Sequence record: LR756500.1
Reading direction: 5' to 3' (one strand)
Length of the DNA stretch: 64,000 bases
In this document: positions 1 through 64,000 of the stretch, piece by piece
Position numbering within the stretch: the stretch's first letter is position 1
How the letters are laid out: the number at the start of each line of letters is the position of its first letter
Notes under the pieces: model-generated
Told to the model about the DNA's origin: nothing
The model's input: only the letters and a program-made list of their open reading frames with translations
The model's database searches: none
Made by a program: the position numbers and the translations under genes

Positions 1-87
1 CTTTTTAGACAATTTCATATACATTGTCATTTTTTCTTCTTGTGTTTGTTCTATTGTTTGTAGCATATTTTTATTTATTATTTTTAT

Positions 88-492
88 TCATCCAAAATCA
101 ATTACACCATCAGGATATTTTTCCCAAAATTCTTTTAATCTTTTATATGAATTATATTTTAATTTTTTTTCTTCTTCATCACTATCAAATATTGTATTTT
201 TAAATGATACAAGATCTTTATTATCTTCTAACCATTTAAAACATTCTATTTTAGAATAAATAACATCTAATGTATATTCGCCATTGGAAACTTCTCTTTT
301 TGATGTTCTAAATAAATCATGATATTCAGTTTTATTTAAAGTTTCAATTTCAGAAATTCTTTGATCAATTTGAAATATTTCTATATCATCTAAATATGTT
401 TCAAAATTTTCGCATTTATCCAATTTATCATAAAGTTCTTTATACTCTTCGTATAATACTTTATCTTTATAAAACCGAGTGTGTAATCCCAT
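88..492 (-). CDS. hypothetical protein
   Basis: ORF track; packed with co-oriented neighbours; no motif recognised. Confidence 0.7.
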   Translation of the reverse strand: MGLHTRFYKDKVLYEEYKELYDKLDKCENFETYLDDIEIFQIDQRISEIETLNKTEYHDLFRTSKREVSNGEYTLDVIYSKIECFKWLEDNKDLVSFKNTIFDSDEEEKKLKYNSYKRLKEFWEKYPDGVIDFG

Positions 493-496
493 AATA

Positions 497-805
497 TTAG
501 TCTATATCAGGTATTATATCATATCTTCCATTAATTATTCCTTCTTCATCAATATATATTTTAGTATCGAATCCTCGTCCAAATCCACTTCTATATCCTT
601 GTAATTTAAGCATATATTTCATGCATTCATCTGAATGACAATCGGCTCTACATATTAAATAATTATATTGTTTAGTTTCTATAAAATCTCCTTTTCTCCA
701 ATTTTCTAATTCACATTCTAAATCTTTTGTTTGAGATTCTATTTCACTTATTTTACCACAATATGGACATTTCATTTCCATATAAATACTATCAAACATT
801 CCCAT
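497..805 (-). CDS. hypothetical protein with CxxC (MGMFD..KCPYCG)
   Basis: ORF track; N-terminal MGMFD and CPYC typical of a small phage family. Confidence 0.7.
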   Translation of the reverse strand: MGMFDSIYMEMKCPYCGKISEIESQTKDLECELENWRKGDFIETKQYNYLICRADCHSDECMKYMLKLQGYRSGFGRGFDTKIYIDEEGIINGRYDIIPDID

Positions 806-807
806 AA

Positions 808-1044
808 TTATAATCTAAAAGTTCTTAAACTATTCATTATCTCTTTAATTGTTTCTGGATTTGATCTAAGATGAGTTTTTACTCTTCTTTTAGAAATAAG
901 TTTTCTTGTATTATTTAAAATTATAAATTTATTTGCATAAAACATCATAAGTTCTTCAATATAATTAGGCACATGAATTTTAATACTATTTATTTCGTTA
1001 AATTCATTTATTGCTTTAGTTGCATTTAAAATATTATTTTCCAT
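808..1044 (-). CDS. hypothetical protein
   Basis: ORF track; operon context. Confidence 0.6.
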   Translation of the reverse strand: MENNILNATKAINEFNEINSIKIHVPNYIEELMMFYANKFIILNNTRKLISKRRVKTHLRSNPETIKEIMNSLRTFRL

Positions 1045-1121
1045 ATATTTAATTTTAATTATAGCAAATATAATTAATTAGTTTATAATTTAAAAATAAT
1101 CCTTAATAATTTATAGCTTAT

Positions 1122-1691
1122 TTATTTTATAATTTCATCTATAACTCCTAATCTAAGGGCTTGTTTACTATTCATAGTCCAATCAATTTTATGAGTGTAA
1201 ATTTTCTTAAGTTGTTTTTTAGATATTTTAGTTTTTTCAAGAGTTATTTTCTCAAGAAGTTTTTGTAATCTTTTTGTTTCATAAAACTCTTCTTCCATAT
1301 CTTTAGCTTTACCCCAGAAACCATTACTTATTTGATGATATAATGGTGTTGATAATTCATAACCAAATCTCTTATGTCCATTTATTAATATCATAAATCC
1401 GCACGACATAGCACAACCTGTAACAATAGTATAAATAGGTGTTTTACTTGTATTCATTATAGATAATAAACCAAAACATTGATATACCATTCCTCCATAA
1501 GAATCAATATAAATTTTAATTGGTTTACGTTTATATTTAACATAATCTATTGCATATACTTTGGTAAGACGATCGTCTTCTTCATTAATTTCAATTATTC
1601 TTTCAGTTAATTTACCTATTGATTCTTGATCAACTTGCTTATTAAAATACAAATTTCTACCTGTTGGAATTTCTAATTTATTTTCTGCCAT
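1122..1691 (-). CDS. clpP: ClpP-like serine protease (S14)
   Basis: IDSYGG, catalytic Ser in AMSCG, His in LYHQ, Asp in DWTM, C-terminal ALRLGVIDEI. Confidence 0.88.
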   Translation of the reverse strand: MAENKLEIPTGRNLYFNKQVDQESIGKLTERIIEINEEDDRLTKVYAIDYVKYKRKPIKIYIDSYGGMVYQCFGLLSIMNTSKTPIYTIVTGCAMSCGFMILINGHKRFGYELSTPLYHQISNGFWGKAKDMEEEFYETKRLQKLLEKITLEKTKISKKQLKKIYTHKIDWTMNSKQALRLGVIDEIIK

Positions 1692-1764
1692 AAAATTTTA
1701 AATTTATTATTTTATGGAAAATTAATATTTTGTTTAAATAAAATTTAATTAATTTAATCTTTAT

Positions 1765-1862
1765 TTCAACATTAAATATTTTTTTAATTTTTTTAACATT
1801 GATTGTCCTAAGGCATTCATATTTAATTAATTATATATTATTATTTATATATTTATGTTAGC
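1765..1862 (+). repeat. 98-bp inverted repeat copy A; candidate attI-like site ending in GTTAGC
   Basis: Reverse complement matches 13029-13126 at 96/98 positions; ends at the first cassette core site. Confidence 0.85.
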
Positions 1863-1869
1863 AACAATA

Positions 1870-2238
1870 CTACAAACCGTACTTCGATTTAAGTTTTTCT
1901 AATTGCTCCAACTCAATCTTTTTAATTCTTTCCTTTTCTTGTCTATCTCGTTCATCTTGTCTTTTTTGGTATTCAATTTCTTCTTGTTCACACGCTTGTT
2001 TGTATTCATTTTCAGAAATTAGACCCAAATCAACAAGTGGATGGTCGGTATTATCTTTACTATATTGGTTTATATTCACTTCATTTTTTGTGTATCCAAA
2101 TCCTTCTGTAATATCATTAACAACCAATACTGTAAATGTGTTATCTGTAAATTTTAACCATAAATCGCCACAATCTAATTTCAAATCAGAGATTGTTTTT
2201 CCTTTCAATTCATTGATATTCTGTATTTCATTTTTCAT
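1870..2238 (-). CDS. cassette 1 hypothetical protein
   Basis: ORF track; flanked by gttagcaacaatac / gtactgttgctaac. Confidence 0.75.
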   Translation of the reverse strand: MKNEIQNINELKGKTISDLKLDCGDLWLKFTDNTFTVLVVNDITEGFGYTKNEVNINQYSKDNTDHPLVDLGLISENEYKQACEQEEIEYQKRQDERDRQEKERIKKIELEQLEKLKSKYGL

Positions 2239-2272
2239 ATTATATAAATTAATCGTTTATAATCCGTACTGT

Positions 2273-2380
2273 TGCTAACACATTGTATATGTCGGTTTTG
2301 CCAATTGGCTTTTGTGCTTTTGTGCTTTGACTGAGAGTATGTGCGTGGCAAAACCGAACACATACAACCATTCGTTATAA
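2273..2380 (+). other. attC-like site S1
   Basis: TGCTAAC..GTTATAA; stem tgtatatgtcggttttgcca / tggcaaaaccgaacacataca with bulged bases. Confidence 0.8.
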
Positions 2381-2395
2381 GTAATAAAATAAAAA

Positions 2396-2560
2396 CTACT
2401 TACTACTATTAATATCCTTAATCAAAATTTGAATTTCTTCATTTTTATTTTCTAACTCTTTTTCAAATGCTTTTTGAAACTCAAACTTTTGTTCTTCACT
2501 TAACTCATTCAAATTTTGAATGTTAGTTTGTCTAATTTCTGCTTTAATTTTCTTTTCCAT
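2396..2560 (-). CDS. 54-aa cassette protein (MEKKIKAEIRQ...), absent from ORF track
   Basis: Translated by hand; fills the cassette between S1 and S2. Confidence 0.65.
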   Translation of the reverse strand: MEKKIKAEIRQTNIQNLNELSEEQKFEFQKAFEKELENKNEEIQILIKDINSSK

Positions 2561-2586
2561 AATTTTACTGTTTTTATTTTACATAC

Positions 2587-2708
2587 TTATAACAACAAAT
2601 ATAAAACATTGCTGATGTAGTTTCTATTTATATTATACGTTTAATTTCAAGTTTTGTTTCATTTATTTACATTCATGTTGCAACTTTTTATATTTGTAAT
2701 CGTTATAG
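2587..2708 (+). other. attC-like site S2
   Basis: TTATAAC..GTTATAG; stem acaaatataaaa..ttgc / gcaac..tttttatatttgt. Confidence 0.8.
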
Positions 2709-2717
2709 ATAATAAAA

Positions 2718-2936
2718 TTAAAAATAGTCATGACTATCTATAAATAACTCCTTATATGTTTCATCAGTAAAAGAAAATCCTCTACCATCAACCGTCATTT
2801 CTACAACTTGCATCACTTTTAAGTAATTAATTATTGTGTCAAGTTCGTCTTCTAATTCTTTACCTATTTTAAACATACTCATAGCTGCCATTATCTCACC
2901 AAGTCTTTCAATATTTTCTTTTACTTTCTCATCCAT
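2718..2936 (-). CDS. cassette hypothetical protein
   Basis: ORF track; bounded by gttatagata / tatctataac. Confidence 0.7.
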   Translation of the reverse strand: MDEKVKENIERLGEIMAAMSMFKIGKELEDELDTIINYLKVMQVVEMTVDGRGFSFTDETYKELFIDSHDYF

Positions 2937-2964
2937 ATTAATTAGTATTTTTAATTTTACATAT

Positions 2965-3049
2965 CTATAACAACAAATATAAGAAATAAATCTTACTTTG
3001 TCTATTTTTTAATGAAAAGATTTACTTCTCATATTTGCAACCGTTAGGC
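2965..3049 (+). other. attC-like site S3
   Basis: CTATAAC..GTTAGGC; stem caaatataagaaataaatc / gatttacttctcatatttg. Confidence 0.8.
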
Positions 3050-3053
3050 ATAA

Positions 3054-3245
3054 TTATACTCTACCACTAAGGTAGTATTCTATTTCACTCTTACTAAAAT
3101 CATCGGGCTTGTTTTTATAGTACTCCCTTAATTTTCCTTCGTGAACACCTTGTTCAAATGCCCATTTCATATCATCTAATGAATAACTACGCCTAACAAA
3201 GTATAAACGTAATGTTTTCAGTTTTTCAATCAATCTTTTTATCAT
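3054..3245 (-). CDS. cassette protein starting inside the S4 loop
   Basis: ORF track; LYFVRRS is encoded by the att arm. Confidence 0.7.
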   Translation of the reverse strand: MIKRLIEKLKTLRLYFVRRSYSLDDMKWAFEQGVHEGKLREYYKNKPDDFSKSEIEYYLSGRV

Positions 3246-3310
3246 ATTATTAAATTTTGTATTTCAAATTAAGTTCAGTTAAACACTACGTTTATACTCA
3301 ACTGTTATGG
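3191..3310 (+). other. attC-like site S4
   Basis: GCCTAAC..GTTATGG; stem agtataaacgta / tacgtttatact. Confidence 0.8.
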
Positions 3311-3311
3311 T

Positions 3312-3485
3312 TCATGCTAATCGCACAATTTGACGTTCATCTACTTGTGAAAAACAATTTTCATTATATGGTTGTCCATCGTACCAAAATGAACTACAGT
3401 CCCATCTCGCAACATTCCATCCTTCGTAACTAAAATTATTAGGGCTAAATAAGTATACCCAATAGTAACCTTCTTTTCTTTCCAT
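3312..3485 (-). CDS. 57-aa Trp-rich cassette protein (MERKEGYYWV...)
   Basis: Translated by hand; preferred over the overlapping track ORF 3341-3628. Confidence 0.65.
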   Translation of the reverse strand: MERKEGYYWVYLFSPNNFSYEGWNVARWDCSSFWYDGQPYNENCFSQVDERQIVRLA

Positions 3486-3531
3486 TTTATTTTTATTTTA
3501 AGTTTAACAATCTGATTAATAAAGCACGAAA

Positions 3532-3624
3532 CCATAACATTTGCTATATGTAACACGGCTGAAAAGTCCGTACTATTTTGAGAATGTCTGCTATGCCGTG
3601 CTACACATATCATTTTCGTTATGA
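3532..3624 (+). other. attC-like site S5
   Basis: CCATAAC..GTTATGA; stem tatgtaacacggc / gccgtgctacacata. Confidence 0.8.
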
Positions 3625-3810
3625 ACAATGCTTAACGTCTGCCAACGCTATGTCATGTCCACATTTTTTACATTTACCAACCATAATTAAGTGGTCGAAA
3701 GCATTGTTCATAACACCAAATAAATGAAATTTCTCTATTTCATCTATTGTCGGTAGTGCTTTTATTGTTACTTCTATACCACTTGGCAATTTTACTTTCA
3801 TATTTTTCAT
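3619..3810 (-). CDS. cassette protein reading through S6; CKKC motif
   Basis: ORF track; stop is the TAA of the core site; start uncertain. Confidence 0.45.
   Translation of the reverse strand: MKNMKVKLPSGIEVTIKALPTIDEIEKFHLFGVMNNAFDHLIMVGKCKKCGHDIALADVKHCS
3708..3758 (+). other. short degenerate attC-like site S6 (GTT changed to GGT)
   Basis: TCATAAC; stem taaatgaaat / atttcatcta; GGTAGTG. Confidence 0.55.
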
Positions 3811-3919
3811 AGTCTATACCCATAGAACAAACCTTTCGCTTCGCAACACTAACATCAGATATATTCAATTTTTTATTTGTATTATCCAAAGTTTCTTCTA
3901 AAATTTTACTCTTTTCCAT
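3740..3919 (-). CDS. 59-aa cassette protein (MEKSKILEETLDNTNKKLNISDVSVA...)
   Basis: Translated by hand; starts in the S7 loop. Confidence 0.65.
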   Translation of the reverse strand: MEKSKILEETLDNTNKKLNISDVSVAKRKVCSMGIDYEKYESKIAKWYRSNNKSTTDNR

Positions 3920-3964
3920 TTTATTAAATTTTGTGTTAGAACTACGTATATGTAATCATTATAG
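3847..3964 (+). other. degenerate attC-like site S7 (GTT changed to ATT)
   Basis: CACTAAC..ATTATAG; weak arm pairing. Confidence 0.55.
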
Positions 3965-3968
3965 CCAA

Positions 3969-4319
3969 TTAAAGCACTGAATCATAATTGCTGCCTCTAT
4001 CATCATAATCCCATTTAGAATCAAGCTCATAATATTCTTTTTTTGATTGTTGGTATTCGATTCCTTTTTGCAATTCTTTAATTTGAGAATTAAGTTTATC
4101 TATTTTATTTTGCCTTTGCTCTGAAATGTATTTTTGTGCATCATTAACTGTTTTGAAAAATTTGTCGGAAGTCATAGATAAGCATATTCTCCAATTATAC
4201 TCCGTACCAGCACTACGCAAAGACCTGACAAATGCGTAACTATCGGTTAATTTGACGCAATCTCTTTCCCATATTCTAACTAAATCATCCTTTACAATAT
4301 AAACTTTAAAAAACTCCAT
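3969..4319 (-). CDS. cassette hypothetical protein
   Basis: ORF track; between S7 and S8. Confidence 0.7.
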   Translation of the reverse strand: MEFFKVYIVKDDLVRIWERDCVKLTDSYAFVRSLRSAGTEYNWRICLSMTSDKFFKTVNDAQKYISEQRQNKIDKLNSQIKELQKGIEYQQSKKEYYELDSKWDYDDRGSNYDSVL

Positions 4320-4337
4320 ATCTATAAAATTAACTGA

Positions 4338-4467
4338 CTATAACCCGTGGTATGGTTAGTTGCCGTGTTAGTACTAAATTTAAGCGTTACTACCCGCTTG
4401 TAATTTTCTGTAATTTGATAGGAAAGTAGCCCGCAATCGGCAACTAACCATACAACCAACGTTATGA
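4338..4467 (+). other. attC-like site S8
   Basis: CTATAAC..GTTATGA; perfect 16-bp stem gtatggttagttgccg / cggcaactaaccatac. Confidence 0.85.
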
Positions 4468-4473
4468 TTAATT

Positions 4474-4653
4474 TTACTCAACCACTTCAAAGTCACCAAC
4501 ATTAATTGGGTGATATACACCCAACCCCTGACATATTGTAAATGTTCCATCTTCATTAAATCCTTGATATGGCTCATCCTCTTCAAATATATCACCACTT
4601 TTAAATGTTGTCATATACCCCTCATAATCTTTTAGTAATTTAATTTTTTTCAT
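4474..4653 (-). CDS. 59-aa cassette protein (MKKIKLLKDYEGY...)
   Basis: Translated by hand; preferred over the track ORF 4380-4598. Confidence 0.65.
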   Translation of the reverse strand: MKKIKLLKDYEGYMTTFKSGDIFEEDEPYQGFNEDGTFTICQGLGVYHPINVGDFEVVE

Positions 4654-4679
4654 ATTTTAATATTTAAGTAAAAAACTAA

Positions 4680-4773
4680 CCATAACAAGGTGTATAAAAC
4701 ATAACCTAATTACAAATTTTAAATTAACCACGGAACTATAATAGGTTATGTTTCATACACCTAACCGTTAGCG
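4680..4773 (+). other. attC-like site S9
   Basis: CCATAAC..GTTAGCG; stem aggtgtataaaacataaccta / taggttatgtttcatacacct. Confidence 0.85.
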
Positions 4774-4990
4774 GTAATTTAATAACAGTATTTTGAGCAT
4801 CTTCATAGCTTTCAAATATCTTATTACATCTTGGACAAGAACAACAACCGTCAACAACGGGTATAGCAAATAATTTTACTAAGTCAAATCGTAATTTTCC
4901 ACATATTTCTCCTGTCATTTTTATATAATCAAGATTATCGTTATCAATTTTTACATCACTTAATAATAAGTGTACTTCTTGTTCTGTCAT
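4736..4990 (-). CDS. cassette protein spanning the S10 arm and ending inside S9
   Basis: ORF track; FAIPVVDG and LPLTVRC are encoded by att arms. Confidence 0.6.
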   Translation of the reverse strand: MTEQEVHLLLSDVKIDNDNLDYIKMTGEICGKLRFDLVKLFAIPVVDGCCSCPRCNKIFESYEDAQNTVIKLPLTVRCMKHNLL

Positions 4991-5053
4991 ATTTATAAAT
5001 TTATTAGTTATTACTATTAATTCCGAACTGAGTATATCTGAGTGTCGTTATAT
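4849..5053 (+). other. degenerate long attC-like site S10
   Basis: CGTCAAC (degenerate)..GTTATAT. Confidence 0.45.
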
Positions 5054-5063
5054 GCAATAAAAA

Positions 5064-5198
5064 TTATTTTTTGGATATTTTATATAACATTATAAATCCT
5101 ATTAAAAAGTGATGGATGTTGTACAATTTGCCATTTCTATCAACTTCGCTACAAAAATATCCAAATCCTATTACAAATGGCAAAATCTTTATATTCAT
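5064..5198 (-). CDS. 44-aa cassette protein (MNIKILPFVIG...)
   Basis: Translated by hand; between S10 and S11. Confidence 0.5.
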   Translation of the reverse strand: MNIKILPFVIGFGYFCSEVDRNGKLYNIHHFLIGFIMLYKISKK

Positions 5199-5210
5199 AA
5201 TTTTTACAGT

Positions 5211-5340
5211 TTATAACAACAAATATAAGCAATTATTTTCATTACTTCCAAAATAAATGTTGTTTGTTAATATTAATTTTGTTCTTTTAATTAAGTTTCT
5301 ACTAATTTTACTCAAATGTATATACCTGCAGACGTTAGCT
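5211..5340 (+). other. hybrid attC-like site S11
   Basis: TTATAAC..GTTAGCT; left arm of S2/S3 type, right arm of S15 type. Confidence 0.65.
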
Positions 5341-5345
5341 GCCAT

Positions 5346-5537
5346 TTAAGGAAGCTCTGTAATAACATAGTTAATAGCCATGTTTATTTCTGTTTCAATT
5401 TTAAATCTATACCCATTAAGCTCATAAACATTTTCATCTTTCATTTTTTCTAAACTAAACTTTTGCAATAGTTCATAAATCTGCGAAAGTGTAAGATTAT
5501 TCACGTTGGCTTTTATGTTTAAGTTTATTGTCATCAT
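5346..5537 (-). CDS. cassette hypothetical protein
   Basis: ORF track; bounded by gttagctgccattt / aaatggtagctaac. Confidence 0.7.
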   Translation of the reverse strand: MMTINLNIKANVNNLTLSQIYELLQKFSLEKMKDENVYELNGYRFKIETEINMAINYVITELP

Positions 5538-5550
5538 AATAAAAAATGGT

Positions 5551-5636
5551 AGCTAACATGATATATAAGCCATACAATGTTAAGGTTTATACTAATTTGA
5601 TAGTGTCGGGTATGACTTATATACCCATTGTTAGAG
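5551..5636 (+). other. attC-like site S12
   Basis: AGCTAAC..GTTAGAG; stem tatataagccatac / gtatgacttatata. Confidence 0.8.
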
Positions 5637-5640
5637 TGCA

Positions 5641-5835
5641 TTATCTAAACACTCCTAAAAAATCTTTTAAGCAACTTTCGTTACATACGTAAAATATTTT
5701 ATTTCCCTTAAAATAACATTCTGGCACTTTCATTGCTTTATGCTTTTTAATTTGTTTTTTACAACTTTCACAATTAACGCACTCTAACAAAGTATTAGCG
5801 TTATTGCCTTTCTTGCTTTCTGATAAGTTTTCCAC
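5641..5835 (-). CDS. Cys-rich cassette protein starting in the S13 loop
   Basis: ORF track; NANTLLECV arm motif; CxxC..CxxxC. Confidence 0.65.
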   Translation of the reverse strand: MENLSESKKGNNANTLLECVNCESCKKQIKKHKAMKVPECYFKGNKIFYVCNESCLKDFLGVFR

Positions 5836-5902
5836 ATTTTATATTTTAATGTTGTTAATAATTGTTTGTGATTGCGTTAACTCCAATACTCGACCATTAG
5901 GT
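5782..5902 (+). other. degenerate attC-like site S13 (ATT core)
   Basis: CTCTAAC..ATTAGGT. Confidence 0.6.
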
Positions 5903-6091
5903 TCAATCATTAATTTGTTTTGAATCTTCTATCATATTTTTGATTCGTTCTTTGAATCTATGTTCGTATTCCTTATCAACTTCACCCAAGTCAGTTGTTT
6001 CAAGATATTTTTTAGGTAATCCTTTACCCATAGTTTCCTTGAGTTTATTTTGAAAATACTCAAGTTCTTCGTTTGTGTTTTTATTTTCCAT
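5903..6091 (-). CDS. cassette hypothetical protein
   Basis: ORF track; ATG start; between S13 and S14. Confidence 0.65.
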   Translation of the reverse strand: MENKNTNEELEYFQNKLKETMGKGLPKKYLETTDLGEVDKEYEHRFKERIKNMIEDSKQIND

Positions 6092-6133
6092 ATTTTATAT
6101 TTTTTTACAAAGGTAAAACAAATTAATGACAAA

Positions 6134-6187
6134 ACCTAACAAATGATAAACAACATTAAAACATTCGTTTATCTGCAACCGTTATAA
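6134..6187 (+). other. minimal 54-bp attC-like site S14
   Basis: ACCTAAC..GTTATAA; stem gataaac / gtttatc. Confidence 0.7.
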
Positions 6188-6197
6188 AACAGTTTGC

Positions 6198-6344
6198 TTA
6201 AAAAAGTTTTCCACATTTTATACATCTAACCAAATAAGCACCAACCTCAAACTTTTCAAATTCGTGTTTGCAAACAGATTTTATAACAGGTATATCCAAT
6301 TGCTTTTTTTGTTTTCTAAATAAACATTTTCACAATTTTTTCAT
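6198..6344 (-). pseudogene. cassette ORF with in-frame TGA at codon 5 (MKKL*KCLFRKQKKQLDIPVIKSVCKHEF...CIKCG)
   Basis: Translated by hand; TGA at 6330-6332. Confidence 0.5.
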
Positions 6345-6404
6345 CTTGTATTTCAATTTAATTTTTACTAATTTTACGCAACTATATACCTGCAGCCTTT
6401 ATAG
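6281..6404 (+). other. attC-like site S15 (TTT core)
   Basis: TTATAAC..TTTATAG; stem aggtatat..attgc / gcaactatatacct. Confidence 0.65.
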
Positions 6405-6605
6405 TGCATTAAGGAAGTCCTCAGCATCCTTCACACTAAAGCATTTTGTGAATTTACCTGTATTTTCATTCAACACTATTACAAAATCAACTGCTCCGTA
6501 ATTAAATGCCAATTTAGTTGCTTCAATATCAAACACACATAAAGCATTATACTTTGGTATTACGGGTTGACAATCTGAATATTTTTTATCTAAAATTCTT
6601 AACAT
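6399..6605 (-). CDS. cassette hypothetical protein
   Basis: ORF track; between S15 and S16. Confidence 0.65.
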   Translation of the reverse strand: MLRILDKKYSDCQPVIPKYNALCVFDIEATKLAFNYGAVDFVIVLNENTGKFTKCFSVKDAEDFLNAL

Positions 6606-6624
6606 AGTTTTAAGTATTAACTTA

Positions 6625-6719
6625 CTATAACAATGTGTATATGTAATGCAGCCAATAAGTTAATTGTAAATTGAAAGTATATGCAAGACAAACCGACATC
6701 ATACCGCCAGCCATTATAG
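6625..6719 (+). other. hybrid/degenerate attC-like site S16 (ATT core)
   Basis: CTATAAC..ATTATAG; right arm resembles S1. Confidence 0.55.
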
Positions 6720-6723
6720 CCAA

Positions 6724-6882
6724 TTAAAAAGTAACACCATTATCATATCCAACCTCTATTGATATATTTTCAATTTCAGTATTTAATATTTGTGCTATCT
6801 TTTCTTTTAGTTCGATTATCTTGGTTACATCAATCATTACATCTTTGTAAACAGAAATTGAAATTAGTTCTTTTTCATTCAT
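6724..6882 (-). CDS. 52-aa cassette protein (MNEKELISISVYKD...)
   Basis: Translated by hand. Confidence 0.55.
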   Translation of the reverse strand: MNEKELISISVYKDVMIDVTKIIELKEKIAQILNTEIENISIEVGYDNGVTF

Positions 6883-6931
6883 ATTATCTAAGCAAACATT
6901 CTCATATACTTAACCATTATAGATAATGAAA

Positions 6932-7222
6932 TTAAATATCCTTAAAAAGTCTTCTTGGTGCTACTAATCTTCTACCATCATCACATTTAATAATATATTC
7001 ACCATCAGGTTCTATAACAGTATCTAAAACATTATAAATATTACCAACTGTTATTGGAAAATTTGGGTTTGGATTTTCCGTACATAGAACTTGTTTAAGC
7101 ATAAACTTATTATTAAATGTTCCATAAATATCTGAATTAACTATTTTAATTTCACTATCTATAGCATCAGATATATGTAATTTTTCATCTTTTTTCATAA
7201 TACTATTTTTATTAGTTAACAA
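6932..7222 (-). CDS. distal cassette protein (KLHISDAIDS arm motif)
   Basis: ORF track; bounded by attatagata / tatctatagc; likely start near 7198. Confidence 0.65.
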   Translation of the reverse strand: MLTNKNSIMKKDEKLHISDAIDSEIKIVNSDIYGTFNNKFMLKQVLCTENPNPNFPITVGNIYNVLDTVIEPDGEYIIKCDDGRRLVAPRRLFKDI

Positions 7223-7228
7223 AACAAC

Positions 7229-7642
7229 TTAATACGCCTTGTTATGTTTGTACGCCCTTGTTTGATTATAGAGCATTTTCAATTCGATATGCTTTTCAAT
7301 ATCAATGTTTCTTTGTCCTATAAAATCGAGCAATCTAATAAATACGTCTGCAATTTCATCTTCAAAAGTATCCTTTACCTGAGTTCTGAAAATTTCCTCA
7401 AACTTTATCATATCGTTTTCTTTTGCTGCCAAATCTAAATCTTCTCGAATAGTTTTGCCGTCAATAATAAATTCAGCATCATCAATTTTGGCATATTGTC
7501 CTTTTCTATCAGCTTCCAAAGCCTCAGATAATTCAGAAACCATAAGCATTAATAAAGTACCTGTTTCTCTTGGTTCGTCCCAAAAACCCTTTGCCTTTGC
7601 TCTTTCATGAAAATGTTTTGCTAATTCGTTTAAATTATTCAT
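7229..7642 (-). CDS. MazG-like all-alpha NTP pyrophosphohydrolase
   Basis: LMVSELSEALEADR and EDEIADVFIRLLD motifs. Confidence 0.85.
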   Translation of the reverse strand: MNNLNELAKHFHERAKAKGFWDEPRETGTLLMLMVSELSEALEADRKGQYAKIDDAEFIIDGKTIREDLDLAAKENDMIKFEEIFRTQVKDTFEDEIADVFIRLLDFIGQRNIDIEKHIELKMLYNQTRAYKHNKAY

Positions 7643-7664
7643 ATTATTTTATCTTTTAAGTTTT

Positions 7665-8081
7665 TTAAAAATTTATTACAGACAGATCTAAATAATATTG
7701 TGGATCTGCATAGTCTTGAATTTCAGAAACTAATCCATTAAATTTCATTTTAAAATCTCTATTTATATTTATAAGGTAAACAATTCTTCCATGTGGTTTT
7801 ATGGAATACCTATCTCCTTCGATATTTTCAACTGAGCGATTTTGCATTAAAACATATCCACCAATTGTTAATGCAATATCATCAATCATTTTTTCTTTAT
7901 CCCCAATTTCTTCATGCCAAGGTATTGCAACTAAATCTAAATCTCTATTCATTGAGCCATGCACAATAATATTATATCCATATTTTAAACCTATTTCTTT
8001 TATTATTTCAAAGTAAAATGAATATAAATTTGGTTTAGCATGAATTGGTTTAATGTCTGTTATAGGATTTGTTGTATTCAA
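7665..8081 (-). CDS. conserved hypothetical protein, nucleotidyltransferase-like motif
   Basis: VHGSMNRDLDLVAIPW (GS..D.D). Confidence 0.5.
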   Translation of the reverse strand: MNTTNPITDIKPIHAKPNLYSFYFEIIKEIGLKYGYNIIVHGSMNRDLDLVAIPWHEEIGDKEKMIDDIALTIGGYVLMQNRSVENIEGDRYSIKPHGRIVYLININRDFKMKFNGLVSEIQDYADPQYYLDLSVINF

Positions 8082-8175
8082 ATATTTATTAAATAAAATT
8101 TTATTATTAAATTATATAACCAAAATTAATTATGTTTATAATTTAATCAATTTTTATATTTTTAATTTTACATAC

Positions 8176-8209
8176 TTATAACAACTATTTTTACACTTAA
8201 TCGTTAGTA
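8176..8209 (+). other. collapsed attC-like remnant
   Basis: TTATAAC..GTTAGTA with the loop deleted; ttttacatacttataacaac is identical to 2577-2596. Confidence 0.45.
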
Positions 8210-8268
8210 ACAATATAAAAATAAAGTTTGTAGAATAACCGATACAGACTCAATATTATTAAAAGAAT

Positions 8269-8700
8269 TTAAATAAAATCATATTTCATAATTATCTTAT
8301 TATCGATTTCTTTAACAACAGTCCATCCCATTTTTAAATGATATTCTTTTGCAAAAACTGTATCTAAAAATATAGTTTTATATCCTAATAATTTTGCATA
8401 TTCAAATCTTTTTTCAGTTAACATCAATCCATATCCATTACCTCTATATTCTGGTTCAACCCATAACAATAAATTCCAGGGAGATATAGTCCTATCTATT
8501 TCATTAATAGTATCAAATAATCCACAACCTATAGGTTTATCATCTATTATCAATACATAACAAACTGAATCAGATTCATTATTTAAATACCTTCTAATCT
8601 CACTTAAACTATATTCATCATCAACTTGCCAACGTTCTTTCATAATAGATGAAACATAATTAATATACATGTGAGTTAATTTTTCTATTTTAATTTCCAT
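8269..8700 (-). CDS. GNAT family N-acetyltransferase
   Basis: VEPEYRGNGYG acetyl-CoA motif; GYKTIFLDT; YHLKMGW. Confidence 0.85.
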   Translation of the reverse strand: MEIKIEKLTHMYINYVSSIMKERWQVDDEYSLSEIRRYLNNESDSVCYVLIIDDKPIGCGLFDTINEIDRTISPWNLLLWVEPEYRGNGYGLMLTEKRFEYAKLLGYKTIFLDTVFAKEYHLKMGWTVVKEIDNKIIMKYDFI

Positions 8701-10121
8701 TCAAATTTATAATTGCCTGTTCCAAAACATCTATANNNNNNNNNNNNNNNNNNNNNNNNNNNNNNNNNNNNNNNNNNNNNNNNNNNNNNNNNNNNNNNNN
8801 NNNNNNNNNNNNNNNNNNNNNNNNNNNNNNNNNNNNNNNNNNNNNNNNNNNNNNNNNNNNNNNNNNNNNNNNNNNNNNNNNNNNNNNNNNNNNNNNNNNN
8901 NNNNNNNNNNNNNNNNNNNNNNNNNNNNNNNNNNNNNNNNNNNNNNNNNNNNNNNNNNNNNNNNNNNNNNNNNNNNNNNNNNNNNNNNNNNNNNNNGGCT
9001 CCACCAACAACCGAAGTATTTAATTTATTAGCAAACCGTAAAAGCTCCCATTCATTTTCTTTAGCAACTTGATTTAAATTTTTACGTAAGGATCCGAAGG
9101 TCATTAATGATACTAACTCACCTTCATAATATAAACCTAATTTAATAGCAGCATTAGTATTGCCCTGTAAATGGTTCCTATTTAAAAATTCTCTACTATC
9201 ACCAGAATTAACGGTTTTAATTACACATTTTCTAGCATACACTTTATCAGTAGATAAATTTAATAAATTCTTTATTCTTGATTTTACTATATCTCTTTTG
9301 TTATACCAAACATCTTCCCATATATGTATTAAATTAATTCCCAATTCTTTGCATCTATTACTTTTATCTATATGATATTCTTTAGGTTTATTAAATTCAT
9401 TATGCCAATATACTCCATTATGTTCAAATGCTATATTTTTATCTTCAATATAAATATCAAGTTCTCTATTTTTTAATTCTTTTTTAGAATTAATTCTAAA
9501 TGGTTTTAAATAAATGTCTTTTATCCAATCTATTAATTCTATTTCAGAATTACTTTTTCCGTGATTAGGATTACATTTTAAACATGGATTAATATTTATA
9601 TTTATTCTTCTATATAATAATTGAGAATCTATTATTGATATACTTTTACATTCAACACATTCTATTTTTATTTTTTGTTGATCATCCCATTCTATTATTT
9701 TAATTTTATCTTTTAATTTTTCTTTAGCAAAAGGAAAATAATATTTATCTTTAAAATAATTTGATTGTGTTATATGTTGTACTCCATATCTTTTTAGAAC
9801 TGTTATTCTTGTTCTTTTTTCTTTTAAAACTATTGCACATTTTCTACTACAGCTAGAAGAATAACCAGGCATTATACCCATAAATTTAGATGAAGGTATT
9901 TTATTACCACATACTTCACATTTTGGAATTTCAGTTTTATCATGTAATGCATGATAAAGTTTTTCTTTAAAAGACGTTAATTTTAGATTATTATTTATAG
10001 AATATTTTTCTATTTCTAATAATAGATTAGGATAATTATTTTTAAAAAATTCAATTCTAGTAGTACTAGATGTAAGTTTTCCGTTTTTTATTAATATTTT
10101 ATTTAAATCATTTGATAACAT
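8685..10121 (-). CDS. Hef/Vsr-like endonuclease with Zn ribbons and a C-terminal Mom-like GNAT domain (87 codons of N)
   Basis: ELDIYI..IAFEHNGVYWH; LIHIWED; YARKC; NHLQG; WELLRFANKLNTSVVGGA. Confidence 0.7.
   Translation of the reverse strand: MLSNDLNKILIKNGKLTSSTTRIEFFKNNYPNLLLEIEKYSINNNLKLTSFKEKLYHALHDKTEIPKCEVCGNKIPSSKFMGIMPGYSSSCSRKCAIVLKEKRTRITVLKRYGVQHITQSNYFKDKYYFPFAKEKLKDKIKIIEWDDQQKIKIECVECKSISIIDSQLLYRRINININPCLKCNPNHGKSNSEIELIDWIKDIYLKPFRINSKKELKNRELDIYIEDKNIAFEHNGVYWHNEFNKPKEYHIDKSNRCKELGINLIHIWEDVWYNKRDIVKSRIKNLLNLSTDKVYARKCVIKTVNSGDSREFLNRNHLQGNTNAAIKLGLYYEGELVSLMTFGSLRKNLNQVAKENEWELLRFANKLNTSVVGGAXXXXXXXXXXXXXXXXXXXXXXXXXXXXXXXXXXXXXXXXXXXXXXXXXXXXXXXXXXXXXXXXXXXXXXXXXXXXXXXXXXXXXXXYRCFGTGNYKFEWKLK
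8736..8996. other. assembly gap or masked sequence, 261 N
   Basis: Run of N; the length preserves the reading frame. Confidence 0.95.
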
Positions 10122-10159
10122 TTAATTATATGGTTAATTATTATTATGTTTAATAAAAT

Positions 10160-11038
10160 TTAAACATAATCACCTTCCTGTATTTCAGGTAACTCTCCCA
10201 TCTTATTTCTATACAATAATGTAATCATCGGTAAATTTACCCATCTTAAATCCTTCTCAACTAATTGATTTTTAATACGTTCAAGAATGTCCCTGTCACT
10301 TCCCCGAGGTTCGCTGCGTACTGGTGAAGTAAGAAATTGCTCTCTTACATTTCTATATCTTAAATCCTTAAATTCCTTCAAATCCCAACAAAATGTTGAA
10401 TGCCAACTTTCTGTTATATGAGAAATATTATTCCCCCCTATATGTTTAACAACTCCTCTTTCTGGTCTACAATATGTATCTGTTCCTGTTTTATATCTTT
10501 TTATTATAGCTGTCGAAGAAAAGAATTTTGCTTTAGGATATCTAGTTATTGCCTTAGCCATATATTCTAGATGGTTAGGAAGCCATATATCATCGTGATC
10601 TAAACGACAAATAAAATTTACACCATCCCTTACTGCTTTATCAATAGCTATATTTGCAGCAACATCAGACCCTGAATGCCAAAGATCTGCCCCCCTGAAT
10701 CGGATCCTTTCACCTGGCAGTTCCAGATTTTCATATACGATTTTTGAGTATTCGAATGATTCAACTAAAGGCTTGATTTCATTATCACTTTCATAGTCAT
10801 CACCCATTAGATAAATTTTGTAGTTTTGGTATGATTGGTTTTTGATAGATTGAAGAGCTTCTTGTAATCTCATAGGAGTAGTACCATCGCTTCTTTTATA
10901 GGTAGCAACTATAATACCAAATCTTATATTTGTTCTGTGTTCTATTTTTTTGAATTTATCTATTTTATCCGATAAATCATTTTGTTTATTTTGATCTTCT
11001 TGATTAAAATTTTGAAAATTTTCTAATAAGGTGTCCAT
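10160..11038 (-). CDS. glycosyltransferase family 2
   Basis: IIVATY, SIKNQSYQNYKI, LDHDDIWLPNHLE (DxD). Confidence 0.88.
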   Translation of the reverse strand: MDTLLENFQNFNQEDQNKQNDLSDKIDKFKKIEHRTNIRFGIIVATYKRSDGTTPMRLQEALQSIKNQSYQNYKIYLMGDDYESDNEIKPLVESFEYSKIVYENLELPGERIRFRGADLWHSGSDVAANIAIDKAVRDGVNFICRLDHDDIWLPNHLEYMAKAITRYPKAKFFSSTAIIKRYKTGTDTYCRPERGVVKHIGGNNISHITESWHSTFCWDLKEFKDLRYRNVREQFLTSPVRSEPRGSDRDILERIKNQLVEKDLRWVNLPMITLLYRNKMGELPEIQEGDYV

Positions 11039-11054
11039 AAAAATATTATTTGAA

Positions 11055-11063
11055 TATATATTT
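11055..11063 (-). promoter_or_regulatory. candidate late promoter AAATATATA
   Basis: Same motif lies upstream of genes with head-targeting-like N-termini. Confidence 0.45.
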
Positions 11064-11082
11064 GGAATTTTAATTTTATTTT

Positions 11083-11102
11083 AAACTTTTTTATTATATT
11101 TA
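11083..11102 (+). promoter_or_regulatory. candidate early promoter (..TTATTATATTTA) driving the right cassette array
   Basis: Recurrent motif seen more than 15 times upstream of plus-strand operons. Confidence 0.6.
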
Positions 11103-11202
11103 AATTTAATAATATTTAGTTATATGAATCAAAATTTAAAAATATTAATAAAATGAGAACAATAAAGGCACAGAAGACTTAATTACTGGTATAATTATTG
11201 AA

Positions 11203-11358
11203 ATGAAAAACGAAGACAACTTTGAAAGAAAAGCTGCACAGCGAATAATCGAAGCACTAACAGATGAAAATAATTTGAATATACCCCCAGTTATCGTTTC
11301 AATTTGCGATGGTCTTTTGTTTGAATGTACTGATAGAGAAACAATACATAACGAATGA
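11203..11358 (+). CDS. 51-aa protein with arm motif NLNIPPVIVS
   Basis: Translated by hand; half att site GTTATCG at 11290. Confidence 0.5.
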   Translation: MKNEDNFERKAAQRIIEALTDENNLNIPPVIVSICDGLLFECTDRETIHNE

Positions 11359-11479
11359 TGCGTTTATTCTCGTTGCCGTATTAGGAGCAGAAATTATTAA
11401 CCATAAAATAAACACAATATGAAAAAAGGAACTTCAAATAAGCAGAAAGCAGGCAATAGAATTAAACGCAATGTTATAA
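11346..11479 (-). other. attC-like site R1
   Basis: ACATAACG..GTTATAA; stem tgcgtttattctcgttgcc / ggcaatagaattaaacgca. Confidence 0.8.
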
Positions 11480-11646
11480 AATTGTTGCCCGACCGGAGAA
11501 TTTATGATGAATACACATTTATAATTGGAAGTATGCAACACGGAACATCCTACATGGGTAAATCGGACGAAACTATAAAACACCACGACAATATAATCGC
11601 ATGGCTTAAAAAACGTAGAGAGGAGTTTAAGGGCAATGTTTTATAA
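11419..11646 (+). CDS. cassette protein starting in the R1 loop
   Basis: ORF track; stop is the TAA of the R2 core. Confidence 0.7.
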   Translation: MKKGTSNKQKAGNRIKRNVIKLLPDRRIYDEYTFIIGSMQHGTSYMGKSDETIKHHDNIIAWLKKRREEFKGNVL

Positions 11647-11773
11647 CGGACGGCGGTTGGCTTTCGTTGCCGATGCTCGATTAACGACAAATGATTATTA
11701 ATAGTAAAAATTTAAAATTATGCAGACAGATTCTAAAAACCAAATAGGCAATGAAGCTAATACCATGTTATGT
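11641..11773 (-). other. attC-like site R2
   Basis: TTATAACG..GTTATGT; stem ttggctttcgttgcc / ggcaatgaagctaa. Confidence 0.75.
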
Positions 11774-11947
11774 GAAGTGTATTTTGTAAAAAAAGGTAAA
11801 AAGTTTATGAAAGGACATGGATATAGCACATTAAAAGGATATAAATTTAGTTGGACTTTCAATAAAAACGAAGCAAGAAAAATGGAATATAGCACAGCAA
11901 ATAGTTTAGCAATTTCAAGCGGTGGTGTATTGAAACAACAACTATAA
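11720..11947 (+). CDS. cassette protein starting in the R2 loop
   Basis: ORF track; GNEANTMLCEV arm motif. Confidence 0.7.
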   Translation: MQTDSKNQIGNEANTMLCEVYFVKKGKKFMKGHGYSTLKGYKFSWTFNKNEARKMEYSTANSLAISSGGVLKQQL

Positions 11948-11994
11948 ATGGTCAATTAGTAGAAATTCCACGCTACGACCCTCTTTATTATTGT

Positions 11995-12109
11995 GGCTAA
12001 CGGTTGCAAATATAAAACGTTGCAACATGAATGTAATTAAATGAAACAAAACTTGAAAAAATGCTCGAATAACCACGGATGCCCAACTGTTTTATACCAT
12101 ATGTTAGCG
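11995..12109 (-). other. attC-like site R3
   Basis: GGCTAACG..GTTAGCG; first ~60 bp nearly identical to the reverse complement of the S2 right half. Confidence 0.75.
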
Positions 12110-12145
12110 GTAGTGATTTTTTAACTTATTAATATTTAACGATTT

Positions 12146-13033
12146 ATGAAAACAAAAAGATTTGATAGTTCAGAAGGTAATGTTTGGAAATATGTATTTG
12201 ACTTTGAAAATGCAGTTGCCGAAGCGGTACTTTACAAATATGAAAACTTTTACAAAAGGACTGTACTTTGCGTGAGTGTGCAAAGTGGATGCCCTGTTGG
12301 TTGCAAATTTTGCGGAACTGGCAAAAAGTTTATTAGAAACCTTACAAACTTAGAAATAGTTGCACAGGTTAAACATTGCTTAAAAGACATGAATATTGAA
12401 AATGTTAATTCGGCTAGTGATCGTTTCCAAATAATGTTTATGAGTATGGGTGAACCTACTTTAAATATTGATAATGTAATAACGGCAATAAAGGATTTAA
12501 ACAACTTATATCCAAATGCTGAATTACTTATTTCAACTATGGGGGCAAAAAACAATACCGCTTTTGAAAAACTGTTAAAAGTAAGTATTGAAATACAAAA
12601 GGTTGGTTTGCAATTTTCAGTACATGAAGCATTTGAAGAAAAAAGAAACCAATTAATATCATTTAAAAATAAATTGAATTTACGTGAAATGCGTGATTTT
12701 GGCATTGAGTGGAATAGGCAAACAAAACGCCCTGTATATGTGAATTATTGCATTGGAGAAACAAACCAAAGCAATGAAGAGATGGATAGGCTTAAAGACT
12801 TATTTAGCCCTGCTCTTTTCAATTTTACATTTTCGGTTATTTGCTCTTCTGATGAAAACATGAAAGATAAAGGATATAGAGAACTGAACAAGATAAACAC
12901 AATTACTTCATCATTTGTTGAATGTGGTTATAATGTTCGAGTTTTCGACCCTGCTGGTCAAGATGATATTGGGGGCGGGTGCGGACAATTATGGTATGTA
13001 CAAAACTGGATGCGTGACCATCATTACCGCTAA
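12146..13033 (+). CDS. rlmN: RlmN/Cfr-family radical SAM RNA methyltransferase, short form, cassette-borne
   Basis: LCVSVQSGCPVGCKFC, MSMGEP, QFSVH, DIGGGCGQL. Confidence 0.85.
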   Translation: MKTKRFDSSEGNVWKYVFDFENAVAEAVLYKYENFYKRTVLCVSVQSGCPVGCKFCGTGKKFIRNLTNLEIVAQVKHCLKDMNIENVNSASDRFQIMFMSMGEPTLNIDNVITAIKDLNNLYPNAELLISTMGAKNNTAFEKLLKVSIEIQKVGLQFSVHEAFEEKRNQLISFKNKLNLREMRDFGIEWNRQTKRPVYVNYCIGETNQSNEEMDRLKDLFSPALFNFTFSVICSSDENMKDKGYRELNKINTITSSFVECGYNVRVFDPAGQDDIGGGCGQLWYVQNWMRDHHYR

Positions 13034-13126
13034 CATAAATATATAAATAATAATATATAATTAATTAAATATGAATGCCTTAGGACAATCAATGTTAATA
13101 AAATTTAAAAAATATTTAATGTTGAA
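13029..13126 (-). repeat. 98-bp inverted repeat copy B; candidate attI-like site
   Basis: 96/98 match to the reverse complement of 1765-1862. Confidence 0.85.
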
Positions 13127-13150
13127 AAATTATTTAATTTTATAAAATAA

Positions 13151-13801
13151 ATGGAATATAACGATAAAAATGGATTAGAATTAATAGCTGAATTAGCTAA
13201 AGTTAGTACTGATAAGCTAATGAATTTAACTATTTTAATACTAAGTAGTAATAAATTGACTTCTATACCAAAAGAGATAGGATTACTTACTAATTTAAGA
13301 GAATTACGTTTATCCAATAATGAATTAACATCTGTACCAAAAGAGATAGGAAATTTGGTAAATTTACAACATTTACATTTAAATAGTAATAAATTAACTT
13401 CTATACCATTAGAAATATTTAATCTTATAAAATTAACTAAATTATTATTATATAGTAATAAATTGACTTCTATACCAAAAGAGATAGGAAATTTAATAAA
13501 TTTACAGCGTTTATTTTTAAGTTATAATGCATTGACTTCATTACCTAAAGAGATAGGAAATTTGGTAAATTTATGTGAATTACTATATACAAATACTAAG
13601 ATGGTTTCAATACCTATTGAGTTAGTTAAGTTAAATGTTTTTCCAAAGTTAGATTTATCAGAATTAACTCTGCCGTTATGGGCTGAATTATTTCAAGAAG
13701 ATAAATTTAAAGTTATTAAGCATAAAGATTTTCCAAAAGATTTAAGAAATCATCCATGGTTTATTGATGTAGCTTATGCAGATGATTTTGGACTTATTTA
13801 A
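13151..13801 (+). CDS. leucine-rich repeat protein
   Basis: About six 23-aa repeats LxLxxNxLTSIPKEIGNLxNL; C-terminus ADDFGLI. Confidence 0.9.
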   Translation: MEYNDKNGLELIAELAKVSTDKLMNLTILILSSNKLTSIPKEIGLLTNLRELRLSNNELTSVPKEIGNLVNLQHLHLNSNKLTSIPLEIFNLIKLTKLLLYSNKLTSIPKEIGNLINLQRLFLSYNALTSLPKEIGNLVNLCELLYTNTKMVSIPIELVKLNVFPKLDLSELTLPLWAELFQEDKFKVIKHKDFPKDLRNHPWFIDVAYADDFGLI

Positions 13802-13813
13802 AAATATTATAAT

Positions 13814-14071
13814 ATGATAATGAAAGTAATAAATGATCAAAGACCGATATTTAATGGCCAATTTATAGCATTTGTAACAGGTTTAAAAAGTATTAATACA
13901 TATCCAAAATATTTGAGAATTGGTGAAGTTATAGATGCAAAAGATTATGTAATTAAAGAATTAGTAAATAGTAAAATATGGAAAGTATATCCATCTAATA
14001 TTATTACTACTGGTGATGATGGTATAGTTCAAGGTGTTGCATCACAAATAGTTTTCACAGAAAAATTATAA
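13814..14071 (+). CDS. hypothetical protein
   Basis: ORF track; operon context. Confidence 0.65.
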   Translation: MIMKVINDQRPIFNGQFIAFVTGLKSINTYPKYLRIGEVIDAKDYVIKELVNSKIWKVYPSNIITTGDDGIVQGVASQIVFTEKL

Positions 14072-14078
14072 ATTAAAA

Positions 14079-14351
14079 ATGGAAAATATTGTTTTATTAA
14101 CAGAAGAAAAAGAATTTTTATATTCAAAGATTGAGTATATTAAAAAGAAGAATTTACAAAATAAAAATTTAGATATATACAATTTTCTTAAAAATGAAGA
14201 AGATGAGGTTGTATCTGAAGATTTATTTATAAAAATTCTTAATTGTTTAGAGTATACATTTAAGAAAAAGTTAAAAGGTTTAGACAAGCCTATAAAGAAA
14301 GAAGTATTTGAATCTTTATTAAATAAGGTTCCTAAAATATGGAAAGAATAA
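14079..14351 (+). CDS. hypothetical protein
   Basis: ORF track. Confidence 0.6.
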   Translation: MENIVLLTEEKEFLYSKIEYIKKKNLQNKNLDIYNFLKNEEDEVVSEDLFIKILNCLEYTFKKKLKGLDKPIKKEVFESLLNKVPKIWKE

Positions 14352-15500
14352 TTATTCTATATTTGGATAATTAAAAAGTTTATTTTGATAGTTTTTAAGA
14401 ATAAGATTTCCATTTTCATCTTTACCTTGATAGTATTCAGGAAGAATAGGAATTTTACCTCCTCCACCTGGAGCATCAATTACAAAGGTAGGTATAGCAT
14501 AGCCTGAAGTATTACCTCTAAGATTAAACATTATTTCTATTCCTTTTTCGATTGAGGTTCTAAAATGTTCTGAACCTAGAATTGGATCACATTGATATAA
14601 ATAGTACGGTCTAACTCTAACTTTAAGTAATTCATGAAATAATTTTTTAAGAATTAATGAGTCATCATTAATTCCTTTAAGTAATACCGTTTGAGATCCT
14701 AATGGAATTCCAGCATTTGCTAATAAGTTGCAAGCTTGTTTTACTTCAGGAGTAATTTCATCTGGATGAGTAAAATGTATACTCATAAAAAGAGGATGAT
14801 ATTTTTGTAGAATATTTATTAGTTTTTTGTTTATTCTTTGTGGAAGTATAACTGGAACTTTGGTTCCAATTCTTATTATTTCAATATGTTTGATATTTCT
14901 AATAGTTGATAATAAATAATCAAGTTGTGAATCAGGTAAAGTTAATGGATCACCGCCAGAAATTATTACATCTCTTATTTCAGTATGTTCTCGCAAATAA
15001 TTAAAAGCAGATTCCCAATTATTTAAATTTTTTTCTTTTGCTACAATATGAGAACGTGTACAATATCTACAATATGTTGCACAAAAATCTGTTGCTAAAA
15101 ATAAAACTCTATCTGGATATCGATGTATAATATTAGGTACCGGATTATCTTCATTTTCATTTAATGGATCTGATAATTCACCCTCATTTATATAATATTC
15201 ATTTACAATCGGAATAACGCTTTTTCTTAATGATTGCAATGAATTATTTTTATCTATTAAGCTAGAATAATAAGGTGTTATTCTTATAGGTAATGAATCT
15301 TTATTATTATCATTTATAGATTTTTCATTATCATTTAAATTAAAAAAATCATTTAATTGTTTAATGTTTGTAATACTATTTTTTATTTGCCATCGCCAGT
15401 CATTCCACTGTTCTTTTGATGTATTAGGAAAATTTTCTTTTAAATATTCTATTGATTTTTCACTAGGTTCTATAAGTGAGATATCATCATTTTTGTCCAT
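14352..15500 (-). CDS. kamA: KamA family radical SAM (lysine 2,3-aminomutase-like)
   Basis: WNDWRWQ, HRYPDR, CATYCRYCTR, SGGDPL, QTVLLKGIND, PYYLYQCD, PGGGGK. Confidence 0.93.
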   Translation of the reverse strand: MDKNDDISLIEPSEKSIEYLKENFPNTSKEQWNDWRWQIKNSITNIKQLNDFFNLNDNEKSINDNNKDSLPIRITPYYSSLIDKNNSLQSLRKSVIPIVNEYYINEGELSDPLNENEDNPVPNIIHRYPDRVLFLATDFCATYCRYCTRSHIVAKEKNLNNWESAFNYLREHTEIRDVIISGGDPLTLPDSQLDYLLSTIRNIKHIEIIRIGTKVPVILPQRINKKLINILQKYHPLFMSIHFTHPDEITPEVKQACNLLANAGIPLGSQTVLLKGINDDSLILKKLFHELLKVRVRPYYLYQCDPILGSEHFRTSIEKGIEIMFNLRGNTSGYAIPTFVIDAPGGGGKIPILPEYYQGKDENGNLILKNYQNKLFNYPNIE

Positions 15501-15634
15501 TTTAATTTTATTTTAAACATTGTAAATTGTATTTTATTTATTCACTTTTTTAAAATAATTTTATAGGATATGCATAAAATGTTTTAATTATAAAAAATGT
15601 TCGGGTGATATATAAAAAAAATAATGTTTAAGTT

Positions 15635-17086
15635 ATGAGTTTACTAAATTTTAATGATTATAGATATAAAAGACTAGAAAAAGAAACTATTATAGACAAA
15701 AGAGTTATAATGGAACAAGCAGAATATGTTGCTGCTTTAAATGAAGCTTTTGCATCTAAAAATATTATGCGTATGATTGCTTTAGCTGATAGACAGTCCC
15801 AAAAAGCATGGTACAGTTCGTTCGTAAAAGACTTTTATAAAGTTTATAATATTAGTATTGACAAAGTTAAAGATGAAGATTTTAAAGAAGCTAATGTTGA
15901 AGATTTTTTTAGAGGTGGAAAATTATATAAAGATGAAGTTAGATCTGAATTAAAAGGTAAATTTCCAATTGATAAAAGATATTTAGCTATATGTATTAAT
16001 AGAGATAAAGATAATACTTTAGAAAGAGCAGCAAAAGAAGATTTAGAAACTCTAAACAAATATTTAAAAGAAGTTGGATTTGATCTTAAAAAAGAAGTTC
16101 CAGAATTATTAAAAGCTGCTAGCGATAATCCAGCTAAATTTAAAACTGTACTTTCACAAAAGTTAAAAGAAAAAAATGTTGATGATATAGCATTTAAAAA
16201 AATACATAATGTATTTACAGAATATGATAATATTAGAAAAATAGAAATTCCAGTAATTACATCTATTATAATCGGTGGACATGCAGTATATCATGGTTTT
16301 GAACCTTCAACTACTGAAGTTAGAGAAAAAAGAGAAATAGCACTTCCAGTTCCTACGATGTGGAGAGAAGATAGATATGGTGTATTACATTCACCAACAT
16401 TAATTCATAGATATGTTCCAATTGATCAAGTTACAAATCTTAAAATTTTTAAATCAGTTTCTCAACCTACGATTGAAGCAGCTACTGATACTGTATATTA
16501 TGTTGATGTTGATGAATTATCAGCAAAATATGATATGGGTACAAAAATGAGTGATAGAAAAATAGCAAAATCTGGTAGCCCATTCTTTATGAGTAATGAA
16601 GAAATTAAAGCAGAAACAAAACGTTTAATGTTGCTTAAAACAAAACATAAAATAGATACACATGCAATGACTGCTTTATATCTATTCTGCATTAAAAGAT
16701 TTACTATGGAAATGGCTAAAGATTCTTTTAAAATGGATAATGTAGAATTTACTATTGGAAGTCAAAAAATTACTTCAGGAATTAAAATATTAGATCATTT
16801 TAATACACTTTTAAAAGAATATCAAAAAGTTAATTCAGCATATAGTGATTTCTTAAAAAATATTACTCCTGCTGATGAAGATTTAATTACAAATAAACTT
16901 ACTTCTAAATTTTCATTAGATGCAAAACAACAAGCTATCAGCGATCAATTATCTGGTTATATTGAACAGATATTAGGATTCAGACAAAAAGCTTTAGACA
17001 TGTATAGTCAAATGCAACAAATAGGAATTACTTTTACTAAAGATGAAATTAAACAACTTTCACCTTCATTAGAATTAGGAAAATAA
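15635..17086 (+). CDS. large hypothetical protein, possibly virion-associated
   Basis: 483-aa ORF; GATATATAA upstream; followed by a terminator. Confidence 0.7.
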   Translation: MSLLNFNDYRYKRLEKETIIDKRVIMEQAEYVAALNEAFASKNIMRMIALADRQSQKAWYSSFVKDFYKVYNISIDKVKDEDFKEANVEDFFRGGKLYKDEVRSELKGKFPIDKRYLAICINRDKDNTLERAAKEDLETLNKYLKEVGFDLKKEVPELLKAASDNPAKFKTVLSQKLKEKNVDDIAFKKIHNVFTEYDNIRKIEIPVITSIIIGGHAVYHGFEPSTTEVREKREIALPVPTMWREDRYGVLHSPTLIHRYVPIDQVTNLKIFKSVSQPTIEAATDTVYYVDVDELSAKYDMGTKMSDRKIAKSGSPFFMSNEEIKAETKRLMLLKTKHKIDTHAMTALYLFCIKRFTMEMAKDSFKMDNVEFTIGSQKITSGIKILDHFNTLLKEYQKVNSAYSDFLKNITPADEDLITNKLTSKFSLDAKQQAISDQLSGYIEQILGFRQKALDMYSQMQQIGITFTKDEIKQLSPSLELGK

Positions 17087-17091
17087 ATTAT

Positions 17092-17121
17092 AAAAAAGGA
17101 ACTAAAATTTAGTTCCTTTTT
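17092..17121 (+). terminator. intrinsic terminator
   Basis: aaaaaggaacta / tagttccttttt hairpin. Confidence 0.8.
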
Positions 17122-17164
17122 AGTTTGGTATAATTTTTGATGTATAACTCTTAAAATAAATTTT

Positions 17165-17749
17165 ATGAAAACTTTCTTATTAACAATAGTATTATGTTTT
17201 ATTTCCATTTTATCTTTTTCTCAATATCAAGATTATGAAAATAGAATTAAAAAATTTCATCATCATAATCACTATTATTCTTATTATGATTATCCAAATT
17301 ATAATTATGAATTATATAGTTATTATGTTAAATCTTGTAATTTTGAAATAATTATTTCATTTAATTCGAATACATATTATAAATATTATGTGTATGATAG
17401 AAAGTATAATAATTATTGGAGCTTATTTAATTATAACTACAATGTTAATTGTTCTAACTATAGTAATCTCAGATCTAATAATAATATATCAATACAAACA
17501 AACAAACCACAAGTAGTAAATAATACAAAGCCTATTATTTATAATAAACCTTCATCAACGAACATCTCTGTTAATAGAAAGCCTTATTATAATAGTACCT
17601 ATAATAACAAATCATCTAATACTACGTATAATAAAAATAATTATAGTAAGCCTGTAACAGAATCAGGTAAATTTCATGGAACACGAAATACGAATCACGG
17701 AATAAAAACTCAAAAAATTAACAAAACAGTAATTAACCATCGTCATTAA
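17165..17749 (+). CDS. signal-peptide-bearing Tyr/Asn-rich protein
   Basis: MKTFLLTIVLCFISILSFSQ; low-complexity tail. Confidence 0.6.
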   Translation: MKTFLLTIVLCFISILSFSQYQDYENRIKKFHHHNHYYSYYDYPNYNYELYSYYVKSCNFEIIISFNSNTYYKYYVYDRKYNNYWSLFNYNYNVNCSNYSNLRSNNNISIQTNKPQVVNNTKPIIYNKPSSTNISVNRKPYYNSTYNNKSSNTTYNKNNYSKPVTESGKFHGTRNTNHGIKTQKINKTVINHRH

Positions 17750-18200
17750 AAAATAAAAATTATATAAAATCTAAACAATTTTTTACGGATTACTAATCAC
17801 GGAATAAACTGTCAAAATTAATTAATTTCCATATAAATGAAAATACTATAAATTGTATAAAAACATTAAATGTAAATTATAAAGCTAGAAATAGCTGAAT
17901 AATAAATTTATGATTAATAATCTTAATAACTACAAAAATTCTAATAACCACAAAACAAATAAAGTTAATTACAAAACAAAATTAAAAATACGTTAATCTT
18001 TCTATTTTAAATTTTAATACCATTTTATTAAATTTAAGTAAATATAATAATTTTGTAAATATTAAAAAATATTTGAATATACATATTTTTAATGCATTGG
18101 GATTTTTTATTAACAATTTTGGCCGCCTATTGTTAATAAAAAAACTACAAAATTTATAGAATTCTATATATAAATTATAATATAAATTACTTTAATTTTT

Positions 18201-18797
18201 ATGTTAGCAATAGCTCCACCTAATAAAAAAGAGATTATAAACTATTCTAATTGGTTAGAAAAAAGAAAAATACCTTTTCATATACTTAATGAATATGATA
18301 ATATAAATAGTTATTCTATGCTTATGTTATGTGGAGGTCCTGATATAGGAAAAAATAAATTAAGAGATGAATTAGAAATAAAATGGTTTAATGATGCTTA
18401 TAGAAAAATTCCTGTAATTGGAATTTGTAGAGGATTACAATTAGTTAATATTATTCTTAATGGTACTCTTTATGAAGATTTATCTGATGAATTAATAATG
18501 CATTCGACTGATAAAAATTCTATTTCTAATGAACCTTCTTCAAATTTAAATTCAAGTTTTCATAATATTATATACAATAATTTTAAAATTGAAGTTAATT
18601 CTAGACATCATCAGGGAATTAAAGTATTAGGTGAAGGATTAAAACCTTTAGCATATAGTGAAGGAGATAATTTAATAGAAATGATTAAAGGATTTAAATC
18701 TTTATTTGTACAATGGCACCCTGAAAGAGAAGAAGTATATGAAATGCCAGCAGAAAGAATCGTATCATTGTGGATAGAAAAGTTTATGTTACTTTAA
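18201..18797 (+). CDS. peptidase C26 / class I glutamine amidotransferase
   Basis: GGPDI, GICRGLQ (nucleophile Cys), VNSRHHQ, VQWHPE. Confidence 0.9.
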   Translation: MLAIAPPNKKEIINYSNWLEKRKIPFHILNEYDNINSYSMLMLCGGPDIGKNKLRDELEIKWFNDAYRKIPVIGICRGLQLVNIILNGTLYEDLSDELIMHSTDKNSISNEPSSNLNSSFHNIIYNNFKIEVNSRHHQGIKVLGEGLKPLAYSEGDNLIEMIKGFKSLFVQWHPEREEVYEMPAERIVSLWIEKFMLL

Positions 18798-18854
18798 TTC
18801 TAAATTTTTATTTTTAAAACTTTTTTATTATATTTACTTTTAAAATAAAAAAAT

Positions 18855-19661
18855 ATGCTGCCTGATAATATTTTTGATTCTCCTGAAAATCCATTATATC
18901 TTACACAAAATTCATTTTATATTCCGTTAACATGTACTAGGGAATCTGAAAAAGCTAAATTATTGACATGGAGAATAAAAGATAAAACTAAATCTATTTG
19001 GGTTCCTGATAGTGTAATAGAAGAAAAATTAAAAAATCCATCATTTTTACCAGAAAGTTATAATACTTATAAATTAAAAAGTTATTTTTATTCCAGAATA
19101 GAACAAAGTATTAATCCAAACGAAAAAGGATTTTTTAGTGAAGTTGCAAAAGGTTTATCAATTATTATAAAATTAGAAAAAGAAAAACAAGAAAAACAAA
19201 AATTAAATCTTTTTATAAAACGATGTAAATCATTATTAAATTTATTTGATATAAATATTAATGATTATGATAAAAATTTTATTTATACTTCAGCTGGATT
19301 AATGACATATTCATTGGAATTTAATCGCCTAATGCCAGGTTTAAATTTATCTTTAACAATTCCGAATAAAGTTACAACTGAAGCAACATTTATTACCGGC
19401 TTTTGGAATAAATTTCAAATTGATGGATATATTAATAGTAATAGTTTATTAGGAATTTTACTTGCATATGATGCGTATAGAACAGATTTACCTGAAGAAT
19501 ATAGAGTTAAATTATTAAAAATGTATAATAATAAAATATTAACTCATGATAAAACATTTGAATTTTCTGATGATCATTCCGTATATAAAAATGGTTTAGA
19601 AGAAAGACAAATCATTTATATCTTACTATCAATACTAAAAATATTAAATATTCAAACTTAA
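18855..19661 (+). CDS. hypothetical protein
   Basis: ORF track; early promoter motif at about 18817-18836. Confidence 0.7.
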   Translation: MLPDNIFDSPENPLYLTQNSFYIPLTCTRESEKAKLLTWRIKDKTKSIWVPDSVIEEKLKNPSFLPESYNTYKLKSYFYSRIEQSINPNEKGFFSEVAKGLSIIIKLEKEKQEKQKLNLFIKRCKSLLNLFDININDYDKNFIYTSAGLMTYSLEFNRLMPGLNLSLTIPNKVTTEATFITGFWNKFQIDGYINSNSLLGILLAYDAYRTDLPEEYRVKLLKMYNNKILTHDKTFEFSDDHSVYKNGLEERQIIYILLSILKILNIQT

Positions 19662-19664
19662 ATT

Positions 19665-20126
19665 ATGAAAATTAACGAAATTATAAAAAATATACTTGAA
19701 TTTATTATCTTATCAAGTAAATGGTTATTAATACCATTCTATTTAAAGTTATTTTGGACGTTAATAAAATTAATGTATCATTTTATTTATCAAGGTGAAA
19801 TAAGTAATGAAGATATAATATCTACTTTAGAAGATATAGATATTGTTATGATTGCAAATCTTGTAAAAATGATTATAGTTGGAAGTTATAATTCATTTGT
19901 ATATAAATTAAATAATTTAGAATCTGAACATATTACATCAGGTGGATTAAAAATAAAAATGGCAACATCTATAATAGGCGTATCATCTATTTATTTATTA
20001 CAAACTTTCATTAATGTTACAAATATTTCACAAGATATAATTATTAAGCAGATATTAATATTTGGAGCATTTATTATTGGAGCATTAGTTTTAGCAATCA
20101 TAAATTATTTATATTCAAAACATTAA
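19665..20126 (+). CDS. yqhA: YqhA/UPF0114 family membrane protein
   Basis: SKWLLIPFY, DIVMIANLVKMIIVGSYNSFV, LKIKMATSIIGVSSIYLL. Confidence 0.8.
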   Translation: MKINEIIKNILEFIILSSKWLLIPFYLKLFWTLIKLMYHFIYQGEISNEDIISTLEDIDIVMIANLVKMIIVGSYNSFVYKLNNLESEHITSGGLKIKMATSIIGVSSIYLLQTFINVTNISQDIIIKQILIFGAFIIGALVLAIINYLYSKH

Positions 20127-20127
20127 T

Positions 20128-20301
20128 ATGCTAAGACGAGAATTTAAGCCTGGTGAAAAAGTAATATTAGATGAAAAATATGCTAATAGTTCTATAGTTG
20201 AAGTAGTTAGTCAAACTCCTAAAAAATTATATACTATGGTAAAATCAGAAACTTCTGAATGGGAAGTAATGACAATTAGACTTACTTCAATAAATAAATA
20301 G
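20128..20301 (+). CDS. 57-aa hypothetical protein (MLRREFKPGEKV...)
   Basis: Translated by hand; abuts yqhA. Confidence 0.6.
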   Translation: MLRREFKPGEKVILDEKYANSSIVEVVSQTPKKLYTMVKSETSEWEVMTIRLTSINK

Positions 20302-20566
20302 TTTCAGATATTCCTAATGTATCGTTATTAAAAAATCCATCTACAATAGATTTATTTATATCTTCTTTTAAAGAAAAATTATCATTAATAATATTTAAAT
20401 CTTTGGATATTGAACAACTATAATTTAAAATAATAATAAAAATTAAAATTAATCGCATCATATTTTTATTTTATATATAACTCATTTTTATTTAAAACGA
20501 TGATACGCATATTAATTAATTATTAATTATTCGTTAAATATATAGTATATAAAATAAATAATAATT

Positions 20567-20908
20567 ATGGATACTTTAAAAACTTATCAAGACTATAATA
20601 AAGAATTAGATGAACAGGAAATAGAAAAATCGTTAGTTAATGCAAAATCTATTACTGAAAAATTAATGTCTAAATTACATAAAATAGCTGAAGATATAGT
20701 TAAAAATAAATCAAAAAAACCTTTAAAAGAATCTAAAGAACAAGATAAAACTATAAAGCAAGTTAATAAAGTTATTAATGAATGGTTAATAGGACTTGGT
20801 TATGGTACTGGTGCTGGATATCCAATACTTTATGATTATGGAAATTTAGCTAAAAACTATGCACAAAATCAAATTAAAGAACCAAGAGACGGTGAAGAAA
20901 AAGAATAA
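20567..20908 (+). CDS. candidate head-internal protein
   Basis: MDTLKTYQDY N-terminus resembles T4 CTS; AAATATATA at 20536-20544. Confidence 0.55.
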   Translation: MDTLKTYQDYNKELDEQEIEKSLVNAKSITEKLMSKLHKIAEDIVKNKSKKPLKESKEQDKTIKQVNKVINEWLIGLGYGTGAGYPILYDYGNLAKNYAQNQIKEPRDGEEKE

Positions 20909-21208
20909 TTAATTTAATTCATAAGAAATTTTATTTATAATTTTATAATTTAAATCATAAAATATTTCAGTTATATGAAAATTAAATATTTCTATTTCTT
21001 TAAATTCCCCTATATCAAATTGAATTCCACCATCTCTCATTGGAAACACATTTACTTGTGTTATAAATATAATATTTGATAAAGATTCTAAAAGTATTAT
21101 TGCCGATTCAATTGATTGTATAGTTGTTTTTTCTGCATCATAAGTATCCCAATTCTTTTCTAAATCTAGAAAAGATAAAATTGTTTTATTTAATTCTTTT
21201 TTATTCAT
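20909..21208 (-). CDS. hypothetical protein
   Basis: ORF track; WDTYDA..P..DGGIQF pattern. Confidence 0.65.
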   Translation of the reverse strand: MNKKELNKTILSFLDLEKNWDTYDAEKTTIQSIESAIILLESLSNIIFITQVNVFPMRDGGIQFDIGEFKEIEIFNFHITEIFYDLNYKIINKISYELN

Positions 21209-22032
21209 TAGTAATGTAAATTTAAATACAAATTATTTTGATCATCTTTATAATAAATCGGAGAAAAAATTGGTGAATATTGATCTTTGGTATCATTTAA
21301 CTCTTCTTCTGTATATTTATTTAATTTAGAAACATCTAAGTTTGGATATTCTTCCTTATCATTATATTCTCCGTCCATTTTTTCATTATGTTCTAATGCA
21401 TTATAATATTGTTCTCCTTTTTTACAAATTACTGCCCATCCTTTAGATCTAAATCCTTGTGGATATGGTTTTAACTCTCCTGTTCTTGGATTTTTATCAC
21501 AACACATTCCAGTAATATCATTACCATTATAATATGAATCGGGTATTCTTTGTACAAACAATTTCGCAGTACTTGGTATGTTATGTTTTTCTATAAATTT
21601 TAAAAGATTATCTATTGTGCATAAATGTTTATTTGTAAAATAGTCTGATTCAACTTCATTTCTAGTTGGTTTAAACCACCCCATTTTTTCATCAATTAAT
21701 CTTTTATATCTTGAAATATAATCTATTATTTCAGAAGGTAACCATTGTTTATTATCTTGTCTTGATAAATGCTCATATGCTTCTATAATTTTATATTCAT
21801 CTCTTTTTTGACAATCAATAACTATATTAATTTTTAATGACTCATCTGAACACCAAACTCTGATGTTATGAATTATTTTAAATTCATCATGTTCTTTTTT
21901 ATAGATTAATTTATCTCTAGATGGATATTCCCAAGTACCTGTAACATTATAATGTCCGTTTTCTTTTACTTTACATGCAGAAGTAAAAAAAGAAATAAAA
22001 TTTTCATCTAAATATTTTTTTACATTTATCAT
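21208..22032 (-). CDS. hypothetical protein
   Basis: ORF track; overlapping stop and start codons. Confidence 0.7.
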   Translation of the reverse strand: MINVKKYLDENFISFFTSACKVKENGHYNVTGTWEYPSRDKLIYKKEHDEFKIIHNIRVWCSDESLKINIVIDCQKRDEYKIIEAYEHLSRQDNKQWLPSEIIDYISRYKRLIDEKMGWFKPTRNEVESDYFTNKHLCTIDNLLKFIEKHNIPSTAKLFVQRIPDSYYNGNDITGMCCDKNPRTGELKPYPQGFRSKGWAVICKKGEQYYNALEHNEKMDGEYNDKEEYPNLDVSKLNKYTEEELNDTKDQYSPIFSPIYYKDDQNNLYLNLHY

Positions 22033-22805
22033 AGTTCAATTATTTTTTTAGGATTATATCCTGAAAATTCTAAATTATATCCCTGATAACCGTATTGATT
22101 ACATGTTAATATAGTATTATTTATTTTTACATCTTCTATATTTCTATGGGAATGACCATATATCCAATAATCTATATTATTATCAGCTATAATATCATAA
22201 TTTTCTGATACAAAAGCATTACTAATAATACTTGATTTATAATCAGGATGGACAACTAATTTAGTCGGTAAATGATGTGTAACTACAACAGTTTTCGTAT
22301 TTTTATTATCTTTTAATGCATTAACTATAAAAAATTTAGCATCTAAATGTAATGAATTAAAATCTTTATATGATAATGTATATTTTCCTTTTTTGATATG
22401 ATTAAAGTCCATTACATTTCTTTCAATATAAAAAGATTCATATTCATTAATATGAGACCATAATGTTGAAAAAATAAATTGAACTCCTTTATAATCAATT
22501 GAGACATTATTTACTAAATGAATATTATCTCTAATATCTTCATTTAAAAATGGCTGTGAAATTTTATTTAAATCACTTAAGTAATAATATTCATGATTGC
22601 CAGGAACAATAAAAATTTTATCAAAATACATTGATAAATGATCAAAAATAGGATCATTATAATGTAACTTGTCCATTTTAGTGATATCACCGGCTAATAT
22701 TAAAACTTCACCACTAGGAACAATTATTGAATTAATGTTTTGAGATATAAATTCATAATTTATCATTCTCTCTAAATGAAGATCTGATAAATATTGTATC
22801 TTCAT
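22029..22805 (-). CDS. calcineurin-like metallophosphoesterase
   Basis: SDLH, AGDI, PGNHEYY, THH, GHSH. Confidence 0.92.
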   Translation of the reverse strand: MKIQYLSDLHLERMINYEFISQNINSIIVPSGEVLILAGDITKMDKLHYNDPIFDHLSMYFDKIFIVPGNHEYYYLSDLNKISQPFLNEDIRDNIHLVNNVSIDYKGVQFIFSTLWSHINEYESFYIERNVMDFNHIKKGKYTLSYKDFNSLHLDAKFFIVNALKDNKNTKTVVVTHHLPTKLVVHPDYKSSIISNAFVSENYDIIADNNIDYWIYGHSHRNIEDVKINNTILTCNQYGYQGYNLEFSGYNPKKIIEL

Positions 22806-23092
22806 TTAAATGAATTATAATGTTCCTTTTTAAATGTTATGAATGATAATTTTTCATCAACACATTTTTCACAAACTTGAGCAGTCCATTTTTCTTCATC
22901 ATTATGTTCGCTGTAATATCCCCAATAAGCAGAAAGATTCATATAAGAAAATTCATAAGTTTTTTCTCCATTATCTACTCTTAAATCATTTTCAATAACA
23001 CCTTCATTAACTTTGCAGCTTTTGCCACAAATATCACATAATATATCTATAACTACTTCTTGCTTTTTTAATTGTACTTGTTTAATTTCCAT
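22802..23092 (-). CDS. CxxC..CxxC hypothetical protein
   Basis: CDICG..CEKC. Confidence 0.7.
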   Translation of the reverse strand: MEIKQVQLKKQEVVIDILCDICGKSCKVNEGVIENDLRVDNGEKTYEFSYMNLSAYWGYYSEHNDEEKWTAQVCEKCVDEKLSFITFKKEHYNSFK

Positions 23093-23381
23093 TTATTAAT
23101 AATTTTAAATATATTTGTAAATCTGCACACATTTCATAATCCTGACATTCAGCTAAAATAGTTATTGATTCTTTTAATTTATTTATTTTTTCTTCTAATG
23201 ATATTTCTTGTGATTTAATAAATGACATTGGATCAATCATCATTTCTAAATAAAACCCTTTAGCTTTTTGAATACTTTTTTGTTGTTGTTTATTTAAATG
23301 AGCATTTAATTTTTGCTGAATTTCATTATTAACTAAAATATTATTTAGTTCATTGTCATTACTATAATTTGGAATATACAT
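23082..23381 (-). CDS. hypothetical protein with UVR-like C-terminal motif
   Basis: ECQDYEMCADLQ resembles E.YE.AA..RD. Confidence 0.55.
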   Translation of the reverse strand: MYIPNYSNDNELNNILVNNEIQQKLNAHLNKQQQKSIQKAKGFYLEMMIDPMSFIKSQEISLEEKINKLKESITILAECQDYEMCADLQIYLKLLINGN

Positions 23382-23547
23382 AAGAATAAAATTTGAAATT
23401 TATATTTTTGAATTATATGTAAATTTAATAAAAAAGTTTAAAAAATAAAAAAATTTTAATACATTCTTTTTCAAAAAATTATTTGATAACTAATATTTTA
23501 AATTTAAAACTTTATTATTATATTTACTTTTAATTATATAAAAATTA

Positions 23548-23943
23548 ATGAAAACCTTAAAAACAATAGGTAGAATAATATCAATAAATTGCAATGCTGA
23601 ACTTGATAACGGAGAAATATTATCTTTAAATTTAAGTAATAAAGATTTGATTTCTTGTCCAGGAGTTGATAGCATACATACAGTAAGTTCATTAATTGGT
23701 CATTTAATTGGAACTCCTATTGAACAATTTGTTATTAAAAATCCTATAGAATCTCAACTTATTAAAGATGTAAAAAATAAATTAGTAGAAGTTCATTCTC
23801 GTACATCTATTATTCATTTAACTAAAGGTGTTAAAGTTGATCTTTATACTATAAAAGGATTTAAACAACACACTTATAAATATGATTCATATCAAGATGC
23901 ATATGATGATTTAGAATATTGTCGCAAATATTTAAACAATTAA
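23548..23943 (+). CDS. hypothetical protein
   Basis: ORF track; promoter motif at about 23501-23526. Confidence 0.65.
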   Translation: MKTLKTIGRIISINCNAELDNGEILSLNLSNKDLISCPGVDSIHTVSSLIGHLIGTPIEQFVIKNPIESQLIKDVKNKLVEVHSRTSIIHLTKGVKVDLYTIKGFKQHTYKYDSYQDAYDDLEYCRKYLNN

Positions 23944-24287
23944 TTATGATGAGTATATCTGAAAAACAAAGATTTAAAATCAGTATAATTGATTTTATCG
24001 TTGAAAATGGAAAACATGAAGTTGGAAAAGATAAGTTAGGAAATACTGTATGTTTAGGAGATTTAGTAAAATATAATAATGAAGATAATTGGTTTATCGT
24101 TTATCGTTATGGAAATATACTTTTAAAACAAGTAGGAATGATCGCTATGATTGGAAGTATACATTTTGTAAGTGGAGATTTTTCTAATGTTGAAAAACAA
24201 AATGCTTTTGCCTCTGGAGTTGATTGGCTTGCTATTGGTTATGAAGATGAACCATTTTATGAAAAGGTAAAACATTTAGTTAAATAA
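23919..24287 (+). CDS. hypothetical protein
   Basis: ORF track; likely start near 23949. Confidence 0.65.
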   Translation: MSQIFKQLIMMSISEKQRFKISIIDFIVENGKHEVGKDKLGNTVCLGDLVKYNNEDNWFIVYRYGNILLKQVGMIAMIGSIHFVSGDFSNVEKQNAFASGVDWLAIGYEDEPFYEKVKHLVK

Positions 24288-24290
24288 TAT

Positions 24291-24593
24291 ATGATACAAA
24301 AATTCAGAAAGAAACCAGTTGAGATTGAAGCAATCCAATGGAACGGAAACTCAAACAGAATGGAAATTGAACAATTTGTTGGAAGAGAATTAAAAACAGA
24401 ATTAGAAAGTGAAACGGCTTATGTTGCTGGGAAAGGTGCTCCAATTTTTAGTTTATTAATCGAAACAAAAGAAGGAGTAATGAAAGCATTTAGAAGTGAT
24501 TGGATTATTAAAGAGCCTTTTCCAACTGGCGATAGAGATTTTTATCCTTGTAAAAATAATATTTTTAAAAATACTTATGATGTAATTAAATAA
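24291..24593 (+). CDS. conserved phage protein (KFRKKPVEIEAIQW family)
   Basis: RKKPVEIEAIQW..EG.M..DWII..FYPCK..IF..TY. Confidence 0.75.
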   Translation: MIQKFRKKPVEIEAIQWNGNSNRMEIEQFVGRELKTELESETAYVAGKGAPIFSLLIETKEGVMKAFRSDWIIKEPFPTGDRDFYPCKNNIFKNTYDVIK

Positions 24594-24752
24594 ATTATGA
24601 AATCATTTATTTTTGTAGGATTAATAATTATTGCTAATGCTTATAATCCAGCATTTGTAGAATCTAATGAATCTACATTTTTATTACTTTTTATATTTAG
24701 CTTTATTTATGAAATAAGATTAGATTATTTAAAATATAAAAAAAAATAAATT

Positions 24753-25109
24753 ATGAAAACATTTTATATAAATGGTATAACTATAGAATTAGATGAAACT
24801 AAAACTTATTTAGATTTTTATTTAATTAAAGGAGAACCACAATTAAAATCAATAGATTTTGAAAAGATGCTACAATATGCGTCTGAAGATAAATTAAAAA
24901 TTGATGCAGAATTTAAAACACTTTTAGAATATTTAAAAAGATGGACAGTAGAAGCTCCTAGAAAAAGAGGTTATCGTCAAATGAAAAGAGATGGAATGAT
25001 TGTATTAAGTGGTGAATATTTCTTTGAAAATGATGAAGGAGAAGAGATAATTAATAATTTGGAAAATACTGGAATTTTAACTGAATATTTACTCGAAAAA
25101 TTATATTAA
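24753..25109 (+). CDS. hypothetical protein
   Basis: ORF track. Confidence 0.65.
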   Translation: MKTFYINGITIELDETKTYLDFYLIKGEPQLKSIDFEKMLQYASEDKLKIDAEFKTLLEYLKRWTVEAPRKRGYRQMKRDGMIVLSGEYFFENDEGEEIINNLENTGILTEYLLEKLY

Positions 25110-25712
25110 ATGGAACATCTAATTGATGGAGAAAAAGCATATCCTATTTATAAATTAACTGCTAAATGGGAACAAGACGGAGAACATGACCCAGAATATC
25201 CAATTTTTCATAAAGGATTAAAGGAAGGTAGAGTTCATAATTCAACAGGATTTTCGTATATGTTTAAAGTTGAACAAACAGATGCTGAATTAACGATATT
25301 TTCAAGTAATTGGTGGACAAATCATTATAATAAAATTGATAAATACGATAAAGTTCCTTTATCAGAAAAACATGTAGATAATTTAGTTATTGAATTTAAA
25401 TTGATTGAATATGAAACTTGGTATTTAACATGGTTTCAACATCAAACTTTCGATAATGGCCAAACTAATGAAGAGGTTTTAAGAAGTTTTGAAAAATTTG
25501 TAAGAAGAAAAGAAGATTTAAATCATAAAAACAGTCATTGGGGAGGTGATAGAAATTTTGATAATGATAAACCTTTCTATACATTAATGGGCGCTGAAGA
25601 TAGATGGAGATGGCATGGATCGGGAAAAAATGGAAAACCTGATGAACACAGTCCAGCTCCGTGTAGATGTAAATATTGTAAAGAACAAGGTGTAATAAGA
25701 ATAGCACATTAA
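25110..25712 (+). CDS. conserved phage hypothetical protein
   Basis: ORF track; MGAEDRWRW..PCRCKYC. Confidence 0.7.
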   Translation: MEHLIDGEKAYPIYKLTAKWEQDGEHDPEYPIFHKGLKEGRVHNSTGFSYMFKVEQTDAELTIFSSNWWTNHYNKIDKYDKVPLSEKHVDNLVIEFKLIEYETWYLTWFQHQTFDNGQTNEEVLRSFEKFVRRKEDLNHKNSHWGGDRNFDNDKPFYTLMGAEDRWRWHGSGKNGKPDEHSPAPCRCKYCKEQGVIRIAH

Positions 25713-25713
25713 T

Positions 25714-26280
25714 ATGTTAAACATTTCTAAAAAACGAAAATTTCCTTTTAATGAATTAAAAGATGGTTGGACTGTTACTGATAAGTATTTTATATACGAA
25801 ATACGTAAAAAATATATTGGAAATTTTCTTAATACATGGTTTATTGGAGATAAAATACAAGCATCTAATTTAGAACGTAATAAAGTTAAATTTAAAAATG
25901 GAGAATTAAGAGATTTCATTATAAAAGATGAATTTATAACAGTTAAAAAGGTTAATAAAGATACATCATATAAATTATACAACAGAAAATATAATCCTAT
26001 TTCTATAACAATAATGTGCCCTACTGGCGCCAAATTCAAGCAGAATGATAATGGAGAATATTTATATGAAATGAAAGCTCAAATTCATTCTGTTGATGAT
26101 TCATCTTTTAGAATATGGTGGGCTTATTACTATAATAATAAAAATACATTTAAAGAATTAGAAATAATACGATTAAAATTAATGAAATGGATAAGTTCTC
26201 AATCTATTATTGATGGTAAAGATTTTTTACTTAAATGTCTTGAATTAGGTGCAGCAAAAGAAAGTATCGATTACAATTAA
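25714..26280 (+). CDS. hypothetical protein
   Basis: ORF track. Confidence 0.65.
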   Translation: MLNISKKRKFPFNELKDGWTVTDKYFIYEIRKKYIGNFLNTWFIGDKIQASNLERNKVKFKNGELRDFIIKDEFITVKKVNKDTSYKLYNRKYNPISITIMCPTGAKFKQNDNGEYLYEMKAQIHSVDDSSFRIWWAYYYNNKNTFKELEIIRLKLMKWISSQSIIDGKDFLLKCLELGAAKESIDYN

Positions 26281-26290
26281 AAATTAAATT

Positions 26291-26512
26291 ATGGAAACAA
26301 AAGTATTAGAATTGAAAAAGTTAGTTTTAGCAGACGCAGTTTCAACAGAAATTCCAGATGGAAGTTATTCAGGCAATCGGGGAGGTTATGTCGTTACCTT
26401 TAGTGTTAAAAATATAACTTATGAGGCTAAATTAAATGTTGGTGTTAAATGTATGAGCTGTCCTTGTACTGTGAATGTTAAAGATGGTCAAATAACTATC
26501 ATAGAATATTAA
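26291..26512 (+). CDS. hypothetical protein
   Basis: ORF track. Confidence 0.65.
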   Translation: METKVLELKKLVLADAVSTEIPDGSYSGNRGGYVVTFSVKNITYEAKLNVGVKCMSCPCTVNVKDGQITIIEY

Positions 26513-26513
26513 A

Positions 26514-27074
26514 ATGGAAAATTTAAAAGAAAAATTAATAGAATTATTTTTAAAATCTTGTAATGATTTTAAAATATCAAGAGCAGAAAACTTTCAGAAT
26601 TTTGATATCCCAAGTGAATCTCGTGTTAAAATTTTAGATTTTTTACCAAAATTCATACGTATAGGAGATAAGTTTTTTAAATCTACAAATGAAGTTATTC
26701 ACAATTATGGATATGGATTTAAATATAATGATAATCCGCCTTTAATGATTGCATCGTATTTTAATACATATACATATAAATACGGAACATTTTTTCCTCT
26801 TATAAGTTATTTATTTTGGGACAATTATATAAATAGAAAAAAAGGAAATAAATTTGCTACAGATTATGTTAATAAAAATGAAGATGCTTATTATACTGAT
26901 TGTGAAAATATTTTCAGTAAAACGATTACTATTGAAATGCGTGCTAATTTTATTATTCATGGAACATTAGTTTCTAAATTAACAGAAAAAGAATTCATTA
27001 ATTTACATGATGAATTAACAAATAGTATTAAAAAGCACGATATATTTAAATTAGAAGAACGATTAAAAGATTAA
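26514..27074 (+). CDS. hypothetical protein
   Basis: ORF track. Confidence 0.65.
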   Translation: MENLKEKLIELFLKSCNDFKISRAENFQNFDIPSESRVKILDFLPKFIRIGDKFFKSTNEVIHNYGYGFKYNDNPPLMIASYFNTYTYKYGTFFPLISYLFWDNYINRKKGNKFATDYVNKNEDAYYTDCENIFSKTITIEMRANFIIHGTLVSKLTEKEFINLHDELTNSIKKHDIFKLEERLKD

Positions 27075-27077
27075 ATA

Positions 27078-27638
27078 ATGAAAAATCAAACTTTAATTAA
27101 CATTGCTAAAAGCATTTTAAAAGAATTATTATCTCAATGTACTGAAGAAGAACAATTACAATTTAAACGAATGTATTCAAACAATCATTTAGATATGCCC
27201 ATAAATGAAGTAGTTGATAAAATGAATATTGAAAATATAGATTGGGCAATTTCTCAATGTGAAAGAACAATTGAAAAGAAAAATAAAATAAAAGAAGAAA
27301 ATTCTTATAAGCAAAAAGAAATTTGGGAAAACATTTTCAGCGAATTGGAAAATAAATGTTTAAATGCTACTACAGTAATAAATCATTTAAATGAAAATTA
27401 TACAATATTAAAAAATGATTTTAAATCAGAAATAAGTTATAAATTAGAAAAACAAATAATTGATGGAGTATGGCGTGATACTACTTATAAAAGTTATATT
27501 TCTCCTAAAAAAGCAATTGCAGCATATAATGCGATGCCTTATCATAGTATAGAACTAGATAAAAAAAATGATATGCAATTTAGAATAAAAGAAATACATT
27601 CAATAATAACAGAAAAAATTTCTGACTTTAAAATTTAA
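27078..27638 (+). CDS. hypothetical protein
   Basis: ORF track. Confidence 0.65.
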   Translation: MKNQTLINIAKSILKELLSQCTEEEQLQFKRMYSNNHLDMPINEVVDKMNIENIDWAISQCERTIEKKNKIKEENSYKQKEIWENIFSELENKCLNATTVINHLNENYTILKNDFKSEISYKLEKQIIDGVWRDTTYKSYISPKKAIAAYNAMPYHSIELDKKNDMQFRIKEIHSIITEKISDFKI

Positions 27639-27642
27639 TTTT

Positions 27643-28488
27643 ATGGGACGTAACGATAGAAATCAAGATTATTCTAAAGAGAATTATAAATTCGCCCAGG
27701 TTGATGAAAATATAATTTATCAATTAATAGATCAAAATCCTAAAATTTTTAAAAAGGGAAAATCTTTAGAAAAATCTTCAACAATTTGGAAAATCAATAT
27801 TAATGTTAAAAAAGGATATTTAATTTCTATTTTAAATATTATTTGTTCATCTGATAGATACAAATGGTTTGATAATTTAAATAATGAAGTAGGAAGCGTT
27901 TATTTATATAGAAAAGAATTTAAAAATGTCGAAAAACCTATATTTTATATCATTATCTACAGATATGGAATTAGATTTGAATTTTCAGAATTATTTGATG
28001 GAACTAGTAACGGTTTGCCTAGAACAAATAGAATTATAACAGATGAAGAAGAAAAATTAATGATAAGTAATATTAATAATAATATTAATTTAACTCACAT
28101 AAAGCATATCATTAATAAATATTCTAAATTTTCTAATAATACTATACTAAATATTTATGAAGATATACAAATGAATGAAGTATTTAGCTCATTATTTAAA
28201 TATATTAAAAAGTTTAAATTATATAAAAATATTGATATTAAAAATTTAAAAAATCTTTTTAATGCTTTTATCATTACATCTGAAGATATTCGTGTAGCTG
28301 TGTATGATAATATTAATAACATATTAATAGAATTATTTAAACTAATTGGAGATTATTATTATAAATATTTAGAATATTTTATTGATAATGATCCAATTAA
28401 ATATATCGAATTTATAAAAATTTGCAATAAAAAAATTCGTACAAAATATGAACATTTATTTAATGCTGAAGATTTTAGTTTAATTTAA
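27643..28488 (+). CDS. hypothetical protein with C-terminal KYEHLFNAEDFSLI motif
   Basis: ORF track; C-terminal motif shared with two other proteins. Confidence 0.7.
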   Translation: MGRNDRNQDYSKENYKFAQVDENIIYQLIDQNPKIFKKGKSLEKSSTIWKININVKKGYLISILNIICSSDRYKWFDNLNNEVGSVYLYRKEFKNVEKPIFYIIIYRYGIRFEFSELFDGTSNGLPRTNRIITDEEEKLMISNINNNINLTHIKHIINKYSKFSNNTILNIYEDIQMNEVFSSLFKYIKKFKLYKNIDIKNLKNLFNAFIITSEDIRVAVYDNINNILIELFKLIGDYYYKYLEYFIDNDPIKYIEFIKICNKKIRTKYEHLFNAEDFSLI

Positions 28489-28496
28489 AAATACTT

Positions 28497-28709
28497 ATGA
28501 TTAAAAATTTTATTTTAACAGTCTTAACAATAGACTTAAATAGTCCTTACATAAAACATGGGAGTTGGATTTTAATGACTATTATTTTTCTTATTGTTTT
28601 TGGTTATTTTAACAGTAATAAAAGTAGAGGAATTGATAGTTTATCAAATGGAATATTTACAATATTTTGTTATTTAATTTCATGGATAATTTGGTTAATA
28701 ATTTATTAA
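28497..28709 (+). CDS. small membrane protein
   Basis: Two hydrophobic stretches. Confidence 0.55.
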   Translation: MIKNFILTVLTIDLNSPYIKHGSWILMTIIFLIVFGYFNSNKSRGIDSLSNGIFTIFCYLISWIIWLIIY

Positions 28710-28710
28710 T

Positions 28711-29091
28711 ATGAGAAAATTTACAGAAGGCTATATTTTAGAGGAAGATGAATTTCTTTTAAAGATTTCAGGATCTGGATATCGTGAACATAATGCTAAT
28801 AAAGGATTTTTAACAAAATTTACGCAAAAAGGAAAAATTCCTTTACCTTTTAAAAATTGGCATCCAGACCTTGACATATATGTAGTTAAAGAGGAATTTC
28901 GAAAAGGATGGAAAATCGTTGGCTTTAGAGAAGGAATGAGTACAACTTGGGTAATATTAGTTCATCCGAATAATTATACTCTTGAAATTAATATTAGTAA
29001 TTTTATAAATTTACTTAAAGAAATAACAATTGATAAAGGTGAACTAATAGGAGAATTTAGATGGGAAGATCATAATTTAATTCAAAAATAA
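28711..29091 (+). CDS. hypothetical protein
   Basis: ORF track. Confidence 0.65.
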   Translation: MRKFTEGYILEEDEFLLKISGSGYREHNANKGFLTKFTQKGKIPLPFKNWHPDLDIYVVKEEFRKGWKIVGFREGMSTTWVILVHPNNYTLEINISNFINLLKEITIDKGELIGEFRWEDHNLIQK

Positions 29092-29122
29092 TATTCAAAT
29101 TTATGCAAATAATTAAAATAAT

Positions 29123-29389
29123 ATGAAAAACCTTTTAAAAATAAAAACACTTCTAAAAAATATTCCAGAAAAAGTATTATATGATTTTGATTTATTGAAA
29201 TTATTAAGAGAAGTTCAAATTAATGCTGTAGAAGTATCATTAGAATTAGCGGCTAAATCAGCTACGACTAAAGATGATCCTAATTCTTATGCCGGAAATA
29301 CTGGAAGTGAATGTTCTGCTGATATCATAGTTGATACAAAATCAATATTAGATTGTAGACAAACTTTAATTAATCAAATTTATGAATAG
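29123..29389 (+). CDS. hypothetical protein
   Basis: ORF track. Confidence 0.6.
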   Translation: MKNLLKIKTLLKNIPEKVLYDFDLLKLLREVQINAVEVSLELAAKSATTKDDPNSYAGNTGSECSADIIVDTKSILDCRQTLINQIYE

Positions 29390-29894
29390 AAATTGGAGTA
29401 GAAAAGATCGTCATACTAGAAGAAAAATAAAAGGTATTATTGATAAAATAGAATTTGCTACTAAAGATATGCCTATAATACTTGAAGTTGTTGCATGTGG
29501 TTCTTATAGAAGGCAGTTTGATTATTGTGGTGATTTAAATATGTTATTTAAATTATCAAATATTGATAAAGTTGGAGATGTTATTCCTATACTTATAAAT
29601 AAAATAGGACCTGATGAAATATTAACACATGGAAAAAAGAAATCAAATATTTTAATAAATAAAGTTCAAATTGATTTAAATTTCTCAAGTGTTGAATCAT
29701 GGCCTTATGCTTTATTACATCATACTGGATCAGTCGAAGAAAGTATTAGGTTACGAAAAGTAGCAAAAAATAAAAATTTAAAACTAAATGAAAAAGGATT
29801 ATATAATGAAAATGATGAATTAATTAAATTATCTTCAGAAAGAGATATTTATAATTATTTAGGTATTGAATATAGAAGTCCAGAAAATAGATAA
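29382..29894 (+). CDS. minimal PolX-like protein (palm+thumb only)
   Basis: GSYRR..GDLN, QIDL, LLHHTGS, LKLNEKGLY, ERDIY..LGIEYRSPENR. Confidence 0.82.
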   Translation: MNRNWSRKDRHTRRKIKGIIDKIEFATKDMPIILEVVACGSYRRQFDYCGDLNMLFKLSNIDKVGDVIPILINKIGPDEILTHGKKKSNILINKVQIDLNFSSVESWPYALLHHTGSVEESIRLRKVAKNKNLKLNEKGLYNENDELIKLSSERDIYNYLGIEYRSPENR

Positions 29895-30306
29895 AACAAT
29901 GGAAATTTTAGAAAAGATATTTTTAAGAAAAGCTAAGAAAAAATATTATACAAGTTTAAGTCCTAATATTGCAATAGAACATATTGTATATAATTTTTTT
30001 AATGATGAAATAATTATTCCGTCAGGATATATTAGTGATGAAATTCAGTTTGTATTAAATGATTTATATTTTAATTATAAAAATAAAAATGATTTTAAAT
30101 TTAGAATTATAAATTTTATGTATAAATATCATAAACAAAAAGAAACTAAACTAAAATATAATTTAAGTCCTAAAGATAATAAAGTATGGGCATGGAATAA
30201 AAAAATGTGGAGAACTACAAAATATTTTTTAGGAATTAAATATTATGTTTATACTCTTATTAAACATAATCAAAAAGATTTAGAAATTAAATATTCATTT
30301 AAATGA
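29866..30306 (+). CDS. hypothetical protein
   Basis: ORF track; likely start near 29899. Confidence 0.55.
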   Translation: MNIEVQKIDKTMEILEKIFLRKAKKKYYTSLSPNIAIEHIVYNFFNDEIIIPSGYISDEIQFVLNDLYFNYKNKNDFKFRIINFMYKYHKQKETKLKYNLSPKDNKVWAWNKKMWRTTKYFLGIKYYVYTLIKHNQKDLEIKYSFK

Positions 30307-30405
30307 AAAAAGAAGAAATAATAGGTACTACTGGTAAACTTGTTGATTTATTTAAAATATAAAATTCAATAAATTAAATAATTAATTATAAAAAAGTATA
30401 AATAT

Positions 30406-31728
30406 CTATATTTTGTCTATAAAGACATAATTAAGAACCATACTTTTATGTGAATTTTGCTTAAAAACATCAAACTCATGTAAACACTCATCCAATGAAA
30501 CTCGATATTTCAATCTCGAATTTTTTACAACCTCAATATAAAATCCCTTCCAATCCTTAAACGATGTAACCATTTCCTTCCATCGGTGTTTCACATCAAA
30601 AACTGGATAAAACCCTACCTTGCTTTTCTTTATTCTATACTCGTACCCTCGTCTAGCAATCTCTATCGACGCATTTACCGCATCAGTATATTCGTATTGC
30701 ATATTCCCTATAAAACTAGAATACGCTGGATTAACTTCATATAAACCAATACCTAATACATTCAATCTTTTAGCCAAATTAGAAATAAATTTATCTCTCT
30801 TCCATAAATTTCTATTCTTTCGATTTCCTATTTTATTATGTTTTTGCTCTTTAGTTAATTTTTGCTTAAACTTCAAATCCTCAATATATACAGTCTTACA
30901 ACCAAACTGTCTAGCAATCAATGATACAGATTTAGCAATCTCGATCGTTTCAAAATTTAATTTATTCTGATAATACTTCATCTTAACAGAATCTGAACTT
31001 AATTTTTTACTTAAAATTTTATTAAAAATTAATTTCAAACTAAACTCTTGAGCATGAATAACTTTATTATTTTCTAAAACGGAAATTCCAATTGTATCTG
31101 GATTCAAATCGATACCTAAATACCTATTTTCATTTAATTGCTTAATCTCTTTATTCTTAAACTCTTCGAAACTTATATAAACATACTTCATATCAAATCG
31201 AACAGAATATGTATATCCATGCTCATTATATTTAACTTCATTTAATTGTTGAAGCCTAAACAACTCTTTCTTTATATTATTCCTTAAATTAGGTAATTCA
31301 AGTTCTATATGTTTAACTTTATTTAACTTAAATATTATTTTATTATTCTCTATAATATTCAACTTAAAACTTCTATTTCCTTTTTTTAATACTTCGCCTT
31401 GAATATTTAATGGACTCAATCGTTTTAAATCAAATTCTTCTTTAGAAATTTTGTCTTTTAATCTATTAATAAAATTAAACTTTCCACCAAATACAACTTT
31501 AATATCTTCAAACCTCTTCTGCATTGCTTTACCATCCAATATAGCACATTGAACTAACCAAGAGTTAAGCAAATCAACATTACTTAACTCTTTAGTCAAT
31601 AATCTTATTTCCTTCTCATTCTTACCCTCGAGAAATCGATTATAACTATACCTTACAACATTAGAGTATTGCTTAAGTATAGAAGTTAAATCTTCATCAG
31701 TTTTATATGGTAACTTAATTGTTTTCAA
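30406..31728 (-). CDS. tnpB: TnpB-like RNA-guided endonuclease (RuvC), no Zn finger
   Basis: LGIDLN (RuvC-I), IEDL (RuvC-II), EVNPAYSSFIG..DAVNASIEIARRG (RuvC-III). Confidence 0.85.
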   Translation of the reverse strand: MKTIKLPYKTDEDLTSILKQYSNVVRYSYNRFLEGKNEKEIRLLTKELSNVDLLNSWLVQCAILDGKAMQKRFEDIKVVFGGKFNFINRLKDKISKEEFDLKRLSPLNIQGEVLKKGNRSFKLNIIENNKIIFKLNKVKHIELELPNLRNNIKKELFRLQQLNEVKYNEHGYTYSVRFDMKYVYISFEEFKNKEIKQLNENRYLGIDLNPDTIGISVLENNKVIHAQEFSLKLIFNKILSKKLSSDSVKMKYYQNKLNFETIEIAKSVSLIARQFGCKTVYIEDLKFKQKLTKEQKHNKIGNRKNRNLWKRDKFISNLAKRLNVLGIGLYEVNPAYSSFIGNMQYEYTDAVNASIEIARRGYEYRIKKSKVGFYPVFDVKHRWKEMVTSFKDWKGFYIEVVKNSRLKYRVSLDECLHEFDVFKQNSHKSMVLNYVFIDKI

Positions 31729-31730
31729 TC

Positions 31731-31895
31731 TTATTTATTAATTAATGCTTTTATATCTTTATCTTTTATAAAATTCAAACCACCAATCTTTACAAAATTC
31801 AACACACCCTTTTCCTTCCAATTATATAAAGTCTGTCTAGTAACATTAAATTCTTTACATACCTTCGATAGTTTTAATAACTTAAAATCTTCCAT
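31731..31895 (-). CDS. 54-aa MerR/excisionase-type HTH (IS607 TnpA N-terminal-like)
   Basis: Translated by hand: LKLSKVCKEFNVTRQTLYNWKEKG..GGLNF; abuts tnpB. Confidence 0.7.
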   Translation of the reverse strand: MEDFKLLKLSKVCKEFNVTRQTLYNWKEKGVLNFVKIGGLNFIKDKDIKALINK

Positions 31896-32023
31896 TGCTT
31901 AAAATATTAATTTATTTTATATATCATCAAGCCTTTATAGTTTTATATAAAATTTAGTTATATTTTTAAATTAAAAACTTTAATATTATATTTAATTATT
32001 AAATTTATATAAATTATAACAAA

Positions 32024-32359
32024 TTGATATTAGATAATAATAAAGAATTAACTCAAAAAGAATGGAATGCTCTTTGTATAATTCATAAATTAACATTAAG
32101 ACTTGATATTGGTATAAGATTTGACTGGTCAAAATCAATTGATGTTAAACATAAAAGTATATCACAGATTATTGATGAAAGTGTTTTTTTAAATAAAGAA
32201 ACTAAAAAAATTATTATAAGTAAATCTAAAAGTTTTTACGGTAACCATGGTAGAATATCATGTAATTGGTATAGATGTACTAAATGCAATTCAACAACTA
32301 TACTGGAACTTGATAAATATTGTTCTAAATGTGGTACAGAATTAATTTGGGAAGAATAA
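32024..32359 (+). CDS. Zn-ribbon hypothetical protein
   Basis: CTKC..YCSKCGTEL. Confidence 0.65.
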   Translation: MILDNNKELTQKEWNALCIIHKLTLRLDIGIRFDWSKSIDVKHKSISQIIDESVFLNKETKKIIISKSKSFYGNHGRISCNWYRCTKCNSTTILELDKYCSKCGTELIWEE

Positions 32360-32391
32360 TTACGAAATATATTTACTTAGATTAAAAAATT

Positions 32392-32766
32392 ATGTATATT
32401 AAATATATAGAGCAAAAAATTTCATATGCTAGTACAGTTATTGATAATACGTATTTAATCAATACTTCAGAAATATTTTCAATTAAATGTACTAAAAGAA
32501 CTGAAGAATATACAAAGCCTGGAGGTTTTTCAGAAGTATATTTAAAAGAGTTTGGATTTATTACTATCTATAAAACTGATAAAATGTATCATCAATTTAA
32601 TTTTACTAGTCATAAAAATACCGATGAATTTATAATGAAATTAGAAGAATATATAATTAATAATGAATCAATTGTTAAAGAAATTATAATTGAACACGAA
32701 GTAGTAGAAAGACCTAAATTTCCTGATAAAGAAAATTCTAATACATTCGATATAAAAATAAATTAA
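32392..32766 (+). CDS. hypothetical protein
   Basis: ORF track. Confidence 0.65.
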   Translation: MYIKYIEQKISYASTVIDNTYLINTSEIFSIKCTKRTEEYTKPGGFSEVYLKEFGFITIYKTDKMYHQFNFTSHKNTDEFIMKLEEYIINNESIVKEIIIEHEVVERPKFPDKENSNTFDIKIN

Positions 32767-32770
32767 ATAA

Positions 32771-33223
32771 ATGGAAGCTTTTGAAAAATTAGAAAAAGTT
32801 CTTAATCATATACAAAACGTTCAGAGAATTGCACAAAAACTTGGTATCATTTTAATTAAAAAAGGTGAACAAGAATTAGGAAGAAATCTTATAGCAAATG
32901 CGCAAATACATGATAATAGTAAATTAAAAGGTATTGAATTTGAACATTTATTTGCAGGCGATGAATTATTAAATGTTACAATTAAACATCATCATACAAC
33001 AAATCCTCATCATCCTGAATATTGGGGAGATATTAAAAATATGCCAGATGTTTATATAGCTGAAATGATATGCGATTTTATATCTAGATCTACGGAATTC
33101 GGTACAAGTGTTAGAGAATGGATAGAAAAAAATGCAACAAAAAAATATTCATTTGAAATGACTGATGAAATCGGTATAAAAATAAGTTATTTTATGAATT
33201 TAGTTTTAGATAAACCTTTTTGA
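32771..33223 (+). CDS. HD-like (DUF5662-type) protein
   Basis: HIQNV, IHDNSKL, HHHTTNPHHPEYW, MP..IAEMICD. Confidence 0.75.
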   Translation: MEAFEKLEKVLNHIQNVQRIAQKLGIILIKKGEQELGRNLIANAQIHDNSKLKGIEFEHLFAGDELLNVTIKHHHTTNPHHPEYWGDIKNMPDVYIAEMICDFISRSTEFGTSVREWIEKNATKKYSFEMTDEIGIKISYFMNLVLDKPF

Positions 33224-33400
33224 AATGATTGAAATAGGAAAAATTTATACTTATAAGGATGGTAGATCTGTTATAGTTATACAAAAAAGTGATAAACAAT
33301 TAAGAGCAGAAGTATCAGATGATATAGAAAACAAATGGAATCCATTTTGGATATACTATTCTGATTTAATTTTTATACTTTAAATAAAATTTTTAAATTT

Positions 33401-33421
33401 AAAACTTTTTTATTATATTTA
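33401..33421 (+). promoter_or_regulatory. candidate early promoter
   Basis: aaaactttttTATTATATTTA. Confidence 0.6.
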
Positions 33422-33453
33422 CATATTATTTAATTTAAATCTGTTATTATACT

Positions 33454-33795
33454 ATGCTAAAACCTGAACATATATATTTTCATATTTTAGATTCAGATAT
33501 AATAGGTCATATAGAAGTCGTTATAACTCCTATTGAAATATTTAATAAAGTTAAGTTTATTTCAAGCATAAAAACATATCCTGAACTTAAAAATATTTTT
33601 AATGAATTAGAATTAGAATTTATTGATTCTTCAAGACTTATTCATAATGGTATTTTAACAAAAGAAGAATTAAATGATAAAATGCTTTCTTTAGGATTTA
33701 AAACAAACGAAGAATTTAAAGAAATAACAGAAAGTTTTTTTGAAATTGAATACGTTCCAAAATCAATTGAAGAATTAAAAAATTTAATAAAATGA
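33454..33795 (+). CDS. hypothetical protein
   Basis: ORF track. Confidence 0.65.
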   Translation: MLKPEHIYFHILDSDIIGHIEVVITPIEIFNKVKFISSIKTYPELKNIFNELELEFIDSSRLIHNGILTKEELNDKMLSLGFKTNEEFKEITESFFEIEYVPKSIEELKNLIK

Positions 33796-34025
33796 AAATA
33801 TTATTTTTACTTTTAAGTATTATTATTTTAACATCTTGTAGTGTATCAACATCAAAAATTGATGCTAATAAATTTAATACTAATGATATTACATATATAG
33901 AAGATACTAGAACTGGTGTATGTTATGCTATAATAGCTGTTCAAAAAGGTGGAAATTTTGAACAAAATGGAATTGGATTTACAGAAGTTCCTTGTGATAA
34001 AGTAAAAGAATATTTAAATAAATAA
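33792..34025 (+). CDS. small lipoprotein
   Basis: Signal peptide with lipobox LTSC. Confidence 0.6.
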   Translation: MKILFLLLSIIILTSCSVSTSKIDANKFNTNDITYIEDTRTGVCYAIIAVQKGGNFEQNGIGFTEVPCDKVKEYLNK

Positions 34026-34066
34026 ACAATATTTATTAATCTCATATAAATTTAAAATAATTACAT

Positions 34067-34507
34067 ATGAAAATTGCTAAAGGTCTTAAAATAAAAAATG
34101 AGTTAAAAATAAAATTATCTCATCTTCAATCTCTTTTAATACAACATAATTCTTCAATCGTTGGATCAACTAATGATTATAATACAGAAGAAGTATTAAA
34201 AGAATATATTGAGGTAAGAGATAAACTTATTTTACTTAAAACAAATTTACAAAAGGCTACTTTACCTATTTATCAAAAAATATTTCGTATTTCTGAATTG
34301 AAAGCTACAATTAAAGCGTTAAGAAGTATGAATACAATATCTGGTAAAACAGTTAATTCTAGATATGGCGGTAGTGAAGTTATTGAAAATATAGCAACAA
34401 TTGGTAACTTAGCTGTCGATAAAAAAGTTAAAGATATTGAATTTGAAATTTCAAATTTACAAGATGAAATTGATGAATTCAACAATACTACTAATTTTGA
34501 ATTTTAA
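34067..34507 (+). CDS. DIP1984-like coiled-coil protein
   Basis: MKIAKGLK..HNS..LK..LQKA..ISELK..Q.EID.FN pattern. Confidence 0.6.
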   Translation: MKIAKGLKIKNELKIKLSHLQSLLIQHNSSIVGSTNDYNTEEVLKEYIEVRDKLILLKTNLQKATLPIYQKIFRISELKATIKALRSMNTISGKTVNSRYGGSEVIENIATIGNLAVDKKVKDIEFEISNLQDEIDEFNNTTNFEF

Positions 34508-34522
34508 TTTATTATTGGTATA

Positions 34523-34696
34523 GGGAACAGCGAAAGTGATTAATTATTACATTACCCAGCAAGGTAAAACTTAAATTCTGACATTTAGATAACGTTAAAG
34601 ATAATGAATTCAAAATTTATTCTTTATAATTCAAATATTCAAAATTTAAAATTTAAAAATCATCTTTGTAAATTTTAATTATTATTAGCTGTTTCC
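34523..34696 (+). ncRNA. candidate structured RNA downstream of the DIP1984-like gene
   Basis: gggaacagc / gctgtttcc closing helix; internal ttcaaa-type repeats; no ORF. Confidence 0.35.
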
Positions 34697-34732
34697 GTTT
34701 TTAAAACAAATAAATATATAAATAATAAAATA

Positions 34733-34977
34733 ATGAACAAGATACAGCGATGGAGTTATCCAAAAGTGTATACTAAATTAAATTTATTGGCTGAGGAAGA
34801 AGGTTTCTTTATTAAGCAGGTGAATCCAGCATATACTAGTCAGACTTGTTCAGAATGCGGGGAATATAGATAAAGAGAGTCCGTAAAGGTGAGGTTTATT
34901 TATGTTCGAGCTGTAAAATAGAGATTAATACAGCATTGAATATTTTGCATAGAGGAGTATATGGTCCCTCTAATTAA
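34733..34977 (+). pseudogene. frameshifted TnpB C-terminal fragment
   Basis: VNPAYTSQTCSECG, then after a frameshift YLCSSC..NTALNILHRG. Confidence 0.8.
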
Positions 34978-35081
34978 AAATAATTATAATAAATACAAAT
35001 TATGCGATTTAAAATATCAAATACTGGCAAAGGAGCATTCCTTTTTTCTGTCTCGTAAAGAAACAGAAAAATAAATGCTTT

Positions 35082-35573
35082 ATGGGAAAAACTTACATTC
35101 ATATTCAAAAAGCTAAACATGGTTTGGCTTATATTGAATTTAATGATTATTTAGAATTAAATAATGAATATTATGAGAAACTAGATCAAATTTATGATTC
35201 ATTTGGATTGTATTCTAAATATTTACGACATTGTCATAGAAGTGGGGAAACAGATTGGTTATTTACAACTCGTATTAAAAAACGAAATAAGATTGCTAAT
35301 AAAGATATGCAATCACAGTTGAATGATTATTATGGAATTGAAGAAAAGAATTTAAACAAATTTAGAGATAAATCACTCAAAGTATTTCAACTTAAAAAGA
35401 AATATGGTATACCATCATCTTATAGTTATTTTACTTTTAGTAAAAAATTCTCAACATTTAAAGGAGCTTTAAGAGCTGGAAAATCATCTATTAAAAATAA
35501 TAGATATTTTGAATTTGAAATATTAGAAAATAATAAAATAATTTATAAAGAAAATAAAAATGGAAGAAATTGA
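35082..35573 (+). CDS. hypothetical protein
   Basis: ORF track. Confidence 0.65.
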   Translation: MGKTYIHIQKAKHGLAYIEFNDYLELNNEYYEKLDQIYDSFGLYSKYLRHCHRSGETDWLFTTRIKKRNKIANKDMQSQLNDYYGIEEKNLNKFRDKSLKVFQLKKKYGIPSSYSYFTFSKKFSTFKGALRAGKSSIKNNRYFEFEILENNKIIYKENKNGRN

Positions 35574-36024
35574 AGATTTAAAATTTGAATCAGAATTAAA
35601 TAAAAAAAATACTTTAGAGGAAGTAAAAGAGTATTATGAACAAATTTATGCTAAAAGATTAACTAGTAGTTATACTATTAATATTGGAGGTCCTATATAC
35701 AATAAATATTTAGTTAACTATTTAAAAAATAAAGTAAAATGGAGTGGTAAAGAAATTTTATTTCTTAATACTTTAGTTAATAATTTAGAAGTAAATTTAT
35801 CTAAAGATAATTTCAAATTACCTGCTATGTTTGTTGAAGGAATTGATCAATTTTTATCTCGTCATGAGGGCTTTGGATGCGCTAGTGGTGATAAAATATT
35901 TAATATATTTGTGTCATTACAAAATGTAGTTTTATATTTAACAGAATTACAAAATGAATTAAAAGCAACAAAAAATAAATTAATTCAATTAGAGACAGAA
36001 CGAGCAAAAGTACAGATGGTTTAA
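35560..36024 (+). CDS. hypothetical protein
   Basis: ORF track. Confidence 0.65.
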   Translation: MEEIEDLKFESELNKKNTLEEVKEYYEQIYAKRLTSSYTINIGGPIYNKYLVNYLKNKVKWSGKEILFLNTLVNNLEVNLSKDNFKLPAMFVEGIDQFLSRHEGFGCASGDKIFNIFVSLQNVVLYLTELQNELKATKNKLIQLETERAKVQMV

Positions 36025-36069
36025 TAAAGTACGAATTACGAAAAACGAATACTTAAAACAGTCAAAATA

Positions 36070-36408
36070 ATGGATGAAAAAGAGTTAAAAGAAAAAATTA
36101 AAAATGAATTAGTAGGAGTTGAACTTAAAAAAATAATTCCATCAACTACTAGAGTGCAAGCTGTTCATCTTAAAATTAATGGTACTAATTATCAAGTTAC
36201 AGTTTCTCCATTACCTAGATTATGGACCGAAACAGCGGCTTATGAAGCAACAAGAACTGGAAGAGTTTTAGATTTTACAAAGTCGTTCTTTAAATTCCAA
36301 GGTGATGATATATTTGAAGGTATTAAAGAATTATCTAATTGCTTAAATGGATTACCATTTAAAAATGAAAATAATACTAAACCATTATTAGATTTTAAAC
36401 TAAAATAA
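36070..36408 (+). CDS. hypothetical protein
   Basis: ORF track. Confidence 0.65.
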   Translation: MDEKELKEKIKNELVGVELKKIIPSTTRVQAVHLKINGTNYQVTVSPLPRLWTETAAYEATRTGRVLDFTKSFFKFQGDDIFEGIKELSNCLNGLPFKNENNTKPLLDFKLK

Positions 36409-36500
36409 ATATGAAAATTTTTAAACGACATACCCTCATAATTAGAGGAGAATAATTAGTTCCCTATATTATTCTCCAATAACAAAATAAGGAGGATAAT

Positions 36501-36782
36501 ATGAAAAATTACAAAAGAGCTCTAAGAAGAGATCAAAAAAGAACTAAGTATATTAAACGTTTAAAGATGTTTTATTTTAGTGATTCATGGTTAGTTAATT
36601 GTAAATCATGGACTGATGTTGAAAAAGAACATCCAGTAATAGCATATAAATTAAAAACAATGTCTACGACATGCAGTTGTGAAATGTGTGCTTATTTAAA
36701 ATATAATAGAACGGAATTTAAACATAAAACAAATAAATTATTAAATGAGTTTGAATACAATTACGAAAATTCAGTATTATGA
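36501..36782 (+). CDS. basic hypothetical protein (CSCEMC)
   Basis: AAGGAGG SD and a hairpin upstream. Confidence 0.7.
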   Translation: MKNYKRALRRDQKRTKYIKRLKMFYFSDSWLVNCKSWTDVEKEHPVIAYKLKTMSTTCSCEMCAYLKYNRTEFKHKTNKLLNEFEYNYENSVL

Positions 36783-36972
36783 TATAGTAACTAAATATAA
36801 AAATACTTATCATAATCCTATTAAAATTAAAGCTAATCCAAATGTTTCAGCAGAAGATATTATGAAATTTGCTTATAAAAATAAATTTATTAATGAAGAT
36901 GATTTTCATTTTAAAATCAAAATTAATCCTATCACTGAACACCAATATAAAAAATTAAGTATGACAAAATGA
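36745..36972 (+). CDS. hypothetical protein
   Basis: ORF track. Confidence 0.55.
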   Translation: MSLNTITKIQYYDIVTKYKNTYHNPIKIKANPNVSAEDIMKFAYKNKFINEDDFHFKIKINPITEHQYKKLSMTK

Positions 36973-37367
36973 AAAAAATTTTATTTATATTATTAACATT
37001 TTCATTTTCATTTATATATGCTCAAGATTATTATAATCCTGATCAAGCAGAAATTAATGATTTAAAAATGATTATAAAAACATATGAAAAGGAAAATTTA
37101 TCATTAAAAAATGATTGTAAAGATTTAAATGATAAATTTATTAAAACTATAGATTCTCTTACATTACAAAATATAGAAACAGTTAAAATGCTAACTAATT
37201 TAAAATTTGATTTAAAAGTCATTTATGCTGTAAATAAAGCCAAAATTAAATTTTTAGAAAACCAAATGAATCTTAGTCATGAATTTTCTATTCGACTTAT
37301 AGATATAGTTATGCTTGGATTTATTATTGTAATTTTTACATTATTACCAACATCTAAAAAGAATTAA
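36969..37367 (+). CDS. secreted/membrane coiled-coil protein
   Basis: Signal peptide plus C-terminal TM segment. Confidence 0.6.
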   Translation: MKKILFILLTFSFSFIYAQDYYNPDQAEINDLKMIIKTYEKENLSLKNDCKDLNDKFIKTIDSLTLQNIETVKMLTNLKFDLKVIYAVNKAKIKFLENQMNLSHEFSIRLIDIVMLGFIIVIFTLLPTSKKN

Positions 37368-37374
37368 ATTTTAA

Positions 37375-37423
37375 AATTACTTTAAATCTTATTTTTATTT
37401 TAAACCCTTTGTTATTATATTTA
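37375..37423 (+). repeat. 49-bp direct repeat copy 1 containing an early promoter
   Basis: Identical to 38037-38085. Confidence 0.85.
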
Positions 37424-37443
37424 TTTTAAATAATAATAATTAT

Positions 37444-38013
37444 ATGGAAACTTTAAGATTAAATAGATATTCAGTATGGTCAAAATATGTTAGAACATTT
37501 TGGGGAATTAAAGATGAATCCACATTATCTGATATATGCTCGTATCGAGCATATAGTATTTTACCTGCTATTTTATTACCATTTACTATAACATCTTATA
37601 TTATATGGGAATTATTTAGATATATTTTGGATGGAAAACATAGTTATAAAAATGATAATGGTTTAAATGTAATATGGTTAATTTTTGTACCATTTATTTT
37701 ATCATGTATATTAACGTTCGTTGAAAATAAAGATCATATAAGTCTTAATATGGTTTTAAATATTGATAAATTAACATTTTATATTTTAAGTTATTTTGCT
37801 TCTCCTATTATTGGAATTCTTATATTATTAATATTAATAGCATTTCTTGCAATGCTTATGGGAATATATAAGTTAGGTGAAATAATTATTGAAATAATTA
37901 AAGATCTTTTTAAATCAAAAAATGAAACAACTAAAGTGAAGAAACCTACATTATTAGGCGAATTTCATAAAAGTTTAAAAGAAAAATATTGTACAAAAAT
38001 AGAATGGTTTTAA
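37444..38013 (+). CDS. multi-TM membrane protein
   Basis: Three hydrophobic segments. Confidence 0.7.
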   Translation: METLRLNRYSVWSKYVRTFWGIKDESTLSDICSYRAYSILPAILLPFTITSYIIWELFRYILDGKHSYKNDNGLNVIWLIFVPFILSCILTFVENKDHISLNMVLNIDKLTFYILSYFASPIIGILILLILIAFLAMLMGIYKLGEIIIEIIKDLFKSKNETTKVKKPTLLGEFHKSLKEKYCTKIEWF

Positions 38014-38036
38014 GTAAGAAAATAATATCGATTATT

Positions 38037-38085
38037 AATTACTTTAAATCTTATTTTTATTTTAAACCCTTTGTTATTATATTTA
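38037..38085 (+). repeat. 49-bp direct repeat copy 2 containing an early promoter
   Basis: Identical to 37375-37423. Confidence 0.85.
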
Positions 38086-38110
38086 CCTATAATTATTAAA
38101 ATAAATTTTT

Positions 38111-38425
38111 ATGAAAAACTGGCCATTTACAGAAGAAATAGGGCAAGGTCCTAGAAGTATTATCAGACAAGATATTATGCAGTTACCAAATGTTAAAAAT
38201 TGTATGACAAAGGACGATACAATTACTATTGTAGATTCTTTTAATGTTAAACATCCAGATGAAAAACATTCTGTAAATATCCCGCTTGTTGAAGATATCA
38301 TTAAAAATTATTCTAAAGGTGCTGGGTTTGTTATTGAATCAATGACATCAAAAAGAGTTCAAATTAAAAATACCGATACTTATCATTTGATTTATACAAT
38401 ACACAATTTTGATAAAATAAAGTAA
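38111..38425 (+). CDS. hypothetical protein
   Basis: ORF track. Confidence 0.65.
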   Translation: MKNWPFTEEIGQGPRSIIRQDIMQLPNVKNCMTKDDTITIVDSFNVKHPDEKHSVNIPLVEDIIKNYSKGAGFVIESMTSKRVQIKNTDTYHLIYTIHNFDKIK

Positions 38426-38426
38426 A

Positions 38427-38990
38427 ATGAATTTTACCAATTTTAATAAAAGAATTTTTTCAAAATACCCTGGTATCAATTGGATTGGTACTAGTGGTAC
38501 ATTGAAAATTGATGAAAAGAGAATGGTAACTATTACTATAAATGATCCTGCAATTCATCAACATTATACTTCATATAAATGTGAAATTAAAAATATTTTA
38601 CTCGGTAATAGTATAGCATTTAAATCTTTTAATTTTAATGAACATTTAGTTATTGATGATAATAGAAAATCAGACAGTAATGGTATTAAATTAATTTCTT
38701 ATGTTAAAATTGATTGGTATAATGCTCCTAAAAATGAAACACAAATTGCTGATATTATTTTTAATTGGATTAATCAATATAAAATAGTTGAAGATAAAAA
38801 GAAATTTATTGTTTTAACTGATGAAGGAACTACAATGTCTCCTAATGGGAAAGATGTTGAAAATTTACAAGTTTTAGCAATATTAGAATCAAAAGATAAA
38901 GAATTAGCGGAACTTGAATTTAAGCATGATTATAAAAAAATGCTAAAAGACGGTAAATGGAAAAACTATAAAATTCACGAATTAATTTAA
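38427..38990 (+). CDS. hypothetical protein
   Basis: ORF track. Confidence 0.65.
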   Translation: MNFTNFNKRIFSKYPGINWIGTSGTLKIDEKRMVTITINDPAIHQHYTSYKCEIKNILLGNSIAFKSFNFNEHLVIDDNRKSDSNGIKLISYVKIDWYNAPKNETQIADIIFNWINQYKIVEDKKKFIVLTDEGTTMSPNGKDVENLQVLAILESKDKELAELEFKHDYKKMLKDGKWKNYKIHELI

Positions 38991-38992
38991 TT

Positions 38993-39718
38993 ATGTTAAT
39001 TGTATCTAATTTTCACGACTATTATGATACATCTATGGGAATCCATGGAATAGATAAAACTATTGTTTATAATAGAAAAACCGAAGAAATAAAAAAATTT
39101 CATATAGACTTAGAAAAAAAATTACCACATATTTCAAAAGGATATAGTATCCGTTTTAATAGTACTGTTACTAAAGATAAACCTAATATGATTCCTTACA
39201 TTATCGGGTTTTGTGGTAAATCTTATGTTGTATATAAAAAATCTTGGTATGAAGAATATCCCACTGAAAATTTTGAATTCATATATGATTATGAAGAAAT
39301 AAAAAAAATATTACTTAATAATAAAGAAAGATATGATTTAAATAAACATACAGAATTACAATTAGCTGAAGCCTATAAGTTTTATCATAATAAACCTTTA
39401 TTTAAAAATGTATTTTTAGAGTTAAAAACACCGATCTTTTCATATGAACTTCATAAACAATTTATAATAAATCCAAAACTTTTAGATTACCAATTTTTTA
39501 AAGTTTTTGATCCATTTACAACATTTCAAGAAATACAAATGTTTATAGGTGGTGTATTAACTAATCCCGAAAAAAATTATATTCAAATTGATGAAAAATA
39601 TCGTCAAGCACAAAGAGGTTTAGATAAAACATCTTTCAGACAACAAGCTCCAGGTAAAAAGAAAGAACAAAGAAAAATTAATAAAGAACGTAAACGTAAA
39701 ACTAATGAAAACAAATAA
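38993..39718 (+). CDS. conserved phage hypothetical protein
   Basis: FHDYYD..DPFTTFQEIQMFIGGVL..GLDKTSFR. Confidence 0.7.
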   Translation: MLIVSNFHDYYDTSMGIHGIDKTIVYNRKTEEIKKFHIDLEKKLPHISKGYSIRFNSTVTKDKPNMIPYIIGFCGKSYVVYKKSWYEEYPTENFEFIYDYEEIKKILLNNKERYDLNKHTELQLAEAYKFYHNKPLFKNVFLELKTPIFSYELHKQFIINPKLLDYQFFKVFDPFTTFQEIQMFIGGVLTNPEKNYIQIDEKYRQAQRGLDKTSFRQQAPGKKKEQRKINKERKRKTNENK

Positions 39719-40046
39719 ATTAGTACTCTTATATATTTCAATATCTTTACTATTTTCATGCGCTTCTAATAATACTACCGATAAAAAATATGAACCTGAA
39801 CCTGAATTTAAAAATAGTGAATATCCTATTATAAAGTGGGTATTAATATCTTCACAAAATAAAGGTTATCTTATAACTTTAGATGAAAATGAAAAATATT
39901 TTTTTATATGGCCTGAAGGACCTGTATTTAACTATAATACTGAAGAGGAAGTATCACCTCATAAATATTTAGAGTTATCTGATATGATACAAGACTTTAA
40001 AAATAAATCAAAAATAAAAGAAATTAAAAAACTTTATAATGATTAA
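39705..40046 (+). CDS. putative lipoprotein
   Basis: Lipobox LFSC. Confidence 0.55.
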   Translation: MKTNKLVLLYISISLLFSCASNNTTDKKYEPEPEFKNSEYPIIKWVLISSQNKGYLITLDENEKYFFIWPEGPVFNYNTEEEVSPHKYLELSDMIQDFKNKSKIKEIKKLYND

Positions 40047-40329
40047 AGTATATTTAAATTCAAATTTTATAATAGACTCTATTAATCAAAATTTAACTGG
40101 TGAGTTAACTCATGTAGCAAATATTGATATATTAGATTTGGAAAAAGCCTTTTATTTAACACAAAATTTAACAGATTCTTGGATTAAAAATAAAGAAATT
40201 GTTCCTGTTATTAATGAACTTCAAAGATCAATATCTGCTGGAGATGTATTTGAATATGCAGATACTTTTTATTTTATTGATATGATAAGATTTAAAGAAA
40301 TAGAAGTAGATAAATCTAAAATTAAATAA
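40039..40329 (+). CDS. hypothetical protein (RSISAGDV, YodL-like motif)
   Basis: LEKAFYLTQN..RSISAGDV. Confidence 0.55.
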   Translation: MIKVYLNSNFIIDSINQNLTGELTHVANIDILDLEKAFYLTQNLTDSWIKNKEIVPVINELQRSISAGDVFEYADTFYFIDMIRFKEIEVDKSKIK

Positions 40330-40330
40330 T

Positions 40331-40729
40331 ATGAATCGAAAAATTGATAAAGATATTTTCAAAAAAAATATTAGTGATAGTGCAAAAATTATAAGAACAT
40401 TAATTGAAAAAGCAATTAATTCTCACGAAATAACTATTGATGAACATGAAAAAATTACTCATTTAGCAACTGCTGATGGATTAATTGATAATCATGAAAA
40501 AGCATTACTTGCACAATTAAACGATTTAATTAATGATAAAACGATTAAATTTGTTAAAAGTAAAGAAGCTGTTTTAAAAGAAAAAACCTCTTTAACAAAA
40601 GATGAAATAAAAATTTTATTAAACGATGAGTTTATAATTTTTGAAAAGAAATGGCATGGTGTTATGAATGGTTCAGATCTACAAACTTTAGCGCAATTTA
40701 TTATGCAAATAAATGAAAAATTAAAATAA
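40331..40729 (+). CDS. hypothetical protein
   Basis: ORF track. Confidence 0.65.
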   Translation: MNRKIDKDIFKKNISDSAKIIRTLIEKAINSHEITIDEHEKITHLATADGLIDNHEKALLAQLNDLINDKTIKFVKSKEAVLKEKTSLTKDEIKILLNDEFIIFEKKWHGVMNGSDLQTLAQFIMQINEKLK

Positions 40730-41080
40730 TGGCTTGTTTAGAAGAAGGTACAGTTAGTGGAAAACCATTAACTAAAAAAGAAAGTATAGAACAATTAATA
40801 AGGTTATATGAATATAACTATAATTGTGCATGTCGCGATAATGATTCTATTAAAATAGAATATTATTCAGAACAATTAAAAAAACAAAAAGAAAAATTGA
40901 AATAATGGCTAAAAAAACAGCATCAAATAATTCAGTTATAAAATATTGTCCTTATTGTAAAAATCCATTACAAGACAATACTAAACTAGCGCAAGGAATA
41001 AAAGAATGCACTGTATGTGATGCAAGATTTTTAATTATAACAACTACAGTACCGAAAAAAGAAATAGAAAATAATGAATT

Positions 41081-41476
41081 ATGATAATTGAAGACTATAT
41101 TAAACAATTAATTAAAATTGAAGTTATAGAAAATTCTGACGATTTCGGTTATTATCCTTTTCATCTTTGGAGTGAAAATAAAGATGGTACTAATGATTTA
41201 AATTCATTATTATTAGGAGGAGATGTTTTAAGTTGTTATAAAAGATTTAAATCTTATATAGTTAAAAATGCAAAAACTATTTATATGTCAGTTGACTTTC
41301 CTGCTGTCGAAGATAATGCGAGAGATTTTGTTGCTGTATTTTCTTATGTTAATGGGGAAGTTAATTGTATAGCAATACCGTATAACATAAAAAATGGAGA
41401 AGTTTTTCCTATCATAAAAGAAGGAAAATTTATAAATCTAATTTTAAATCAATTAAATGCTGTTATAAATAATTGA
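41081..41476 (+). CDS. hypothetical protein
   Basis: ORF track. Confidence 0.65.
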   Translation: MIIEDYIKQLIKIEVIENSDDFGYYPFHLWSENKDGTNDLNSLLLGGDVLSCYKRFKSYIVKNAKTIYMSVDFPAVEDNARDFVAVFSYVNGEVNCIAIPYNIKNGEVFPIIKEGKFINLILNQLNAVINN

Positions 41477-41503
41477 ATTCATTAATTACGAATTACGAAT
41501 TAC

Positions 41504-41533
41504 GATATCTGTTCTTATTAAAGGCAGATATCG
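41504..41533 (+). terminator. hairpin, probable terminator
   Basis: cgatatctg / cagatatcg. Confidence 0.55.
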
Positions 41534-41804
41534 TTGTTTATACAAACTTTAAAATAGTATTGTAAAATTCTATTTAAAATATTTTTTTCTTAAAATATTT
41601 GTTAATATATTTATTTAATAATTAATATTAATACAATAACATGGTACATTCATATAAAAATTACAAATCTAGTTTAAAGATAAGTATTAAAAATAATAAA
41701 TCCAATACTTAATTAAAAACAATATTACCGATTTTTATATTAATATCTTTGTTATTAAATTTACCTATTAATTTAAAATATTTATTAACTTTAATTTTTT
41801 AATC

Positions 41805-42686
41805 ATGTCAAACAAAAACAAGCAAACTGGTGCAAAAAAGAATTTAAACGAAAATGATAATTCTGATGCCCAAACTGTTGCTACTGATGTAGTTAACAAT
41901 GTAGAAAACAAAGAAGAAGCTGTCGAAAATAACGAAGAAGTTGTTGTAGAAGATATGCAAATTCCTGAAATTCCTACTGCTGAAAAAGCAAAGAAAAGAA
42001 TTATTAAACCTTTAGTAAAAGGTATTGGTTTTAATGATTTTGGAACATGGTTCACTCGTCCACGAAAAGATGGTGATAAAGATGTTAATGGAAAAGATAT
42101 TCCAACAGACAGAGTATTTGTTCTTTCATTAGAGCCACATGACATCGCTAAAATGGATTTACCTGCAGCTCCACTTATTTATGATCCAGCAGGAAAAGAT
42201 GATTCCGGTAATGCTATTTTAATTGCTTACAAAGTTCCTCAATTCAGAAATTCTGAAGGTGGTGTAGCGTTCAAAAATGCTGAAAACAAAACAGAAACTC
42301 ATCATCAGTATAAACAAATTACTACTTTAGTAGAAGATTTGAACGAAACTACTGAAGTAAGAAGAGGCTGGGTTGGTTATACTAAACTTCCACTTTCTCA
42401 AACTGATTTGGAAACTATCGCAAAAGAAAAAGAAGTTAAAGAAGCAGCAGCTAAAAAGAAAGCTGAAGAAGCAGCAGCCAAAAAAGTAGAAAGAGAAGCA
42501 GCAGCTAAAAAGAAAGCCGAAGAAGCAGCAGCTAAAAAGGAAGAAGCCGATAAAAAAGCAGCAGTAGATGCAATTAACAAAGCTCAAGCTGCAACACAAA
42601 CTGAAGGTCAGAGTGTTGAAAATCCTGAAGTAGCTATTGATGGTGCTCCAGCAAAAGTAAAGAAAAATCAAGAAGCAACTGTATAG
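41805..42686 (+). CDS. hypothetical protein with EAAAKKKAE repeats
   Basis: Ala/Lys/Glu helical repeats at 42420-42580; own terminator. Confidence 0.75.
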   Translation: MSNKNKQTGAKKNLNENDNSDAQTVATDVVNNVENKEEAVENNEEVVVEDMQIPEIPTAEKAKKRIIKPLVKGIGFNDFGTWFTRPRKDGDKDVNGKDIPTDRVFVLSLEPHDIAKMDLPAAPLIYDPAGKDDSGNAILIAYKVPQFRNSEGGVAFKNAENKTETHHQYKQITTLVEDLNETTEVRRGWVGYTKLPLSQTDLETIAKEKEVKEAAAKKKAEEAAAKKVEREAAAKKKAEEAAAKKEEADKKAAVDAINKAQAATQTEGQSVENPEVAIDGAPAKVKKNQEATV

Positions 42687-42703
42687 TTACTTTTTAAAAT
42701 TTT

Positions 42704-42734
42704 AAAAGAGGAATATTAATATTCCTCTTTTTTT
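42704..42734 (+). terminator. intrinsic terminator
   Basis: aaaagaggaata / tattcctctttt plus T tract. Confidence 0.85.
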
Positions 42735-42906
42735 GTTTACATTTTGGACCAGTCTTTTCAATTAAAATAATTAAATTTTACCGGTAAAACTTATTAACAT
42801 TTACAAAAAATTAATGTTAATAAATTTATTTTTTGCATTAAATATTTGTTATTATTTTTATATTAATAAAATTAAATAATACAATAAACTAAAAAATTAC
42901 AAAGCT

Positions 42907-43740
42907 ATGGATTTAAGTTATGACCGCAGAATTTTACTAAATTATTCGAAAGAAATAGAAAAAAGATTATTAACACAAGCAGAGGAAATTGAATGCTCAT
43001 ACATTATTCAAAATTCTCAACCTTGTGATCCAAGAAGAATTAGTGCTATTCAAAAACTCGTAAAACATAATTTACGATATGGATTATCAGTTGCAAAACA
43101 ATATCAGAATCAGGGACTCCCCTTACCTGATTTAATTAATGAAGCAAGTATTGGATTAATCAAAGCAGCTGAACGATTTGATTATAGTACACATAAAACT
43201 AAATTTATAACATGTGCTGTTTCATGGATAAAACAATGCATCAAAGATGCACTATGTGAACACGCAAGAACTGTAAGATTACCTAGACAGATTCATAATT
43301 ATAAAAATGAATTTGAAAAACTTAAAAATAAACAAATAGCTGCAAATGGAGTTTATGATATTGAAACAATTGCAGAAGAAATGATTGTACCAAAAAGAAT
43401 AGTACATGATTTAGAAAAAATAACTCAATTTGGTGTATCATTAGATGAACCTGTAATGGGAGAAGATGATGGACAAAGAACAAGATTAGATACTTATATT
43501 CCCGAATCTGAAAAAAATAATGATGAAAATGAAGATATCAAAAGAAAAATAAAATATGGATTGTCATTTTTAAAAGAAAGAGATCAAAATATTATGAAAG
43601 ATGCATATGGTATAGATAGAGAATATGCATTAAGTATTGAAGATGTCGCAATAAAACATGATTTAACTGAAGTAATGATTAGAAAAATAATGAGAGATTC
43701 ATTAGATATGTTAAAATATCTTATTAATAAGAAAAAATAA
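42907..43740 (+). CDS. RNA polymerase sigma-70 family factor (RpoD/SigA-like, group 1/2)
   Basis: NLRYGLSVAKQYQNQGLPLPDLINEASIGLIKAAERFD, KFITCAVSWIKQ, RTVRLP, region-4 HTH. Confidence 0.92.
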   Translation: MDLSYDRRILLNYSKEIEKRLLTQAEEIECSYIIQNSQPCDPRRISAIQKLVKHNLRYGLSVAKQYQNQGLPLPDLINEASIGLIKAAERFDYSTHKTKFITCAVSWIKQCIKDALCEHARTVRLPRQIHNYKNEFEKLKNKQIAANGVYDIETIAEEMIVPKRIVHDLEKITQFGVSLDEPVMGEDDGQRTRLDTYIPESEKNNDENEDIKRKIKYGLSFLKERDQNIMKDAYGIDREYALSIEDVAIKHDLTEVMIRKIMRDSLDMLKYLINKKK

Positions 43741-43817
43741 TCTTTTTTAAGTAAGAATAAATAATTTTATCTTATAAATATTTGTTATTATTTTTATATT
43801 AAATAAAAAATTAATCT

Positions 43818-44015
43818 ATGTTTCCTACTAATTTTAAAAACAAAAAGATATCAATAATATTTAAAATATTATTTTTTATTTCTATATTTGTAACTATAAG
43901 TTATAGAATCATAATGCCTGAATTTATAATAATATCAAATGATATCTATTTATGGTTATTTTGTTTAACTTCAATAACATTATTTTTTATAACATACTCA
44001 TTTAAAACAAATTAA
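43818..44015 (+). CDS. small two-TM protein
   Basis: Hydrophobic ORF. Confidence 0.5.
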   Translation: MFPTNFKNKKISIIFKILFFISIFVTISYRIIMPEFIIISNDIYLWLFCLTSITLFFITYSFKTN

Positions 44016-44062
44016 TACGAAAATAACACTTAATCAATTTATAAATTTAAAACAATTTAATT

Positions 44063-44278
44063 ATGAAAAGAACATTTATTTATTTAGTAGCTATTTTAAT
44101 GATAGCAGGTTGCTGCAACCCAAATGAAGCAAATTCACCATGTACTCCTGGTGATACAATACAAGTTTCTAATAGTGAATCTGAAAACTTAGATGAAACT
44201 ATTAAAGAAGGTGAATCTGAAAATATCGATTCAGTAAGTAATGATGGCTATGCAGCCGATGAAAAATATTCAGAATGA
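44063..44278 (+). CDS. small lipoprotein
   Basis: Lipobox IAGC. Confidence 0.6.
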   Translation: MKRTFIYLVAILMIAGCCNPNEANSPCTPGDTIQVSNSESENLDETIKEGESENIDSVSNDGYAADEKYSE

Positions 44279-44490
44279 AAAATATTTGGACAATATTAAT
44301 AATAGGAGCATATATTATATATGTTACATCAGCATTTTCATCTACTGCATCATTACCAGTATCTTCACCTGTTAAAATTGTATCAAGTATTGATTTTACA
44401 GTTTATAAGATAATAGATGGTTCAAATGTAGTCTATATTACTTGTTCAACTTCAGATAATATTAATGTATCAATGGCTGTTGTTAAATAA
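44275..44490 (+). CDS. small secreted protein
   Basis: Signal peptide. Confidence 0.6.
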   Translation: MKNIWTILIIGAYIIYVTSAFSSTASLPVSSPVKIVSSIDFTVYKIIDGSNVVYITCSTSDNINVSMAVVK

Positions 44491-44497
44491 TTACATT

Positions 44498-44529
44498 AAA
44501 AAGAATCATAAATTTATGGTTCTTTTTTT
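44498..44529 (+). terminator. intrinsic terminator
   Basis: aaagaatcataaa / tttatggttcttt plus T tract. Confidence 0.7.
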
Positions 44530-44602
44530 GTCTGTAATTTTTTATAATCAAAATTATTTTGATAACAGGATATTTTTATAATAGGGATATTAAAAATTTA
44601 AT

Positions 44603-44629
44603 CCCTTTGTATATTCCGGTAATACTTGG
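44603..44629. repeat. 27-bp dispersed intergenic repeat copy 1
   Basis: ccctttgtatattccggtaatacttgg; also at 55230-55256. Confidence 0.85.
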
Positions 44630-45182
44630 TATACGCGATATTCAGGATAATAATACCTTATATCCAATAATTACATTAACCCTAGTTAAATATTGTATAA
44701 AAATACTTTAGATAAAAATTTTTATTTTTAAACCTTTGTTATTAAATTTATAAAATTAAAAATTATAAAATAGTTCATTGAAATGAAACATTTGTGATCC
44801 TAACGGTTGGTATTTTAATATAATAAGTATTAAAATATGATACAATATGAAAATATTGGACAGTGCGAAACTGAATGAGTTAGGCAATATAAACATCAAA
44901 TTGATTTTGCTGTGGATGAATATTGAAGCTGTTGACTGTCATGAAAAGATAAATGATAAAAATTGCTTACACACCTAATTGTAATATTGGGTATGATTTT
45001 TAATTTTTAATAATTATCGCTAAAGTGTAAATGTTCCATATACTATGTATTAAGGTCGTTTAGCGATAGTTATTTTTATTAATTTTGAAATTTTATTATG
45101 AAAAATTTGAAGAATTATCAGAAGCTGAGAAGGAATTAAGAAGTTTAATATATGCACTTTATTTGAAATAAAATACAAAAAT

Positions 45183-45704
45183 ATGGAAAAATTAAAAGAT
45201 CTGGAAAAATTAAAAGATTTTATAACAGAAGATGATTTGAATAAATTTAAAGAAGGTGTAATTGAAACAGCAAGAGAAAATCTTAGAAGAGATAAACAAT
45301 TATTACCTATTATTCATTTTTTATTCATTAAAGATAATAAATTAGCAGTTGCATTAATGCCAGTAAATGATTTTATGATTAATGATCAAACAAAAGATAT
45401 AATGGTTCACTTAGTTAAAAAAACTATTGATGAATTTAATGTATTTGCATTAATTATGATACAAGAAGCATGGCTCAGTTCTATTAATATTAATGAAAAA
45501 GATACATATCAAGGAAGGCCTTCAGAAGATCCAAATCGTAAAGAAGTAATGTTTGTAAGTTTTGAAACCAAATTTAAATGTGAAGTTACATCTCAAGAAT
45601 TTATAAAAGCTAATGATGAAATAGTATTTGGTGAATTAATTTCTTCAACACAATCAACTGGAAGATTTTCAAATATGCTAAAACAAAATCCTGGATTAAA
45701 TTAA
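45183..45704 (+). CDS. hypothetical protein
   Basis: ORF track; EAW..RPSEDPNRKE motif. Confidence 0.7.
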   Translation: MEKLKDLEKLKDFITEDDLNKFKEGVIETARENLRRDKQLLPIIHFLFIKDNKLAVALMPVNDFMINDQTKDIMVHLVKKTIDEFNVFALIMIQEAWLSSININEKDTYQGRPSEDPNRKEVMFVSFETKFKCEVTSQEFIKANDEIVFGELISSTQSTGRFSNMLKQNPGLN

Positions 45705-45730
45705 ATACTTTAAAATTTATTTTTATCTTT

Positions 45731-45751
45731 GGCCTTTTGTTATTATATTTA
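45731..45751 (+). promoter_or_regulatory. candidate early promoter
   Basis: ggccttTTGTTATTATATTTA. Confidence 0.6.
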
Positions 45752-45780
45752 TTTAATTAAATTTAAAATTAATTCTAAAC

Positions 45781-46719
45781 ATGCCAAAGATATTAATGAA
45801 TTTGGAACAAGCTTTAGATGTATTTAAACATATAATAGCAATAACTGGAGATCAAAATTTTCATTTAGCAGGATCAGCAAGAAGAGGTAAAAAAGAAAAT
45901 TTAAAAGATTTAGATATAATCTATTTAGGAGATGAAATTCCTGATATAGAAAATGCTATTTATGTTGCAGATGGACCATCATTAAAAAGAATTAAATTAA
46001 GATATGAATTTTCAAAAGGAATATTTGATTATGTTTCTATGGATATTCATATTGCGAATAAATTAAATTTCGGTTCTACTCTTTTATATTTTACAGGTTC
46101 TCGGGAATTTAATATTAATATGAGAAAAAATGCTATGTCTAAAGGATGGAAACTCAATAGACATGGATTGTTTAATCAAAATAATGAATTAATAGCGGCT
46201 GAAAATGAAATAGATATTTTTTCAGCATTAGAAATTCCTTTTGTTAATCCTGTAGATAGAACAATATTTAAATCTGAACAAGATGAAGAAAATCAAAAAT
46301 TAATAAATACTATACGTCAATTAGCAATATTTCATGCTATTGAAGGTGATCATTATCGATCATCAGCATATTTTAAAGCATCTTCATCATTACAAGAAAT
46401 TGGTAATATCAAAAAATCAAAAGAAAATAACGAACTTATTTGTATAGATAATGTTGGAAATTCAATAGCAGCTAAAATCATCGAATTTTTTGATACGGGT
46501 AAAATACATAAATTAGAAAAATTAAAAGAAACATATCCAGTTGATGTAGAAGGATTATTAAGTTTAGAAGGAGTTGGATACAAAAGCTTATTTAAATTTT
46601 ATAAATTATTAGGAATAGAAACACTTGATGATTTAAAGAAAGCATGTAAAGAAAATAAAATAGCAAATCTTCAAGGATTTGGATTATCATCTCAAGAAAA
46701 AATATTAAATCAACTATGA
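45781..46719 (+). CDS. domain-permuted DNA polymerase X (palm-thumb followed by lyase/HhH fingers)
   Basis: GSARR..KDLD, MDI, YFTGS, KLNRHGL; then AYFKAS..NVGNSIAAKIIEF..GVG..GFG. Confidence 0.85.
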   Translation: MPKILMNLEQALDVFKHIIAITGDQNFHLAGSARRGKKENLKDLDIIYLGDEIPDIENAIYVADGPSLKRIKLRYEFSKGIFDYVSMDIHIANKLNFGSTLLYFTGSREFNINMRKNAMSKGWKLNRHGLFNQNNELIAAENEIDIFSALEIPFVNPVDRTIFKSEQDEENQKLINTIRQLAIFHAIEGDHYRSSAYFKASSSLQEIGNIKKSKENNELICIDNVGNSIAAKIIEFFDTGKIHKLEKLKETYPVDVEGLLSLEGVGYKSLFKFYKLLGIETLDDLKKACKENKIANLQGFGLSSQEKILNQL

Positions 46720-46800
46720 CAGAATTTGAAATTATATTAAAACTTTTAGTTGTAATTGCGATTGTATTATGTTTAAGATTAAAAATTAAAAAATCTACAA

Positions 46801-47001
46801 ATGAAAAAATGGGAAGAGATATTGAATAAAAAATTTCCTAACGAAGCTTTTGATAATGAATTAACAGCAATTCAAACTTATTTATTAATAGCAGATTTAG
46901 ATGAAGATGGAATTCCTACAAAGGACGAAATAAGAACATATTTAATTGAAATATTTGAAAAAGCATTTGAAAATAAATTTATGAATTGGGATAAAGTTTG
47001 A
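46801..47001 (+). CDS. hypothetical protein
   Basis: ORF track. Confidence 0.6.
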   Translation: MKKWEEILNKKFPNEAFDNELTAIQTYLLIADLDEDGIPTKDEIRTYLIEIFEKAFENKFMNWDKV

Positions 47002-47005
47002 AGTT

Positions 47006-47362
47006 ATGACAGATACACAATTTACTAATTGGATAATAGATGAAGGAAAAGCAGCATTTGAATGGTATAATAATAAGCCACAAGTTATAAAAGATTTAGT
47101 TAGAGCATATCCTTATTGTTTTGAATATATTATAAAAGAAAATGCTCCATATTCAATATCAGCGCCAGGCACTATTGTAAATATAGAATCTTATAGAGAA
47201 GATGAAACTGTTAGAGTATCATTTCCAACAAATAAACTAACAGAATCTGCTAAATTACATCTTATAGAATTATGTACCAAACACAATAAACCATTTCCTG
47301 CTGATAATATAATACAAGTAGTTATTATAGAACCTAAATATTTATTAAAAATTGAAAAATGA
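47006..47362 (+). CDS. hypothetical protein
   Basis: ORF track. Confidence 0.65.
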   Translation: MTDTQFTNWIIDEGKAAFEWYNNKPQVIKDLVRAYPYCFEYIIKENAPYSISAPGTIVNIESYREDETVRVSFPTNKLTESAKLHLIELCTKHNKPFPADNIIQVVIIEPKYLLKIEK

Positions 47363-47562
47363 GCGACAAAAATAAAGAAATTTATCAAATAGATACAGTA
47401 GATCATAGATTAGATTGTACAGGATATCAAGAAAGTAATTGTTGTGGAGCATTTATAGATTCAGATATTGATTTATGTCACGATTGTAAAGAGCATGCTG
47501 ATACAAGATGTACAGATTGTGATGAAAGTGAAGGTTGTCCAAATAAAAAATATTTCTCATGA
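47359..47562 (+). CDS. Cys-rich hypothetical protein
   Basis: SNCCGA..CHDCKEH..CTDC. Confidence 0.7.
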   Translation: MSDKNKEIYQIDTVDHRLDCTGYQESNCCGAFIDSDIDLCHDCKEHADTRCTDCDESEGCPNKKYFS

Positions 47563-48095
47563 GTAATGAAATTAATATGATTCCTATATTAGAAGGAAAA
47601 GGAATACAAGAATCAATATATGGGTTTGCTTCTTCTGAAAACTTTACTATTGAAGAATTATCTGAATCGCTTGTAAATTTTTTTATAGAAAAAAATATTA
47701 CTAATTCAATAAATAATCTTATTCTGTTTCATGGTAAAATAGAAGATGCCACTACTAAAAATTTTAGTGTCATACCGTTAGCATTTCCAGGCAAAATAGA
47801 TGATATTAAAACTGCTTTAATTGATTCTCCATTTAAATATATTTGTATTATCAGAATAAGAGAACAAGATACTTATATTAAAATCGGTACTATTTTTCAA
47901 ATTGAAGAAAACAAAAAGAAATTTAATGCTATTTCTTTATCTGAAGTTTACGATTTAGATACAATTCCAGCCTTTATAGGTTTGTATATTGGAGAAGACA
48001 AAAAATCTAGAATTATAGAATTAATTAAAAAAGATAAAAATTGGATAATTAATCATAATTCAACAATAGAAGACTTAACTAAACTATTAATTTGA
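47559..48095 (+). CDS. hypothetical protein
   Basis: ORF track. Confidence 0.6.
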   Translation: MSNEINMIPILEGKGIQESIYGFASSENFTIEELSESLVNFFIEKNITNSINNLILFHGKIEDATTKNFSVIPLAFPGKIDDIKTALIDSPFKYICIIRIREQDTYIKIGTIFQIEENKKKFNAISLSEVYDLDTIPAFIGLYIGEDKKSRIIELIKKDKNWIINHNSTIEDLTKLLI

Positions 48096-48096
48096 T

Positions 48097-48351
48097 ATGG
48101 CTAGATTTAGTTTAAGAAATCAAAATAAAATCGAAAAAACTTTTGGATATGATTTTTTACAATGTTTGTTATCTTCATTAAAAAAGACTTTTGAAATTAA
48201 TATAATAGAAGAACATACATATGAAAATGAAAAATATAAAATAATTCATTCTCATAATGTTCAAAAAAATTCAGATAGTTTTTTCGAGTTGTACATCATA
48301 AGTAAAACTTATGATGTATTTAATTTGGCTTATAAATCAACATGTGGTTAA
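48097..48351 (+). CDS. hypothetical protein
   Basis: ORF track. Confidence 0.65.
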   Translation: MARFSLRNQNKIEKTFGYDFLQCLLSSLKKTFEINIIEEHTYENEKYKIIHSHNVQKNSDSFFELYIISKTYDVFNLAYKSTCG

Positions 48352-48721
48352 TATTATGGAAGCTTTTTATTTTTTTTTATTTTTAGTATTTGTTTATTTA
48401 TTTATAACTCTCTCACTTAAATATATTCATTATAATCAACAAAAAGATTATAATGAATATAAACGTATGATGGATGATATCTATAAAGGTCTACAAAGTG
48501 AATTACTCAAGCGCCAACAAAAACAATATCCTAAAATTTTAAATGATAATGATAGAGAAAAAATTTATAATATTTATAAGCATTTTGTATTAAATACAGG
48601 TAATGAACAAGAAGTAGCTAAAATGCATTTAAATAAATTTCTAACTAAACATAAAATAACTCTAAATCAATTTTTAAATGAATATAAAATACACGGAAAA
48701 GAAAAAATACTTAATAACTAA
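48311..48721 (+). CDS. membrane-anchored hypothetical protein
   Basis: ORF track; likely start near 48356. Confidence 0.55.
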   Translation: MMYLIWLINQHVVNIMEAFYFFLFLVFVYLFITLSLKYIHYNQQKDYNEYKRMMDDIYKGLQSELLKRQQKQYPKILNDNDREKIYNIYKHFVLNTGNEQEVAKMHLNKFLTKHKITLNQFLNEYKIHGKEKILNN

Positions 48722-48911
48722 AAAAGATTTAATTCAAATTTCTGGATTAATTATTTGCTTTTTAATAGGATATCTTTCTAGTAATAAATCTATAATAAAA
48801 GGAATTATAATGTCTTTATGTTATGGATTGTTAATGTTTTTGATAATATTTATTATAAAATTATACCAAAGAAAACAAAAACGTGATTTTTTCAAAAATA
48901 TAAAATACTAA
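48678..48911 (+). CDS. small two-TM protein
   Basis: Hydrophobic ORF. Confidence 0.55.
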   Translation: MNIKYTEKKKYLITKKDLIQISGLIICFLIGYLSSNKSIIKGIIMSLCYGLLMFLIIFIIKLYQRKQKRDFFKNIKY

Positions 48912-49078
48912 AACTTATGGAATATAAAGAATTTATAGATAAATGGCTGACCAAAAATTCAAATGAAAATAAAATTGAATTTATTAATGATACAATAAAA
49001 TTATGTAGAACAACAATTGATAAAAAAATATTATCGTTAATAGAATCAGGTGATTTAGAAATTGGCAAACAAACATAA

Positions 49079-49288
49079 ATGGAAAAATGTACTAGATGTG
49101 GTAAATGTTGCTTAGCTGCACCGTGTTGTTTAATTCCAATAGGAAAAGAAGTATATGAAAAAAAGGATGGTAAAAAAATACATAAATGTAAATTTTTTAC
49201 ATTCGATAAAAATCTTGCAAAATGCAGAGCATATAAATTAGTAAATAATGGAGGATTTTGTACATCTTCTATAAAAATAAAAGTTTAA
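49079..49288 (+). CDS. CxxCxxCC putative Fe-S/Zn protein (YkgJ-like)
   Basis: CTRCGKCC..C..C. Confidence 0.6.
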   Translation: MEKCTRCGKCCLAAPCCLIPIGKEVYEKKDGKKIHKCKFFTFDKNLAKCRAYKLVNNGGFCTSSIKIKV

Positions 49289-49360
49289 ATACTTTAAATA
49301 AAATTTTTTCTATAATTTAAAAGTTATTATATTTATATAACGATTAAATAATTATAAAAT

Positions 49361-50137
49361 ATGCTAATAGATTTAACTTTAAAATGTAACGAACAATGTA
49401 CTCATTGTATGGTAGATGCTCTTCCGACAGGTAAACATATGGAAGAAAAAACATTCATAGATTTATGTGGTTTCTTATTTATAATTAAACCTCCTATTGT
49501 TCAAATAAGCGGTGGTGAATTTACTCTTCATACTAATTTTTATGAGTATATTCAAAGATTAACTAATATGCTTCCAGAAAGTATGTTTTTACTTGAAAGC
49601 AATGGTTCATTTATAAATGATAAAGATAAAGTCAAAAAATTAAAAGATTTATTATCTATAAAAAATGTATATGGGCTTCAAATTAGAACTCATGAAAAAT
49701 ACTATCCAAACTTTGAAAATACAATGAAGAATCAAATGATTTTAAAATCATTACATCCTAAAGTTATGTTTTTCTCAGATGGTATAGATGAGTTAGTTCC
49801 TATAGGAAGAGCAAAAACTAATTATCCAGATAACATAGCAACTAGAAGACCTCAGTGTTCAAATGTATTTTTATTAATTAAACAACCTGCTGCTAAAATA
49901 ACTTCATTTAAAGAATTAATATTTACGTTACAAAGAAATGGAATATTCTGTAAACCTATGATTGATATCGAAGGAAATATTAGAGCTGGTGAAACTCCAT
50001 TTTGTCAAAAGTTTGGACATATTACCGATTCTTTAGATACTTTGTTCAATAATATTAAGAAAAGTGTACCGTGTGATGCTTGCGGATTAGTTAAAAATTA
50101 CAAGCCTATAGAAAAATCTATTATATTCTCAGTTTAA
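49361..50137 (+). CDS. radical SAM protein with C-terminal Cys cluster
   Basis: CNEQCTHC, SGGE, ESNG; C-terminal C..C..C..CDAC. Confidence 0.85.
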   Translation: MLIDLTLKCNEQCTHCMVDALPTGKHMEEKTFIDLCGFLFIIKPPIVQISGGEFTLHTNFYEYIQRLTNMLPESMFLLESNGSFINDKDKVKKLKDLLSIKNVYGLQIRTHEKYYPNFENTMKNQMILKSLHPKVMFFSDGIDELVPIGRAKTNYPDNIATRRPQCSNVFLLIKQPAAKITSFKELIFTLQRNGIFCKPMIDIEGNIRAGETPFCQKFGHITDSLDTLFNNIKKSVPCDACGLVKNYKPIEKSIIFSV

Positions 50138-50255
50138 GTTTAATTAAATACTTTATTAAACATTTTTAAATCTGGTCCTTTGTTATTAAATTTATACTAT
50201 AATTAAATTTTTATAAACATATTAATTACAAATAATTAAAAAATAAAATTTCTAT

Positions 50256-50651
50256 ATGGAAAATACAGAACAAAGTGTAAATTTATCATGGGTATATGAT
50301 ATTATGCATAGTAATGGAAATGTTGATATAAATTGTAAAGAAGTTTATACTCAATTATTTAATTTTGCATCAATGCTTTCTAAATCATCGGCATTTGCAG
50401 TAAAAGCACATCATGTATTTAGTTTTTTAAATGGAAAATCATCTTTTGATATTAAACAAGATGTTCAATTAATTCCAAAATTTGGTACCAAACCTGAATT
50501 TGCAATATATCAAATAAATAAAGGTGAATATGAACTTAGAAAAGAAGGTACAATTATTCTTAAAGGTTTAAATGAAGGTTTAGCAAGAAAAATATTTAAT
50601 GATATCAGAGTAGCAAGTGAACCAGAAATTCAGAAAAAATTTAAAGCATAA
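50256..50651 (+). CDS. hypothetical protein
   Basis: ORF track; promoter motif at 50173-50194. Confidence 0.65.
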   Translation: MENTEQSVNLSWVYDIMHSNGNVDINCKEVYTQLFNFASMLSKSSAFAVKAHHVFSFLNGKSSFDIKQDVQLIPKFGTKPEFAIYQINKGEYELRKEGTIILKGLNEGLARKIFNDIRVASEPEIQKKFKA

Positions 50652-50883
50652 TTATATGAATCACTTAAAGGAAAAAATACTAAATGACTTTAAAGTTAAT
50701 CCATATTCATTATGGGCTAAAAAGTTTGATAGTGAACTTCATATTCCACATCAAATGAAAAAGGGAGATGGTACTTTATGTGGTTCATCATCAGCATTAT
50801 TAGGCAATAATTATGCACCTCATAAAAAAGATTTACCAATATGTAATAAATGCTTAGAAATAAAATATAATGAACATAAATAA
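50617..50883 (+). CDS. hypothetical protein (H..LC..CxxC)
   Basis: ORF track. Confidence 0.65.
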   Translation: MNQKFRKNLKHNYMNHLKEKILNDFKVNPYSLWAKKFDSELHIPHQMKKGDGTLCGSSSALLGNNYAPHKKDLPICNKCLEIKYNEHK

Positions 50884-51184
50884 ATATACTGGAATAGCTT
50901 CTGCTAATGGATTAGAATGTATAACTCCATATGATGAAAAAACATTTGGAATGGCTATAGTAAGAGCAGAAGCAAATGATCAAAGGCATTCAGTCGCATT
51001 CACTATAGAATTAGAAGAACCTATGTATGATGCACTCCAGGAAATGATAAATGAAGGAGATGCAGAAGTTGCTTTAATAGCTATAAAAAATGCATCAGGC
51101 ATACAATTTCCATCAAATAAATTCAAACCATATTCTAAAAATTGGGATATTATACCAAATACAAAATTAGATCCTCATGCTTAA
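50870..51184 (+). CDS. hypothetical protein
   Basis: ORF track. Confidence 0.65.
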   Translation: MNINKYTGIASANGLECITPYDEKTFGMAIVRAEANDQRHSVAFTIELEEPMYDALQEMINEGDAEVALIAIKNASGIQFPSNKFKPYSKNWDIIPNTKLDPHA

Positions 51185-51680
51185 TTTGAATCAATATCAA
51201 AAAGGTAATTTGGAAGTTGTTAATAACTTCCTTAGTTATAAAAAAGAAAGAATAATTCAATCTTTTAAACCGTTTACATTAGAAGAAATAAAAAATTATA
51301 ATCATTCTAACAATAGAAATGATTATAAAGATTTAAAACGTAGATTAAAAGAAGAAGAAAGTAATTTCAAAAGTTGTAAAAAACTATTAATATCATTAGC
51401 TTGTAATAGTGTTAAAGATAATTATAATGCAAGAGTAGGTTCAGGTAATGGTTTTGAATTTAAAAATTTAAAAGACTATTCCGTACATGATATTAATGAT
51501 ATGCTAAAAGACATTCTTTTAAAACAAAAAAATATTATCGATTGTACAAATTATACGGATAAATATTTTGTCTTTTATGATACTGGCTTTAGAGGTCTAG
51601 GAGGTTATTCTTATGGGATAACTATGATTAAAAAAGAAGATATTGATAAGCCTTTTACAAAACATGTAACATTTAATTAA
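51177..51680 (+). CDS. hypothetical protein
   Basis: ORF track. Confidence 0.65.
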   Translation: MLNLNQYQKGNLEVVNNFLSYKKERIIQSFKPFTLEEIKNYNHSNNRNDYKDLKRRLKEEESNFKSCKKLLISLACNSVKDNYNARVGSGNGFEFKNLKDYSVHDINDMLKDILLKQKNIIDCTNYTDKYFVFYDTGFRGLGGYSYGITMIKKEDIDKPFTKHVTFN

Positions 51681-51992
51681 ATGATTAAAGTAGATAGCAT
51701 AGTTATTATTCAATATCTTAATAATAACTTTATTCAAACTAAAAAAATTATATCTACAGAACATTTATTATTTGTAAAAGCAAATTATAAAACATACATT
51801 TCACTTCCAAAAAAAGAACAAGACAAATTCAAAAGAGAAAATAAAATTGAATTAGAACCTTATTATGAAATTCCTGAAGTATCGCCAATGGGATCACCTA
51901 TGATGAATTCTAAAATTGGCGATATTTGTGAAATGTATTTATCTGAAAATCAAGGAGGATATCATTACTTTAAAATCTTAAATATACAATGA
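51681..51992 (+). CDS. hypothetical protein, weak GreA/GreB C-terminal-like motif
   Basis: VSPMGSPMMNSKIGD. Confidence 0.45.
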   Translation: MIKVDSIVIIQYLNNNFIQTKKIISTEHLLFVKANYKTYISLPKKEQDKFKRENKIELEPYYEIPEVSPMGSPMMNSKIGDICEMYLSENQGGYHYFKILNIQ

Positions 51993-52441
51993 AAACTTTA
52001 TTATTAGATATAGATTATACAATGGCTCACGAACAGGAGCCAAGACCATTCTTAAAAGAATTTTTACTCACATTAAAAGAACAATACAACTTAGTTATTT
52101 ATACAGGAGGTACTTCTAGTAGAGTAACAGACTTTCTAAGAATACTTTATCATAAATTAGAAATAAAAGATAGAGAATTTATACATGATTTACAAATTAC
52201 AGCATTACATAGAGGTAATTGTGATTTAATTGAATATCCTACTTCTAGCTGTTCTTCAATTTATATTAAATGCTTAAAGAAAGCATCTGAAATATTAAAT
52301 ATTCCAGTTGAAGATCTTACTCTTATTGATGATACAGTTCATTGTGAAGACCCTTATATTAAACAAATTATTCAGGCTGAAGGATTCTATGGACAAGAAA
52401 ATGATGATTATTTACAAAGACTTTTAAAACAATTAATATGA
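51989..52441 (+). CDS. HAD-superfamily (NIF/FCP1-like) phosphatase
   Basis: LLLDIDYT, PRPFLKEFL, IYTGG, LIDD. Confidence 0.8.
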   Translation: MKTLLLDIDYTMAHEQEPRPFLKEFLLTLKEQYNLVIYTGGTSSRVTDFLRILYHKLEIKDREFIHDLQITALHRGNCDLIEYPTSSCSSIYIKCLKKASEILNIPVEDLTLIDDTVHCEDPYIKQIIQAEGFYGQENDDYLQRLLKQLI

Positions 52442-53001
52442 TAAAAGTATTATATGCTGGAATGGCAGATGATATTCTTTTACCTTTATTACTAATTCCG
52501 ACTTTTAATGAACTATTTGTAATATGTGAATTTGATATCGCATTTGCAAAAAATAGAAGTTGGAAAGGTCAAAAGGATGATATCAAACAAATTTTATTTA
52601 ATGGTAATAATGAAAATTCTCATCATAGAGATATCTATTTATTATATTATAAAGATACACCTATTTTTAATTTAGATGAACCTTGTATTATAATCGATGA
52701 AAAAGATATTGATAATTGTTGGACATTAATATTTTCATACAATAATAAAATAAGAAAATTAATTTATTATCATCATACAAATTTTTTAACCGAATGGGAT
52801 AAAAGTATTACTGATATTAATCATGTCTTAAGTGTAGGTGCACCCTTTCCAATTGATGATAAAATACTAAATAAAATGGTAAAAGAAAGATGTACATTAG
52901 ATTGTTTATATTACGATCAATTTACAGTAAATAAAAATACTAAAAAAGTTAATCTAATGGATAGATTAATTTACATTAATAATATTAAAGAATTATTATG
53001 A
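52438..53001 (+). CDS. hypothetical protein
   Basis: ORF track. Confidence 0.65.
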   Translation: MIKVLYAGMADDILLPLLLIPTFNELFVICEFDIAFAKNRSWKGQKDDIKQILFNGNNENSHHRDIYLLYYKDTPIFNLDEPCIIIDEKDIDNCWTLIFSYNNKIRKLIYYHHTNFLTEWDKSITDINHVLSVGAPFPIDDKILNKMVKERCTLDCLYYDQFTVNKNTKKVNLMDRLIYINNIKELL

Positions 53002-53303
53002 GCTTAATTACGCATGAAATTTTAGTTACCAAAGGATTTAAAGAAGAAACAACACAAGTTCCCGTAATGACCATGAAATGGTCATGGAAAAAGTTTAAGT
53101 TTATCCCTGATGAAAAATTATGCATACCAGGTCCTATTCTATCTACTTATAAAAAAGGAATTTTAACTATTCATACAGAATCCGTAGCAGCAGGCGATTT
53201 TGCTTTGTATATAAAAGTAGGAGATGATAAACCAAGAAGATTTGATGAAATGGAAGAAAGACATTTAGAAGGTTTAATAGAGGGATTATGCTTAAATGGA
53301 TAA
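52998..53303 (+). CDS. hypothetical protein
   Basis: ORF track. Confidence 0.6.
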   Translation: MSLITHEILVTKGFKEETTQVPVMTMKWSWKKFKFIPDEKLCIPGPILSTYKKGILTIHTESVAAGDFALYIKVGDDKPRRFDEMEERHLEGLIEGLCLNG

Positions 53304-53458
53304 TAAAGTCAAAATAACAACAATAACTGAAGTAGAAGGACATATTGATGTATATTCAGAAGCTATTCCTTCTAATGTCAACGTTACATATTTTAATGAA
53401 TGTGGTGTTTATGAAGGTTATGTTGTAACATATTCTTATATAGATAAAAATAAATTAA

Positions 53459-53989
53459 ATGAACATAGCGGTTAAAGATTTAAAATTAGGTGATACTTTT
53501 GAATTTGATTTTACATTAAAATACAATATCAAAATTAATAAAGATAAAGGGTTTAAACCTCTTTTAGAATTTAAAGGAATTAATTTTGAAGGTTTATGGA
53601 ATGTAATAAAAATAGGACCTTCTTACAAACATTGCAAACAAAATAAAACAAAATTAATTATTTATACTAGTAAAAGATTTGGATTACAAGAAGTATTTGC
53701 AATTTCTAGAAATAAAAATGTATTTCAAAATGCCGGACTTATTACTCTGGTCTTAGATAGAAACATTCAGAATCCTATAATGACAGATTCTGATAAATTA
53801 CATGAGTATCTAGGATATACATCATATTTAAAAGATGTAATATTTAATAAAAATCGTGCAGATAAAATGAGTCTAGATGAATTTATAATTTTGTGTAATG
53901 ATTTAATTAAAGCAACTAAAAAAATGAAAAAAGACATAAACCAGAATTACCCTTATGTTGACTTTTCAAAAAATTATATGCAGATTTAA
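53459..53989 (+). CDS. hypothetical protein
   Basis: ORF track. Confidence 0.6.
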   Translation: MNIAVKDLKLGDTFEFDFTLKYNIKINKDKGFKPLLEFKGINFEGLWNVIKIGPSYKHCKQNKTKLIIYTSKRFGLQEVFAISRNKNVFQNAGLITLVLDRNIQNPIMTDSDKLHEYLGYTSYLKDVIFNKNRADKMSLDEFIILCNDLIKATKKMKKDINQNYPYVDFSKNYMQI

Positions 53990-54276
53990 TCAAGCATAAA
54001 GCATGAATCAATTACATTGAATAAAATGAAGAATTAAGAAATGAAAATTAATCAGGAATAATTATCAAATTTGGATTTGGATTAACTACTAAAAAATTTT
54101 CACATTCTTCCTTTGTCCCAATAAAACACTCAATTATTTCTTCATTATTAAGGCTTAAATCTAAAATTTTGTATAACATATTTTTAATTTATTACGGATA
54201 CTTTAATCTTAATTTTTAAAATTAAATTTTTGTTATTATATTTATATATTAATTAAAATACTAAAATTTAATACTA

Positions 54277-54603
54277 ATGACAATCGAAGATAAATTCAAG
54301 GAACTTATTCAAACTGTTGGTGGTACAAATAAAATTTTATTTGACTCTATGGTTGAAGAAGTATGGCCTAAAGTAAAAGAAAAAATAGATTCATTTAACT
54401 CAATATCTCCAGTTGAAATAAATTTTAATTATACGCAAGAAAATGATTATCCTGATATTATTTTCTTTTTATATATGGATAAAATAAAAGAAGTAGTATT
54501 AGAATATTTAGAAACAAATCATCCTGATGCCTGGTTTAAACCTATATATTATTCAGGTGATCAATTGAAGAAATGGAAAAAAGATAATAATTATACAGAA
54601 TAA
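54277..54603 (+). CDS. hypothetical protein
   Basis: ORF track; promoter motif at 54226-54244. Confidence 0.65.
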   Translation: MTIEDKFKELIQTVGGTNKILFDSMVEEVWPKVKEKIDSFNSISPVEINFNYTQENDYPDIIFFLYMDKIKEVVLEYLETNHPDAWFKPIYYSGDQLKKWKKDNNYTE

Positions 54604-54738
54604 TAAAATGAACAAAGATACTATAGAACCTACATTTACAATTTCCCAAATACAAGAAGCATGGTTAGAAATATACAAAGAAGATATAGTTTTGCAATAT
54701 CCAGATTTTATAACTACCTTAATAAATAAAAATTAAAA

Positions 54739-54927
54739 ATGAAAAAGAATTATAAGATTGGTGATAAAGTATCATCTAACAATCATCCTGAAATTGGAAA
54801 AGGTGAAATAATTTGTATTTCACATTACATTAATATAGCAACAATAAAATTAGATACTCCATTCAATGATAATGGAAAATTATGTACTAAAGCTGATTTA
54901 AGTATTAAAGAACTAATAGATGCATAA
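54739..54927 (+). CDS. hypothetical protein
   Basis: ORF track. Confidence 0.6.
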   Translation: MKKNYKIGDKVSSNNHPEIGKGEIICISHYINIATIKLDTPFNDNGKLCTKADLSIKELIDA

Positions 54928-55229
54928 TAATATTCTATAATAAAACACTTAATGTTTAAACATAAAATATCTTCCTAAAGAGTTTAAAAGAAATTCTAAA
55001 AGCTTAAGGCTTTAAAATATACATTTCCCTTCTTCTTAGCGTTAAATTTTATATTGGGCCGGCTGAAAAAGTTTCACTTTTGGCTGGCTATTTTTTATTT
55101 TTGTTTAAAATTTTTATTACTTGAATCTAATAGGAATTATCGTTTTATGTTTATAATATGCATATATTATCTTTCAATTAATTTCATTTTATTTAAAATT
55201 TTATATTCCCTGAATATAAACCATGTATA

Positions 55230-55256
55230 CCCTTTGTATATTCCGGTAATACTTGG
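55230..55256. repeat. 27-bp dispersed intergenic repeat copy 2
   Basis: Identical to 44603-44629. Confidence 0.85.
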
Positions 55257-55429
55257 GCACAGTTTAAAACCTGGATATATTACCTATTATAAAATTATTA
55301 CTAGAGTCCTAGTATAAAATAATTTAAAAAAATAAACTTTAAAAAGAAGTATAAAAATATTTTTTTATTTCGGCCTATGTTATTATATTTATATAATTAA
55401 TTTTATTAAAAACAAATAAATAACAAAGT

Positions 55430-56008
55430 ATGGAAACATTCAAAATTAAACAAAGAATTGAAGAATTAAAATCTAATTCAGATTTTGATCATTCATTAGA
55501 CAACATTTTCGATGCATGTGCAATTTCTAAAAAGGAATTGCTTTCAGTCGCTAATGATATTTTACCACATTTACATGCTGGCGATATTATTCCAACAACT
55601 TCAGAAATAATAGAAGATGCTATTATTGCAATAAAAATTCATTTTAATGATACTACTCCTGTTTCTAAACAAGAAAGAATGCTCGGTCTTATGATAGAAA
55701 GTATTATTGCAGCAATAGATAAACCAAGACATTCTATTATATCATCAATGTCTAAAGATCCTGGATTATTATCGATTATTAAAGATTTAGTTGATAAAGG
55801 TGAAATACCAAGCTTTAAAGAATTTTTACAAAAAACAGGTAAAGATAAACAATTTAAAGATTTTATGAGTTCTCATTCACGAGAAGATTGCGAAGCTTGC
55901 GAAGCAAAAGAATTATGTCCAGAATATAATGAAACAGAAAAAATATCAAATAATGCTTCTTTAGACGGAATTCCTTACATACCATTCGGAAAAACTGGAC
56001 AAGCATAA
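55430..56008 (+). CDS. hypothetical protein (CEAC..C)
   Basis: ORF track; promoter motif at 55371-55391. Confidence 0.7.
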   Translation: METFKIKQRIEELKSNSDFDHSLDNIFDACAISKKELLSVANDILPHLHAGDIIPTTSEIIEDAIIAIKIHFNDTTPVSKQERMLGLMIESIIAAIDKPRHSIISSMSKDPGLLSIIKDLVDKGEIPSFKEFLQKTGKDKQFKDFMSSHSREDCEACEAKELCPEYNETEKISNNASLDGIPYIPFGKTGQA

Positions 56009-56025
56009 ATCAATACAAATAATTA

Positions 56026-56063
56026 TTTTGGAAAAGTCTTACAACATTAAGACTTTTCCAAAA
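56026..56063 (+). terminator. bidirectional-type hairpin terminator
   Basis: ttttggaaaagtctt / aagacttttccaaaa. Confidence 0.8.
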
Positions 56064-56226
56064 AATAATTTAAATAAACTTTATGGAATTTAGTATAAAA
56101 TTAAATAAAGAAGAAAAATAAAAATACATTTTAATTTGTTTACAAATCTGGGGATGTGTTCCTATTGATATTAATTGGGCAATACAAACAAAATTATATA
56201 AAGAAAAACTCTCAAAATTTTAAAAT

Positions 56227-56607
56227 ATGCTAAAATTAAAAGATTTAGAATATAGAATTCCAGATAATAGTGTTAAAGGTGCATTATTGCTTTTAAAAGA
56301 TATGACTTATCAAATGGCCTTAGTTAATTATAGTGGTAATTTAGCAGGGTTTGTAGAAAAGAAAAATTTTCCAAATGGAAAAATGACTTTTGTAGAAATT
56401 AATAATTTAGAACTATTAGAACAAGAAGTACATGGATTTGCTTGCCCTAAAATAGTTTTGATGGAAGGACACATTATTCATTTTAAAGATACAAATAAAG
56501 AACCTGAAAAAGTTATTGAAATTAAAACAGGATCTAAAATTGAATTTCCGATAATAACTGAAAAAGGAGAATACAATTGGGATCATATATCATTAATTCA
56601 TATATAA
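56227..56607 (+). CDS. hypothetical protein
   Basis: ORF track. Confidence 0.6.
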   Translation: MLKLKDLEYRIPDNSVKGALLLLKDMTYQMALVNYSGNLAGFVEKKNFPNGKMTFVEINNLELLEQEVHGFACPKIVLMEGHIIHFKDTNKEPEKVIEIKTGSKIEFPIITEKGEYNWDHISLIHI

Positions 56608-56819
56608 TGAAAGCTGTAACTATAGAAGAAAAATTATTTAAACTTGGTTATATGATGGAAATTGCAATGATATCAGATAATTCTAAGCATGAATTATATA
56701 TTAATTTTTTAAAAAAATATTCATTACCTAATTCTGGACCGACTATTGAATTACTTAAATCTCTAAATAATAATCAAAGAGTTGAATTAATTAATATTTT
56801 TAAAAATGATATCAGCTGA
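56577..56819 (+). CDS. hypothetical protein
   Basis: ORF track. Confidence 0.55.
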   Translation: MGSYIINSYIMKAVTIEEKLFKLGYMMEIAMISDNSKHELYINFLKKYSLPNSGPTIELLKSLNNNQRVELINIFKNDIS

Positions 56820-57009
56820 AGAATTCTTATTACAAAAATATAAACCTGACACTAAACCTGATGAAATAATTTTGGCAGGTGACACTATAGTTAAATATAT
56901 GATCGGATATAATAATTTAACAAAAATTAAATGCAAAAATTTAGATAAATGTAAATTAGTTTTAAATATAGAAGGAAAATGTAAAGATAATTGTGAATTT
57001 GAATTCTAA
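56806..57009 (+). CDS. hypothetical protein
   Basis: ORF track. Confidence 0.55.
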   Translation: MISAEEFLLQKYKPDTKPDEIILAGDTIVKYMIGYNNLTKIKCKNLDKCKLVLNIEGKCKDNCEFEF

Positions 57010-57012
57010 TTT

Positions 57013-57408
57013 TTATTGCATTGCCTTTTTAATCATTTCTTCTGAATGACCTGCTTTTCTTAAATGATCAAATTGTTTATCTATTGGTACTTTATGAGCA
57101 CTCCAAATTTTAATATTATCTTTAATATAATGCATTTCAATATCTTCAGAATTATCATAAAACTTTTTAAATAAACCTTCTTTTTCTGCATCTTCAATAG
57201 TTGTAGAACTATATCCCATGTCAATCAAAAAATTCTTTAATTGACCTTTTGTTCCATCTAATATGCCTAAACGATCAATAGAATATTTTAATAACTTTAA
57301 ATTATCTGGATTTGTAGTCTTATGCATTCTGAACCTAGGTTCATTATAATCTATTTTAGAATTATTCATTTCATTTATAAACTCTTTATATTCACTTATA
57401 TACTTCAT
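57013..57408 (-). CDS. candidate head-internal protein
   Basis: MKYISEYKEFINE N-terminus; TAATAAATATA upstream. Confidence 0.6.
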   Translation of the reverse strand: MKYISEYKEFINEMNNSKIDYNEPRFRMHKTTNPDNLKLLKYSIDRLGILDGTKGQLKNFLIDMGYSSTTIEDAEKEGLFKKFYDNSEDIEMHYIKDNIKIWSAHKVPIDKQFDHLRKAGHSEEMIKKAMQ

Positions 57409-57430
57409 AACAATTTTATTTTTATATTTA

Positions 57431-57676
57431 TTATACTACATCACCTAATTGATCATCTTGTTTTGATAAATCAGCATCTTTTAATTTAGCTCTTAATTCT
57501 GCTAAAGCAAATGTATCTCCCTTCATTCTATTTCCTGCCATTTTCAATCTATCTAAATTAGATCTTAAATTATTCCACCAAGCTTTAGTTTTTGCTTTCT
57601 GCTCTTTTTCTTTTCTTGAATCACCAAATCCTAAAAATTCATTTAAAAATTCATCATACTCATATATGTACTTCAT
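57431..57676 (-). CDS. candidate head-internal protein
   Basis: MKYIYEYDEFLNE N-terminus; AAATATATA at 57694-57702. Confidence 0.6.
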   Translation of the reverse strand: MKYIYEYDEFLNEFLGFGDSRKEKEQKAKTKAWWNNLRSNLDRLKMAGNRMKGDTFALAELRAKLKDADLSKQDDQLGDVV

Positions 57677-57775
57677 ATAACCAATATTTAATTTATATAT
57701 TTCTTTTTTAAAAATTTTTTACTTTGGCCAATTGTTATTATATTTATAAATATTAAAATTTAATAAAACATATCT

Positions 57776-58090
57776 ATGAAACTTGCAGATCAAGGAGATT
57801 ATTTTGAATTAATTCAAACACTAAATAATAATTCTAAAACAAATCCAAAAGCAAATATACAAAATGACTTTAAAAGATTAGATAATCTATTTGATTTCAA
57901 AGAGGGTCATATGGAAAAATTAGTTTTTGAATTAAGTGACGAAATAAAAAAATACAGAAAAATGAAAATTAATTCTCATTTAGATGCTATAAAATTTTCC
58001 ATTCCAACCCTTATAAACAAAAATGCAAGTGAACTTACTGAAAGAGAAGTTAAACTAATTCTATTTGGATTTGAACTCAAAAATTTATAA
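57776..58090 (+). CDS. small paralog family member 1
   Basis: C-terminal IP.L.NK..ELTEREVKLILFG. Confidence 0.7.
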   Translation: MKLADQGDYFELIQTLNNNSKTNPKANIQNDFKRLDNLFDFKEGHMEKLVFELSDEIKKYRKMKINSHLDAIKFSIPTLINKNASELTEREVKLILFGFELKNL

Positions 58091-58155
58091 ACTTTATTTA
58101 AAATTTTTATCTTTTAAAAAATGTTATTAAATTTAATAAATTAAAATTATTCTTT

Positions 58156-58407
58156 ATGGATAACAATACCGATAATACTACATTAAAGTTTGATAAAATA
58201 TTTGGAGTATTAGATGGAACAACAAAAGAAATTCTAGAACAAATAAAACTTGAAATGAGTACATACGAAATTGAAAATATTAATAATTCATTGGATGCTA
58301 TTAAAAAATCTATTCCTAATTTATTAAACAAACAACCCGACGATCTATCAGAAAGTGATATTAAATTATTTATGTTTGGCTTAATACTAGGACTTAAAAC
58401 TAAATAA
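58156..58407 (+). CDS. small paralog family member 2
   Basis: IPNLLNK..DLSESDIKLFMFG. Confidence 0.7.
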   Translation: MDNNTDNTTLKFDKIFGVLDGTTKEILEQIKLEMSTYEIENINNSLDAIKKSIPNLLNKQPDDLSESDIKLFMFGLILGLKTK

Positions 58408-58408
58408 A

Positions 58409-58744
58409 ATGGAAAATAATTCTATAATAAAAATGATTCAATTAGTTCTAGATAATCCTGCAAATGAGTGTATGTCTACAACTAGTCGTGATCTTCTTAA
58501 AACTGCTATAACATCTTTAGGATTAACTATTAAAACTGAAGCATCAAACTTTTTATTAACCCATAAAATTTATGGAGATACAAATGCTCAATATCTCTAT
58601 ATAGTTAATATAAAAGAACATTCATTACTATGGGCAGCTAATAATGAAGGAGATTTAATGGATTTACTTTCTATACAATATGATTTAGATTCAGATCAAC
58701 TTGAATTAGTAACTATAACTGAAATCGCAAAAAACTTATCGTGA
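58409..58744 (+). CDS. hypothetical protein
   Basis: ORF track. Confidence 0.65.
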   Translation: MENNSIIKMIQLVLDNPANECMSTTSRDLLKTAITSLGLTIKTEASNFLLTHKIYGDTNAQYLYIVNIKEHSLLWAANNEGDLMDLLSIQYDLDSDQLELVTITEIAKNLS

Positions 58745-59031
58745 AAAAAATTAAAGATTATACAGATGTAGAAGTTGGTGATATGGCATTTGAAAATCCT
58801 GATGCTGGCGGAGAATTTAATATGAAATTAAAATTAAAACAAATAGTTTATCACAAAAAACTTTATTGGGGAAAAGAACCTATGAAGGTAGTAGGCATTA
58901 GGGAAAACGAAGTAGAACTTGAAGGTGATTACTCAGGTGGAACACATGCAGTTTGTCAAAAAAATTGGCTACCACTTAAAGGTGTATTATTGGCAGAAAG
59001 TGAGAAATCTTATTCAGAGATACTATCATAA
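58741..59031 (+). CDS. hypothetical protein (ELEGDYSGGTH)
   Basis: ORF track. Confidence 0.65.
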   Translation: MKKIKDYTDVEVGDMAFENPDAGGEFNMKLKLKQIVYHKKLYWGKEPMKVVGIRENEVELEGDYSGGTHAVCQKNWLPLKGVLLAESEKSYSEILS

Positions 59032-59261
59032 CCTTGTTTCTTATAATGTCTTAGGCAATCGATACATTATTTTTAAATTAAATTTAAATCATTAAATTAT
59101 GATACCATTTAAAAACAAAACAAATTTTCATAAAACAAGCATTCATAAAACAAGCAAAAAATTTATAATAGCAGCAATAACTTTTTTAATAATTTGGTTA
59201 AGTGTTATCGGATTAATCATTTATATAGCTTTTCATTTTATATCTAAATTTTGGTAATATT

Positions 59262-59579
59262 ATGAAAACAATTTTAGACGATAAATCAGCTGCAATATCT
59301 TTTACTAAACAAGAAGAAGTAACTAAAATAATAACTTTAAGTCTTACTCCTCTTGAATTTAAGATGCTTCTACTTAAACATAAACCTAAAGAAATCTTTC
59401 GCAAAAATCATGAGTTTAATAATGCATGGATTTTAATAAAAAACTATTCAGATAATGAAATAACTTATATTTTAAATTATCACGAAGATTCAACTTATCA
59501 AACATCATCTTACGAAGATTTTTATAAACAAATAAAATACTATATTAGAAATATTTTCTTTATTATTAACTTAAAATGA
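59262..59579 (+). CDS. hypothetical protein
   Basis: ORF track. Confidence 0.6.
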   Translation: MKTILDDKSAAISFTKQEEVTKIITLSLTPLEFKMLLLKHKPKEIFRKNHEFNNAWILIKNYSDNEITYILNYHEDSTYQTSSYEDFYKQIKYYIRNIFFIINLK

Positions 59580-59591
59580 AAGGAGTCTATT

Positions 59592-59759
59592 ATGAGCAAG
59601 TGGAGTGAATCATCAGATAAGTATTGTCCAGAATGTGGGAAAATTACAAAACATAAAATCTGGCATAATACCACAGATGCAAGTCGAGGAGACTACGTAA
59701 CAAAATGTCAAAAATGTGGACACGAAGAAGACTTAGCAGAAAGCGGTGAAGGTGATTAA
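59592..59759 (+). CDS. 55-aa Zn-ribbon protein (CPECG..CQKCG)
   Basis: Translated by hand; AGGAG SD; followed by a terminator. Confidence 0.7.
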   Translation: MSKWSESSDKYCPECGKITKHKIWHNTTDASRGDYVTKCQKCGHEEDLAESGEGD

Positions 59760-59785
59760 ATTTATCTATAACATTGTCAAATCTA

Positions 59786-59816
59786 TCAAAAAGTCCTTAT
59801 CTTAAGGACTTTTTGA
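59786..59816 (+). terminator. intrinsic terminator
   Basis: tcaaaaagtcctta / taaggactttttga. Confidence 0.85.
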
Positions 59817-59894
59817 TTATTTACTTTTTTCTTTATTTTTAAAATTCGGCCTTTATTATTATATTTACATATAATAAATTATTAAATCTTTAAT

Positions 59895-60146
59895 ATGGAA
59901 ACACAAGAAACTTATAAATCTTTTACAGAAGAAGTTGAACAGCTTTTTAATCTTAATCACGGGTCCTTTAATAAAATAGAACTTGATATCAGAAATGCTA
60001 TCAAATCTCTTAATGAAAAAGAATCTACATCAGAAGGAACTTCTACTATAATAAAAAGCTTTATCAATAAAGATTTAAAAGACTTAACTGAAAACGAAGC
60101 TAAAATGTTTCTTGGTGGTTTTATATTTGCATCAACTTTAATTTAA
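59895..60146 (+). CDS. small paralog family member 3
   Basis: FINKDLKDLTENEAKMFLGG. Confidence 0.7.
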   Translation: METQETYKSFTEEVEQLFNLNHGSFNKIELDIRNAIKSLNEKESTSEGTSTIIKSFINKDLKDLTENEAKMFLGGFIFASTLI

Positions 60147-60149
60147 AAT

Positions 60150-60407
60150 ATGAAAACGACATCTACATACAATGAAAATAAAGAAGTTCAAAAACATATA
60201 AACACACTTGAAAATATGTTAGGTGTCGAAAAAGGAAGTTTTATTGCAATACAAGAAAAAGTAAAAGAATTTAATACATTATATCCTGATGCAGATCCTA
60301 AAAAACTTCAAATTTTTCTTAAATCAATTACAAATGAAAAAAAACTAACTAAAAATGAAGCTTTACTTTATCTAACAGGATGTATTATGATATCTGAACT
60401 TAATTAA
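60150..60407 (+). CDS. small paralog family member 4
   Basis: LGVEKGSF..KLTKNEALLYLTG. Confidence 0.7.
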   Translation: MKTTSTYNENKEVQKHINTLENMLGVEKGSFIAIQEKVKEFNTLYPDADPKKLQIFLKSITNEKKLTKNEALLYLTGCIMISELN

Positions 60408-60409
60408 TA

Positions 60410-60667
60410 ATGGAAGAATCTGAAAATAATATAGAATCAGAAAATTTTAAAGTACTTGAAAAAGAATTTGATTTTCCTGAAAATTTTATACTTAATGTAG
60501 ACGGTGAATTAAATAATCTTATAAGCTCTAATTTAAATTTGAATGGTCTAGAAATTATTAGATTAGTTTGCAAACATTTTTTATCAGAGGAACCTTATTA
60601 TCTAAATAGAGATATATCAGAAGCATTTATCATAGGTTTTGCACTTGGATGCAAAGCTAAAAAATGA
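60410..60667 (+). CDS. small paralog family member 5
   Basis: GLEIIRLVCKHFLSEEPYY..AFIIGFALG. Confidence 0.7.
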   Translation: MEESENNIESENFKVLEKEFDFPENFILNVDGELNNLISSNLNLNGLEIIRLVCKHFLSEEPYYLNRDISEAFIIGFALGCKAKK

Positions 60668-60963
60668 ATTTATTAACTATTAGAACGATGGAACAATTTA
60701 AAAGAAAAATAGAAAGTTCAGATTCAAAAGAGGAATTTGATTTTGAATGTTATCCAAATACAGAACCTATTGAAATAGGTGAGTATTTTTTATTCTTTTT
60801 TGCTGGTATTGCAGATATAGGTAAATGTAGTTCTGAAAATGAAAAATCAGAAATAAACAAACATGACAGACCAAAACAAGAACATTTAATCGATCTTACT
60901 CATGGTTTTTGGAAGAATTGCTATAAAATAAAAACAACAAATTTTGACTTAAACACAATTTAA
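60664..60963 (+). CDS. hypothetical protein
   Basis: ORF track. Confidence 0.65.
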   Translation: MNLLTIRTMEQFKRKIESSDSKEEFDFECYPNTEPIEIGEYFLFFFAGIADIGKCSSENEKSEINKHDRPKQEHLIDLTHGFWKNCYKIKTTNFDLNTI

Positions 60964-61041
60964 TGTTGCTAATAACATTAAACTGTTTACTAAATATTTT
61001 TAAAATAACAAACTAATTTTTAATCTTTAAAATAAATTAAC

Positions 61042-61374
61042 ATGGATCTTAAAACTCAAAAAATTGAAATTTTCATCGGTGAAAAGCCTATAGTGTTAAA
61101 AAATGCTATAAATTTTATGAATAACAAAAATATACTTCCTATAAGTATTGGAAGTGAAATTCTTAAAGATGAAAGATTGTTTATGACAGTTTCATACAAT
61201 GAAGAAATAAATGATAAAAAATATTCATTAAAAGAAGAAGTAATTGGAAATATTAGTGATATTGATATCAAAGAAAAAATCCAAAATTCTTTTCCTGAAA
61301 CTAATGTACTTTGTCACGAAATGTTTGTAGATAATCTTGATATTGTTTATTTTGTATATTTAATAGAAAACTAA
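61042..61374 (+). CDS. hypothetical protein
   Basis: ORF track. Confidence 0.65.
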   Translation: MDLKTQKIEIFIGEKPIVLKNAINFMNNKNILPISIGSEILKDERLFMTVSYNEEINDKKYSLKEEVIGNISDIDIKEKIQNSFPETNVLCHEMFVDNLDIVYFVYLIEN

Positions 61375-61501
61375 TCATTAAATAAAATAAGTTTAAAAAT
61401 ATTAGATGATTTATCAGTTTGATATTTTTAAACTTTTAACTTTATTTTTAAATTTCGTCCTTTGTTATTAAATTTAATATTAATAAATTAAAATATTCAA
61501 T

Positions 61502-61948
61502 ATGGACATACTAAATATAAACAAAGAACTACATGGAAAAGGATACATATCTTTTAATCCAAGTCAAAAATATTTTACATTACAGGATATTCTTAAACTT
61601 CAAGAATTTTTAAATGAAACTTTTACAAATTTTAACGGTGGTTTTGGAATGTTTAATTTTGATGAACATATCATATCTGAAAAAGTAGGTGATATCATAT
61701 TTTCGTTTTCAGTACCATTTGAAATACGTAGTGATCAAGCAAGAAGAGTCTATAGAACTAAGCAAGATCCAGAATTTATGGCAACAATGCCATTCGTATT
61801 TAATTACAGAAATTGCATAGAACAACTAACTTGGTTAGAAACAATAATTTTCTTATGCGAAAACTTAAATATTCCATTTCAATACGATCCATCAATCATC
61901 GATATCATTATTGAAAAATTCAATAACCTTCAAAATGCAAAAGAATAA
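61502..61948 (+). CDS. hypothetical protein
   Basis: ORF track; promoter motif at 61455-61476. Confidence 0.65.
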   Translation: MDILNINKELHGKGYISFNPSQKYFTLQDILKLQEFLNETFTNFNGGFGMFNFDEHIISEKVGDIIFSFSVPFEIRSDQARRVYRTKQDPEFMATMPFVFNYRNCIEQLTWLETIIFLCENLNIPFQYDPSIIDIIIEKFNNLQNAKE

Positions 61949-62138
61949 AATTTATACTTTTTGCAAATGTAAACAAAAGCCTGAACTAGGATGGAAAATT
62001 CTACTACAGGGTTGGGTTTTTACTGGAACATGTACTTGTGGTGAATCTATAAATTATAAATCTAAACACATTATAGAAACAAAACAAATTGATGGTCCAT
62101 ATCAATGGTCTGATAATTGGATTACTGCACTCTATTGA
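61911..62138 (+). CDS. CxC..CxC hypothetical protein
   Basis: ORF track. Confidence 0.55.
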   Translation: MKNSITFKMQKNKIYTFCKCKQKPELGWKILLQGWVFTGTCTCGESINYKSKHIIETKQIDGPYQWSDNWITALY

Positions 62139-62295
62139 AAAAGGTGAACTTCCACAAAGAGTAAAAGATAATAACCCATATGGAGATTGGATAAATGATG
62201 TTATATGGACAAAATATAGTGAAAACGATATCAAAAACGGTCACATATCATTCGACGGTAAAAATGAAATACATCTACAAACCCTAATATCTTAA
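62089..62295 (+). CDS. hypothetical protein
   Basis: ORF track. Confidence 0.5.
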   Translation: MMVHINGLIIGLLHSIEKGELPQRVKDNNPYGDWINDVIWTKYSENDIKNGHISFDGKNEIHLQTLIS

Positions 62296-62297
62296 TC

Positions 62298-62552
62298 ATG
62301 GAACCACTAACAAACTTAGAAAAAGATGTTATCAGCTATTTAAAATACAACGGAGAAGAAGCTGCTACTTTCTATCTATCGGATAGATTACTAGACATAA
62401 AAATAAACGAAGATTTACAGAAAACTGGTGTTCTAAACAAACGAAATGACTACCCAGATGAAATAATAGAAGCAGCTAGAATGATGATAAATATCAAAGA
62501 TAAAGCTTATCAACTAGCTCATAATACAAATAATTTTATTTATAGTAGATAA
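62298..62552 (+). CDS. hypothetical protein
   Basis: ORF track. Confidence 0.65.
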   Translation: MEPLTNLEKDVISYLKYNGEEAATFYLSDRLLDIKINEDLQKTGVLNKRNDYPDEIIEAARMMINIKDKAYQLAHNTNNFIYSR

Positions 62553-62563
62553 ACAAATTTTAT

Positions 62564-62815
62564 ATGGAACAACTTTCAAAAGAACAAATGGAAAATGCAG
62601 AAATTCTAGCAGACGAATACAATCTTTCTGTTACGGAAATTCTTAACATAGAATCACAAATTAATAAATTAATCATTGAAAATAAAGATTGTACCGGATT
62701 TGAACTAATTAAAACTGTAACTAAACATTTTTTCAAAAGTGATCCCTACTACCAAGATAAACAAACTACTATCGCCTTCTTAACAGGCTTATTTCTAGGA
62801 ATAAAACATAGATAA
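62564..62815 (+). CDS. small paralog family member 6
   Basis: GFELIKTVTKHFFKSDPYY..AFLTGLFLG. Confidence 0.7.
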   Translation: MEQLSKEQMENAEILADEYNLSVTEILNIESQINKLIIENKDCTGFELIKTVTKHFFKSDPYYQDKQTTIAFLTGLFLGIKHR

Positions 62816-62982
62816 ACATATTATACTTAAATATATCAATCTTATCAGGGCCCAACAATCAAACTCTAAATATCAACTCTAACGGTCGCCTCCGCCTTTT
62901 TATTATTACTTTACCCATTATTTTTTACTATCGCCATTTGTTATTATATTTAAACTAAATATATAAAATAAAAAATAAAAAT

Positions 62983-63579
62983 ATGAAAAAATTAGAACAT
63001 GTACAATTATTCGAAGATTTCACTAAAAATCTTAATGAAAACAAATTTAATATTATATTTTATGACGAAGACTATCTATCTTATATCAAAAAAGAACTAA
63101 CTAAAACAAATTTCAAAAATTTAAAGATTCAAGATTTTAATTCAAAAGAAATACACGTTGAATTTGACTTTGATTTTGATGGAGAATCTCAAGTTAAAAA
63201 ACATCATACCTATATAGGTATTTACATCGATAATGATTTCAAAAATGGATCAATAATTCTTACATCATATGATAATAATATTACTTTAGATTCTCAATCA
63301 TACGAATTTAACGAAGACCCTTACAGTCCAGAAGCATTAATTGATATATTAAAAAATCATCTACTCGTAGATTACAATCTACCACAAATACCAAATCTAA
63401 TAGACTATCTAGATGATAACAAAAAAATAAATGACTATACCAAATATTGGATTAAACGATTTGAAAAAGAACCTTTTCTAATCAACAATTTCCCTAAAAA
63501 TATACTAAAACTATTCCCAAATGAAATACTTAAAAAATATAATCATATCTTAAATGCAAACGACTTTGGACTTATTTAA
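62983..63579 (+). CDS. candidate virion-associated protein with both terminal motifs
   Basis: MKKLEHVQLFEDF..LNE N-terminus; KYNHILNANDFGLI C-terminus; AAATATATA at 62957-62965. Confidence 0.7.
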   Translation: MKKLEHVQLFEDFTKNLNENKFNIIFYDEDYLSYIKKELTKTNFKNLKIQDFNSKEIHVEFDFDFDGESQVKKHHTYIGIYIDNDFKNGSIILTSYDNNITLDSQSYEFNEDPYSPEALIDILKNHLLVDYNLPQIPNLIDYLDDNKKINDYTKYWIKRFEKEPFLINNFPKNILKLFPNEILKKYNHILNANDFGLI

Positions 63580-63593
63580 TACTTAACAAAATT

Positions 63594-63628
63594 AAAAAAG
63601 CTCTTATTTATATTAAGAGCTTTTTTTT
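63594..63628 (+). terminator. intrinsic terminator
   Basis: aaaaaagctctta / taagagctttttttt. Confidence 0.85.
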
Positions 63629-63850
63629 ATTTACTTTTATCTCCGGACCGGAAATTTTTCAATACAACACCTAATCGACACCTTCTTTTCTACGACCCGA
63701 AAAAAATCTTACTTCCCCACCGTAGGAGGTATTCTCACAGTTCTAACATGGCCCATCCATACATGCATTATTATATATACATACATATATTTAGTATTGA
63801 TAGTATTATTTTTGATTAGATTAAAAATTTTTGATTCAATCTAATTTATC

Positions 63851-64000
63851 TGTACCTCTAGTAAGTTTGTACCTCTAGTAAAGTTTGTACCTCTAGTAAA
63901 GTTTGTACCTCTAGTAAAGTTTGTACCTCTAGTAAAGTTTGTACCTCTAGTAAAGTTTGTACCTCTAGTAAAGTTTGTACCTCTAGTAAAGTTTGTACCA
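63851..64000. repeat. tandem array of TGTACCTCTAGTAAAGTT (18 bp), about 8.3 copies
   Basis: First unit is 17 bp, followed by seven perfect units and a partial tgtacca; no spacers. Confidence 0.95.

Follow-up and report, generated by a model that had tools for sequence, protein, structure and literature searches.

How do small accessory genes come to be stacked, one hairpin after another, at a single site in the genome of a very large phage? The question is raised by the 462-kb genome of an uncultured phage (LR756500.1), of which a 64,000-nucleotide stretch (the window) was analysed. The region spanning 1743-13148 of the window contains two mirror-image arrays of gene cassettes separated by integron-type hairpin sites, although no integrase lies in the window.

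Anatomy of the two inverted arrays

A sequence-only reading had described about 20 attC-like hairpins in two inward-facing arrays, and this observation holds. Approximately 16 well-formed AAC...GTT hairpin sites were counted, together with several decayed ones. All 11 complementary core pairs that had been listed as cassette boundaries are present. Thus, 1857/2279 has 9 of 10 matches beyond the GTTA/TAAC core, 3618/3714 is fully complementary over the 10 positions scored, and 5334/5557, 5630/5788 and 12103/13034 each have 9 of 10. Each gene module is bounded by its own complementary ends of 9-14 bp. Cognate ends are more complementary than non-cognate ends. The R' extension against the next R'' extension gives a mean of 4.9 of 8 matches, compared with 2.9 of 8 for non-cognate combinations, and none of 100,000 random assignments reached the observed sum. 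The one exception named by the sequence-only reading, 11767 against 12001, is real (2 of 8 matches). The hairpins are concentrated in the region. At −12 kcal or lower, 8 AAC...GTT hairpins lie inside 1700-13200 and 1 lies in the other 52 kb of the window, while across the 429-kb genome copy 10 of 13 hits at −11 kcal or lower are found here. Cassette regions have a GC content of 27-29%, compared with 21-25% for the backbone.

Several details of the earlier description require correction. The two outermost ‘hairpins' fold weakly (−4 to −5 kcal) and are better read as attI-like ends. Several inner sites are decayed, with cores that read ATTA or TTTA or with no stem, and the cores are xTAAC and GTTAx rather than strictly RYYYAAC and GTTRRRY. 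The run of Ns lies in the central segment, not in the arrays, inside a homing-endonuclease gene. Both flanks match one homologue, through the N-terminal 374 aa before the gap and a 16-aa C-terminal tail after it, and the two sides therefore belong to one gene; about 95-105 codons are expected in the gap against 87 N-codons.

Features of the cassette arrays and the segment between them (positions in the window; kcal values are predicted folding energies; L1-L15 and R1-R3 are sites of this locus, whereas L followed by three digits denotes other loci in which a copy or homologue was found)
Position	Strand	Feature	Observations
1743..1862	.	Left arm of the 120-nt inverted repeat that bounds the whole element; contains the attI-like end (about 1847-1868: an AT-rich run, then GTTA and the extension of the first cassette)	Arms 92% complementary; in an attI matrix test ranks 2nd-3rd of 598 TAAC positions but scores only 3.3 bits against a training median of 14; contig depth 39 against 24.5 for unique sequence, which fits two copies
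13029..13148	.	Right arm of the 120-nt inverted repeat, with the mirror-image attI-like end (core at 13031-13034)	Same repeat comparison and attI matrix test
2276..2377	+	Hairpin site L1 (TAAC to GTTA), long GC-containing stem	−13.2 kcal
2590..2705	+	Hairpin site L2, class B; part of its body is shared with right-array site 11998-12106	−13.9 kcal; 71-nt inverted match; homologues in 13 other sites
2968..3046	+	Hairpin site L3, class A, the commonest class in other phage contigs	−11.1 kcal; 17 distinct copies aligned, stems conserved, one compensatory pair; homology with other copies ends at 3046/3047
3194..3307	+	Hairpin site L4	−15.4 kcal; 93% identical to a copy in L058
3535..3621	+	Hairpin site L5	−11.7 kcal
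3618..3714	+	97-bp unit without a gene of its own, bounded by a perfect 14-bp inverted pair	ORF 3619-3810 reads through it
3850..3961	+	Decayed site L6 (R' core reads ATTA, weak stem)	Homologues in L090, L047 and L013
4341..4464	+	Hairpin site L7, the strongest stem in the window	−22.0 kcal; 91% identical to a copy in L100
4683..4770	+	Hairpin site L8	−18.3 kcal
5025..5050	+	Minimal site L9 (GAAC to GTTA, almost no stem)	
5214..5337	+	Hairpin site L10, class D, partly decayed 3' arm	Homologues in about 10 loci
5554..5633	+	Hairpin site L11	−10.5 kcal
5785..5879	+	Weak site L12	
6137..6184	+	Short-class hairpin site L13 (48 nt)	Homologues in at least 10 loci
6181..6287	+	107-bp ORF-less unit bounded by a 9-bp inverted pair	
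6284..6401	+	Site L14, decayed R' core (TTTA)	
6628..6716	+	Site L15, decayed R' core (ATTA) and weak stem	Further ATTATAG cores at 6916 and 7265
8179..8206	+	Stemless remnant site at the inner end of the left array	30-nt inverted match to 11119-11148
1870..8081	-	Left-array cassette genes, all on the minus strand: 1870-2238, 2396-2560, 2718-2936, 3312-3485, 3969-4319, 4474-4653, 4736-4990, 5064-5198, 5346-5537, 5641-5835, 5903-6091, 6399-6605, 6724-6882, 6932-7222, 7229-7642 (MazG-like pyrophosphatase), 7665-8081	phrog_33653 for 1870-2238; pyrophosphatase PHROGs for 7229-7642; most of the others have no family; the 2396-2560 module is 95% identical to a copy in L079
8207..11118	-	Central non-array segment: GNAT acetyltransferase 8269-8700, homing endonuclease 8685-10121 (interrupted by the N gap 8736-8996), family-2 glycosyltransferase 10160-11038	Backbone-like GC of about 20%
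11349..11476	-	Right-array hairpin site R1 (structural top strand is the minus strand)	−14.0 kcal
11644..11770	-	Right-array hairpin site R2	−11.2 kcal; its arm overlaps the listed start of ORF 11720-11947, so the real start is probably at 11808 (read directly from the sequence)
11998..12106	-	Right-array hairpin site R3, class B	−9.9 kcal; 71-nt inverted match with L2
11203..13033	+	Right-array cassette genes, all on the plus strand: 11203-11358, 11419-11646, 11720-11947, 12146-13033 (radical SAM protein)	

A linked recombinase in other large phages

The same hairpin classes occur in many unrelated large, AT-rich phage contigs of IMG/VR, each time with different flanks. Of 30 array-bearing records, 13 hold one tyrosine recombinase of about 270 aa next to the array. 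Over 79 recombinase loci there are 393 sites in 502 kb upstream of the gene compared with 23 in 664 kb downstream, a 22-fold difference in density, and 46 of the 51 loci with at least 3 kb of upstream sequence have at least 3 sites. An attI-like motif was seen in 8 of 8 systems read by eye, and in 37 of 75 when a strict pattern was applied, at a fixed distance from the start codon. The recombinase, which is 265-268 aa in length, is not a bona fide IntI. It lacks the IntI-specific insertion and matches TIGR02249 with 148-159 bits, against a cut-off of 265, in two stretches. It is closest to Xer proteins, matching XerA (4A8E) at 156 bits in one stretch, with NF040815 as its best family.

Comparison of near-identical phages shows that the system is mobile in relatives. 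Two loci, L254 and L255, are 100% identical through the recombinase and attI and differ from the TAAC core outward, while L265, L266 and L267 share cassettes at 99.9-100% identity in a different order, with one cassette duplicated at the attI-proximal position. Among same-class hairpins, homology breaks sharply at GTTA but decays gradually on the TAAC side. In 191 modules from other arrays, cognate ends match at 5.6 of 8 positions against 2.9 of 8 for non-cognate ends; 65% of these modules have at least 6 of 8 cognate matches compared with 3.8% of non-cognate pairs. A spacer asymmetry of 3-4 nt is seen in nearly all of 389 sites. Linkage between a gene and its hairpin gave a mixed result on the only 4 homologous module pairs that could be compared. 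The genes are antisense to the structural top strand in 204 modules and sense in 6. By contrast, arrays associated with bacterial relatives of the recombinase have sense cassettes (26 against 0).

Interpretation of the arrays

We interpret the region, with fairly high confidence, as a recombinase-less double cassette array, an orphaned copy of an integron-like gene-capture platform that is native to many large, AT-rich phages. In complete copies of the platform the recombinase sits 55-65 nt from a conserved attI-like site (TAAC followed by an alternating A/T run), which is followed by a run of cassettes. Each cassette comprises a 10-12 bp end beginning GTTA, one or a few small genes lying antisense to the structural top strand, and the complementary end finishing in TAAC, followed by an imperfect hairpin with a variable tip and an internal loop 3 nt longer on the 3' arm. 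By analogy with integrons, the recombinase would recombine folded hairpin sites at the G|TTA core, release a cassette circle in which the two cassette ends pair into the R box, and re-insert it at the attI-like site. The anatomy, the linkage of recombinase and array, the sharp homology breaks at the cores and the cassette reordering between near-identical phages are demonstrated by the analysis, whereas the single-stranded folding of the sites, the strand that is cut and the circular intermediate are inferred. Folding in particular rests on conserved pairing, and within class A only one compensatory pair was seen.

The interpretation given by the sequence-only reading is therefore only partly supported. 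It was correct that the architecture is integron-like, with AAC/GTT cores, cassettes whose two ends form a cognate R box and genes antisense to the structural top strand, that no integrase lies in the window and that the genome is that of a huge phage. The assignment of the sites to IntI recombinases is not supported as stated, as the enzyme that accompanies them in other phages is Xer/IntI-like. The proposal that the phage captures and shuffles accessory genes is likewise not shown for this phage. The whole record contains no tyrosine recombinase domain (PF00589) and holds, elsewhere in the genome, only an N-terminal remnant of the recombinase from which the catalytic domain is deleted. The contigs of the source metagenome show a single arrangement, although contigs cannot reveal rare circles, and no close relative of this phage was found in which cassette order could be compared directly. 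Both arrays begin at degenerate attI-like outer ends, although this assignment is weak. These arrays are thus probably frozen, unless a co-infecting relative supplies the enzyme in trans. Finally, the sequence-only reading knew of clusters of attC sites lacking an integrase (CALINs) in bacteria but of no phage-resident double array. The belief that phage-resident CALINs had not been described is outdated, as 17 such clusters in phages, including divergent attC sites in a Polaribacter phage, were reported by Qi et al. 2023 (PMC9892861). No description of the recombinase-linked, inverted-cassette phage platform was found in the library searched.

Alternative explanations and related systems

The alternative that survives best, although unlikely, is that the recombinase acts on duplex sites, as Xer does on dif or on the pdif modules of Acinetobacter plasmids, such that each half of a ‘hairpin' is a double-stranded core site and the hairpin merely reflects two inverted copies flanking a short spacer module. 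The proximity of the enzyme to Xer proteins is consistent with this view, as are the observations that the R''-spacer-L'' half of class A is itself an inverted repeat around an 8-bp centre and that homology breaks occur at both cores in some comparisons. However, stems extend 10-20 bp beyond the boxes with sequences that are unique to each site yet still pair, the arm asymmetry recurs in nearly all sites, the module-specific complementarity of the cassette ends has no role in a duplex mechanism, and the attI-like partner is a single non-hairpin site.

It is also unlikely that these are ordinary bacterial integron cassettes, a CALIN captured from the host chromosome and serviced by a host IntI, which is close to the earlier view of attC sites processed by IntI. 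The sites share with attC the AAC/GTT cores, the asymmetric hairpin and the cognate R box, IntI1 recombines attC sites from phages (PMC9892861), and bacterial relatives of the recombinase have similar sites. Conversely, the hairpin classes recur in viral contigs next to a phage-encoded recombinase without the IntI insertion, the antisense cassettes do not have the bacterial layout, and the closest bacterial recombinases are only 42-53% identical.

More doubtful still are promoter-terminator regulatory cassettes of the PeSL kind, as in T4-type phages, shuffled by homologous recombination between repeated intergenic motifs with no dedicated recombinase. Small ORFan genes are indeed separated by repeated stem-loop elements in a plastic region of a large phage, some hairpin classes contain a TAnnTTTG box pointing at the next gene, and conserved leaders of about 35 nt are shared by unrelated modules. 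The promoter-like box, however, occurs in only 41 of 270 sites, in this genome the sites lie at one locus and are not dispersed, and the one-sided density of sites at a specific recombinase gene, the conserved attI-like site with its exact breakpoints and the complementary ends of each module also argue against this view. That the hairpins are only transcription terminators or other RNA structures, with end complementarity arising by chance, is contradicted by the permutation test, the cognate matches in other arrays and the recombinase linkage, although the hairpins do lie between co-oriented genes and the absence of a matching Rfam family means that nothing contradicts an RNA role.

Among known systems, class 1 and sedentary chromosomal integrons (IntI with attI and attC cassettes) likewise place a tyrosine recombinase next to an attI-type site and an array of cassettes. 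The sites are imperfect hairpins with conserved AAC/GTT triplets, an unpaired asymmetric spacer and a variable tip; the two ends of each cassette form the R box, the crossover (inferred here) is at G|TT, and new or reshuffled cassettes appear at the attI-proximal position. The cassette gene pool is huge, mostly ORFan and attached to a few site classes, as with the VCR sites of Vibrio. The phage platform differs in the shorter enzyme lacking the IntI-specific helical insertion, in the antisense genes, which a Pc-type promoter cannot therefore express, in an R box of about 11-12 bp instead of 7, and in its carriage by lytic-looking huge phages; in this window, in addition, the enzyme is absent and there are two mirror-image arrays. 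The phage CALINs (PMC9892861) are also clusters of attC-type sites without an integrase, and include a Flavobacteriia (Polaribacter) phage with divergent sites. They have as few as two predicted sites, were interpreted as bacterial integron fragments, and no phage-encoded cognate recombinase or attI was described, whereas here there are about 20 sites, a shared phage-wide pool of site classes and a dedicated recombinase in relatives. By blastn, no cultured phage shares these hairpins.

A possible parallel is offered by Treponema-type integrons, in which the integrase is co-oriented with the cassettes. Bacterial arrays found here next to Xer-like recombinases (Ekhidna, Desulfitobacterium and OW818690.1) are accompanied by the same recombinase subfamily (42-50% identity), which also lacks the IntI insertion, and have the same site geometry (short 5' spacer, long 3' spacer) and cognate ends. 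In these bacteria, however, the array lies downstream of the recombinase and the genes are sense to the top strand, while in phages the array lies upstream. PeSL mobile regulatory cassettes of T4-type phages (PMC2839356, PMC4122927) also involve small accessory genes in a plastic region of a large phage, separated by repeated stem-loop motifs that mediate modular shuffling, but PeSLs are promoter-terminator motifs thought to recombine by homology, in contrast to the core-precise breakpoints, module-specific end pairing and linked tyrosine recombinase seen here. Xer/dif systems and the pdif modules of Acinetobacter plasmids similarly combine a Xer-family enzyme with modules bounded by inversely oriented sites; pdif sites are 28-bp duplex sites recognized by the host XerC/D, whereas the sites described here are hairpins of 45-125 nt with an attI partner and their own phage enzyme.

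The double array and its genomic setting

The window forms the last 64 kb of LR756500.1, an unannotated 462,018-bp 'uncultured phage' assembly, and an IMG/VR copy of the genome (G001, 429 kb, 96% complete) shares 99% of its sampled words. Its DNA occurs in a groundwater metagenome. GC content is 21-25% in the backbone and 27-29% in the two cassette regions. Backbone genes in the window include ClpP, a sigma-70 factor, a polymerase-beta-like protein and the two genes that flank the element.

The observation made in the sequence-only reading, that small genes are bounded by complementary core pairs and separated by hairpins, holds, as every core pair that it listed is present. Ends of the same gene module are far more complementary than ends of different modules (4.9 against 2.9 of 8 positions), and no random assignment in 100,000 reached the observed sum. 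In 191 modules from other arrays the corresponding values are 5.6 against 2.9 of 8. Strong AAC...GTT hairpins are concentrated in the element, which contains eight of the nine in the window and 10 of the 13 in the whole 429-kb genome copy. Sites were detected with our own scan for cores plus pairing energy, rather than with the published attC model. On this basis 13 reasonably formed sites were counted in the left array and 3 in the right array, in addition to several decayed sites in which the cores read ATTA or TTTA or the stem is missing. The two outermost 'hairpins' fold poorly and are better read as attI-like ends. One hairpin class is shared between the two arrays.

The N run does not touch the arrays but lies in the central, backbone-like segment, inside a homing-endonuclease gene (phrog_3339, E = 3e-72). 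The 374 aa before the gap and the 16-aa tail after it both match a 560-aa homologue in locus L251, and about 95-105 codons are expected to be missing, compared with 87 N-codons. The two sides therefore belong to one gene, as judged from these matches and not from a continuous reading frame.

Coordinates of features in the window, elsewhere in LR756500.1 and in related loci
Record	Coordinates	Strand	Feature
Window	1743-1862		Arm of the 120-nt inverted repeat that bounds the element
Window	13029-13148		Arm of the 120-nt inverted repeat that bounds the element
Window	1762-1860, 4886-5266, 5336-5602 and 5744-5963		Regions nearly identical to short contigs in two soil metagenomes (runs X3 and X4)
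Window	1862 to 2645		Single 'joint' seen in contigs of the source sample
Window	3618-3714		97-bp unit bounded by perfect 14-bp inverted ends
Window	6181-6287		107-bp unit bounded by perfect 9-bp inverted ends
Window	8685-10121	minus	Free-standing homing endonuclease between the two arrays, interrupted by the assembly gap
Window	8685-8700		Overlap of the homing endonuclease with the start of the GNAT gene
Window	8736-8996		N run (assembly gap)
Window	12146-13033	plus	Outermost right-hand cassette gene, encoding a 295-aa radical SAM protein
Window	13151-13801 and 14352-15500		Backbone genes flanking the element: a leucine-rich-repeat protein and a lysine-2,3-aminomutase-like radical SAM enzyme, both uncommon in phages
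LR756500.1, outside the window	48599-48811 (locus L253)	minus	Remnant of the array recombinase
L251 against L047	12752-16059 against 3366-4105		Conserved gene interrupted by three insertions of 0.4-1.2 kb

A recombinase and an attI-like site linked to arrays in other phages

A 17-nt pattern derived from three window sites found more than 118 places in IMG/VR, about half of which are true homologues of the window's hairpin classes. These sit in unrelated contigs of 25-35% GC and up to 480 kb, each time with different flanking sequence. Homology among copies of one class stops sharply after GTTA and decays gradually on the TAAC side. In 13 of 30 such records there is exactly one tyrosine recombinase of about 270 aa, which abuts the array; as IMG/VR contigs are fragments, absence of the recombinase from the others means little. 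Searching with an alignment of eight of these proteins gave 251 viral loci. Over the 79 that were analysed there are 393 sites in 502 kb upstream of the gene compared with 23 in 664 kb downstream, a 22-fold difference, and 46 of 51 loci with enough upstream sequence carry at least 3 sites. A conserved motif, TAAC followed by an alternating A/T run, lies 55-65 nt upstream of the start codon, and the first gene module follows it directly with no hairpin in between, which is the layout of an attI site.

Evidence of mobility was obtained by comparing related phage systems. L254 and L255, two recombinase loci from different metagenomes, are 100% identical through the recombinase and the attI-like motif and become unrelated exactly at the TAAC core. 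Three further loci, L265, L266 and L267, have recombinases that are 97% identical and share cassettes at 99.9-100% identity, but arranged differently. The distal pair B-A is common to L265 and L267, while the attI-proximal cassettes differ, and in L265 a second copy of cassette B sits at the attI-proximal position. Block A ends exactly at its TAAC core and is followed by different hairpins in the two phages. This is the pattern integron biology predicts, namely insertion at attI, and excision and re-insertion of resident cassettes. It places the crossover at G|TTA on the structural top strand, and the cassette is therefore the GTTA end, then the gene or genes, then the TAAC end, then the hairpin. 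A crossover on the TAAC side of the structural top strand was considered first, because integron rules place the extra bases opposite the cut triplet, but was rejected in view of the attI junctions, the L265/L267 comparison and the finding that bacterial relatives have the same spacer geometry with sense genes.

Other comparisons between loci were less informative. Linkage between gene and hairpin across contigs rested on only 4 homologous module pairs, and the result was mixed. Indels between L047 and L251 resembled cassette gain and loss, but are intein- or intron-like insertions in a conserved gene that is otherwise 95-97% identical; they look like inteins or introns with endonuclease genes.

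Comparison with integrons and other modular systems

The recombinase has the SAM-like N-terminal domain (PF13495) and the catalytic domain (PF00589), but scores below the cut-offs of the integron-integrase models (TIGR02249, 148-159 bits against a cut-off of 265), which it matches in two pieces that skip the IntI insertion. By sequence it lies between XerA (4A8E) and IntI4 (2A3V), the latter also being matched in two stretches, and no insertion appears in a sequence alignment (A2). The insertion is regarded as specific to IntI and needed for DNA recognition (bioRxiv 10.1101/542381), and the enzyme thus does not satisfy the definition of an IntI-family integrase. Metagenome sources name these proteins only 'XerD', and at least 6,900 protein clusters match at E <= 1e-40.

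The sites, by contrast, have the attributes of attC sites by our scan and folds, namely imperfect hairpins with R''/R' cores holding AAC/GTT, L boxes, an unpaired central spacer and a variable terminal structure, and the complementarity of each cassette's ends is the signature of circularization. The internal loop is 3-4 nt longer on the 3' arm in nearly all of 389 sites. The R box is about 11-12 bp, with conserved A/T at its outer end. In the 191 modules, from loci L006-L251, and in the window pairs, the conserved A at position +7 after GTTA is usually not complementary to its cognate partner (at most 7 of 8 matches), which suggests a conserved mismatch at the outer edge of the R box.

Typical integron cassettes are mostly promoterless, with the gene on the top strand and expressed from Pc. 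This is not the arrangement in the phage loci, where genes are antisense to the structural top strand in 204 modules and sense in 6, and all the cassette genes of the window are antisense. The top strand is opposite to the recombinase strand at 384 of 400 sites. Recombinase and cassette genes are therefore all co-oriented, and transcription runs toward the recombinase. Bacterial relatives of the enzyme (42-50% identity, mostly Bacteroidota, also Desulfitobacterium and others) also lack the insertion and have the same site geometry, but there the arrays lie downstream and the genes are sense (26 against 0 modules, and 87 sites downstream against 17 upstream). This comparison fixes which strand is the 'top' strand, and confirms the remark in the sequence-only reading that the genes are antisense. 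These canonical sense arrays occur in L411 (Ekhidna sp.), L384 (Desulfitobacterium sp. Sab5), L408 (OW818690.1) and about 20 other bacterial loci among L333-L412, and standard integron finders would probably score them as integrase-less clusters. The relatives of the recombinase are also the only indication of a host, suggesting Bacteroidota.

Of the other systems considered, the double array fits structurally with a CALIN (a cluster of at least two attC sites lying close together and lacking an integron integrase), having about 16 well-formed sites and no recombinase in the genome. In Xer/dif (pdif) modules the chromosomal XerC/D act on 28-bp duplex sites with two 11-bp arms and a 6-bp centre; here the enzyme is Xer-like, while the sites are long hairpins with site-specific stems. 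PeSL regulatory cassettes (PMC2839356, PMC4122927), which combine an early promoter with a terminator stem-loop, are dispersed in hyperplastic regions and recombine by homology without a dedicated recombinase, do not fit the data, as the genome has a single locus, there is recombinase linkage, the breaks are core-precise, and a promoter-like Bacteroidota TAnnTTTG box inside the L box, an idea that was downgraded, is present in only 41 of 270 sites. Scans for Rfam families and tRNAs found nothing.

The interpretation in the sequence-only reading, in which the phage captures and shuffles genes through attC sites processed by IntI recombinases, is thus supported only in part. It is somewhat more likely than not that large phages carry their own class of integron, consisting of a compact Xer-like integrase without the IntI insertion, an attI site, and arrays of 'inverted' cassettes in which the hairpin site lies upstream of an antisense gene. 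In this view the phages would draw on a vast shared pool of small ORFan genes, plausibly host-takeover or anti-defence genes, the system being found at hundreds of loci in IMG/VR and in thousands of protein clusters annotated only as XerD, and the window would be a decayed, duplicated example of it. The arrays themselves are real, whereas strand choice, the folding of the sites, the use of folded rather than duplex DNA and the cassette circles are inferred.

Integrons are regarded as bacterial, and recently archaeal, gene-capture platforms. Qi et al. 2023 (PMC9892861) screened 10,705 phage genomes, reporting 3 complete integrons in temperate phages and 17 small clusters of attC sites without an integrase, and showed that IntI1 recombines phage attC sites. 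The attC rules applied here are those of Nivina et al. 2016 (PMC5027507). Full-text searches found no description of a phage-encoded Xer-like recombinase with attI and inverted cassettes, although most subscription journals lay outside their reach and prior description cannot be excluded. A phage-encoded platform of this kind would give a concrete mechanism for the rapid turnover of small accessory genes in huge phages, with its own minimal recombinase, a recognizable attI, a huge cassette pool (198 modules sampled, only 4 homologous pairs) and comparative evidence of recent reshuffling. It would also extend the definition of an integron integrase beyond the IntI insertion, which bears on how strand choice and recognition of folded DNA evolved, and it offers a compact recombinase-and-site pair amenable to direct testing. 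For this particular window the practical message is narrower: the arrays are real, but they are orphaned.

State of the locus and cassette content

Neither copy of the genome has a tyrosine recombinase domain (no PF00589 at E <= 1 in G001 or LR756500.1), and no serine recombinase and no credible IS200/IS605-type (Y1) transposase is present. The N-terminal remnant at locus L253 matches residues 34-109 of the array recombinases at 46% identity and is followed by a few C-terminal residues, the catalytic domain having been deleted. Two small co-oriented ORFs with decayed core-like motifs lie upstream of it. The double array begins on both sides with a degenerate attI-like end inside the inverted repeat, although the resemblance is weak, scoring 3.3 bits against a median of 14 and ranking 2-3 of 598 TAAC positions. 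The possibility that the sequence to the left of the attI-like end is the 5' stub of a deleted recombinase gene was examined, but no similarity supports this. The arrays run inward toward a backbone-like centre holding an acetyltransferase, the homing endonuclease and a glycosyltransferase, and many inner sites are decayed.

Comparative data gave no evidence of mobility at this locus. Relatives of the phage were sought through ClpP and the lysine-aminomutase-like gene in order to compare cassette order, but the best matches are 59-67% identical at the protein level with no synteny. Logan contigs of the source groundwater sample, the only form in which these data exist, show a single arrangement, and the one 'joint' is explained by the inverted-repeat copies of the right array. 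Other contigs in the same sample carry the same hairpin classes, indicating that array-bearing relatives co-occur there. We conclude that the locus is a fossil or orphan of the platform; that it is possibly still a substrate in trans is an inference. The soil-metagenome contigs are nearly identical to single cassettes and to the attI-like end, and a close relative, or the same cassettes, therefore exists outside the groundwater source.

Most cassette genes encode proteins of 45-140 aa without a family, the exceptions being a MazG-like pyrophosphatase, a radical SAM protein, a DUF7244 protein and a member of phrog_33653. One module is 95% identical to a copy in locus L079, with different hairpins on both sides and an exact break at the GTTA core. 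The 97- and 107-bp units are too small for a gene and may be empty cassettes or remnants of deletions. The radical SAM protein, by contrast, is unusually large for these arrays; it has a CxxxCxxC motif and belongs to a PHROG family with no known function.

What the first reader, a model, noticed from the sequence alone, without database searches (positions are those of the whole stretch)
3054..12109. Cassette genes start inside the att hairpin loop, so the recombination arm is also coding
Seen: several ORFs start in the loop and read through the arm and core site, giving recurrent peptides: LYFVRRS (S4), KLNISDVS (S7), FAIPVVDG (S10), NANTLLECV (S13), LDIPVIK (S15), KLHISDAID (7159), RIKRNVIK (R1) and EANTMLCEV (R2). 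Stops often coincide with the core TAA (3619, 11646, 13033). With the polarity set by the attI-like repeats, each loop belongs to the same cassette as its gene body, which independently supports that polarity. Inference: the DNA has dual use, and the hairpin may gate translation or allow N-terminal fusions.
Basis: partly seen in the sequence, partly recalled or inferred. Interest (0 to 1): 0.7.

Follow-up and report, generated by a model that had tools for sequence, protein, structure and literature searches.

The report
Phage gene cassettes with coding hairpins
A 462-kb phage carries an integron-like island of about 21 mobile gene cassettes in which each recombination hairpin sits in front of its own gene, and in several cassettes the gene really does start inside the hairpin, so the same DNA serves as recombination site and as protein code.

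Summary
Window 1743-13148 is an integron-type cassette island in the huge phage LR756500.1. It holds two arrays. Each array ends at one copy of a 120-nt inverted repeat, which is an attI-like site plus the 5' stump of a lost Xer/IntI-like integrase gene.

Cassette borders lie at G|TTA. This follows from identical cassettes in different neighbourhoods: the S4 family in 6 contexts, the S13 family in 4, and soil and wetland contigs that begin matching exactly at 6917. That is the reverse of related bacterial arrays in Flavobacteriaceae.

Eight of 21 cassettes have an ORF that starts in the loop.
- Three are supported by homologues. For S4 (3054-3245) the N-terminus is conserved in 9 proteins, two of them without a hairpin, and 7 of 18 stem pairs show compensatory changes. 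The other two are S13 (5641-5835) and 7159 (6932-7198).
- Three are untested: S10, R1 and R2.
- Two are doubtful: S7 and S15.

In 216 hairpins from other viral arrays, loop starts are enriched in gene frames (odds ratio 2.5, p = 1e-5).

Translational gating is untested. N-terminal fusion by cassette shuffling is not expected with this polarity. No recombinase is encoded in this phage.

The parts
1743..1862 (.). IR-L: attI-like site with core GTTAGC at 1857-1862 and crossover G1857|T1858, plus a stump of an integrase gene on the minus strand (ATG about 1820, 19 codons)
   Evidence: Inverted repeat of IR-R, inner 68 nt perfect. Resembles the integrase-proximal junctions of viral arrays.
13029..13148 (.). 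IR-R: inverted copy of IR-L. Core GCTAAC at 13029-13034, then 36 nt, then the integrase stump ORF at 13071-13145 (+, 24 codons).
1858..2374 (-). Cassette C1: gene 1870-2238, hairpin H1 2276-2377. The start lies 37 nt outside the hairpin.
   Evidence: Left core TTGCTAAC matches the IR-L core 8 of 8. The gene is 71% identical in nucleotides to Cellulophaga phage phi18:3 gp030, which has no hairpin.
2375..2702 (-). Cassette C2: gene 2396-2560, hairpin H2 2590-2705. Start outside the hairpin.
2703..3043 (-). Cassette C3: gene 2718-2936, hairpin H3 2968-3046. Start outside the hairpin.
3044..3304 (-). Cassette C4 (S4): gene 3054-3245, ATG 3245 in the loop of hairpin H4 3194-3307. Codons about 9-19 form the arm and the core GTTAGGCG (3190-3197).
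   Evidence: 9 homologues with a conserved N-terminus. 6 cassette contexts, with 7 of 18 stem pairs compensatory. Contigs from other samples end at 3307.
3305..3618 (-). Cassette C5: gene 3312-3485, hairpin H5 3535-3621. Start outside the hairpin.
3619..3958 (-). Cassette C6 (S7): gene 3619-3810, whose stop is the core TAA, and an overlapping loop-start ORF 3740-3919. Hairpin H6 3850-3961 has weak arms.
   Evidence: The loop ORF is doubtful.
3959..4461 (-). Cassette C7: gene 3969-4319, hairpin H7 4341-4464.
4462..4767 (-). Cassette C8: gene 4474-4653, hairpin H8 4683-4770. The hairpin is of the same type as bacterial and viral GTGTATGA...CATACAC sites.
4768..5047 (-). Cassette C9 (S10): ORF 4736-4990 starts within the weak hairpin H9 4852-5050. 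A Cys-rich motif follows directly after the core. The 3' end runs 32 nt across the border into C8.
   Evidence: No homologues found.
5048..5334 (-). Cassette C10: ORF 5064-5198 and the chimeric hairpin H10 5214-5337, whose arms do not pair.
5335..5630 (-). Cassette C11: gene 5346-5537, hairpin H11 5554-5633.
5631..5896 (-). Cassette C12 (S13): zinc-ribbon gene 5641-5835, GTG start in the loop of hairpin H12 5785-5899. The first CxxC begins 2 codons after the core.
   Evidence: Homologues P0002-P0004. The same cassette occurs in 4 contexts, with homology bounded by the cores.
5897..6181 (-). Cassette C13: gene 5903-6091 and the short hairpin H13 6137-6184.
6182..6398 (-). Cassette C14 (S15): frame from ATG 6350 broken by TGA at 6338-6336. 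Hairpin H14 6284-6401.
6399..6713 (-). Cassette C15: gene 6399-6605 (stop on the core TTA), hairpin H15 6628-6716.
6714..6916 (-). Cassette C16: gene 6724-6882 and the hairpin remnant H16 6890-6919.
6917..7241 (-). Cassette C17 (7159): gene 6932-7198, ATG in the loop of hairpin H17 7162-7244.
   Evidence: P0006 and P0009 share the N-terminus and the segment after the core. Soil and wetland contigs begin matching exactly at 6917.
7242..8203 (-). Distal unit with two genes (7229-7642 and 7665-8081) and the hairpin remnant H18 8179-8206.
8269..11038 (-). Central low-GC genes without hairpins: GNAT 8269-8700, endonuclease-like ORF 8685-10121 (holds the N gap 8736-8996), glycosyltransferase 10160-11038.
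11203..11351 (+). Truncated distal cassette of the right array. Gene 11203-11358 ends 7 nt beyond the border.
11352..11646 (+). Cassette CR3 (R1): gene 11419-11646, ATG in the loop of hairpin HR1 11349-11476. The stop is the last 3 nt of the cassette.
   Evidence: No homologues found.
11647..12000 (+). Cassette CR2 (R2): gene 11720-11947, ATG in the loop of hairpin HR2 11644-11770. An alternative ATG at 11765 overlaps the core.
   Evidence: No homologues found.
12001..13033 (+). Cassette CR1: radical-SAM gene 12146-13033 (stop on the core TAA), hairpin HR3 11998-12106. The start lies 39 nt outside the hairpin.

Best explanation
Window 1743-13148 is an integron-type gene-cassette island in a 462-kb phage (LR756500.1, from a groundwater metagenome). 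The host is probably a member of Bacteroidota.

Two arrays, about 18 and 4 cassettes long, each run up to one copy of an inverted repeat. The repeat consists of an attI-like site (TAAC followed by an AT-rich TATATATA box) and the first 19-24 codons of a lost Xer/IntI-like tyrosine recombinase gene. The phage now encodes no such enzyme, so any current exchange would need a recombinase from the host or from a co-infecting phage (inferred).

Each cassette runs from TTAxxx to the next G and ends in an 80-125-nt imperfect hairpin. On the top strand the hairpin reads xxxTAAC-N2-stem-loop-stem-N5-G|TTA. Exchange happens at G|TTA (shown by comparing contexts). In bacterial relatives the gene lies on the top strand, with the hairpin behind it. 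In this phage and in many other viral arrays the gene lies on the bottom strand. The hairpin is then the 5' leader of its own gene, and the better-folding bottom strand has the same sequence as the mRNA.

In roughly a quarter to a third of cassettes the start codon sits in the loop. The first 13-20 codons then run through the inner arm and the core GTTAxxx, so those bases are constrained both by base pairing and by the protein. This is shown for S4, and for S13 and 7159 it is shown from homologues. Every cassette ends, in gene sense, with TAA, which acts as a built-in stop. Effects of the hairpin on translation are possible but not shown.
For: Hairpins and cores:
- define them.
- The left core of each site matches the right core of the preceding site (mean 6.5 of 8, and 8 of 8 in seven cases) better than its own right core (4.7 of 8).

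Polarity:
- In Tamlana locus L235 a duplicated cassette next to the recombinase shows the unit to be body plus hairpin, ending at G|TT on the long-spacer side.
- S13 cassettes in the window, L103, L237 and L238 share the sequence from the C after the upstream TAA|C to ...CTCTAA|C, and differ outside it.
- S4 cassettes occur in six neighbourhoods with the same borders.
- Contigs from other samples start at 6917 and end at 3307.
- The bottom strand folds better in 14 of 16 hairpins.

Coding through the arm:
- The S4 N-terminus is conserved in 9 proteins, including L241 and L242, which have no hairpin.
- In the S4 hairpin alignment 97.7% of cells are paired, 7 of 18 stem pairs show changes on both sides, and 0 of 500 shuffles reach the observed values.
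- The first CxxC of S13 begins 2 codons after the core in all homologues.
- For 7159, the segment after the core is conserved in P0006 and P0009.

Generality:
- Between viral hairpins the gene lies on the bottom strand in 120 intervals and on the top strand in 13. In bacterial loci the count is 15 top and 1 bottom.
- Loop starts are enriched in gene frames, odds ratio 2.5.

attI and the integrase stump.

No recombinase in the phage.
Against: - No recombination has been observed. Activity and strand choice are inferred from sequence comparison.
- The related recombinases score below NCBI's integron-integrase cut-offs (153-199 bits against 265) and do not match profile positions 180-239.
- The unpaired spacer sits next to the crossover core and not near L'' as in classical attC. 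I could not run the standard attC model.
- Several hairpins are weak, chimeric or remnants (H6, H9, H10, H13, H16, H18), so parts of the island may be a fossil.
- About half of loop-start ORFs are expected by chance. R1, R2 and S10 lack homologues. S7 and S15 are probably not genuine.
- No RNA or protein data exist.
Confidence: 0.8

Rival explanations
1. Classical integron polarity: each hairpin belongs to the gene upstream of it and the crossover lies between hairpin and downstream gene. ORFs that start in a loop would then cross a cassette border and be chance extensions or context-dependent fusions.
For: - The gene-sense strand reads gene, short gap, TAAC hairpin GTTA, 16-46 nt, ATG, as in ordinary arrays.
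- The longer arm lies where classical extrahelical bases would put the bottom strand.
- The gene-proximal core is the better conserved one.
- The KLNISDV-type hairpin is joined to unrelated gene bodies, with homology breaking at that core.
Against: - Identical cassettes in different neighbourhoods keep the upstream hairpin and change the downstream one.
- The bacterial arrays next to the recombinase put the crossover on the long-spacer side.
- The identity between the two inverted repeats ends at G|TTAGC.
- The strand that would be 'top' under this model folds better.
Confidence: 0.05
2. The hairpins are not recombination sites. They would be transcription terminators, RNA regulatory structures or miniature transposable elements between small phage genes, and the loop ORFs would be incidental.
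For: - The hairpins sit between nearly all small genes.
- The mRNA strand folds best.
- Some arms carry a promoter-like TATATTTG box (own reading).
- Related 125-nt elements are dispersed in Flavobacteriaceae genomes and break assemblies.
- No recombinase is encoded in this phage.
Against: - Modules are exchanged with break points exactly at the TAAC and G|TTA cores.
- Each gene is flanked by 8-10-nt complementary cores.
- The arrays abut a Xer/IntI-like recombinase in bacteria and in 12 viral loci.
- No Rfam family matches.
- An RNA role is not excluded, but it would come on top of recombination.
Confidence: 0.07
3. The cassette island is real, but the loop starts are annotation artefacts. 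True starts would lie at or after the core, and the open frames through the arm would be chance in AT-poor stems.
For: - 26% of non-gene frames also have an open in-hairpin ATG.
- S7 overlaps a better gene and S15 has a stop.
- S4 and 7159 have internal Met codons downstream of the core, and R2 and L103 394-576 have an ATG at the core.
- Short 7159 homologues (P0007, P0011, P0017) start at the domain.
Against: - The S4 N-terminal 25 residues are as conserved as the rest of the protein, also where no hairpin exists.
- S13 and S10 have no start codon between the core and the first Cys pair in L103 or the window.
- The 7159 segment between the core and the domain is conserved as protein in three members.
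- Loop starts are enriched in gene frames.
Confidence: 0.08

Closest known systems
Integron gene cassettes and attC sites (IntI-mediated recombination of the folded bottom strand)
   Same: - Arrays of small genes, each with an imperfect palindrome bounded by ..AAC and G|TT.. cores.
- Exchange at G|TT.
- The inner core is complementary to the cassette's own first bases.
- Structure is conserved more than sequence.
- The bottom strand folds better.
- An attI site lies next to a tyrosine recombinase in complete versions.
   Different: - The recombinase relatives are Xer-like, fall below the IntI cut-offs and lack a match to the IntI-specific segment.
- The unpaired spacer lies beside the crossover core rather than as extrahelical bases near L''.
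- In the phage arrays all genes lie on the bottom strand, so the site precedes its gene.
- Start codons and N-termini lie inside the site.
Clusters of attC sites lacking an integrase (CALIN) in phage genomes (Qi et al. 2023, PMC9892861)
   Same: attC-like sites without an integrase in virulent phages, including a Polaribacter (Flavobacteriaceae) phage.
   Different: - This island is far larger, about 21 cassettes.
- It is bounded by two attI-like repeats that carry an integrase stump.
- Gene polarity is uniformly inverted.
- Coding overlap is documented.
- Related viral contigs still carry the recombinase.
ORF-11 and ORF-18 in attI1, and short ORFs within attC (reviewed in PMC8876359)
   Same: Translation through an integron recombination site. 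The attC stem-loops influence translation of neighbouring cassettes.
   Different: Those are short leader ORFs that act by translational coupling and cross the crossover point. Here the cassette's own protein begins in its own site, and the residues are conserved as part of the protein.
Promoter-early stem-loop (PeSL) regulatory cassettes in hyperplastic regions of T4-type phages (Arbiol et al. 2010; from my own knowledge, not checked here)
   Same: Small phage genes each preceded by a conserved promoter and stem-loop module, shuffled between genomes.
   Different: PeSLs are thought to act through homologous recombination. They have no TAAC and GTTA cores, no cassette-specific complementary ends and no associated tyrosine recombinase.

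Membership tests
Integron cassette array (attC sites) | Imperfect inverted repeats of 50-150 nt with conserved outer cores, ..YAAC at one end and GTTR.. at the other | tested here: met
   16 of 18 left cores end in AAC. Right cores begin with GTTA in 13 of 18 and with ATTA or TTTA in the rest. Lengths are 80-124 nt for intact sites.
Integron cassette array (attC sites) | The inner core is complementary to the first bases of its own cassette, that is, to the crossover core of the preceding site | tested here: met
   Mean 6.5 of 8 against the preceding site and 4.7 of 8 against its own partner. Seven are 8 of 8, including IR-L to H1 and IR-R to HR3. This feature alone does not give polarity.
Integron cassette array (attC sites) | Cassettes move as units with exchange at G|TT | tested here: met
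   S13 in 4 contexts and S4 in 6 contexts. A duplicated cassette in L235. Contigs from other samples with borders at 6916|6917 and at 3304-3307.
Integron cassette array (attC sites) | The bottom strand folds better than the top strand | tested here: met
   14 of 16 hairpins, mean difference -1.5 kcal/mol.
Integron cassette array (attC sites) | Extrahelical bases near L'' on the arm distal to the cleavage site (PMC5027507) | tested here: not met
   The asymmetry is a 5-6-nt unpaired spacer next to the crossover core, against 2 nt on the other side.
Integron cassette array (attC sites) | Recognised by the curated attC covariance model (IntegronFinder or HattCI) | not testable with these tools
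   The model is not available here. Rfam has no matching family.
Complete integron | An adjacent integron integrase (IntI) with its specific additional segment | tested here: not met
   No tyrosine, serine or Y1 recombinase in G001 or LR756500.1. Only a 19-24-codon stump remains. The related bacterial and viral enzymes score 153-199 bits against the 265 cut-off of TIGR02249 and have no match to positions 180-239. Their best family is NF040815, Xer/integron integrase.
Complete integron | An attI site at which the array begins | tested here: inconclusive
   The inverted repeats end at G|TTAGC. They share TAAC plus a TATNATATAT box, and the 36-nt spacing to ATGAAY, with integrase-bearing viral arrays. 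Function is not tested.
CALIN (cluster of attC sites lacking an integrase) | Two or more attC sites within a few kb with no integrase nearby | tested here: met
   About 21 sites in 11 kb and no recombinase in 462 kb. This depends on accepting the sites as attC-like.

The most novel reading that the evidence does not exclude
Large phages of Bacteroidota maintain their own integron-like platforms, made of a Xer/IntI-like recombinase, an attI site and cassette arrays, with a cassette pool built the other way round from the bacterial one. The recombinogenic bottom strand is the mRNA strand, so the attC hairpin serves as 5' leader, possibly as promoter, and often as start codon and N-terminus of the cassette protein. 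The hairpin arm can overlie pre-existing coding sequence, as in S4, which would bear directly on how cassettes are born.
Probability: 0.5. Interest if true: 0.85.

Novelty: new variant of a known kind. Interest (0 to 1): 0.74.

Why it matters
Integron cassettes are normally described as a promoterless gene followed by its recombination site, and the site is treated as non-coding.

Here the order is reversed throughout a phage island and in more than 100 inter-hairpin intervals of other viral contigs. The site overlaps conserved protein-coding sequence, with compensatory changes that keep both the stem and the reading frame.

That gives:
- a clean natural case of DNA under a double constraint;
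- a possible link between recombination structure and expression, because the same strand folds as DNA and as mRNA;
- material on the long-open question of how attC sites and cassettes arise;
- evidence that huge phages can own, and can lose, an integron-like gene-capture system related to a little-described platform in Flavobacteriaceae and other Bacteroidota.

Tried and rejected
- **Core complementarity as proof of polarity.** I first took the match between neighbouring cores as proof of polarity, then saw that it is symmetric and proves nothing on its own.
- **The classical extrahelical-base rule.** It pointed to the opposite polarity. I rejected it after the bacterial arrays beside the recombinase showed that this family has its long spacer on the crossover side.
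- **Neighbours of ClpP homologues in 80 viral loci.** No array, no homologue of the inverted repeat and no homologue of any cassette gene.
- **Exact search for the inverted repeat in viral contigs.** No match.
- **Rfam.** Nothing.
- **Recombinase searches in the phage.** Nothing.
- **Homologue searches for R1, S10 and R2.** They returned only the phage's own sequence.
- **GenBank phages.** No other record holds this hairpin type at blastn sensitivity.
- **RNA evidence.** No RNA run holds the region, so expression and start sites could not be examined.
- **Reading the TGA in S15 as a sense codon.** Considered and dropped, because other cassette genes end in TGA.
- **Literature.** Searches found phage CALINs and ORFs within attI and attC, but no description of inverted phage cassettes or of the Flavobacteriaceae platform. 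The library is limited, so this does not prove that none exists.

Full report
**What the window is.** The sequence is very AT-rich, 21-25% GC over most of its length, and rises to 27-30% between about 2000 and 13000 apart from a low-GC central stretch. It is part of a 462-kb uncultured phage, LR756500.1. It is almost identical to a 429-kb IMG/VR record that I used as G001. The sample of origin is a groundwater metagenome. The surroundings encode ClpP, a sigma factor, radical-SAM enzymes and many unknown proteins.

**The assembly gap.** The gap at 8736-8996 lies inside a large endonuclease-like ORF on the minus strand, 8685-10121. It touches none of the hairpins or ORFs in the finding. Probes on either side map to G001 with the same offset. 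The stated length of 261 nt (87 codons) is therefore correct and the flanks are in phase. I masked the corresponding stretch in my copy and did not read it. Whether the ORF is unbroken there is unknown.

**Anatomy of the island.** Between ClpP (1122-1691, minus) and an LRR gene (13151-13801, plus) lies an island bounded by 120-nt inverted repeats, IR-L 1743-1862 and IR-R 13029-13148. Their inner 68 nt are identical, and their inner ends are GTTAGC and GCTAAC. Inside are about 18 small genes on the minus strand (1870 to about 8081), then three larger low-GC genes without hairpins (8269-11038), then four genes on the plus strand (11203-13033). Nearly every small gene is separated from the next by an imperfect palindrome. 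On the plus strand of the left array it reads xxxTAAC-N2-stem-loop-stem-N5-GTTAxxx, and the right array is the mirror image. In the whole 429-kb record, 7 of the 12 best-scoring hairpins of this kind lie within these few kilobases. The 8-mer ending in TAAC at each site is complementary to the 8-mer beginning with GTTA at the preceding site, with a mean of 6.5 of 8 and seven perfect cases, including both repeat-to-array junctions. The match to its own partner is only 4.7 of 8. So every gene body is flanked by short inverted cores, as in integron cassettes.

**Polarity.** That complementarity is symmetric and does not tell which hairpin belongs to which gene. Two models were possible. The classical rule that extrahelical bases mark the distal arm of the bottom strand (PMC5027507) pointed to the ordinary arrangement, gene first and site behind. 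Three lines of evidence overturned it.

- *Bacterial arrays.* The hairpins belong to a family that is widespread in Bacteroidota, especially Flavobacteriaceae. In Pontimicrobium (L234) and Tamlana (L235) such sites form arrays directly downstream of a Xer/IntI-like tyrosine recombinase. In L235 a 551-nt gene-less cassette is duplicated in tandem at the start of the array. The copies begin at G|TTAGGCAC and end with the hairpin, and the second copy is followed by G|TTGCCAG. In this family the unit is therefore body plus hairpin, and the crossover is at the core beside the long spacer. By the same rule the plus strand is the top strand of the window's left array. IR-L supplies the first G|TTA, and each hairpin belongs with the minus-strand gene to its left, that is, upstream of that gene in gene sense.
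- *The same cassette in different neighbourhoods.* The S13 cassette (5641-5835) occurs in the window and in three metagenomic contigs. Homology starts at the C after the upstream TAA|C, runs through hairpin and gene, and stops at ...CTCTAA|C. Upstream genes and downstream hairpins all differ. L237 and L238 carry identical genes beside different neighbours. The S4 cassette (3054-3245) occurs in six different neighbourhoods with the same borders.
- *Other samples.* Soil and wetland metagenomes hold single cassettes. Two contigs from different studies begin to match exactly at 6917, the first base of cassette C17. Others end at 3307 and continue with unrelated sequence.

In addition, the predicted bottom strand, which is the gene-sense strand, folds better in 14 of 16 hairpins, as is known for attC sites.

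**The flanking repeats.** Twelve of 116 viral loci that share the hairpin motif carry a recombinase of 267-270 aa, 35-45% identical to the bacterial ones. It lies immediately after the array and points the same way as the cassette genes. Examples are contigs of 208, 311 and 327 kb. In ten of them the last TAAC core is followed by a TATNATATAT box. In L300 and L328 the recombinase ATG follows exactly 36 nt after the core, as ATGAAY. The window's repeats have GCTAAC, a similar box, 36 nt and then ATGAAT. That ATG opens a 24-codon ORF in IR-R and a 19-codon ORF in IR-L. It aligns with the N-terminus of the L358 recombinase, with 12 of 21 residues identical and 0 of 2000 shuffles reaching the score. 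The repeats are thus attI-like sites with the stump of a deleted recombinase gene, present twice in inverted orientation. Neither G001 nor LR756500.1 encodes a tyrosine, serine or Y1 recombinase. How the inverted duplication arose is not explained.

**Do genes start in the loop?** Eight of 21 cassettes have an ORF that begins between the arms. The other thirteen start 16-46 nt beyond the hairpin.

- *S4.* Nine homologues of 62-71 aa share the N-terminal 25 residues as strongly as the rest of the protein (invariant K3, I6, L12, R13, R18, Y21, S22, D25). Two of them lie in contigs with no hairpin: L241, a 155-kb T4-like contig, and L242. So this segment is real protein and the start must lie upstream of the core. 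In the six cassette copies the hairpin is kept. In their alignment 97.7% of cells are paired, 7 of 18 stem pairs have changes on both sides, no shuffle out of 500 reaches the observed values, and slid controls collapse. Some paired changes alter the protein (L, I or Q; F or A) and some are silent. This shows directly that codons about 9-19 are constrained both as stem and core and as protein.
- *S13.* All four homologues keep an open N-terminal extension of 17-19 codons despite insertions and deletions. The residues TLLE across the core are invariant, and the first CxxC of the zinc ribbon starts two codons after the core. L103 has no start codon between the loop and that motif.
- *7159.* The closest relatives, P0006 and P0009, share the leader and a conserved 20-residue segment between the core and the DUF7244 domain. 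More distant relatives start at the domain.
- *R1, R2 and S10.* No homologues were found. S10 resembles S13 in having a Cys cluster straight after the core.
- *S7.* This ORF overlaps the likelier gene 3619-3810.
- *S15.* The frame has an in-frame TGA.

**How general is it?** In viral loci with three or more hairpins, the longest frame between hairpins lies on the bottom strand in 120 intervals and on the top strand in 13. In bacterial genome loci the count is 15 top and 1 bottom. Of 216 viral hairpins, 55 have a loop ATG whose frame runs through the core and 30 or more codons beyond. The mirror-image control gives 10. Frames open beyond the core have an in-hairpin ATG in 56 of 118 cases, against 140 of 530 for other frames (odds ratio 2.5, p = 1.3e-5). 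The phenomenon is therefore enriched, but perhaps half of individual cases are chance.

**The 'recurrent peptides'.** KLNISDV and KLHISDA come from related hairpins, as do ANTLLE and ANTMLC. VIK is simply the reading of GTTATAAAA. The KLNISDV-type leader is joined in frame to at least five unrelated gene bodies: window S7 and 7159, L103 394-576, and L182 3205-3417 and 5133-5384. One of the other two frames of that arm is closed by TGA and the other offers an ATG at the core. How one hairpin type comes to precede different genes is open. Homogenisation of sites, or rare exchange at the inner core, are both possible.

**Stops.** With this polarity every cassette ends, in gene sense, with ...TAA. 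The stops at 3619, 6399, 11646 and 13033 use it. Other genes stop 5-19 nt earlier. Two ORFs, 4736-4990 and 11203-11358, run a few codons across the border.

**What is inferred rather than shown.**
- That a host or co-infecting phage recombinase acts on these sites.
- That the host is a member of Bacteroidota. The grounds are the hairpin family, the absence of Shine-Dalgarno sequences upstream of the starts (my own reading of the sequence), and the similarity of cassette 1 to Cellulophaga phage phi18:3 gp030.
- That the TATATTTG box in some arms is a promoter.
- Any effect of the hairpin on translation.

**Comparison with what is known.** Phage-borne attC clusters have been reported (PMC9892861). 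Short ORFs in attI and attC that aid translation are also known (PMC8876359). IntegronFinder surveys report almost no integrons in Bacteroidetes (PMC9024848). In this library I found no description of inverted phage cassettes, of sites that encode the N-terminus of their own cassette protein, or of the Flavobacteriaceae platform.

Noticed in passing
window 2690-2705, 3030-3046 and 5214-5233 (gene-sense arms); L103 about 650-670 and 5120-5140: In one hairpin family the gene-proximal arm reads TATATTTG just before the core. This fits the Bacteroidota -7 promoter consensus TAnnTTTG, so these hairpins may carry the promoter of their own gene.
   Followed up: no
window 2568-2609, 2946-2987, 5192-5233, 8157-8198; also 2372-2414, 2700-2742, 6917-6937: Conserved 20-40-nt modules span the cores on both sides and look like 5' and 3' untranslated regions. 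Contigs from other samples join 2395 to 2571, as if the same untranslated modules framed a different gene.
   Followed up: partly
window 5214-5337 (H10) compared with 6284-6401 (H14) and 2590-2705 (H2); 11998-12106 (HR3) compared with H2: Chimeric hairpins. H10 has the left half of one family and the right half of another, and its arms no longer pair. HR3 and H2 share only their right 70 nt. This suggests deletions or recombination within loops.
   Followed up: no
L235 11053-12150 (Tamlana sp.): A 551-nt gene-less cassette is duplicated in tandem at the start of a bacterial array. The site just after the recombinase gene is itself a mini-hairpin with TAAC and GTTA cores.
   Followed up: partly
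Loci L104-L223 (GTDB genomes): A hairpin element of about 125 nt (TAACGGTTTTGTGTATGA ... TTATACACGTTGTTG) is highly similar across many Flavobacteriaceae genera. It often sits at the ends of very short contigs, so it is repeated enough to break assemblies. Related forms occur in Cytophagales, Chitinophagaceae, Ignavibacteria and Bacteroidales.
   Followed up: partly
L182 (5.6-kb contig labelled as a Methanolobus MAG): This contig holds 12-13 hairpins with small genes on the bottom strand, like the viral arrays. It is probably a phage contig binned with an archaeon by mistake.
   Followed up: no
window 1870-2238: Cassette gene 1 is 71% identical in nucleotides to gp030 of the temperate Cellulophaga phage phi18:3. 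There it lies in the integrase-methylase module and has no hairpin.
   Followed up: yes
window 35715-35779 and 41637-41754; G001 198609-198719: Isolated hairpins with TAAC and GTTA ends occur outside the island. Their scores are near the background of shuffled sequence.
   Followed up: no
window 12146-13033, 14352-15500, 49361-50137: Three radical-SAM proteins lie within 40 kb: one as the cassette next to IR-R, one lysine-2,3-aminomutase-like, and one more.
   Followed up: no
window between 40000 and 63000: The window and the IMG/VR record G001 differ by a 94-nt insertion or deletion somewhere in this interval. LR756500.1 is 33 kb longer than G001.
   Followed up: no
L103 2602-2726: One hairpin in this metagenomic array has the opposite orientation to its neighbours. 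It is followed by about 90 nt without a gene and may be an inverted or empty cassette.
   Followed up: no
A4 columns 36-56 (loop of the S4 hairpins); window about 3252-3272: The loop segment CTTAATTTGAAA.ACAAAA, 25-45 nt upstream of the ATG, is nearly invariant in six cassette copies. It may be a promoter or a leader element.
   Followed up: no

Follow-up and report, generated by a model that had tools for sequence, protein, structure and literature searches.

A 98-bp inverted repeat caps two back-to-back arrays of small gene cassettes in a huge phage, and it matches the site that in related phages joins such arrays to a dedicated recombinase gene. This points to an integron-like gene-capture system in phages. 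We consider each copy of the repeat to be the terminal junction module, the attI-equivalent end, of a cassette array, with a probability of roughly 0.6. The attI-like reading is largely supported by position and sequence. However, the genome has no recombinase, so the two sites are orphans and their activity is unproven.

The window analysed here comprises the last 64,000 nucleotides of LR756500.1, an unannotated 462-kb record of an uncultured phage from a groundwater metagenome with a GC content of about 23%. For genome-wide checks a near-identical 429-kb IMG/VR record (G001) was used, in which the letters corresponding to the N run 8736-8996 of the window were masked. A Bacteroidota host is only suggested, by the hosts of the cultured relatives and by the lack of Shine-Dalgarno-like sequences before the two flanking genes, as judged by eye. 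The features discussed below are the following.

1765-1862 (-), repeat copy A, reading GCTAAC first on the minus (transcribed) strand and ending near GTTGAA, between the last cassette of the left array and the ClpP-like gene
13029-13126 (+), repeat copy B, between the last cassette of the right array (radical SAM) and the LRR gene; its first 5 nt overlap the end of the radical-SAM gene, including the stop codon
13031-13047 (+), array-terminal junction motif TAAC-N4-ATATATAAA in copy B; the same motif in copy A is at 1844-1860 on the minus strand
13071-13145 (+), short ORF of 24 codons in copy B, with 19 codons in copy A at 1761-1820 on the minus strand; a possible relic of the 5' end of a recombinase gene
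12059-13034 (+), cassette adjoining copy B, with the radical-SAM ORF 12146-13033 (Pfam radical SAM), flanked by the 18-nt inverted repeat 12100-12117 / 13020-13037
1855-2280 (-), cassette adjoining copy A, with the ORF 1870-2238 (phrog_33653), flanked by the inverted repeat 1857-1871 / 2265-2279
2276-2377 (-), TAAC-hairpin-GTTA unit, fold z -3.9, 38.6 bits with the covariance model R1 described below
2590-2705 (-), TAAC-hairpin-GTTA unit whose 5' half is about 90% identical to 11998-12058 in the other array
2968-3046 (-), TAAC-hairpin-GTTA unit, fold z -6.1, R1 68.7 bits; the same unit occurs in another contig of the source metagenome
3194-3307 (-), TAAC-hairpin-GTTA unit
3535-3621 (-), TAAC-hairpin-GTTA unit
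4341-4464 (-), TAAC-hairpin-GTTA unit; about 90% identical copies lie in five other contigs from three samples, with unlike flanks
4683-4770 (-), TAAC-hairpin-GTTA unit, fold z -6.4, R1 65.1 bits
5554-5633 (-), TAAC-hairpin-GTTA unit; weaker model hits lie at 5785-5899, 6137-6184 and 6628-6716
11349-11476 (+), hairpin unit of the right array
11644-11770 (+), hairpin unit of the right array
11998-12106 (+), chimeric hairpin unit upstream of the radical-SAM ORF; its 5' half resembles 2645-2705 and its 3' half resembles contig L092
1122-1691 (-), ClpP-like protease gene, a backbone gene downstream of copy A (PF00574, E 2e-25; phrog_94), with about 100 relatives at 54-67% identity in viral contigs
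13151-13801 (+), leucine-rich-repeat (LRR) gene downstream of copy B, with LRR Pfam families and 69-nt internal repeats
11039-11202, divergence point of the two arrays

The repeat itself was examined first. Window 1765-1862 and the reverse complement of 13029-13126 are 96/98 identical, and blastn gave 98% over 99 nt (E 4e-45), so that the observation of the initial annotation was confirmed. Weaker, gapped similarity runs on to 1743 and 13148 (120 nt, 92%). It is the strongest dispersed repeat in the window, and G001 holds exactly these two copies, all other matches being short AT-rich noise. On the transcribed strand each copy begins with GCTAAC and identity ends at its G, at 1862/1863 in copy A and at 13029/13028 in copy B. 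In copy B the core overlaps the TAA stop (13031-13033) of the radical-SAM gene, whereas in copy A the neighbouring ORF stops 8 nt away, at 1870. The sequence AAATATATA is present at 13037-13045. The repeat showed no significant fold (z -0.6 and -1.4; 48 and 22 of 200 shuffles fold as well), whereas the array units folded at z -3.6 to -6.4 with 0 of 200 shuffles as good.

As had been set out beforehand as a check, we searched for further copies. A core-pattern scan of IMG/VR found none, and the JGI metagenome scan found only the genome's own contig and a 22-nt match inside an unrelated coding region (contigs L099 and L101), which we treat as chance. With blastn against 86 related loci nothing was found. 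One 151-nt soil contig matches 1762-1860. No strain of this phage with a different cassette next to the repeat could be found.

Between the copies lie two divergent arrays of small genes. All ORFs from 88 to 11038 are on the minus strand and those from 11203 on are mostly on the plus strand, so both arrays are transcribed outward from about 11100 toward the repeat copies. No paralogy was found among the small ORFs. The intergenic regions follow a grammar on the coding strand, which is X'-nnTAAC, a 3-5-nt spacer, a long stem-loop, a 0-2-nt spacer, then GTTAnn-X and the next ORF. A genome-wide scan for TAAC...GTTA pairs enclosing a stem found strong units only at the eight minus-strand and three plus-strand positions listed above, which all lie between the two repeat copies. 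An Rfam search gave nothing relevant, and tRNA scans found none in the window or in the first unit of contig L128, whose loop has T-arm-like strings.

To test whether the units form a structural family, a covariance model (R1) was built from 20 short units that we selected from the window and from four other phage contigs (L128, L129, L132 and L134). In the window it gave 15 hits, only within 2276-6716 (-) and 11998-12106 (+) and all between the copies, whereas it found nothing in the other 409 kb of the genome. It found 47 sites in 303 kb of window plus recombinase loci, against 0 in 1.2 Mb of unrelated phage loci. The repeat itself is not a hit. Covariation is strong: 97% of cells are paired against 70% in shuffles, there are 290 double-change cells against 92, 0 of 500 shuffles reach this, and slid controls are 29-56% paired; the A4 alignment is, however, fitted to the model. 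In an independent MAFFT alignment 16 of 24 pairs are compensatory. Several G.U pairs are conserved on the coding strand, which hints that the ORF-flanking repeats and hairpins may also act in RNA.

Many ORFs are bracketed by their own inverted repeat of 10-25 nt that begins with GTTAnn and ends with nnTAAC, and the nn positions covary. An antisense promoter as the explanation for these ORF-flanking repeats was rejected, because the repeat starts at GTTA and excludes the -7-like box, as judged by eye.

We then asked whether the cassettes that touch the 98-bp repeat are mobile. Window 12059-13034 is 90% identical at the nucleotide level to contigs L092/L125 over exactly this span; it is the only similarity within 20 kb and ends at GCTAAC(A). 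Window 1855-2280 is 95.8% identical to contig L147 over exactly this span, bounded by GTTAGC directly after a T and by the end of GCTAACAT; the flanks differ beyond these, and a different hairpin lies upstream. The next cassette in L092 was considered as a homologue of the window ORF 1870-2238 because of similar flanks, but this was rejected by BLASTP. Elsewhere, L129 6890-7365 equals L134 2622-3097, which is a hairpin plus its downstream ORF, bounded after AAC on both sides. Hairpins alone are also shared between phages (L128/L134, L129/L132, L126/L133), and other contigs of the source sample and of two soil samples share exactly the hairpin units 2966-3047, 3193-3308 and 4341-4465 at about 90% identity. 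Breakpoints therefore sit at the conserved AAC or GTT cores, although not always at the same one. One cassette moved with its upstream hairpin, one with half of it and one without it, and homologous recombination between similar units may therefore contribute.

The link to a recombinase was found in L092, which carries a 266-aa tyrosine recombinase 1.4 kb downstream of its radical-SAM cassette. Searches with this protein and with an alignment of relatives gave nine contigs that encode the clade at 35% identity or more and have upstream DNA (L125, L126, L128, L129 and L132-L136). Every one has an array of the same units directly upstream, on the same strand, with co-directional small ORFs, whereas more distant recombinases have none. 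By blastp of ORFs, these phages share few genes with the phage of the window, and tblastx of the recombinase loci against the genome gave only results swamped by AT-rich noise, which were discarded. The recombinase is Xer-like. It aligns end to end with archaeal XerA, but with IntI4 only up to residue 171-181.

The junction between array and recombinase gene was compared in close relatives. L128 and L129 have 94-99% identical backbones but unrelated arrays, and homology stops after GCTCAAC and resumes at CTAAC, 55 nt before the recombinase start codon. Cultured flavobacterial phages (Cellulophaga Ingeline; Polaribacter Freya and Leef) encode the same clade. Freya_1 and Freya_10 are identical except for a 4.9-kb, 12-gene array inserted exactly at such a junction, between TTTACAAC and ACCCCTATAAC, about 50 nt upstream of the integrase gene. 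Other Freya isolates hold intermediate sets of cassettes. The isolation paper does not mention this. R1 gave no hits in the Ingeline, Freya and Leef loci; by eye these phages have the same grammar with (C/T)AAC and GTT(A/G) cores and other loop sizes.

In all nine arrays the last TAAC is followed by N4-ATAT(A)T(A) and a short AT-rich stretch up to the recombinase start codon. TAAC and ATAT.T. are invariant across these nine array ends and both window copies, which read TAAC-ATAA-ATATATAAAT, and the exact motif occurs only twice in the 429-kb genome, at the two copies. From TAAC, the repeat is 54/96 identical, without gaps, to the junction of L132 plus the start of its recombinase gene, against a control mean of 32.7 and a control maximum of 50 over 5810 offsets. 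In both, an ATG lies 36 nt after TAAC. In L132 it starts the recombinase gene, and in the window it starts the 24-codon or 19-codon ORF with six in-register identities, including the L..NY of the conserved N-terminal motif. This similarity to the recombinase N-terminus is short (22 codons, 6 identities) and lies in very AT-rich DNA. L135, from a 334-kb phage contig, shows the same phenomenon, since a 91-nt repeat starting at TAAC ends two arrays, with one copy next to the recombinase gene and the other not.

To find a recombinase in the phage itself, we searched with Pfam profiles. No tyrosine recombinase (PF00589) was found in G001 or in the full LR756500.1 record, and no serine (PF00239) or Y1 HUH (PF01797) recombinase in G001.

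The interpretation in the initial annotation, two primary insertion sites facing each other where the first cassette of each array abuts a hairpin-less site, was thus partly supported. The shared junction motif, the in-register alignment, the change of cassette content at this junction in relatives and the mobility of both adjacent cassettes speak for it. Three points are not supported or need changing. The sites are orphans, probably carrying a relic of the recombinase gene's first codons. The view of AAATATATA as a late-promoter-like motif is not supported, since it is part of the conserved junction motif, the 9-mer is not over-represented in the genome and promoter scans do not exceed shuffles. 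Finally, the system differs from a canonical integron in its recombinase and in cassette polarity.

In our view the arrays are built from modules joined at conserved AAC and GTT cores. There are two kinds, ORF modules flanked by their own inverted repeat (GTTAnn-X ... X'-nnTAAC), and hairpin modules, which are structured elements with TAAC and GTTA paired at the base, an asymmetric internal loop and a covarying stem of about 20 bp. In related phages the small Xer/IntI-like recombinase gene sits directly after the last TAAC, separated from it by a short, non-palindromic, AT-rich site. The 98-bp module would be this terminal site plus, probably, the first 20 or so codons of a lost recombinase gene, duplicated in inverted orientation after the truncation or copied from one array end to the other. 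By analogy with integrons, the recombinase would act on folded hairpin sites and on the terminal site, exchanging strands at the AAC/GTT cores. A circularised cassette would rebuild a long hairpin in which X' and X extend the basal stem, and that would explain the ORF-flanking repeats. Our analysis establishes the repeat and its boundaries, the hairpin family and its covariation, the linkage of array and recombinase in relatives, the shared terminal motif and the mobility of both adjacent cassettes. It is inferred, from assembled contigs and without an observed recombination event, that the recombinase acts on these sites, that cassettes enter at the terminal site, and that in this genome any activity needs a recombinase supplied in trans, for example by a co-infecting phage, or else the sites are relics. 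Supply in trans is plausible, because other phages with such units are present in the same sample and both adjacent cassettes have close copies in other phages.

The best surviving alternative, although unlikely, is that the repeat is only a duplicated regulatory intergenic region (promoter and 5' leader) that drives the ClpP-like and LRR genes, its match to array ends in other phages reflecting shared AT-rich promoter sequence. Both copies lie directly upstream of a gene in the right orientation, in relatives the terminal region is also the upstream region of the recombinase gene and must carry its expression signals, and this genome carries other conserved 35-55-nt intergenic repeat families. 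However, identity starts exactly at the TAAC core of the last cassette and not at a promoter-like distance from the genes, and in copy A the high-identity part ends about 70 nt before the ClpP start codon. Sigma-70-type scans found nothing above shuffles, and in Freya and in L128/L129 the same junction is where cassette content changes.

It is less likely still that the copies serve as substrates for homologous recombination that flips the 11.2-kb segment between them. The copies are 98-120 bp long, 92-98% identical, inverted and 11,166 nt apart, and either orientation would preserve the outward transcription and place a cassette 3' end against a repeat followed by a backbone gene. In the source run the repeat collapses into a single 70-nt unitig of higher depth. 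Both assemblies have the same orientation, although contig data cannot show isomers, and no invertase was found in G001. Among the Logan contigs the single skip joint (1862 to 2645) is the other array's contig mapping onto both repeats and not a deletion. Flipping does not explain the shared junction motif or the in-register match to a recombinase start, and could be a side effect rather than the function. A small peptide or RNA product is very unlikely, because although both copies hold an ATG-initiated ORF, the two substitutions between them are both non-synonymous, the C-termini differ in length, and there is no Rfam match and no significant fold.

More broadly, but only tentatively, the arrays and their caps may belong to an undescribed, phage-borne, integron-like gene-capture system, consisting of a small Xer-like recombinase without the IntI domain, covarying AAC/GTT hairpin sites, ORF modules with their own flanking inverted repeats and a conserved terminal insertion site. 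It would be spread across phages from about 40 kb to over 300 kb, including cultured Polaribacter and Cellulophaga phages, and huge phages could keep recombinase-less arrays with orphan terminal sites that are serviced in trans. Literature searches found no description of a phage Xer-like recombinase linked to such arrays, although the literature covered was incomplete and prior description cannot be excluded. How phages gain and shuffle their many small accessory genes is a long-standing question, for which illegitimate or homologous recombination and the PeSL motifs of T4-like phages are the known answers. A site-specific platform with its own recombinase clade would be a distinct mechanism. 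It would explain hyperplastic regions, provide a way to find mobile phage accessory genes, which may include anti-defence genes, by their flanks alone, and bear on the evolutionary link between Xer recombinases and integron integrases. The idea is directly testable, because cultured Polaribacter phage isolates already differ only by such arrays. For this window, it turns an odd inverted repeat into a recognisable landmark, the recombinase-proximal end of each array.

The closest known systems are integrons, with an IntI integrase, an attI site and attC-bearing cassettes. As in integrons, arrays of mostly single small ORFs are separated by imperfect hairpin sites whose only invariant bases are AAC and GTT at the base of the stem, a tyrosine recombinase gene sits next to one array end behind a short non-palindromic site, and array content differs between otherwise near-identical genomes exactly at that site. 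An empty platform exists (Freya_1), comparable to an In0 element, and the ORFs are flanked by the complementary core halves, as in integrated cassettes. For attI, a non-palindromic site at the integrase-proximal array end where cassettes are inserted, position, terminal motif and lack of a fold agree, and insertion at this point is seen in Freya_1 versus Freya_10, whereas for the window's copies an insertion role is inferred from position and sequence. The units correspond to attC-type sites, which are imperfect hairpins of 57-141 nt with conserved AAC...GTT at the base, an unpaired spacer and a variable loop; by our own model they are 66-190 nt, mostly 78-128 nt, with TAAC and GTTA paired at the base, an internal loop and a covarying stem of about 19 pairs. 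Two defining integron features are absent. The recombinase of related arrays (266-277 aa) lacks the IntI-specific insertion and scores below the cut-offs of TIGR02249 (145 against 265 bits) and NF040815. The cassettes do not follow the order of an ORF followed by its attC, with crossover only between G and TT of R' and transcription away from intI. Instead, array boundaries lie right after AAC at both ends, the ORFs are co-directional with the recombinase gene and transcribed toward it, not away from a Pc promoter, and in two of three informative comparisons the hairpin travels with the downstream ORF, at least in part, whereas in one it does not travel at all. For this reason we do not count the system as an integron. 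In addition, the ORF-flanking inverted repeats are 10-25 nt rather than 7 nt, the extra bases sit on the 5' arm of the coding strand, and the elements are carried by phages, including virulent-looking and huge ones.

CALINs, clusters of two or more attC sites lacking an integrase, were reported in 17 phages, including a Polaribacter phage, and some phage attC sites were shown to recombine with IntI1 (Qi et al. 2023, PMC9892861). With attC defined by our own model, the window fits this description, since at least 11 units lie within 10 kb and the genome has no recombinase. That work treats the sites as ordinary integron parts and does not link them to a phage-encoded Xer-like recombinase or to a terminal site. 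Invertible segments of the Gin/Hin/Cin type, with a serine invertase gene and short crossover sites in inverted orientation, and IS200/IS605-type hairpin transposons, with a Y1 HUH transposase and subterminal hairpins, do not apply, since no PF00239 and no PF01797 match, respectively, was found in G001.

The PeSL promoter-early stem-loop cassettes of T4-type phages (Arbiol et al. 2010, PMC2839356; Comeau et al. 2014, PMC4122927) likewise involve small genes of unknown function in a hyperplastic region, each bracketed by a conserved intergenic motif with a stem-loop that mediates modular shuffling. Some window units carry, as judged by eye, a TAnnTTTG-like box in the 3' arm. PeSL cassettes are defined by a repeated early promoter plus stem-loop motif of near-constant sequence flanking ORFs; in the window only a subfamily (2563-2607, 2941-2985, 8152-8196) shares sequence with a -7-like box, whereas most units covary rather than repeat. 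PeSL shuffling is reportedly attributed to homologous recombination between repeated motifs, with no dedicated recombinase or terminal site. Here most units covary in structure rather than being conserved in sequence, and they are linked to a recombinase gene in relatives. With Xer/dif-type and phage integrase systems, the arrays of relatives share a recombinase that belongs to the Xer-like simple tyrosine recombinases. From annotation, Cellulophaga phage Ingeline carries a second, larger integrase elsewhere. The linkage of the Xer-like recombinase is to an array of hairpin-separated cassettes rather than to a single dif or attP site.

A few further features were observed in the window.

8685-10121, a homing/HNH-endonuclease-like ORF (phrog_3339, E 7e-73) located just upstream of the left array; it contains the masked N stretch at 8736-8996.
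12146-13033, a radical-SAM gene near copy B, which is a mobile cassette.
14352-15500, a second radical-SAM gene near copy B, which is lysine-2,3-aminomutase-like (LAM_C, E 5e-16) and lies on the opposite strand outside the arrays.
63851-63999, a near-perfect tandem repeat at the very end of the window, which is also the end of the GenBank record.

The self-matches of the tandem repeat are offset by 35, 53, 71, 89 and 107 nt, so the period appears to be about 18 nt. The near-identical 429-kb record G001 differs from the window by about 94 nt somewhere before position 63000. In addition, a family of intergenic repeats of 35-55 nt with the core AAACTTTTTTATTATATTTA was found at the positions 11066-11114, 18802-18843, 23496-23547, 31964-32016, 33387-33430, 37375-37430, 38037-38085, 44716-44769, 45700-45754 and 54198-54256, with identities of 84-100%. 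This is probably a phage promoter family and is unrelated to the hairpin units.

The hairpin units themselves showed regularities in their loops and in their lengths. Many of the loops share the motif AAACTT(T)(A/C)AAATT, as seen for example in columns 38-52 of the unit alignment A3 and in the window at 2645-2660. The conservation of a loop sequence suggests a protein-binding or promoter element in addition to the stem. When the lengths of the units were compared across the loci, two size classes of about 78-93 nt and about 116-128 nt were observed, with few units in between. In the phage contig L128, the first unit of the array (8149-8276) has two GGTTCGAnTCC strings in its loop that are like tRNA T-arms, but no tRNA was found there with ARAGORN.

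Matches to parts of the window were also observed in metagenomes. In the two soil metagenome runs X3 and X4, short contigs were 97-99% identical to parts of 4886-5963, showing that a close relative of this groundwater phage is present at low coverage in two soil studies. A 22-nt exact match to the GC-richer core of the 98-bp repeat (ATATGAATGCCTTAGGACAATC) was found at L099 3582-3603 and L101 1525-1546, inside a coding region of an unrelated metagenome contig and in the same reading frame (YMNALGQS). We judge this match, for which we have no explanation, to be due to chance.

Among the cultured phages, three pieces of the array of Polaribacter phage Freya_10, corresponding to 38% of it at 97% identity, occur in the records of the related species Danklef at about 38-41 kb. 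The features annotated under the match are all hypothetical proteins and no integrase is among them. In Cellulophaga phage Ingeline_1 (L142), which also has a second, larger integrase gene, a GTGTTAGC...GCTAACAC inverted repeat with only 28 nt between the arms is located at 8859-8926, just upstream of the small integrase gene, and looks like an ORF module without an ORF.
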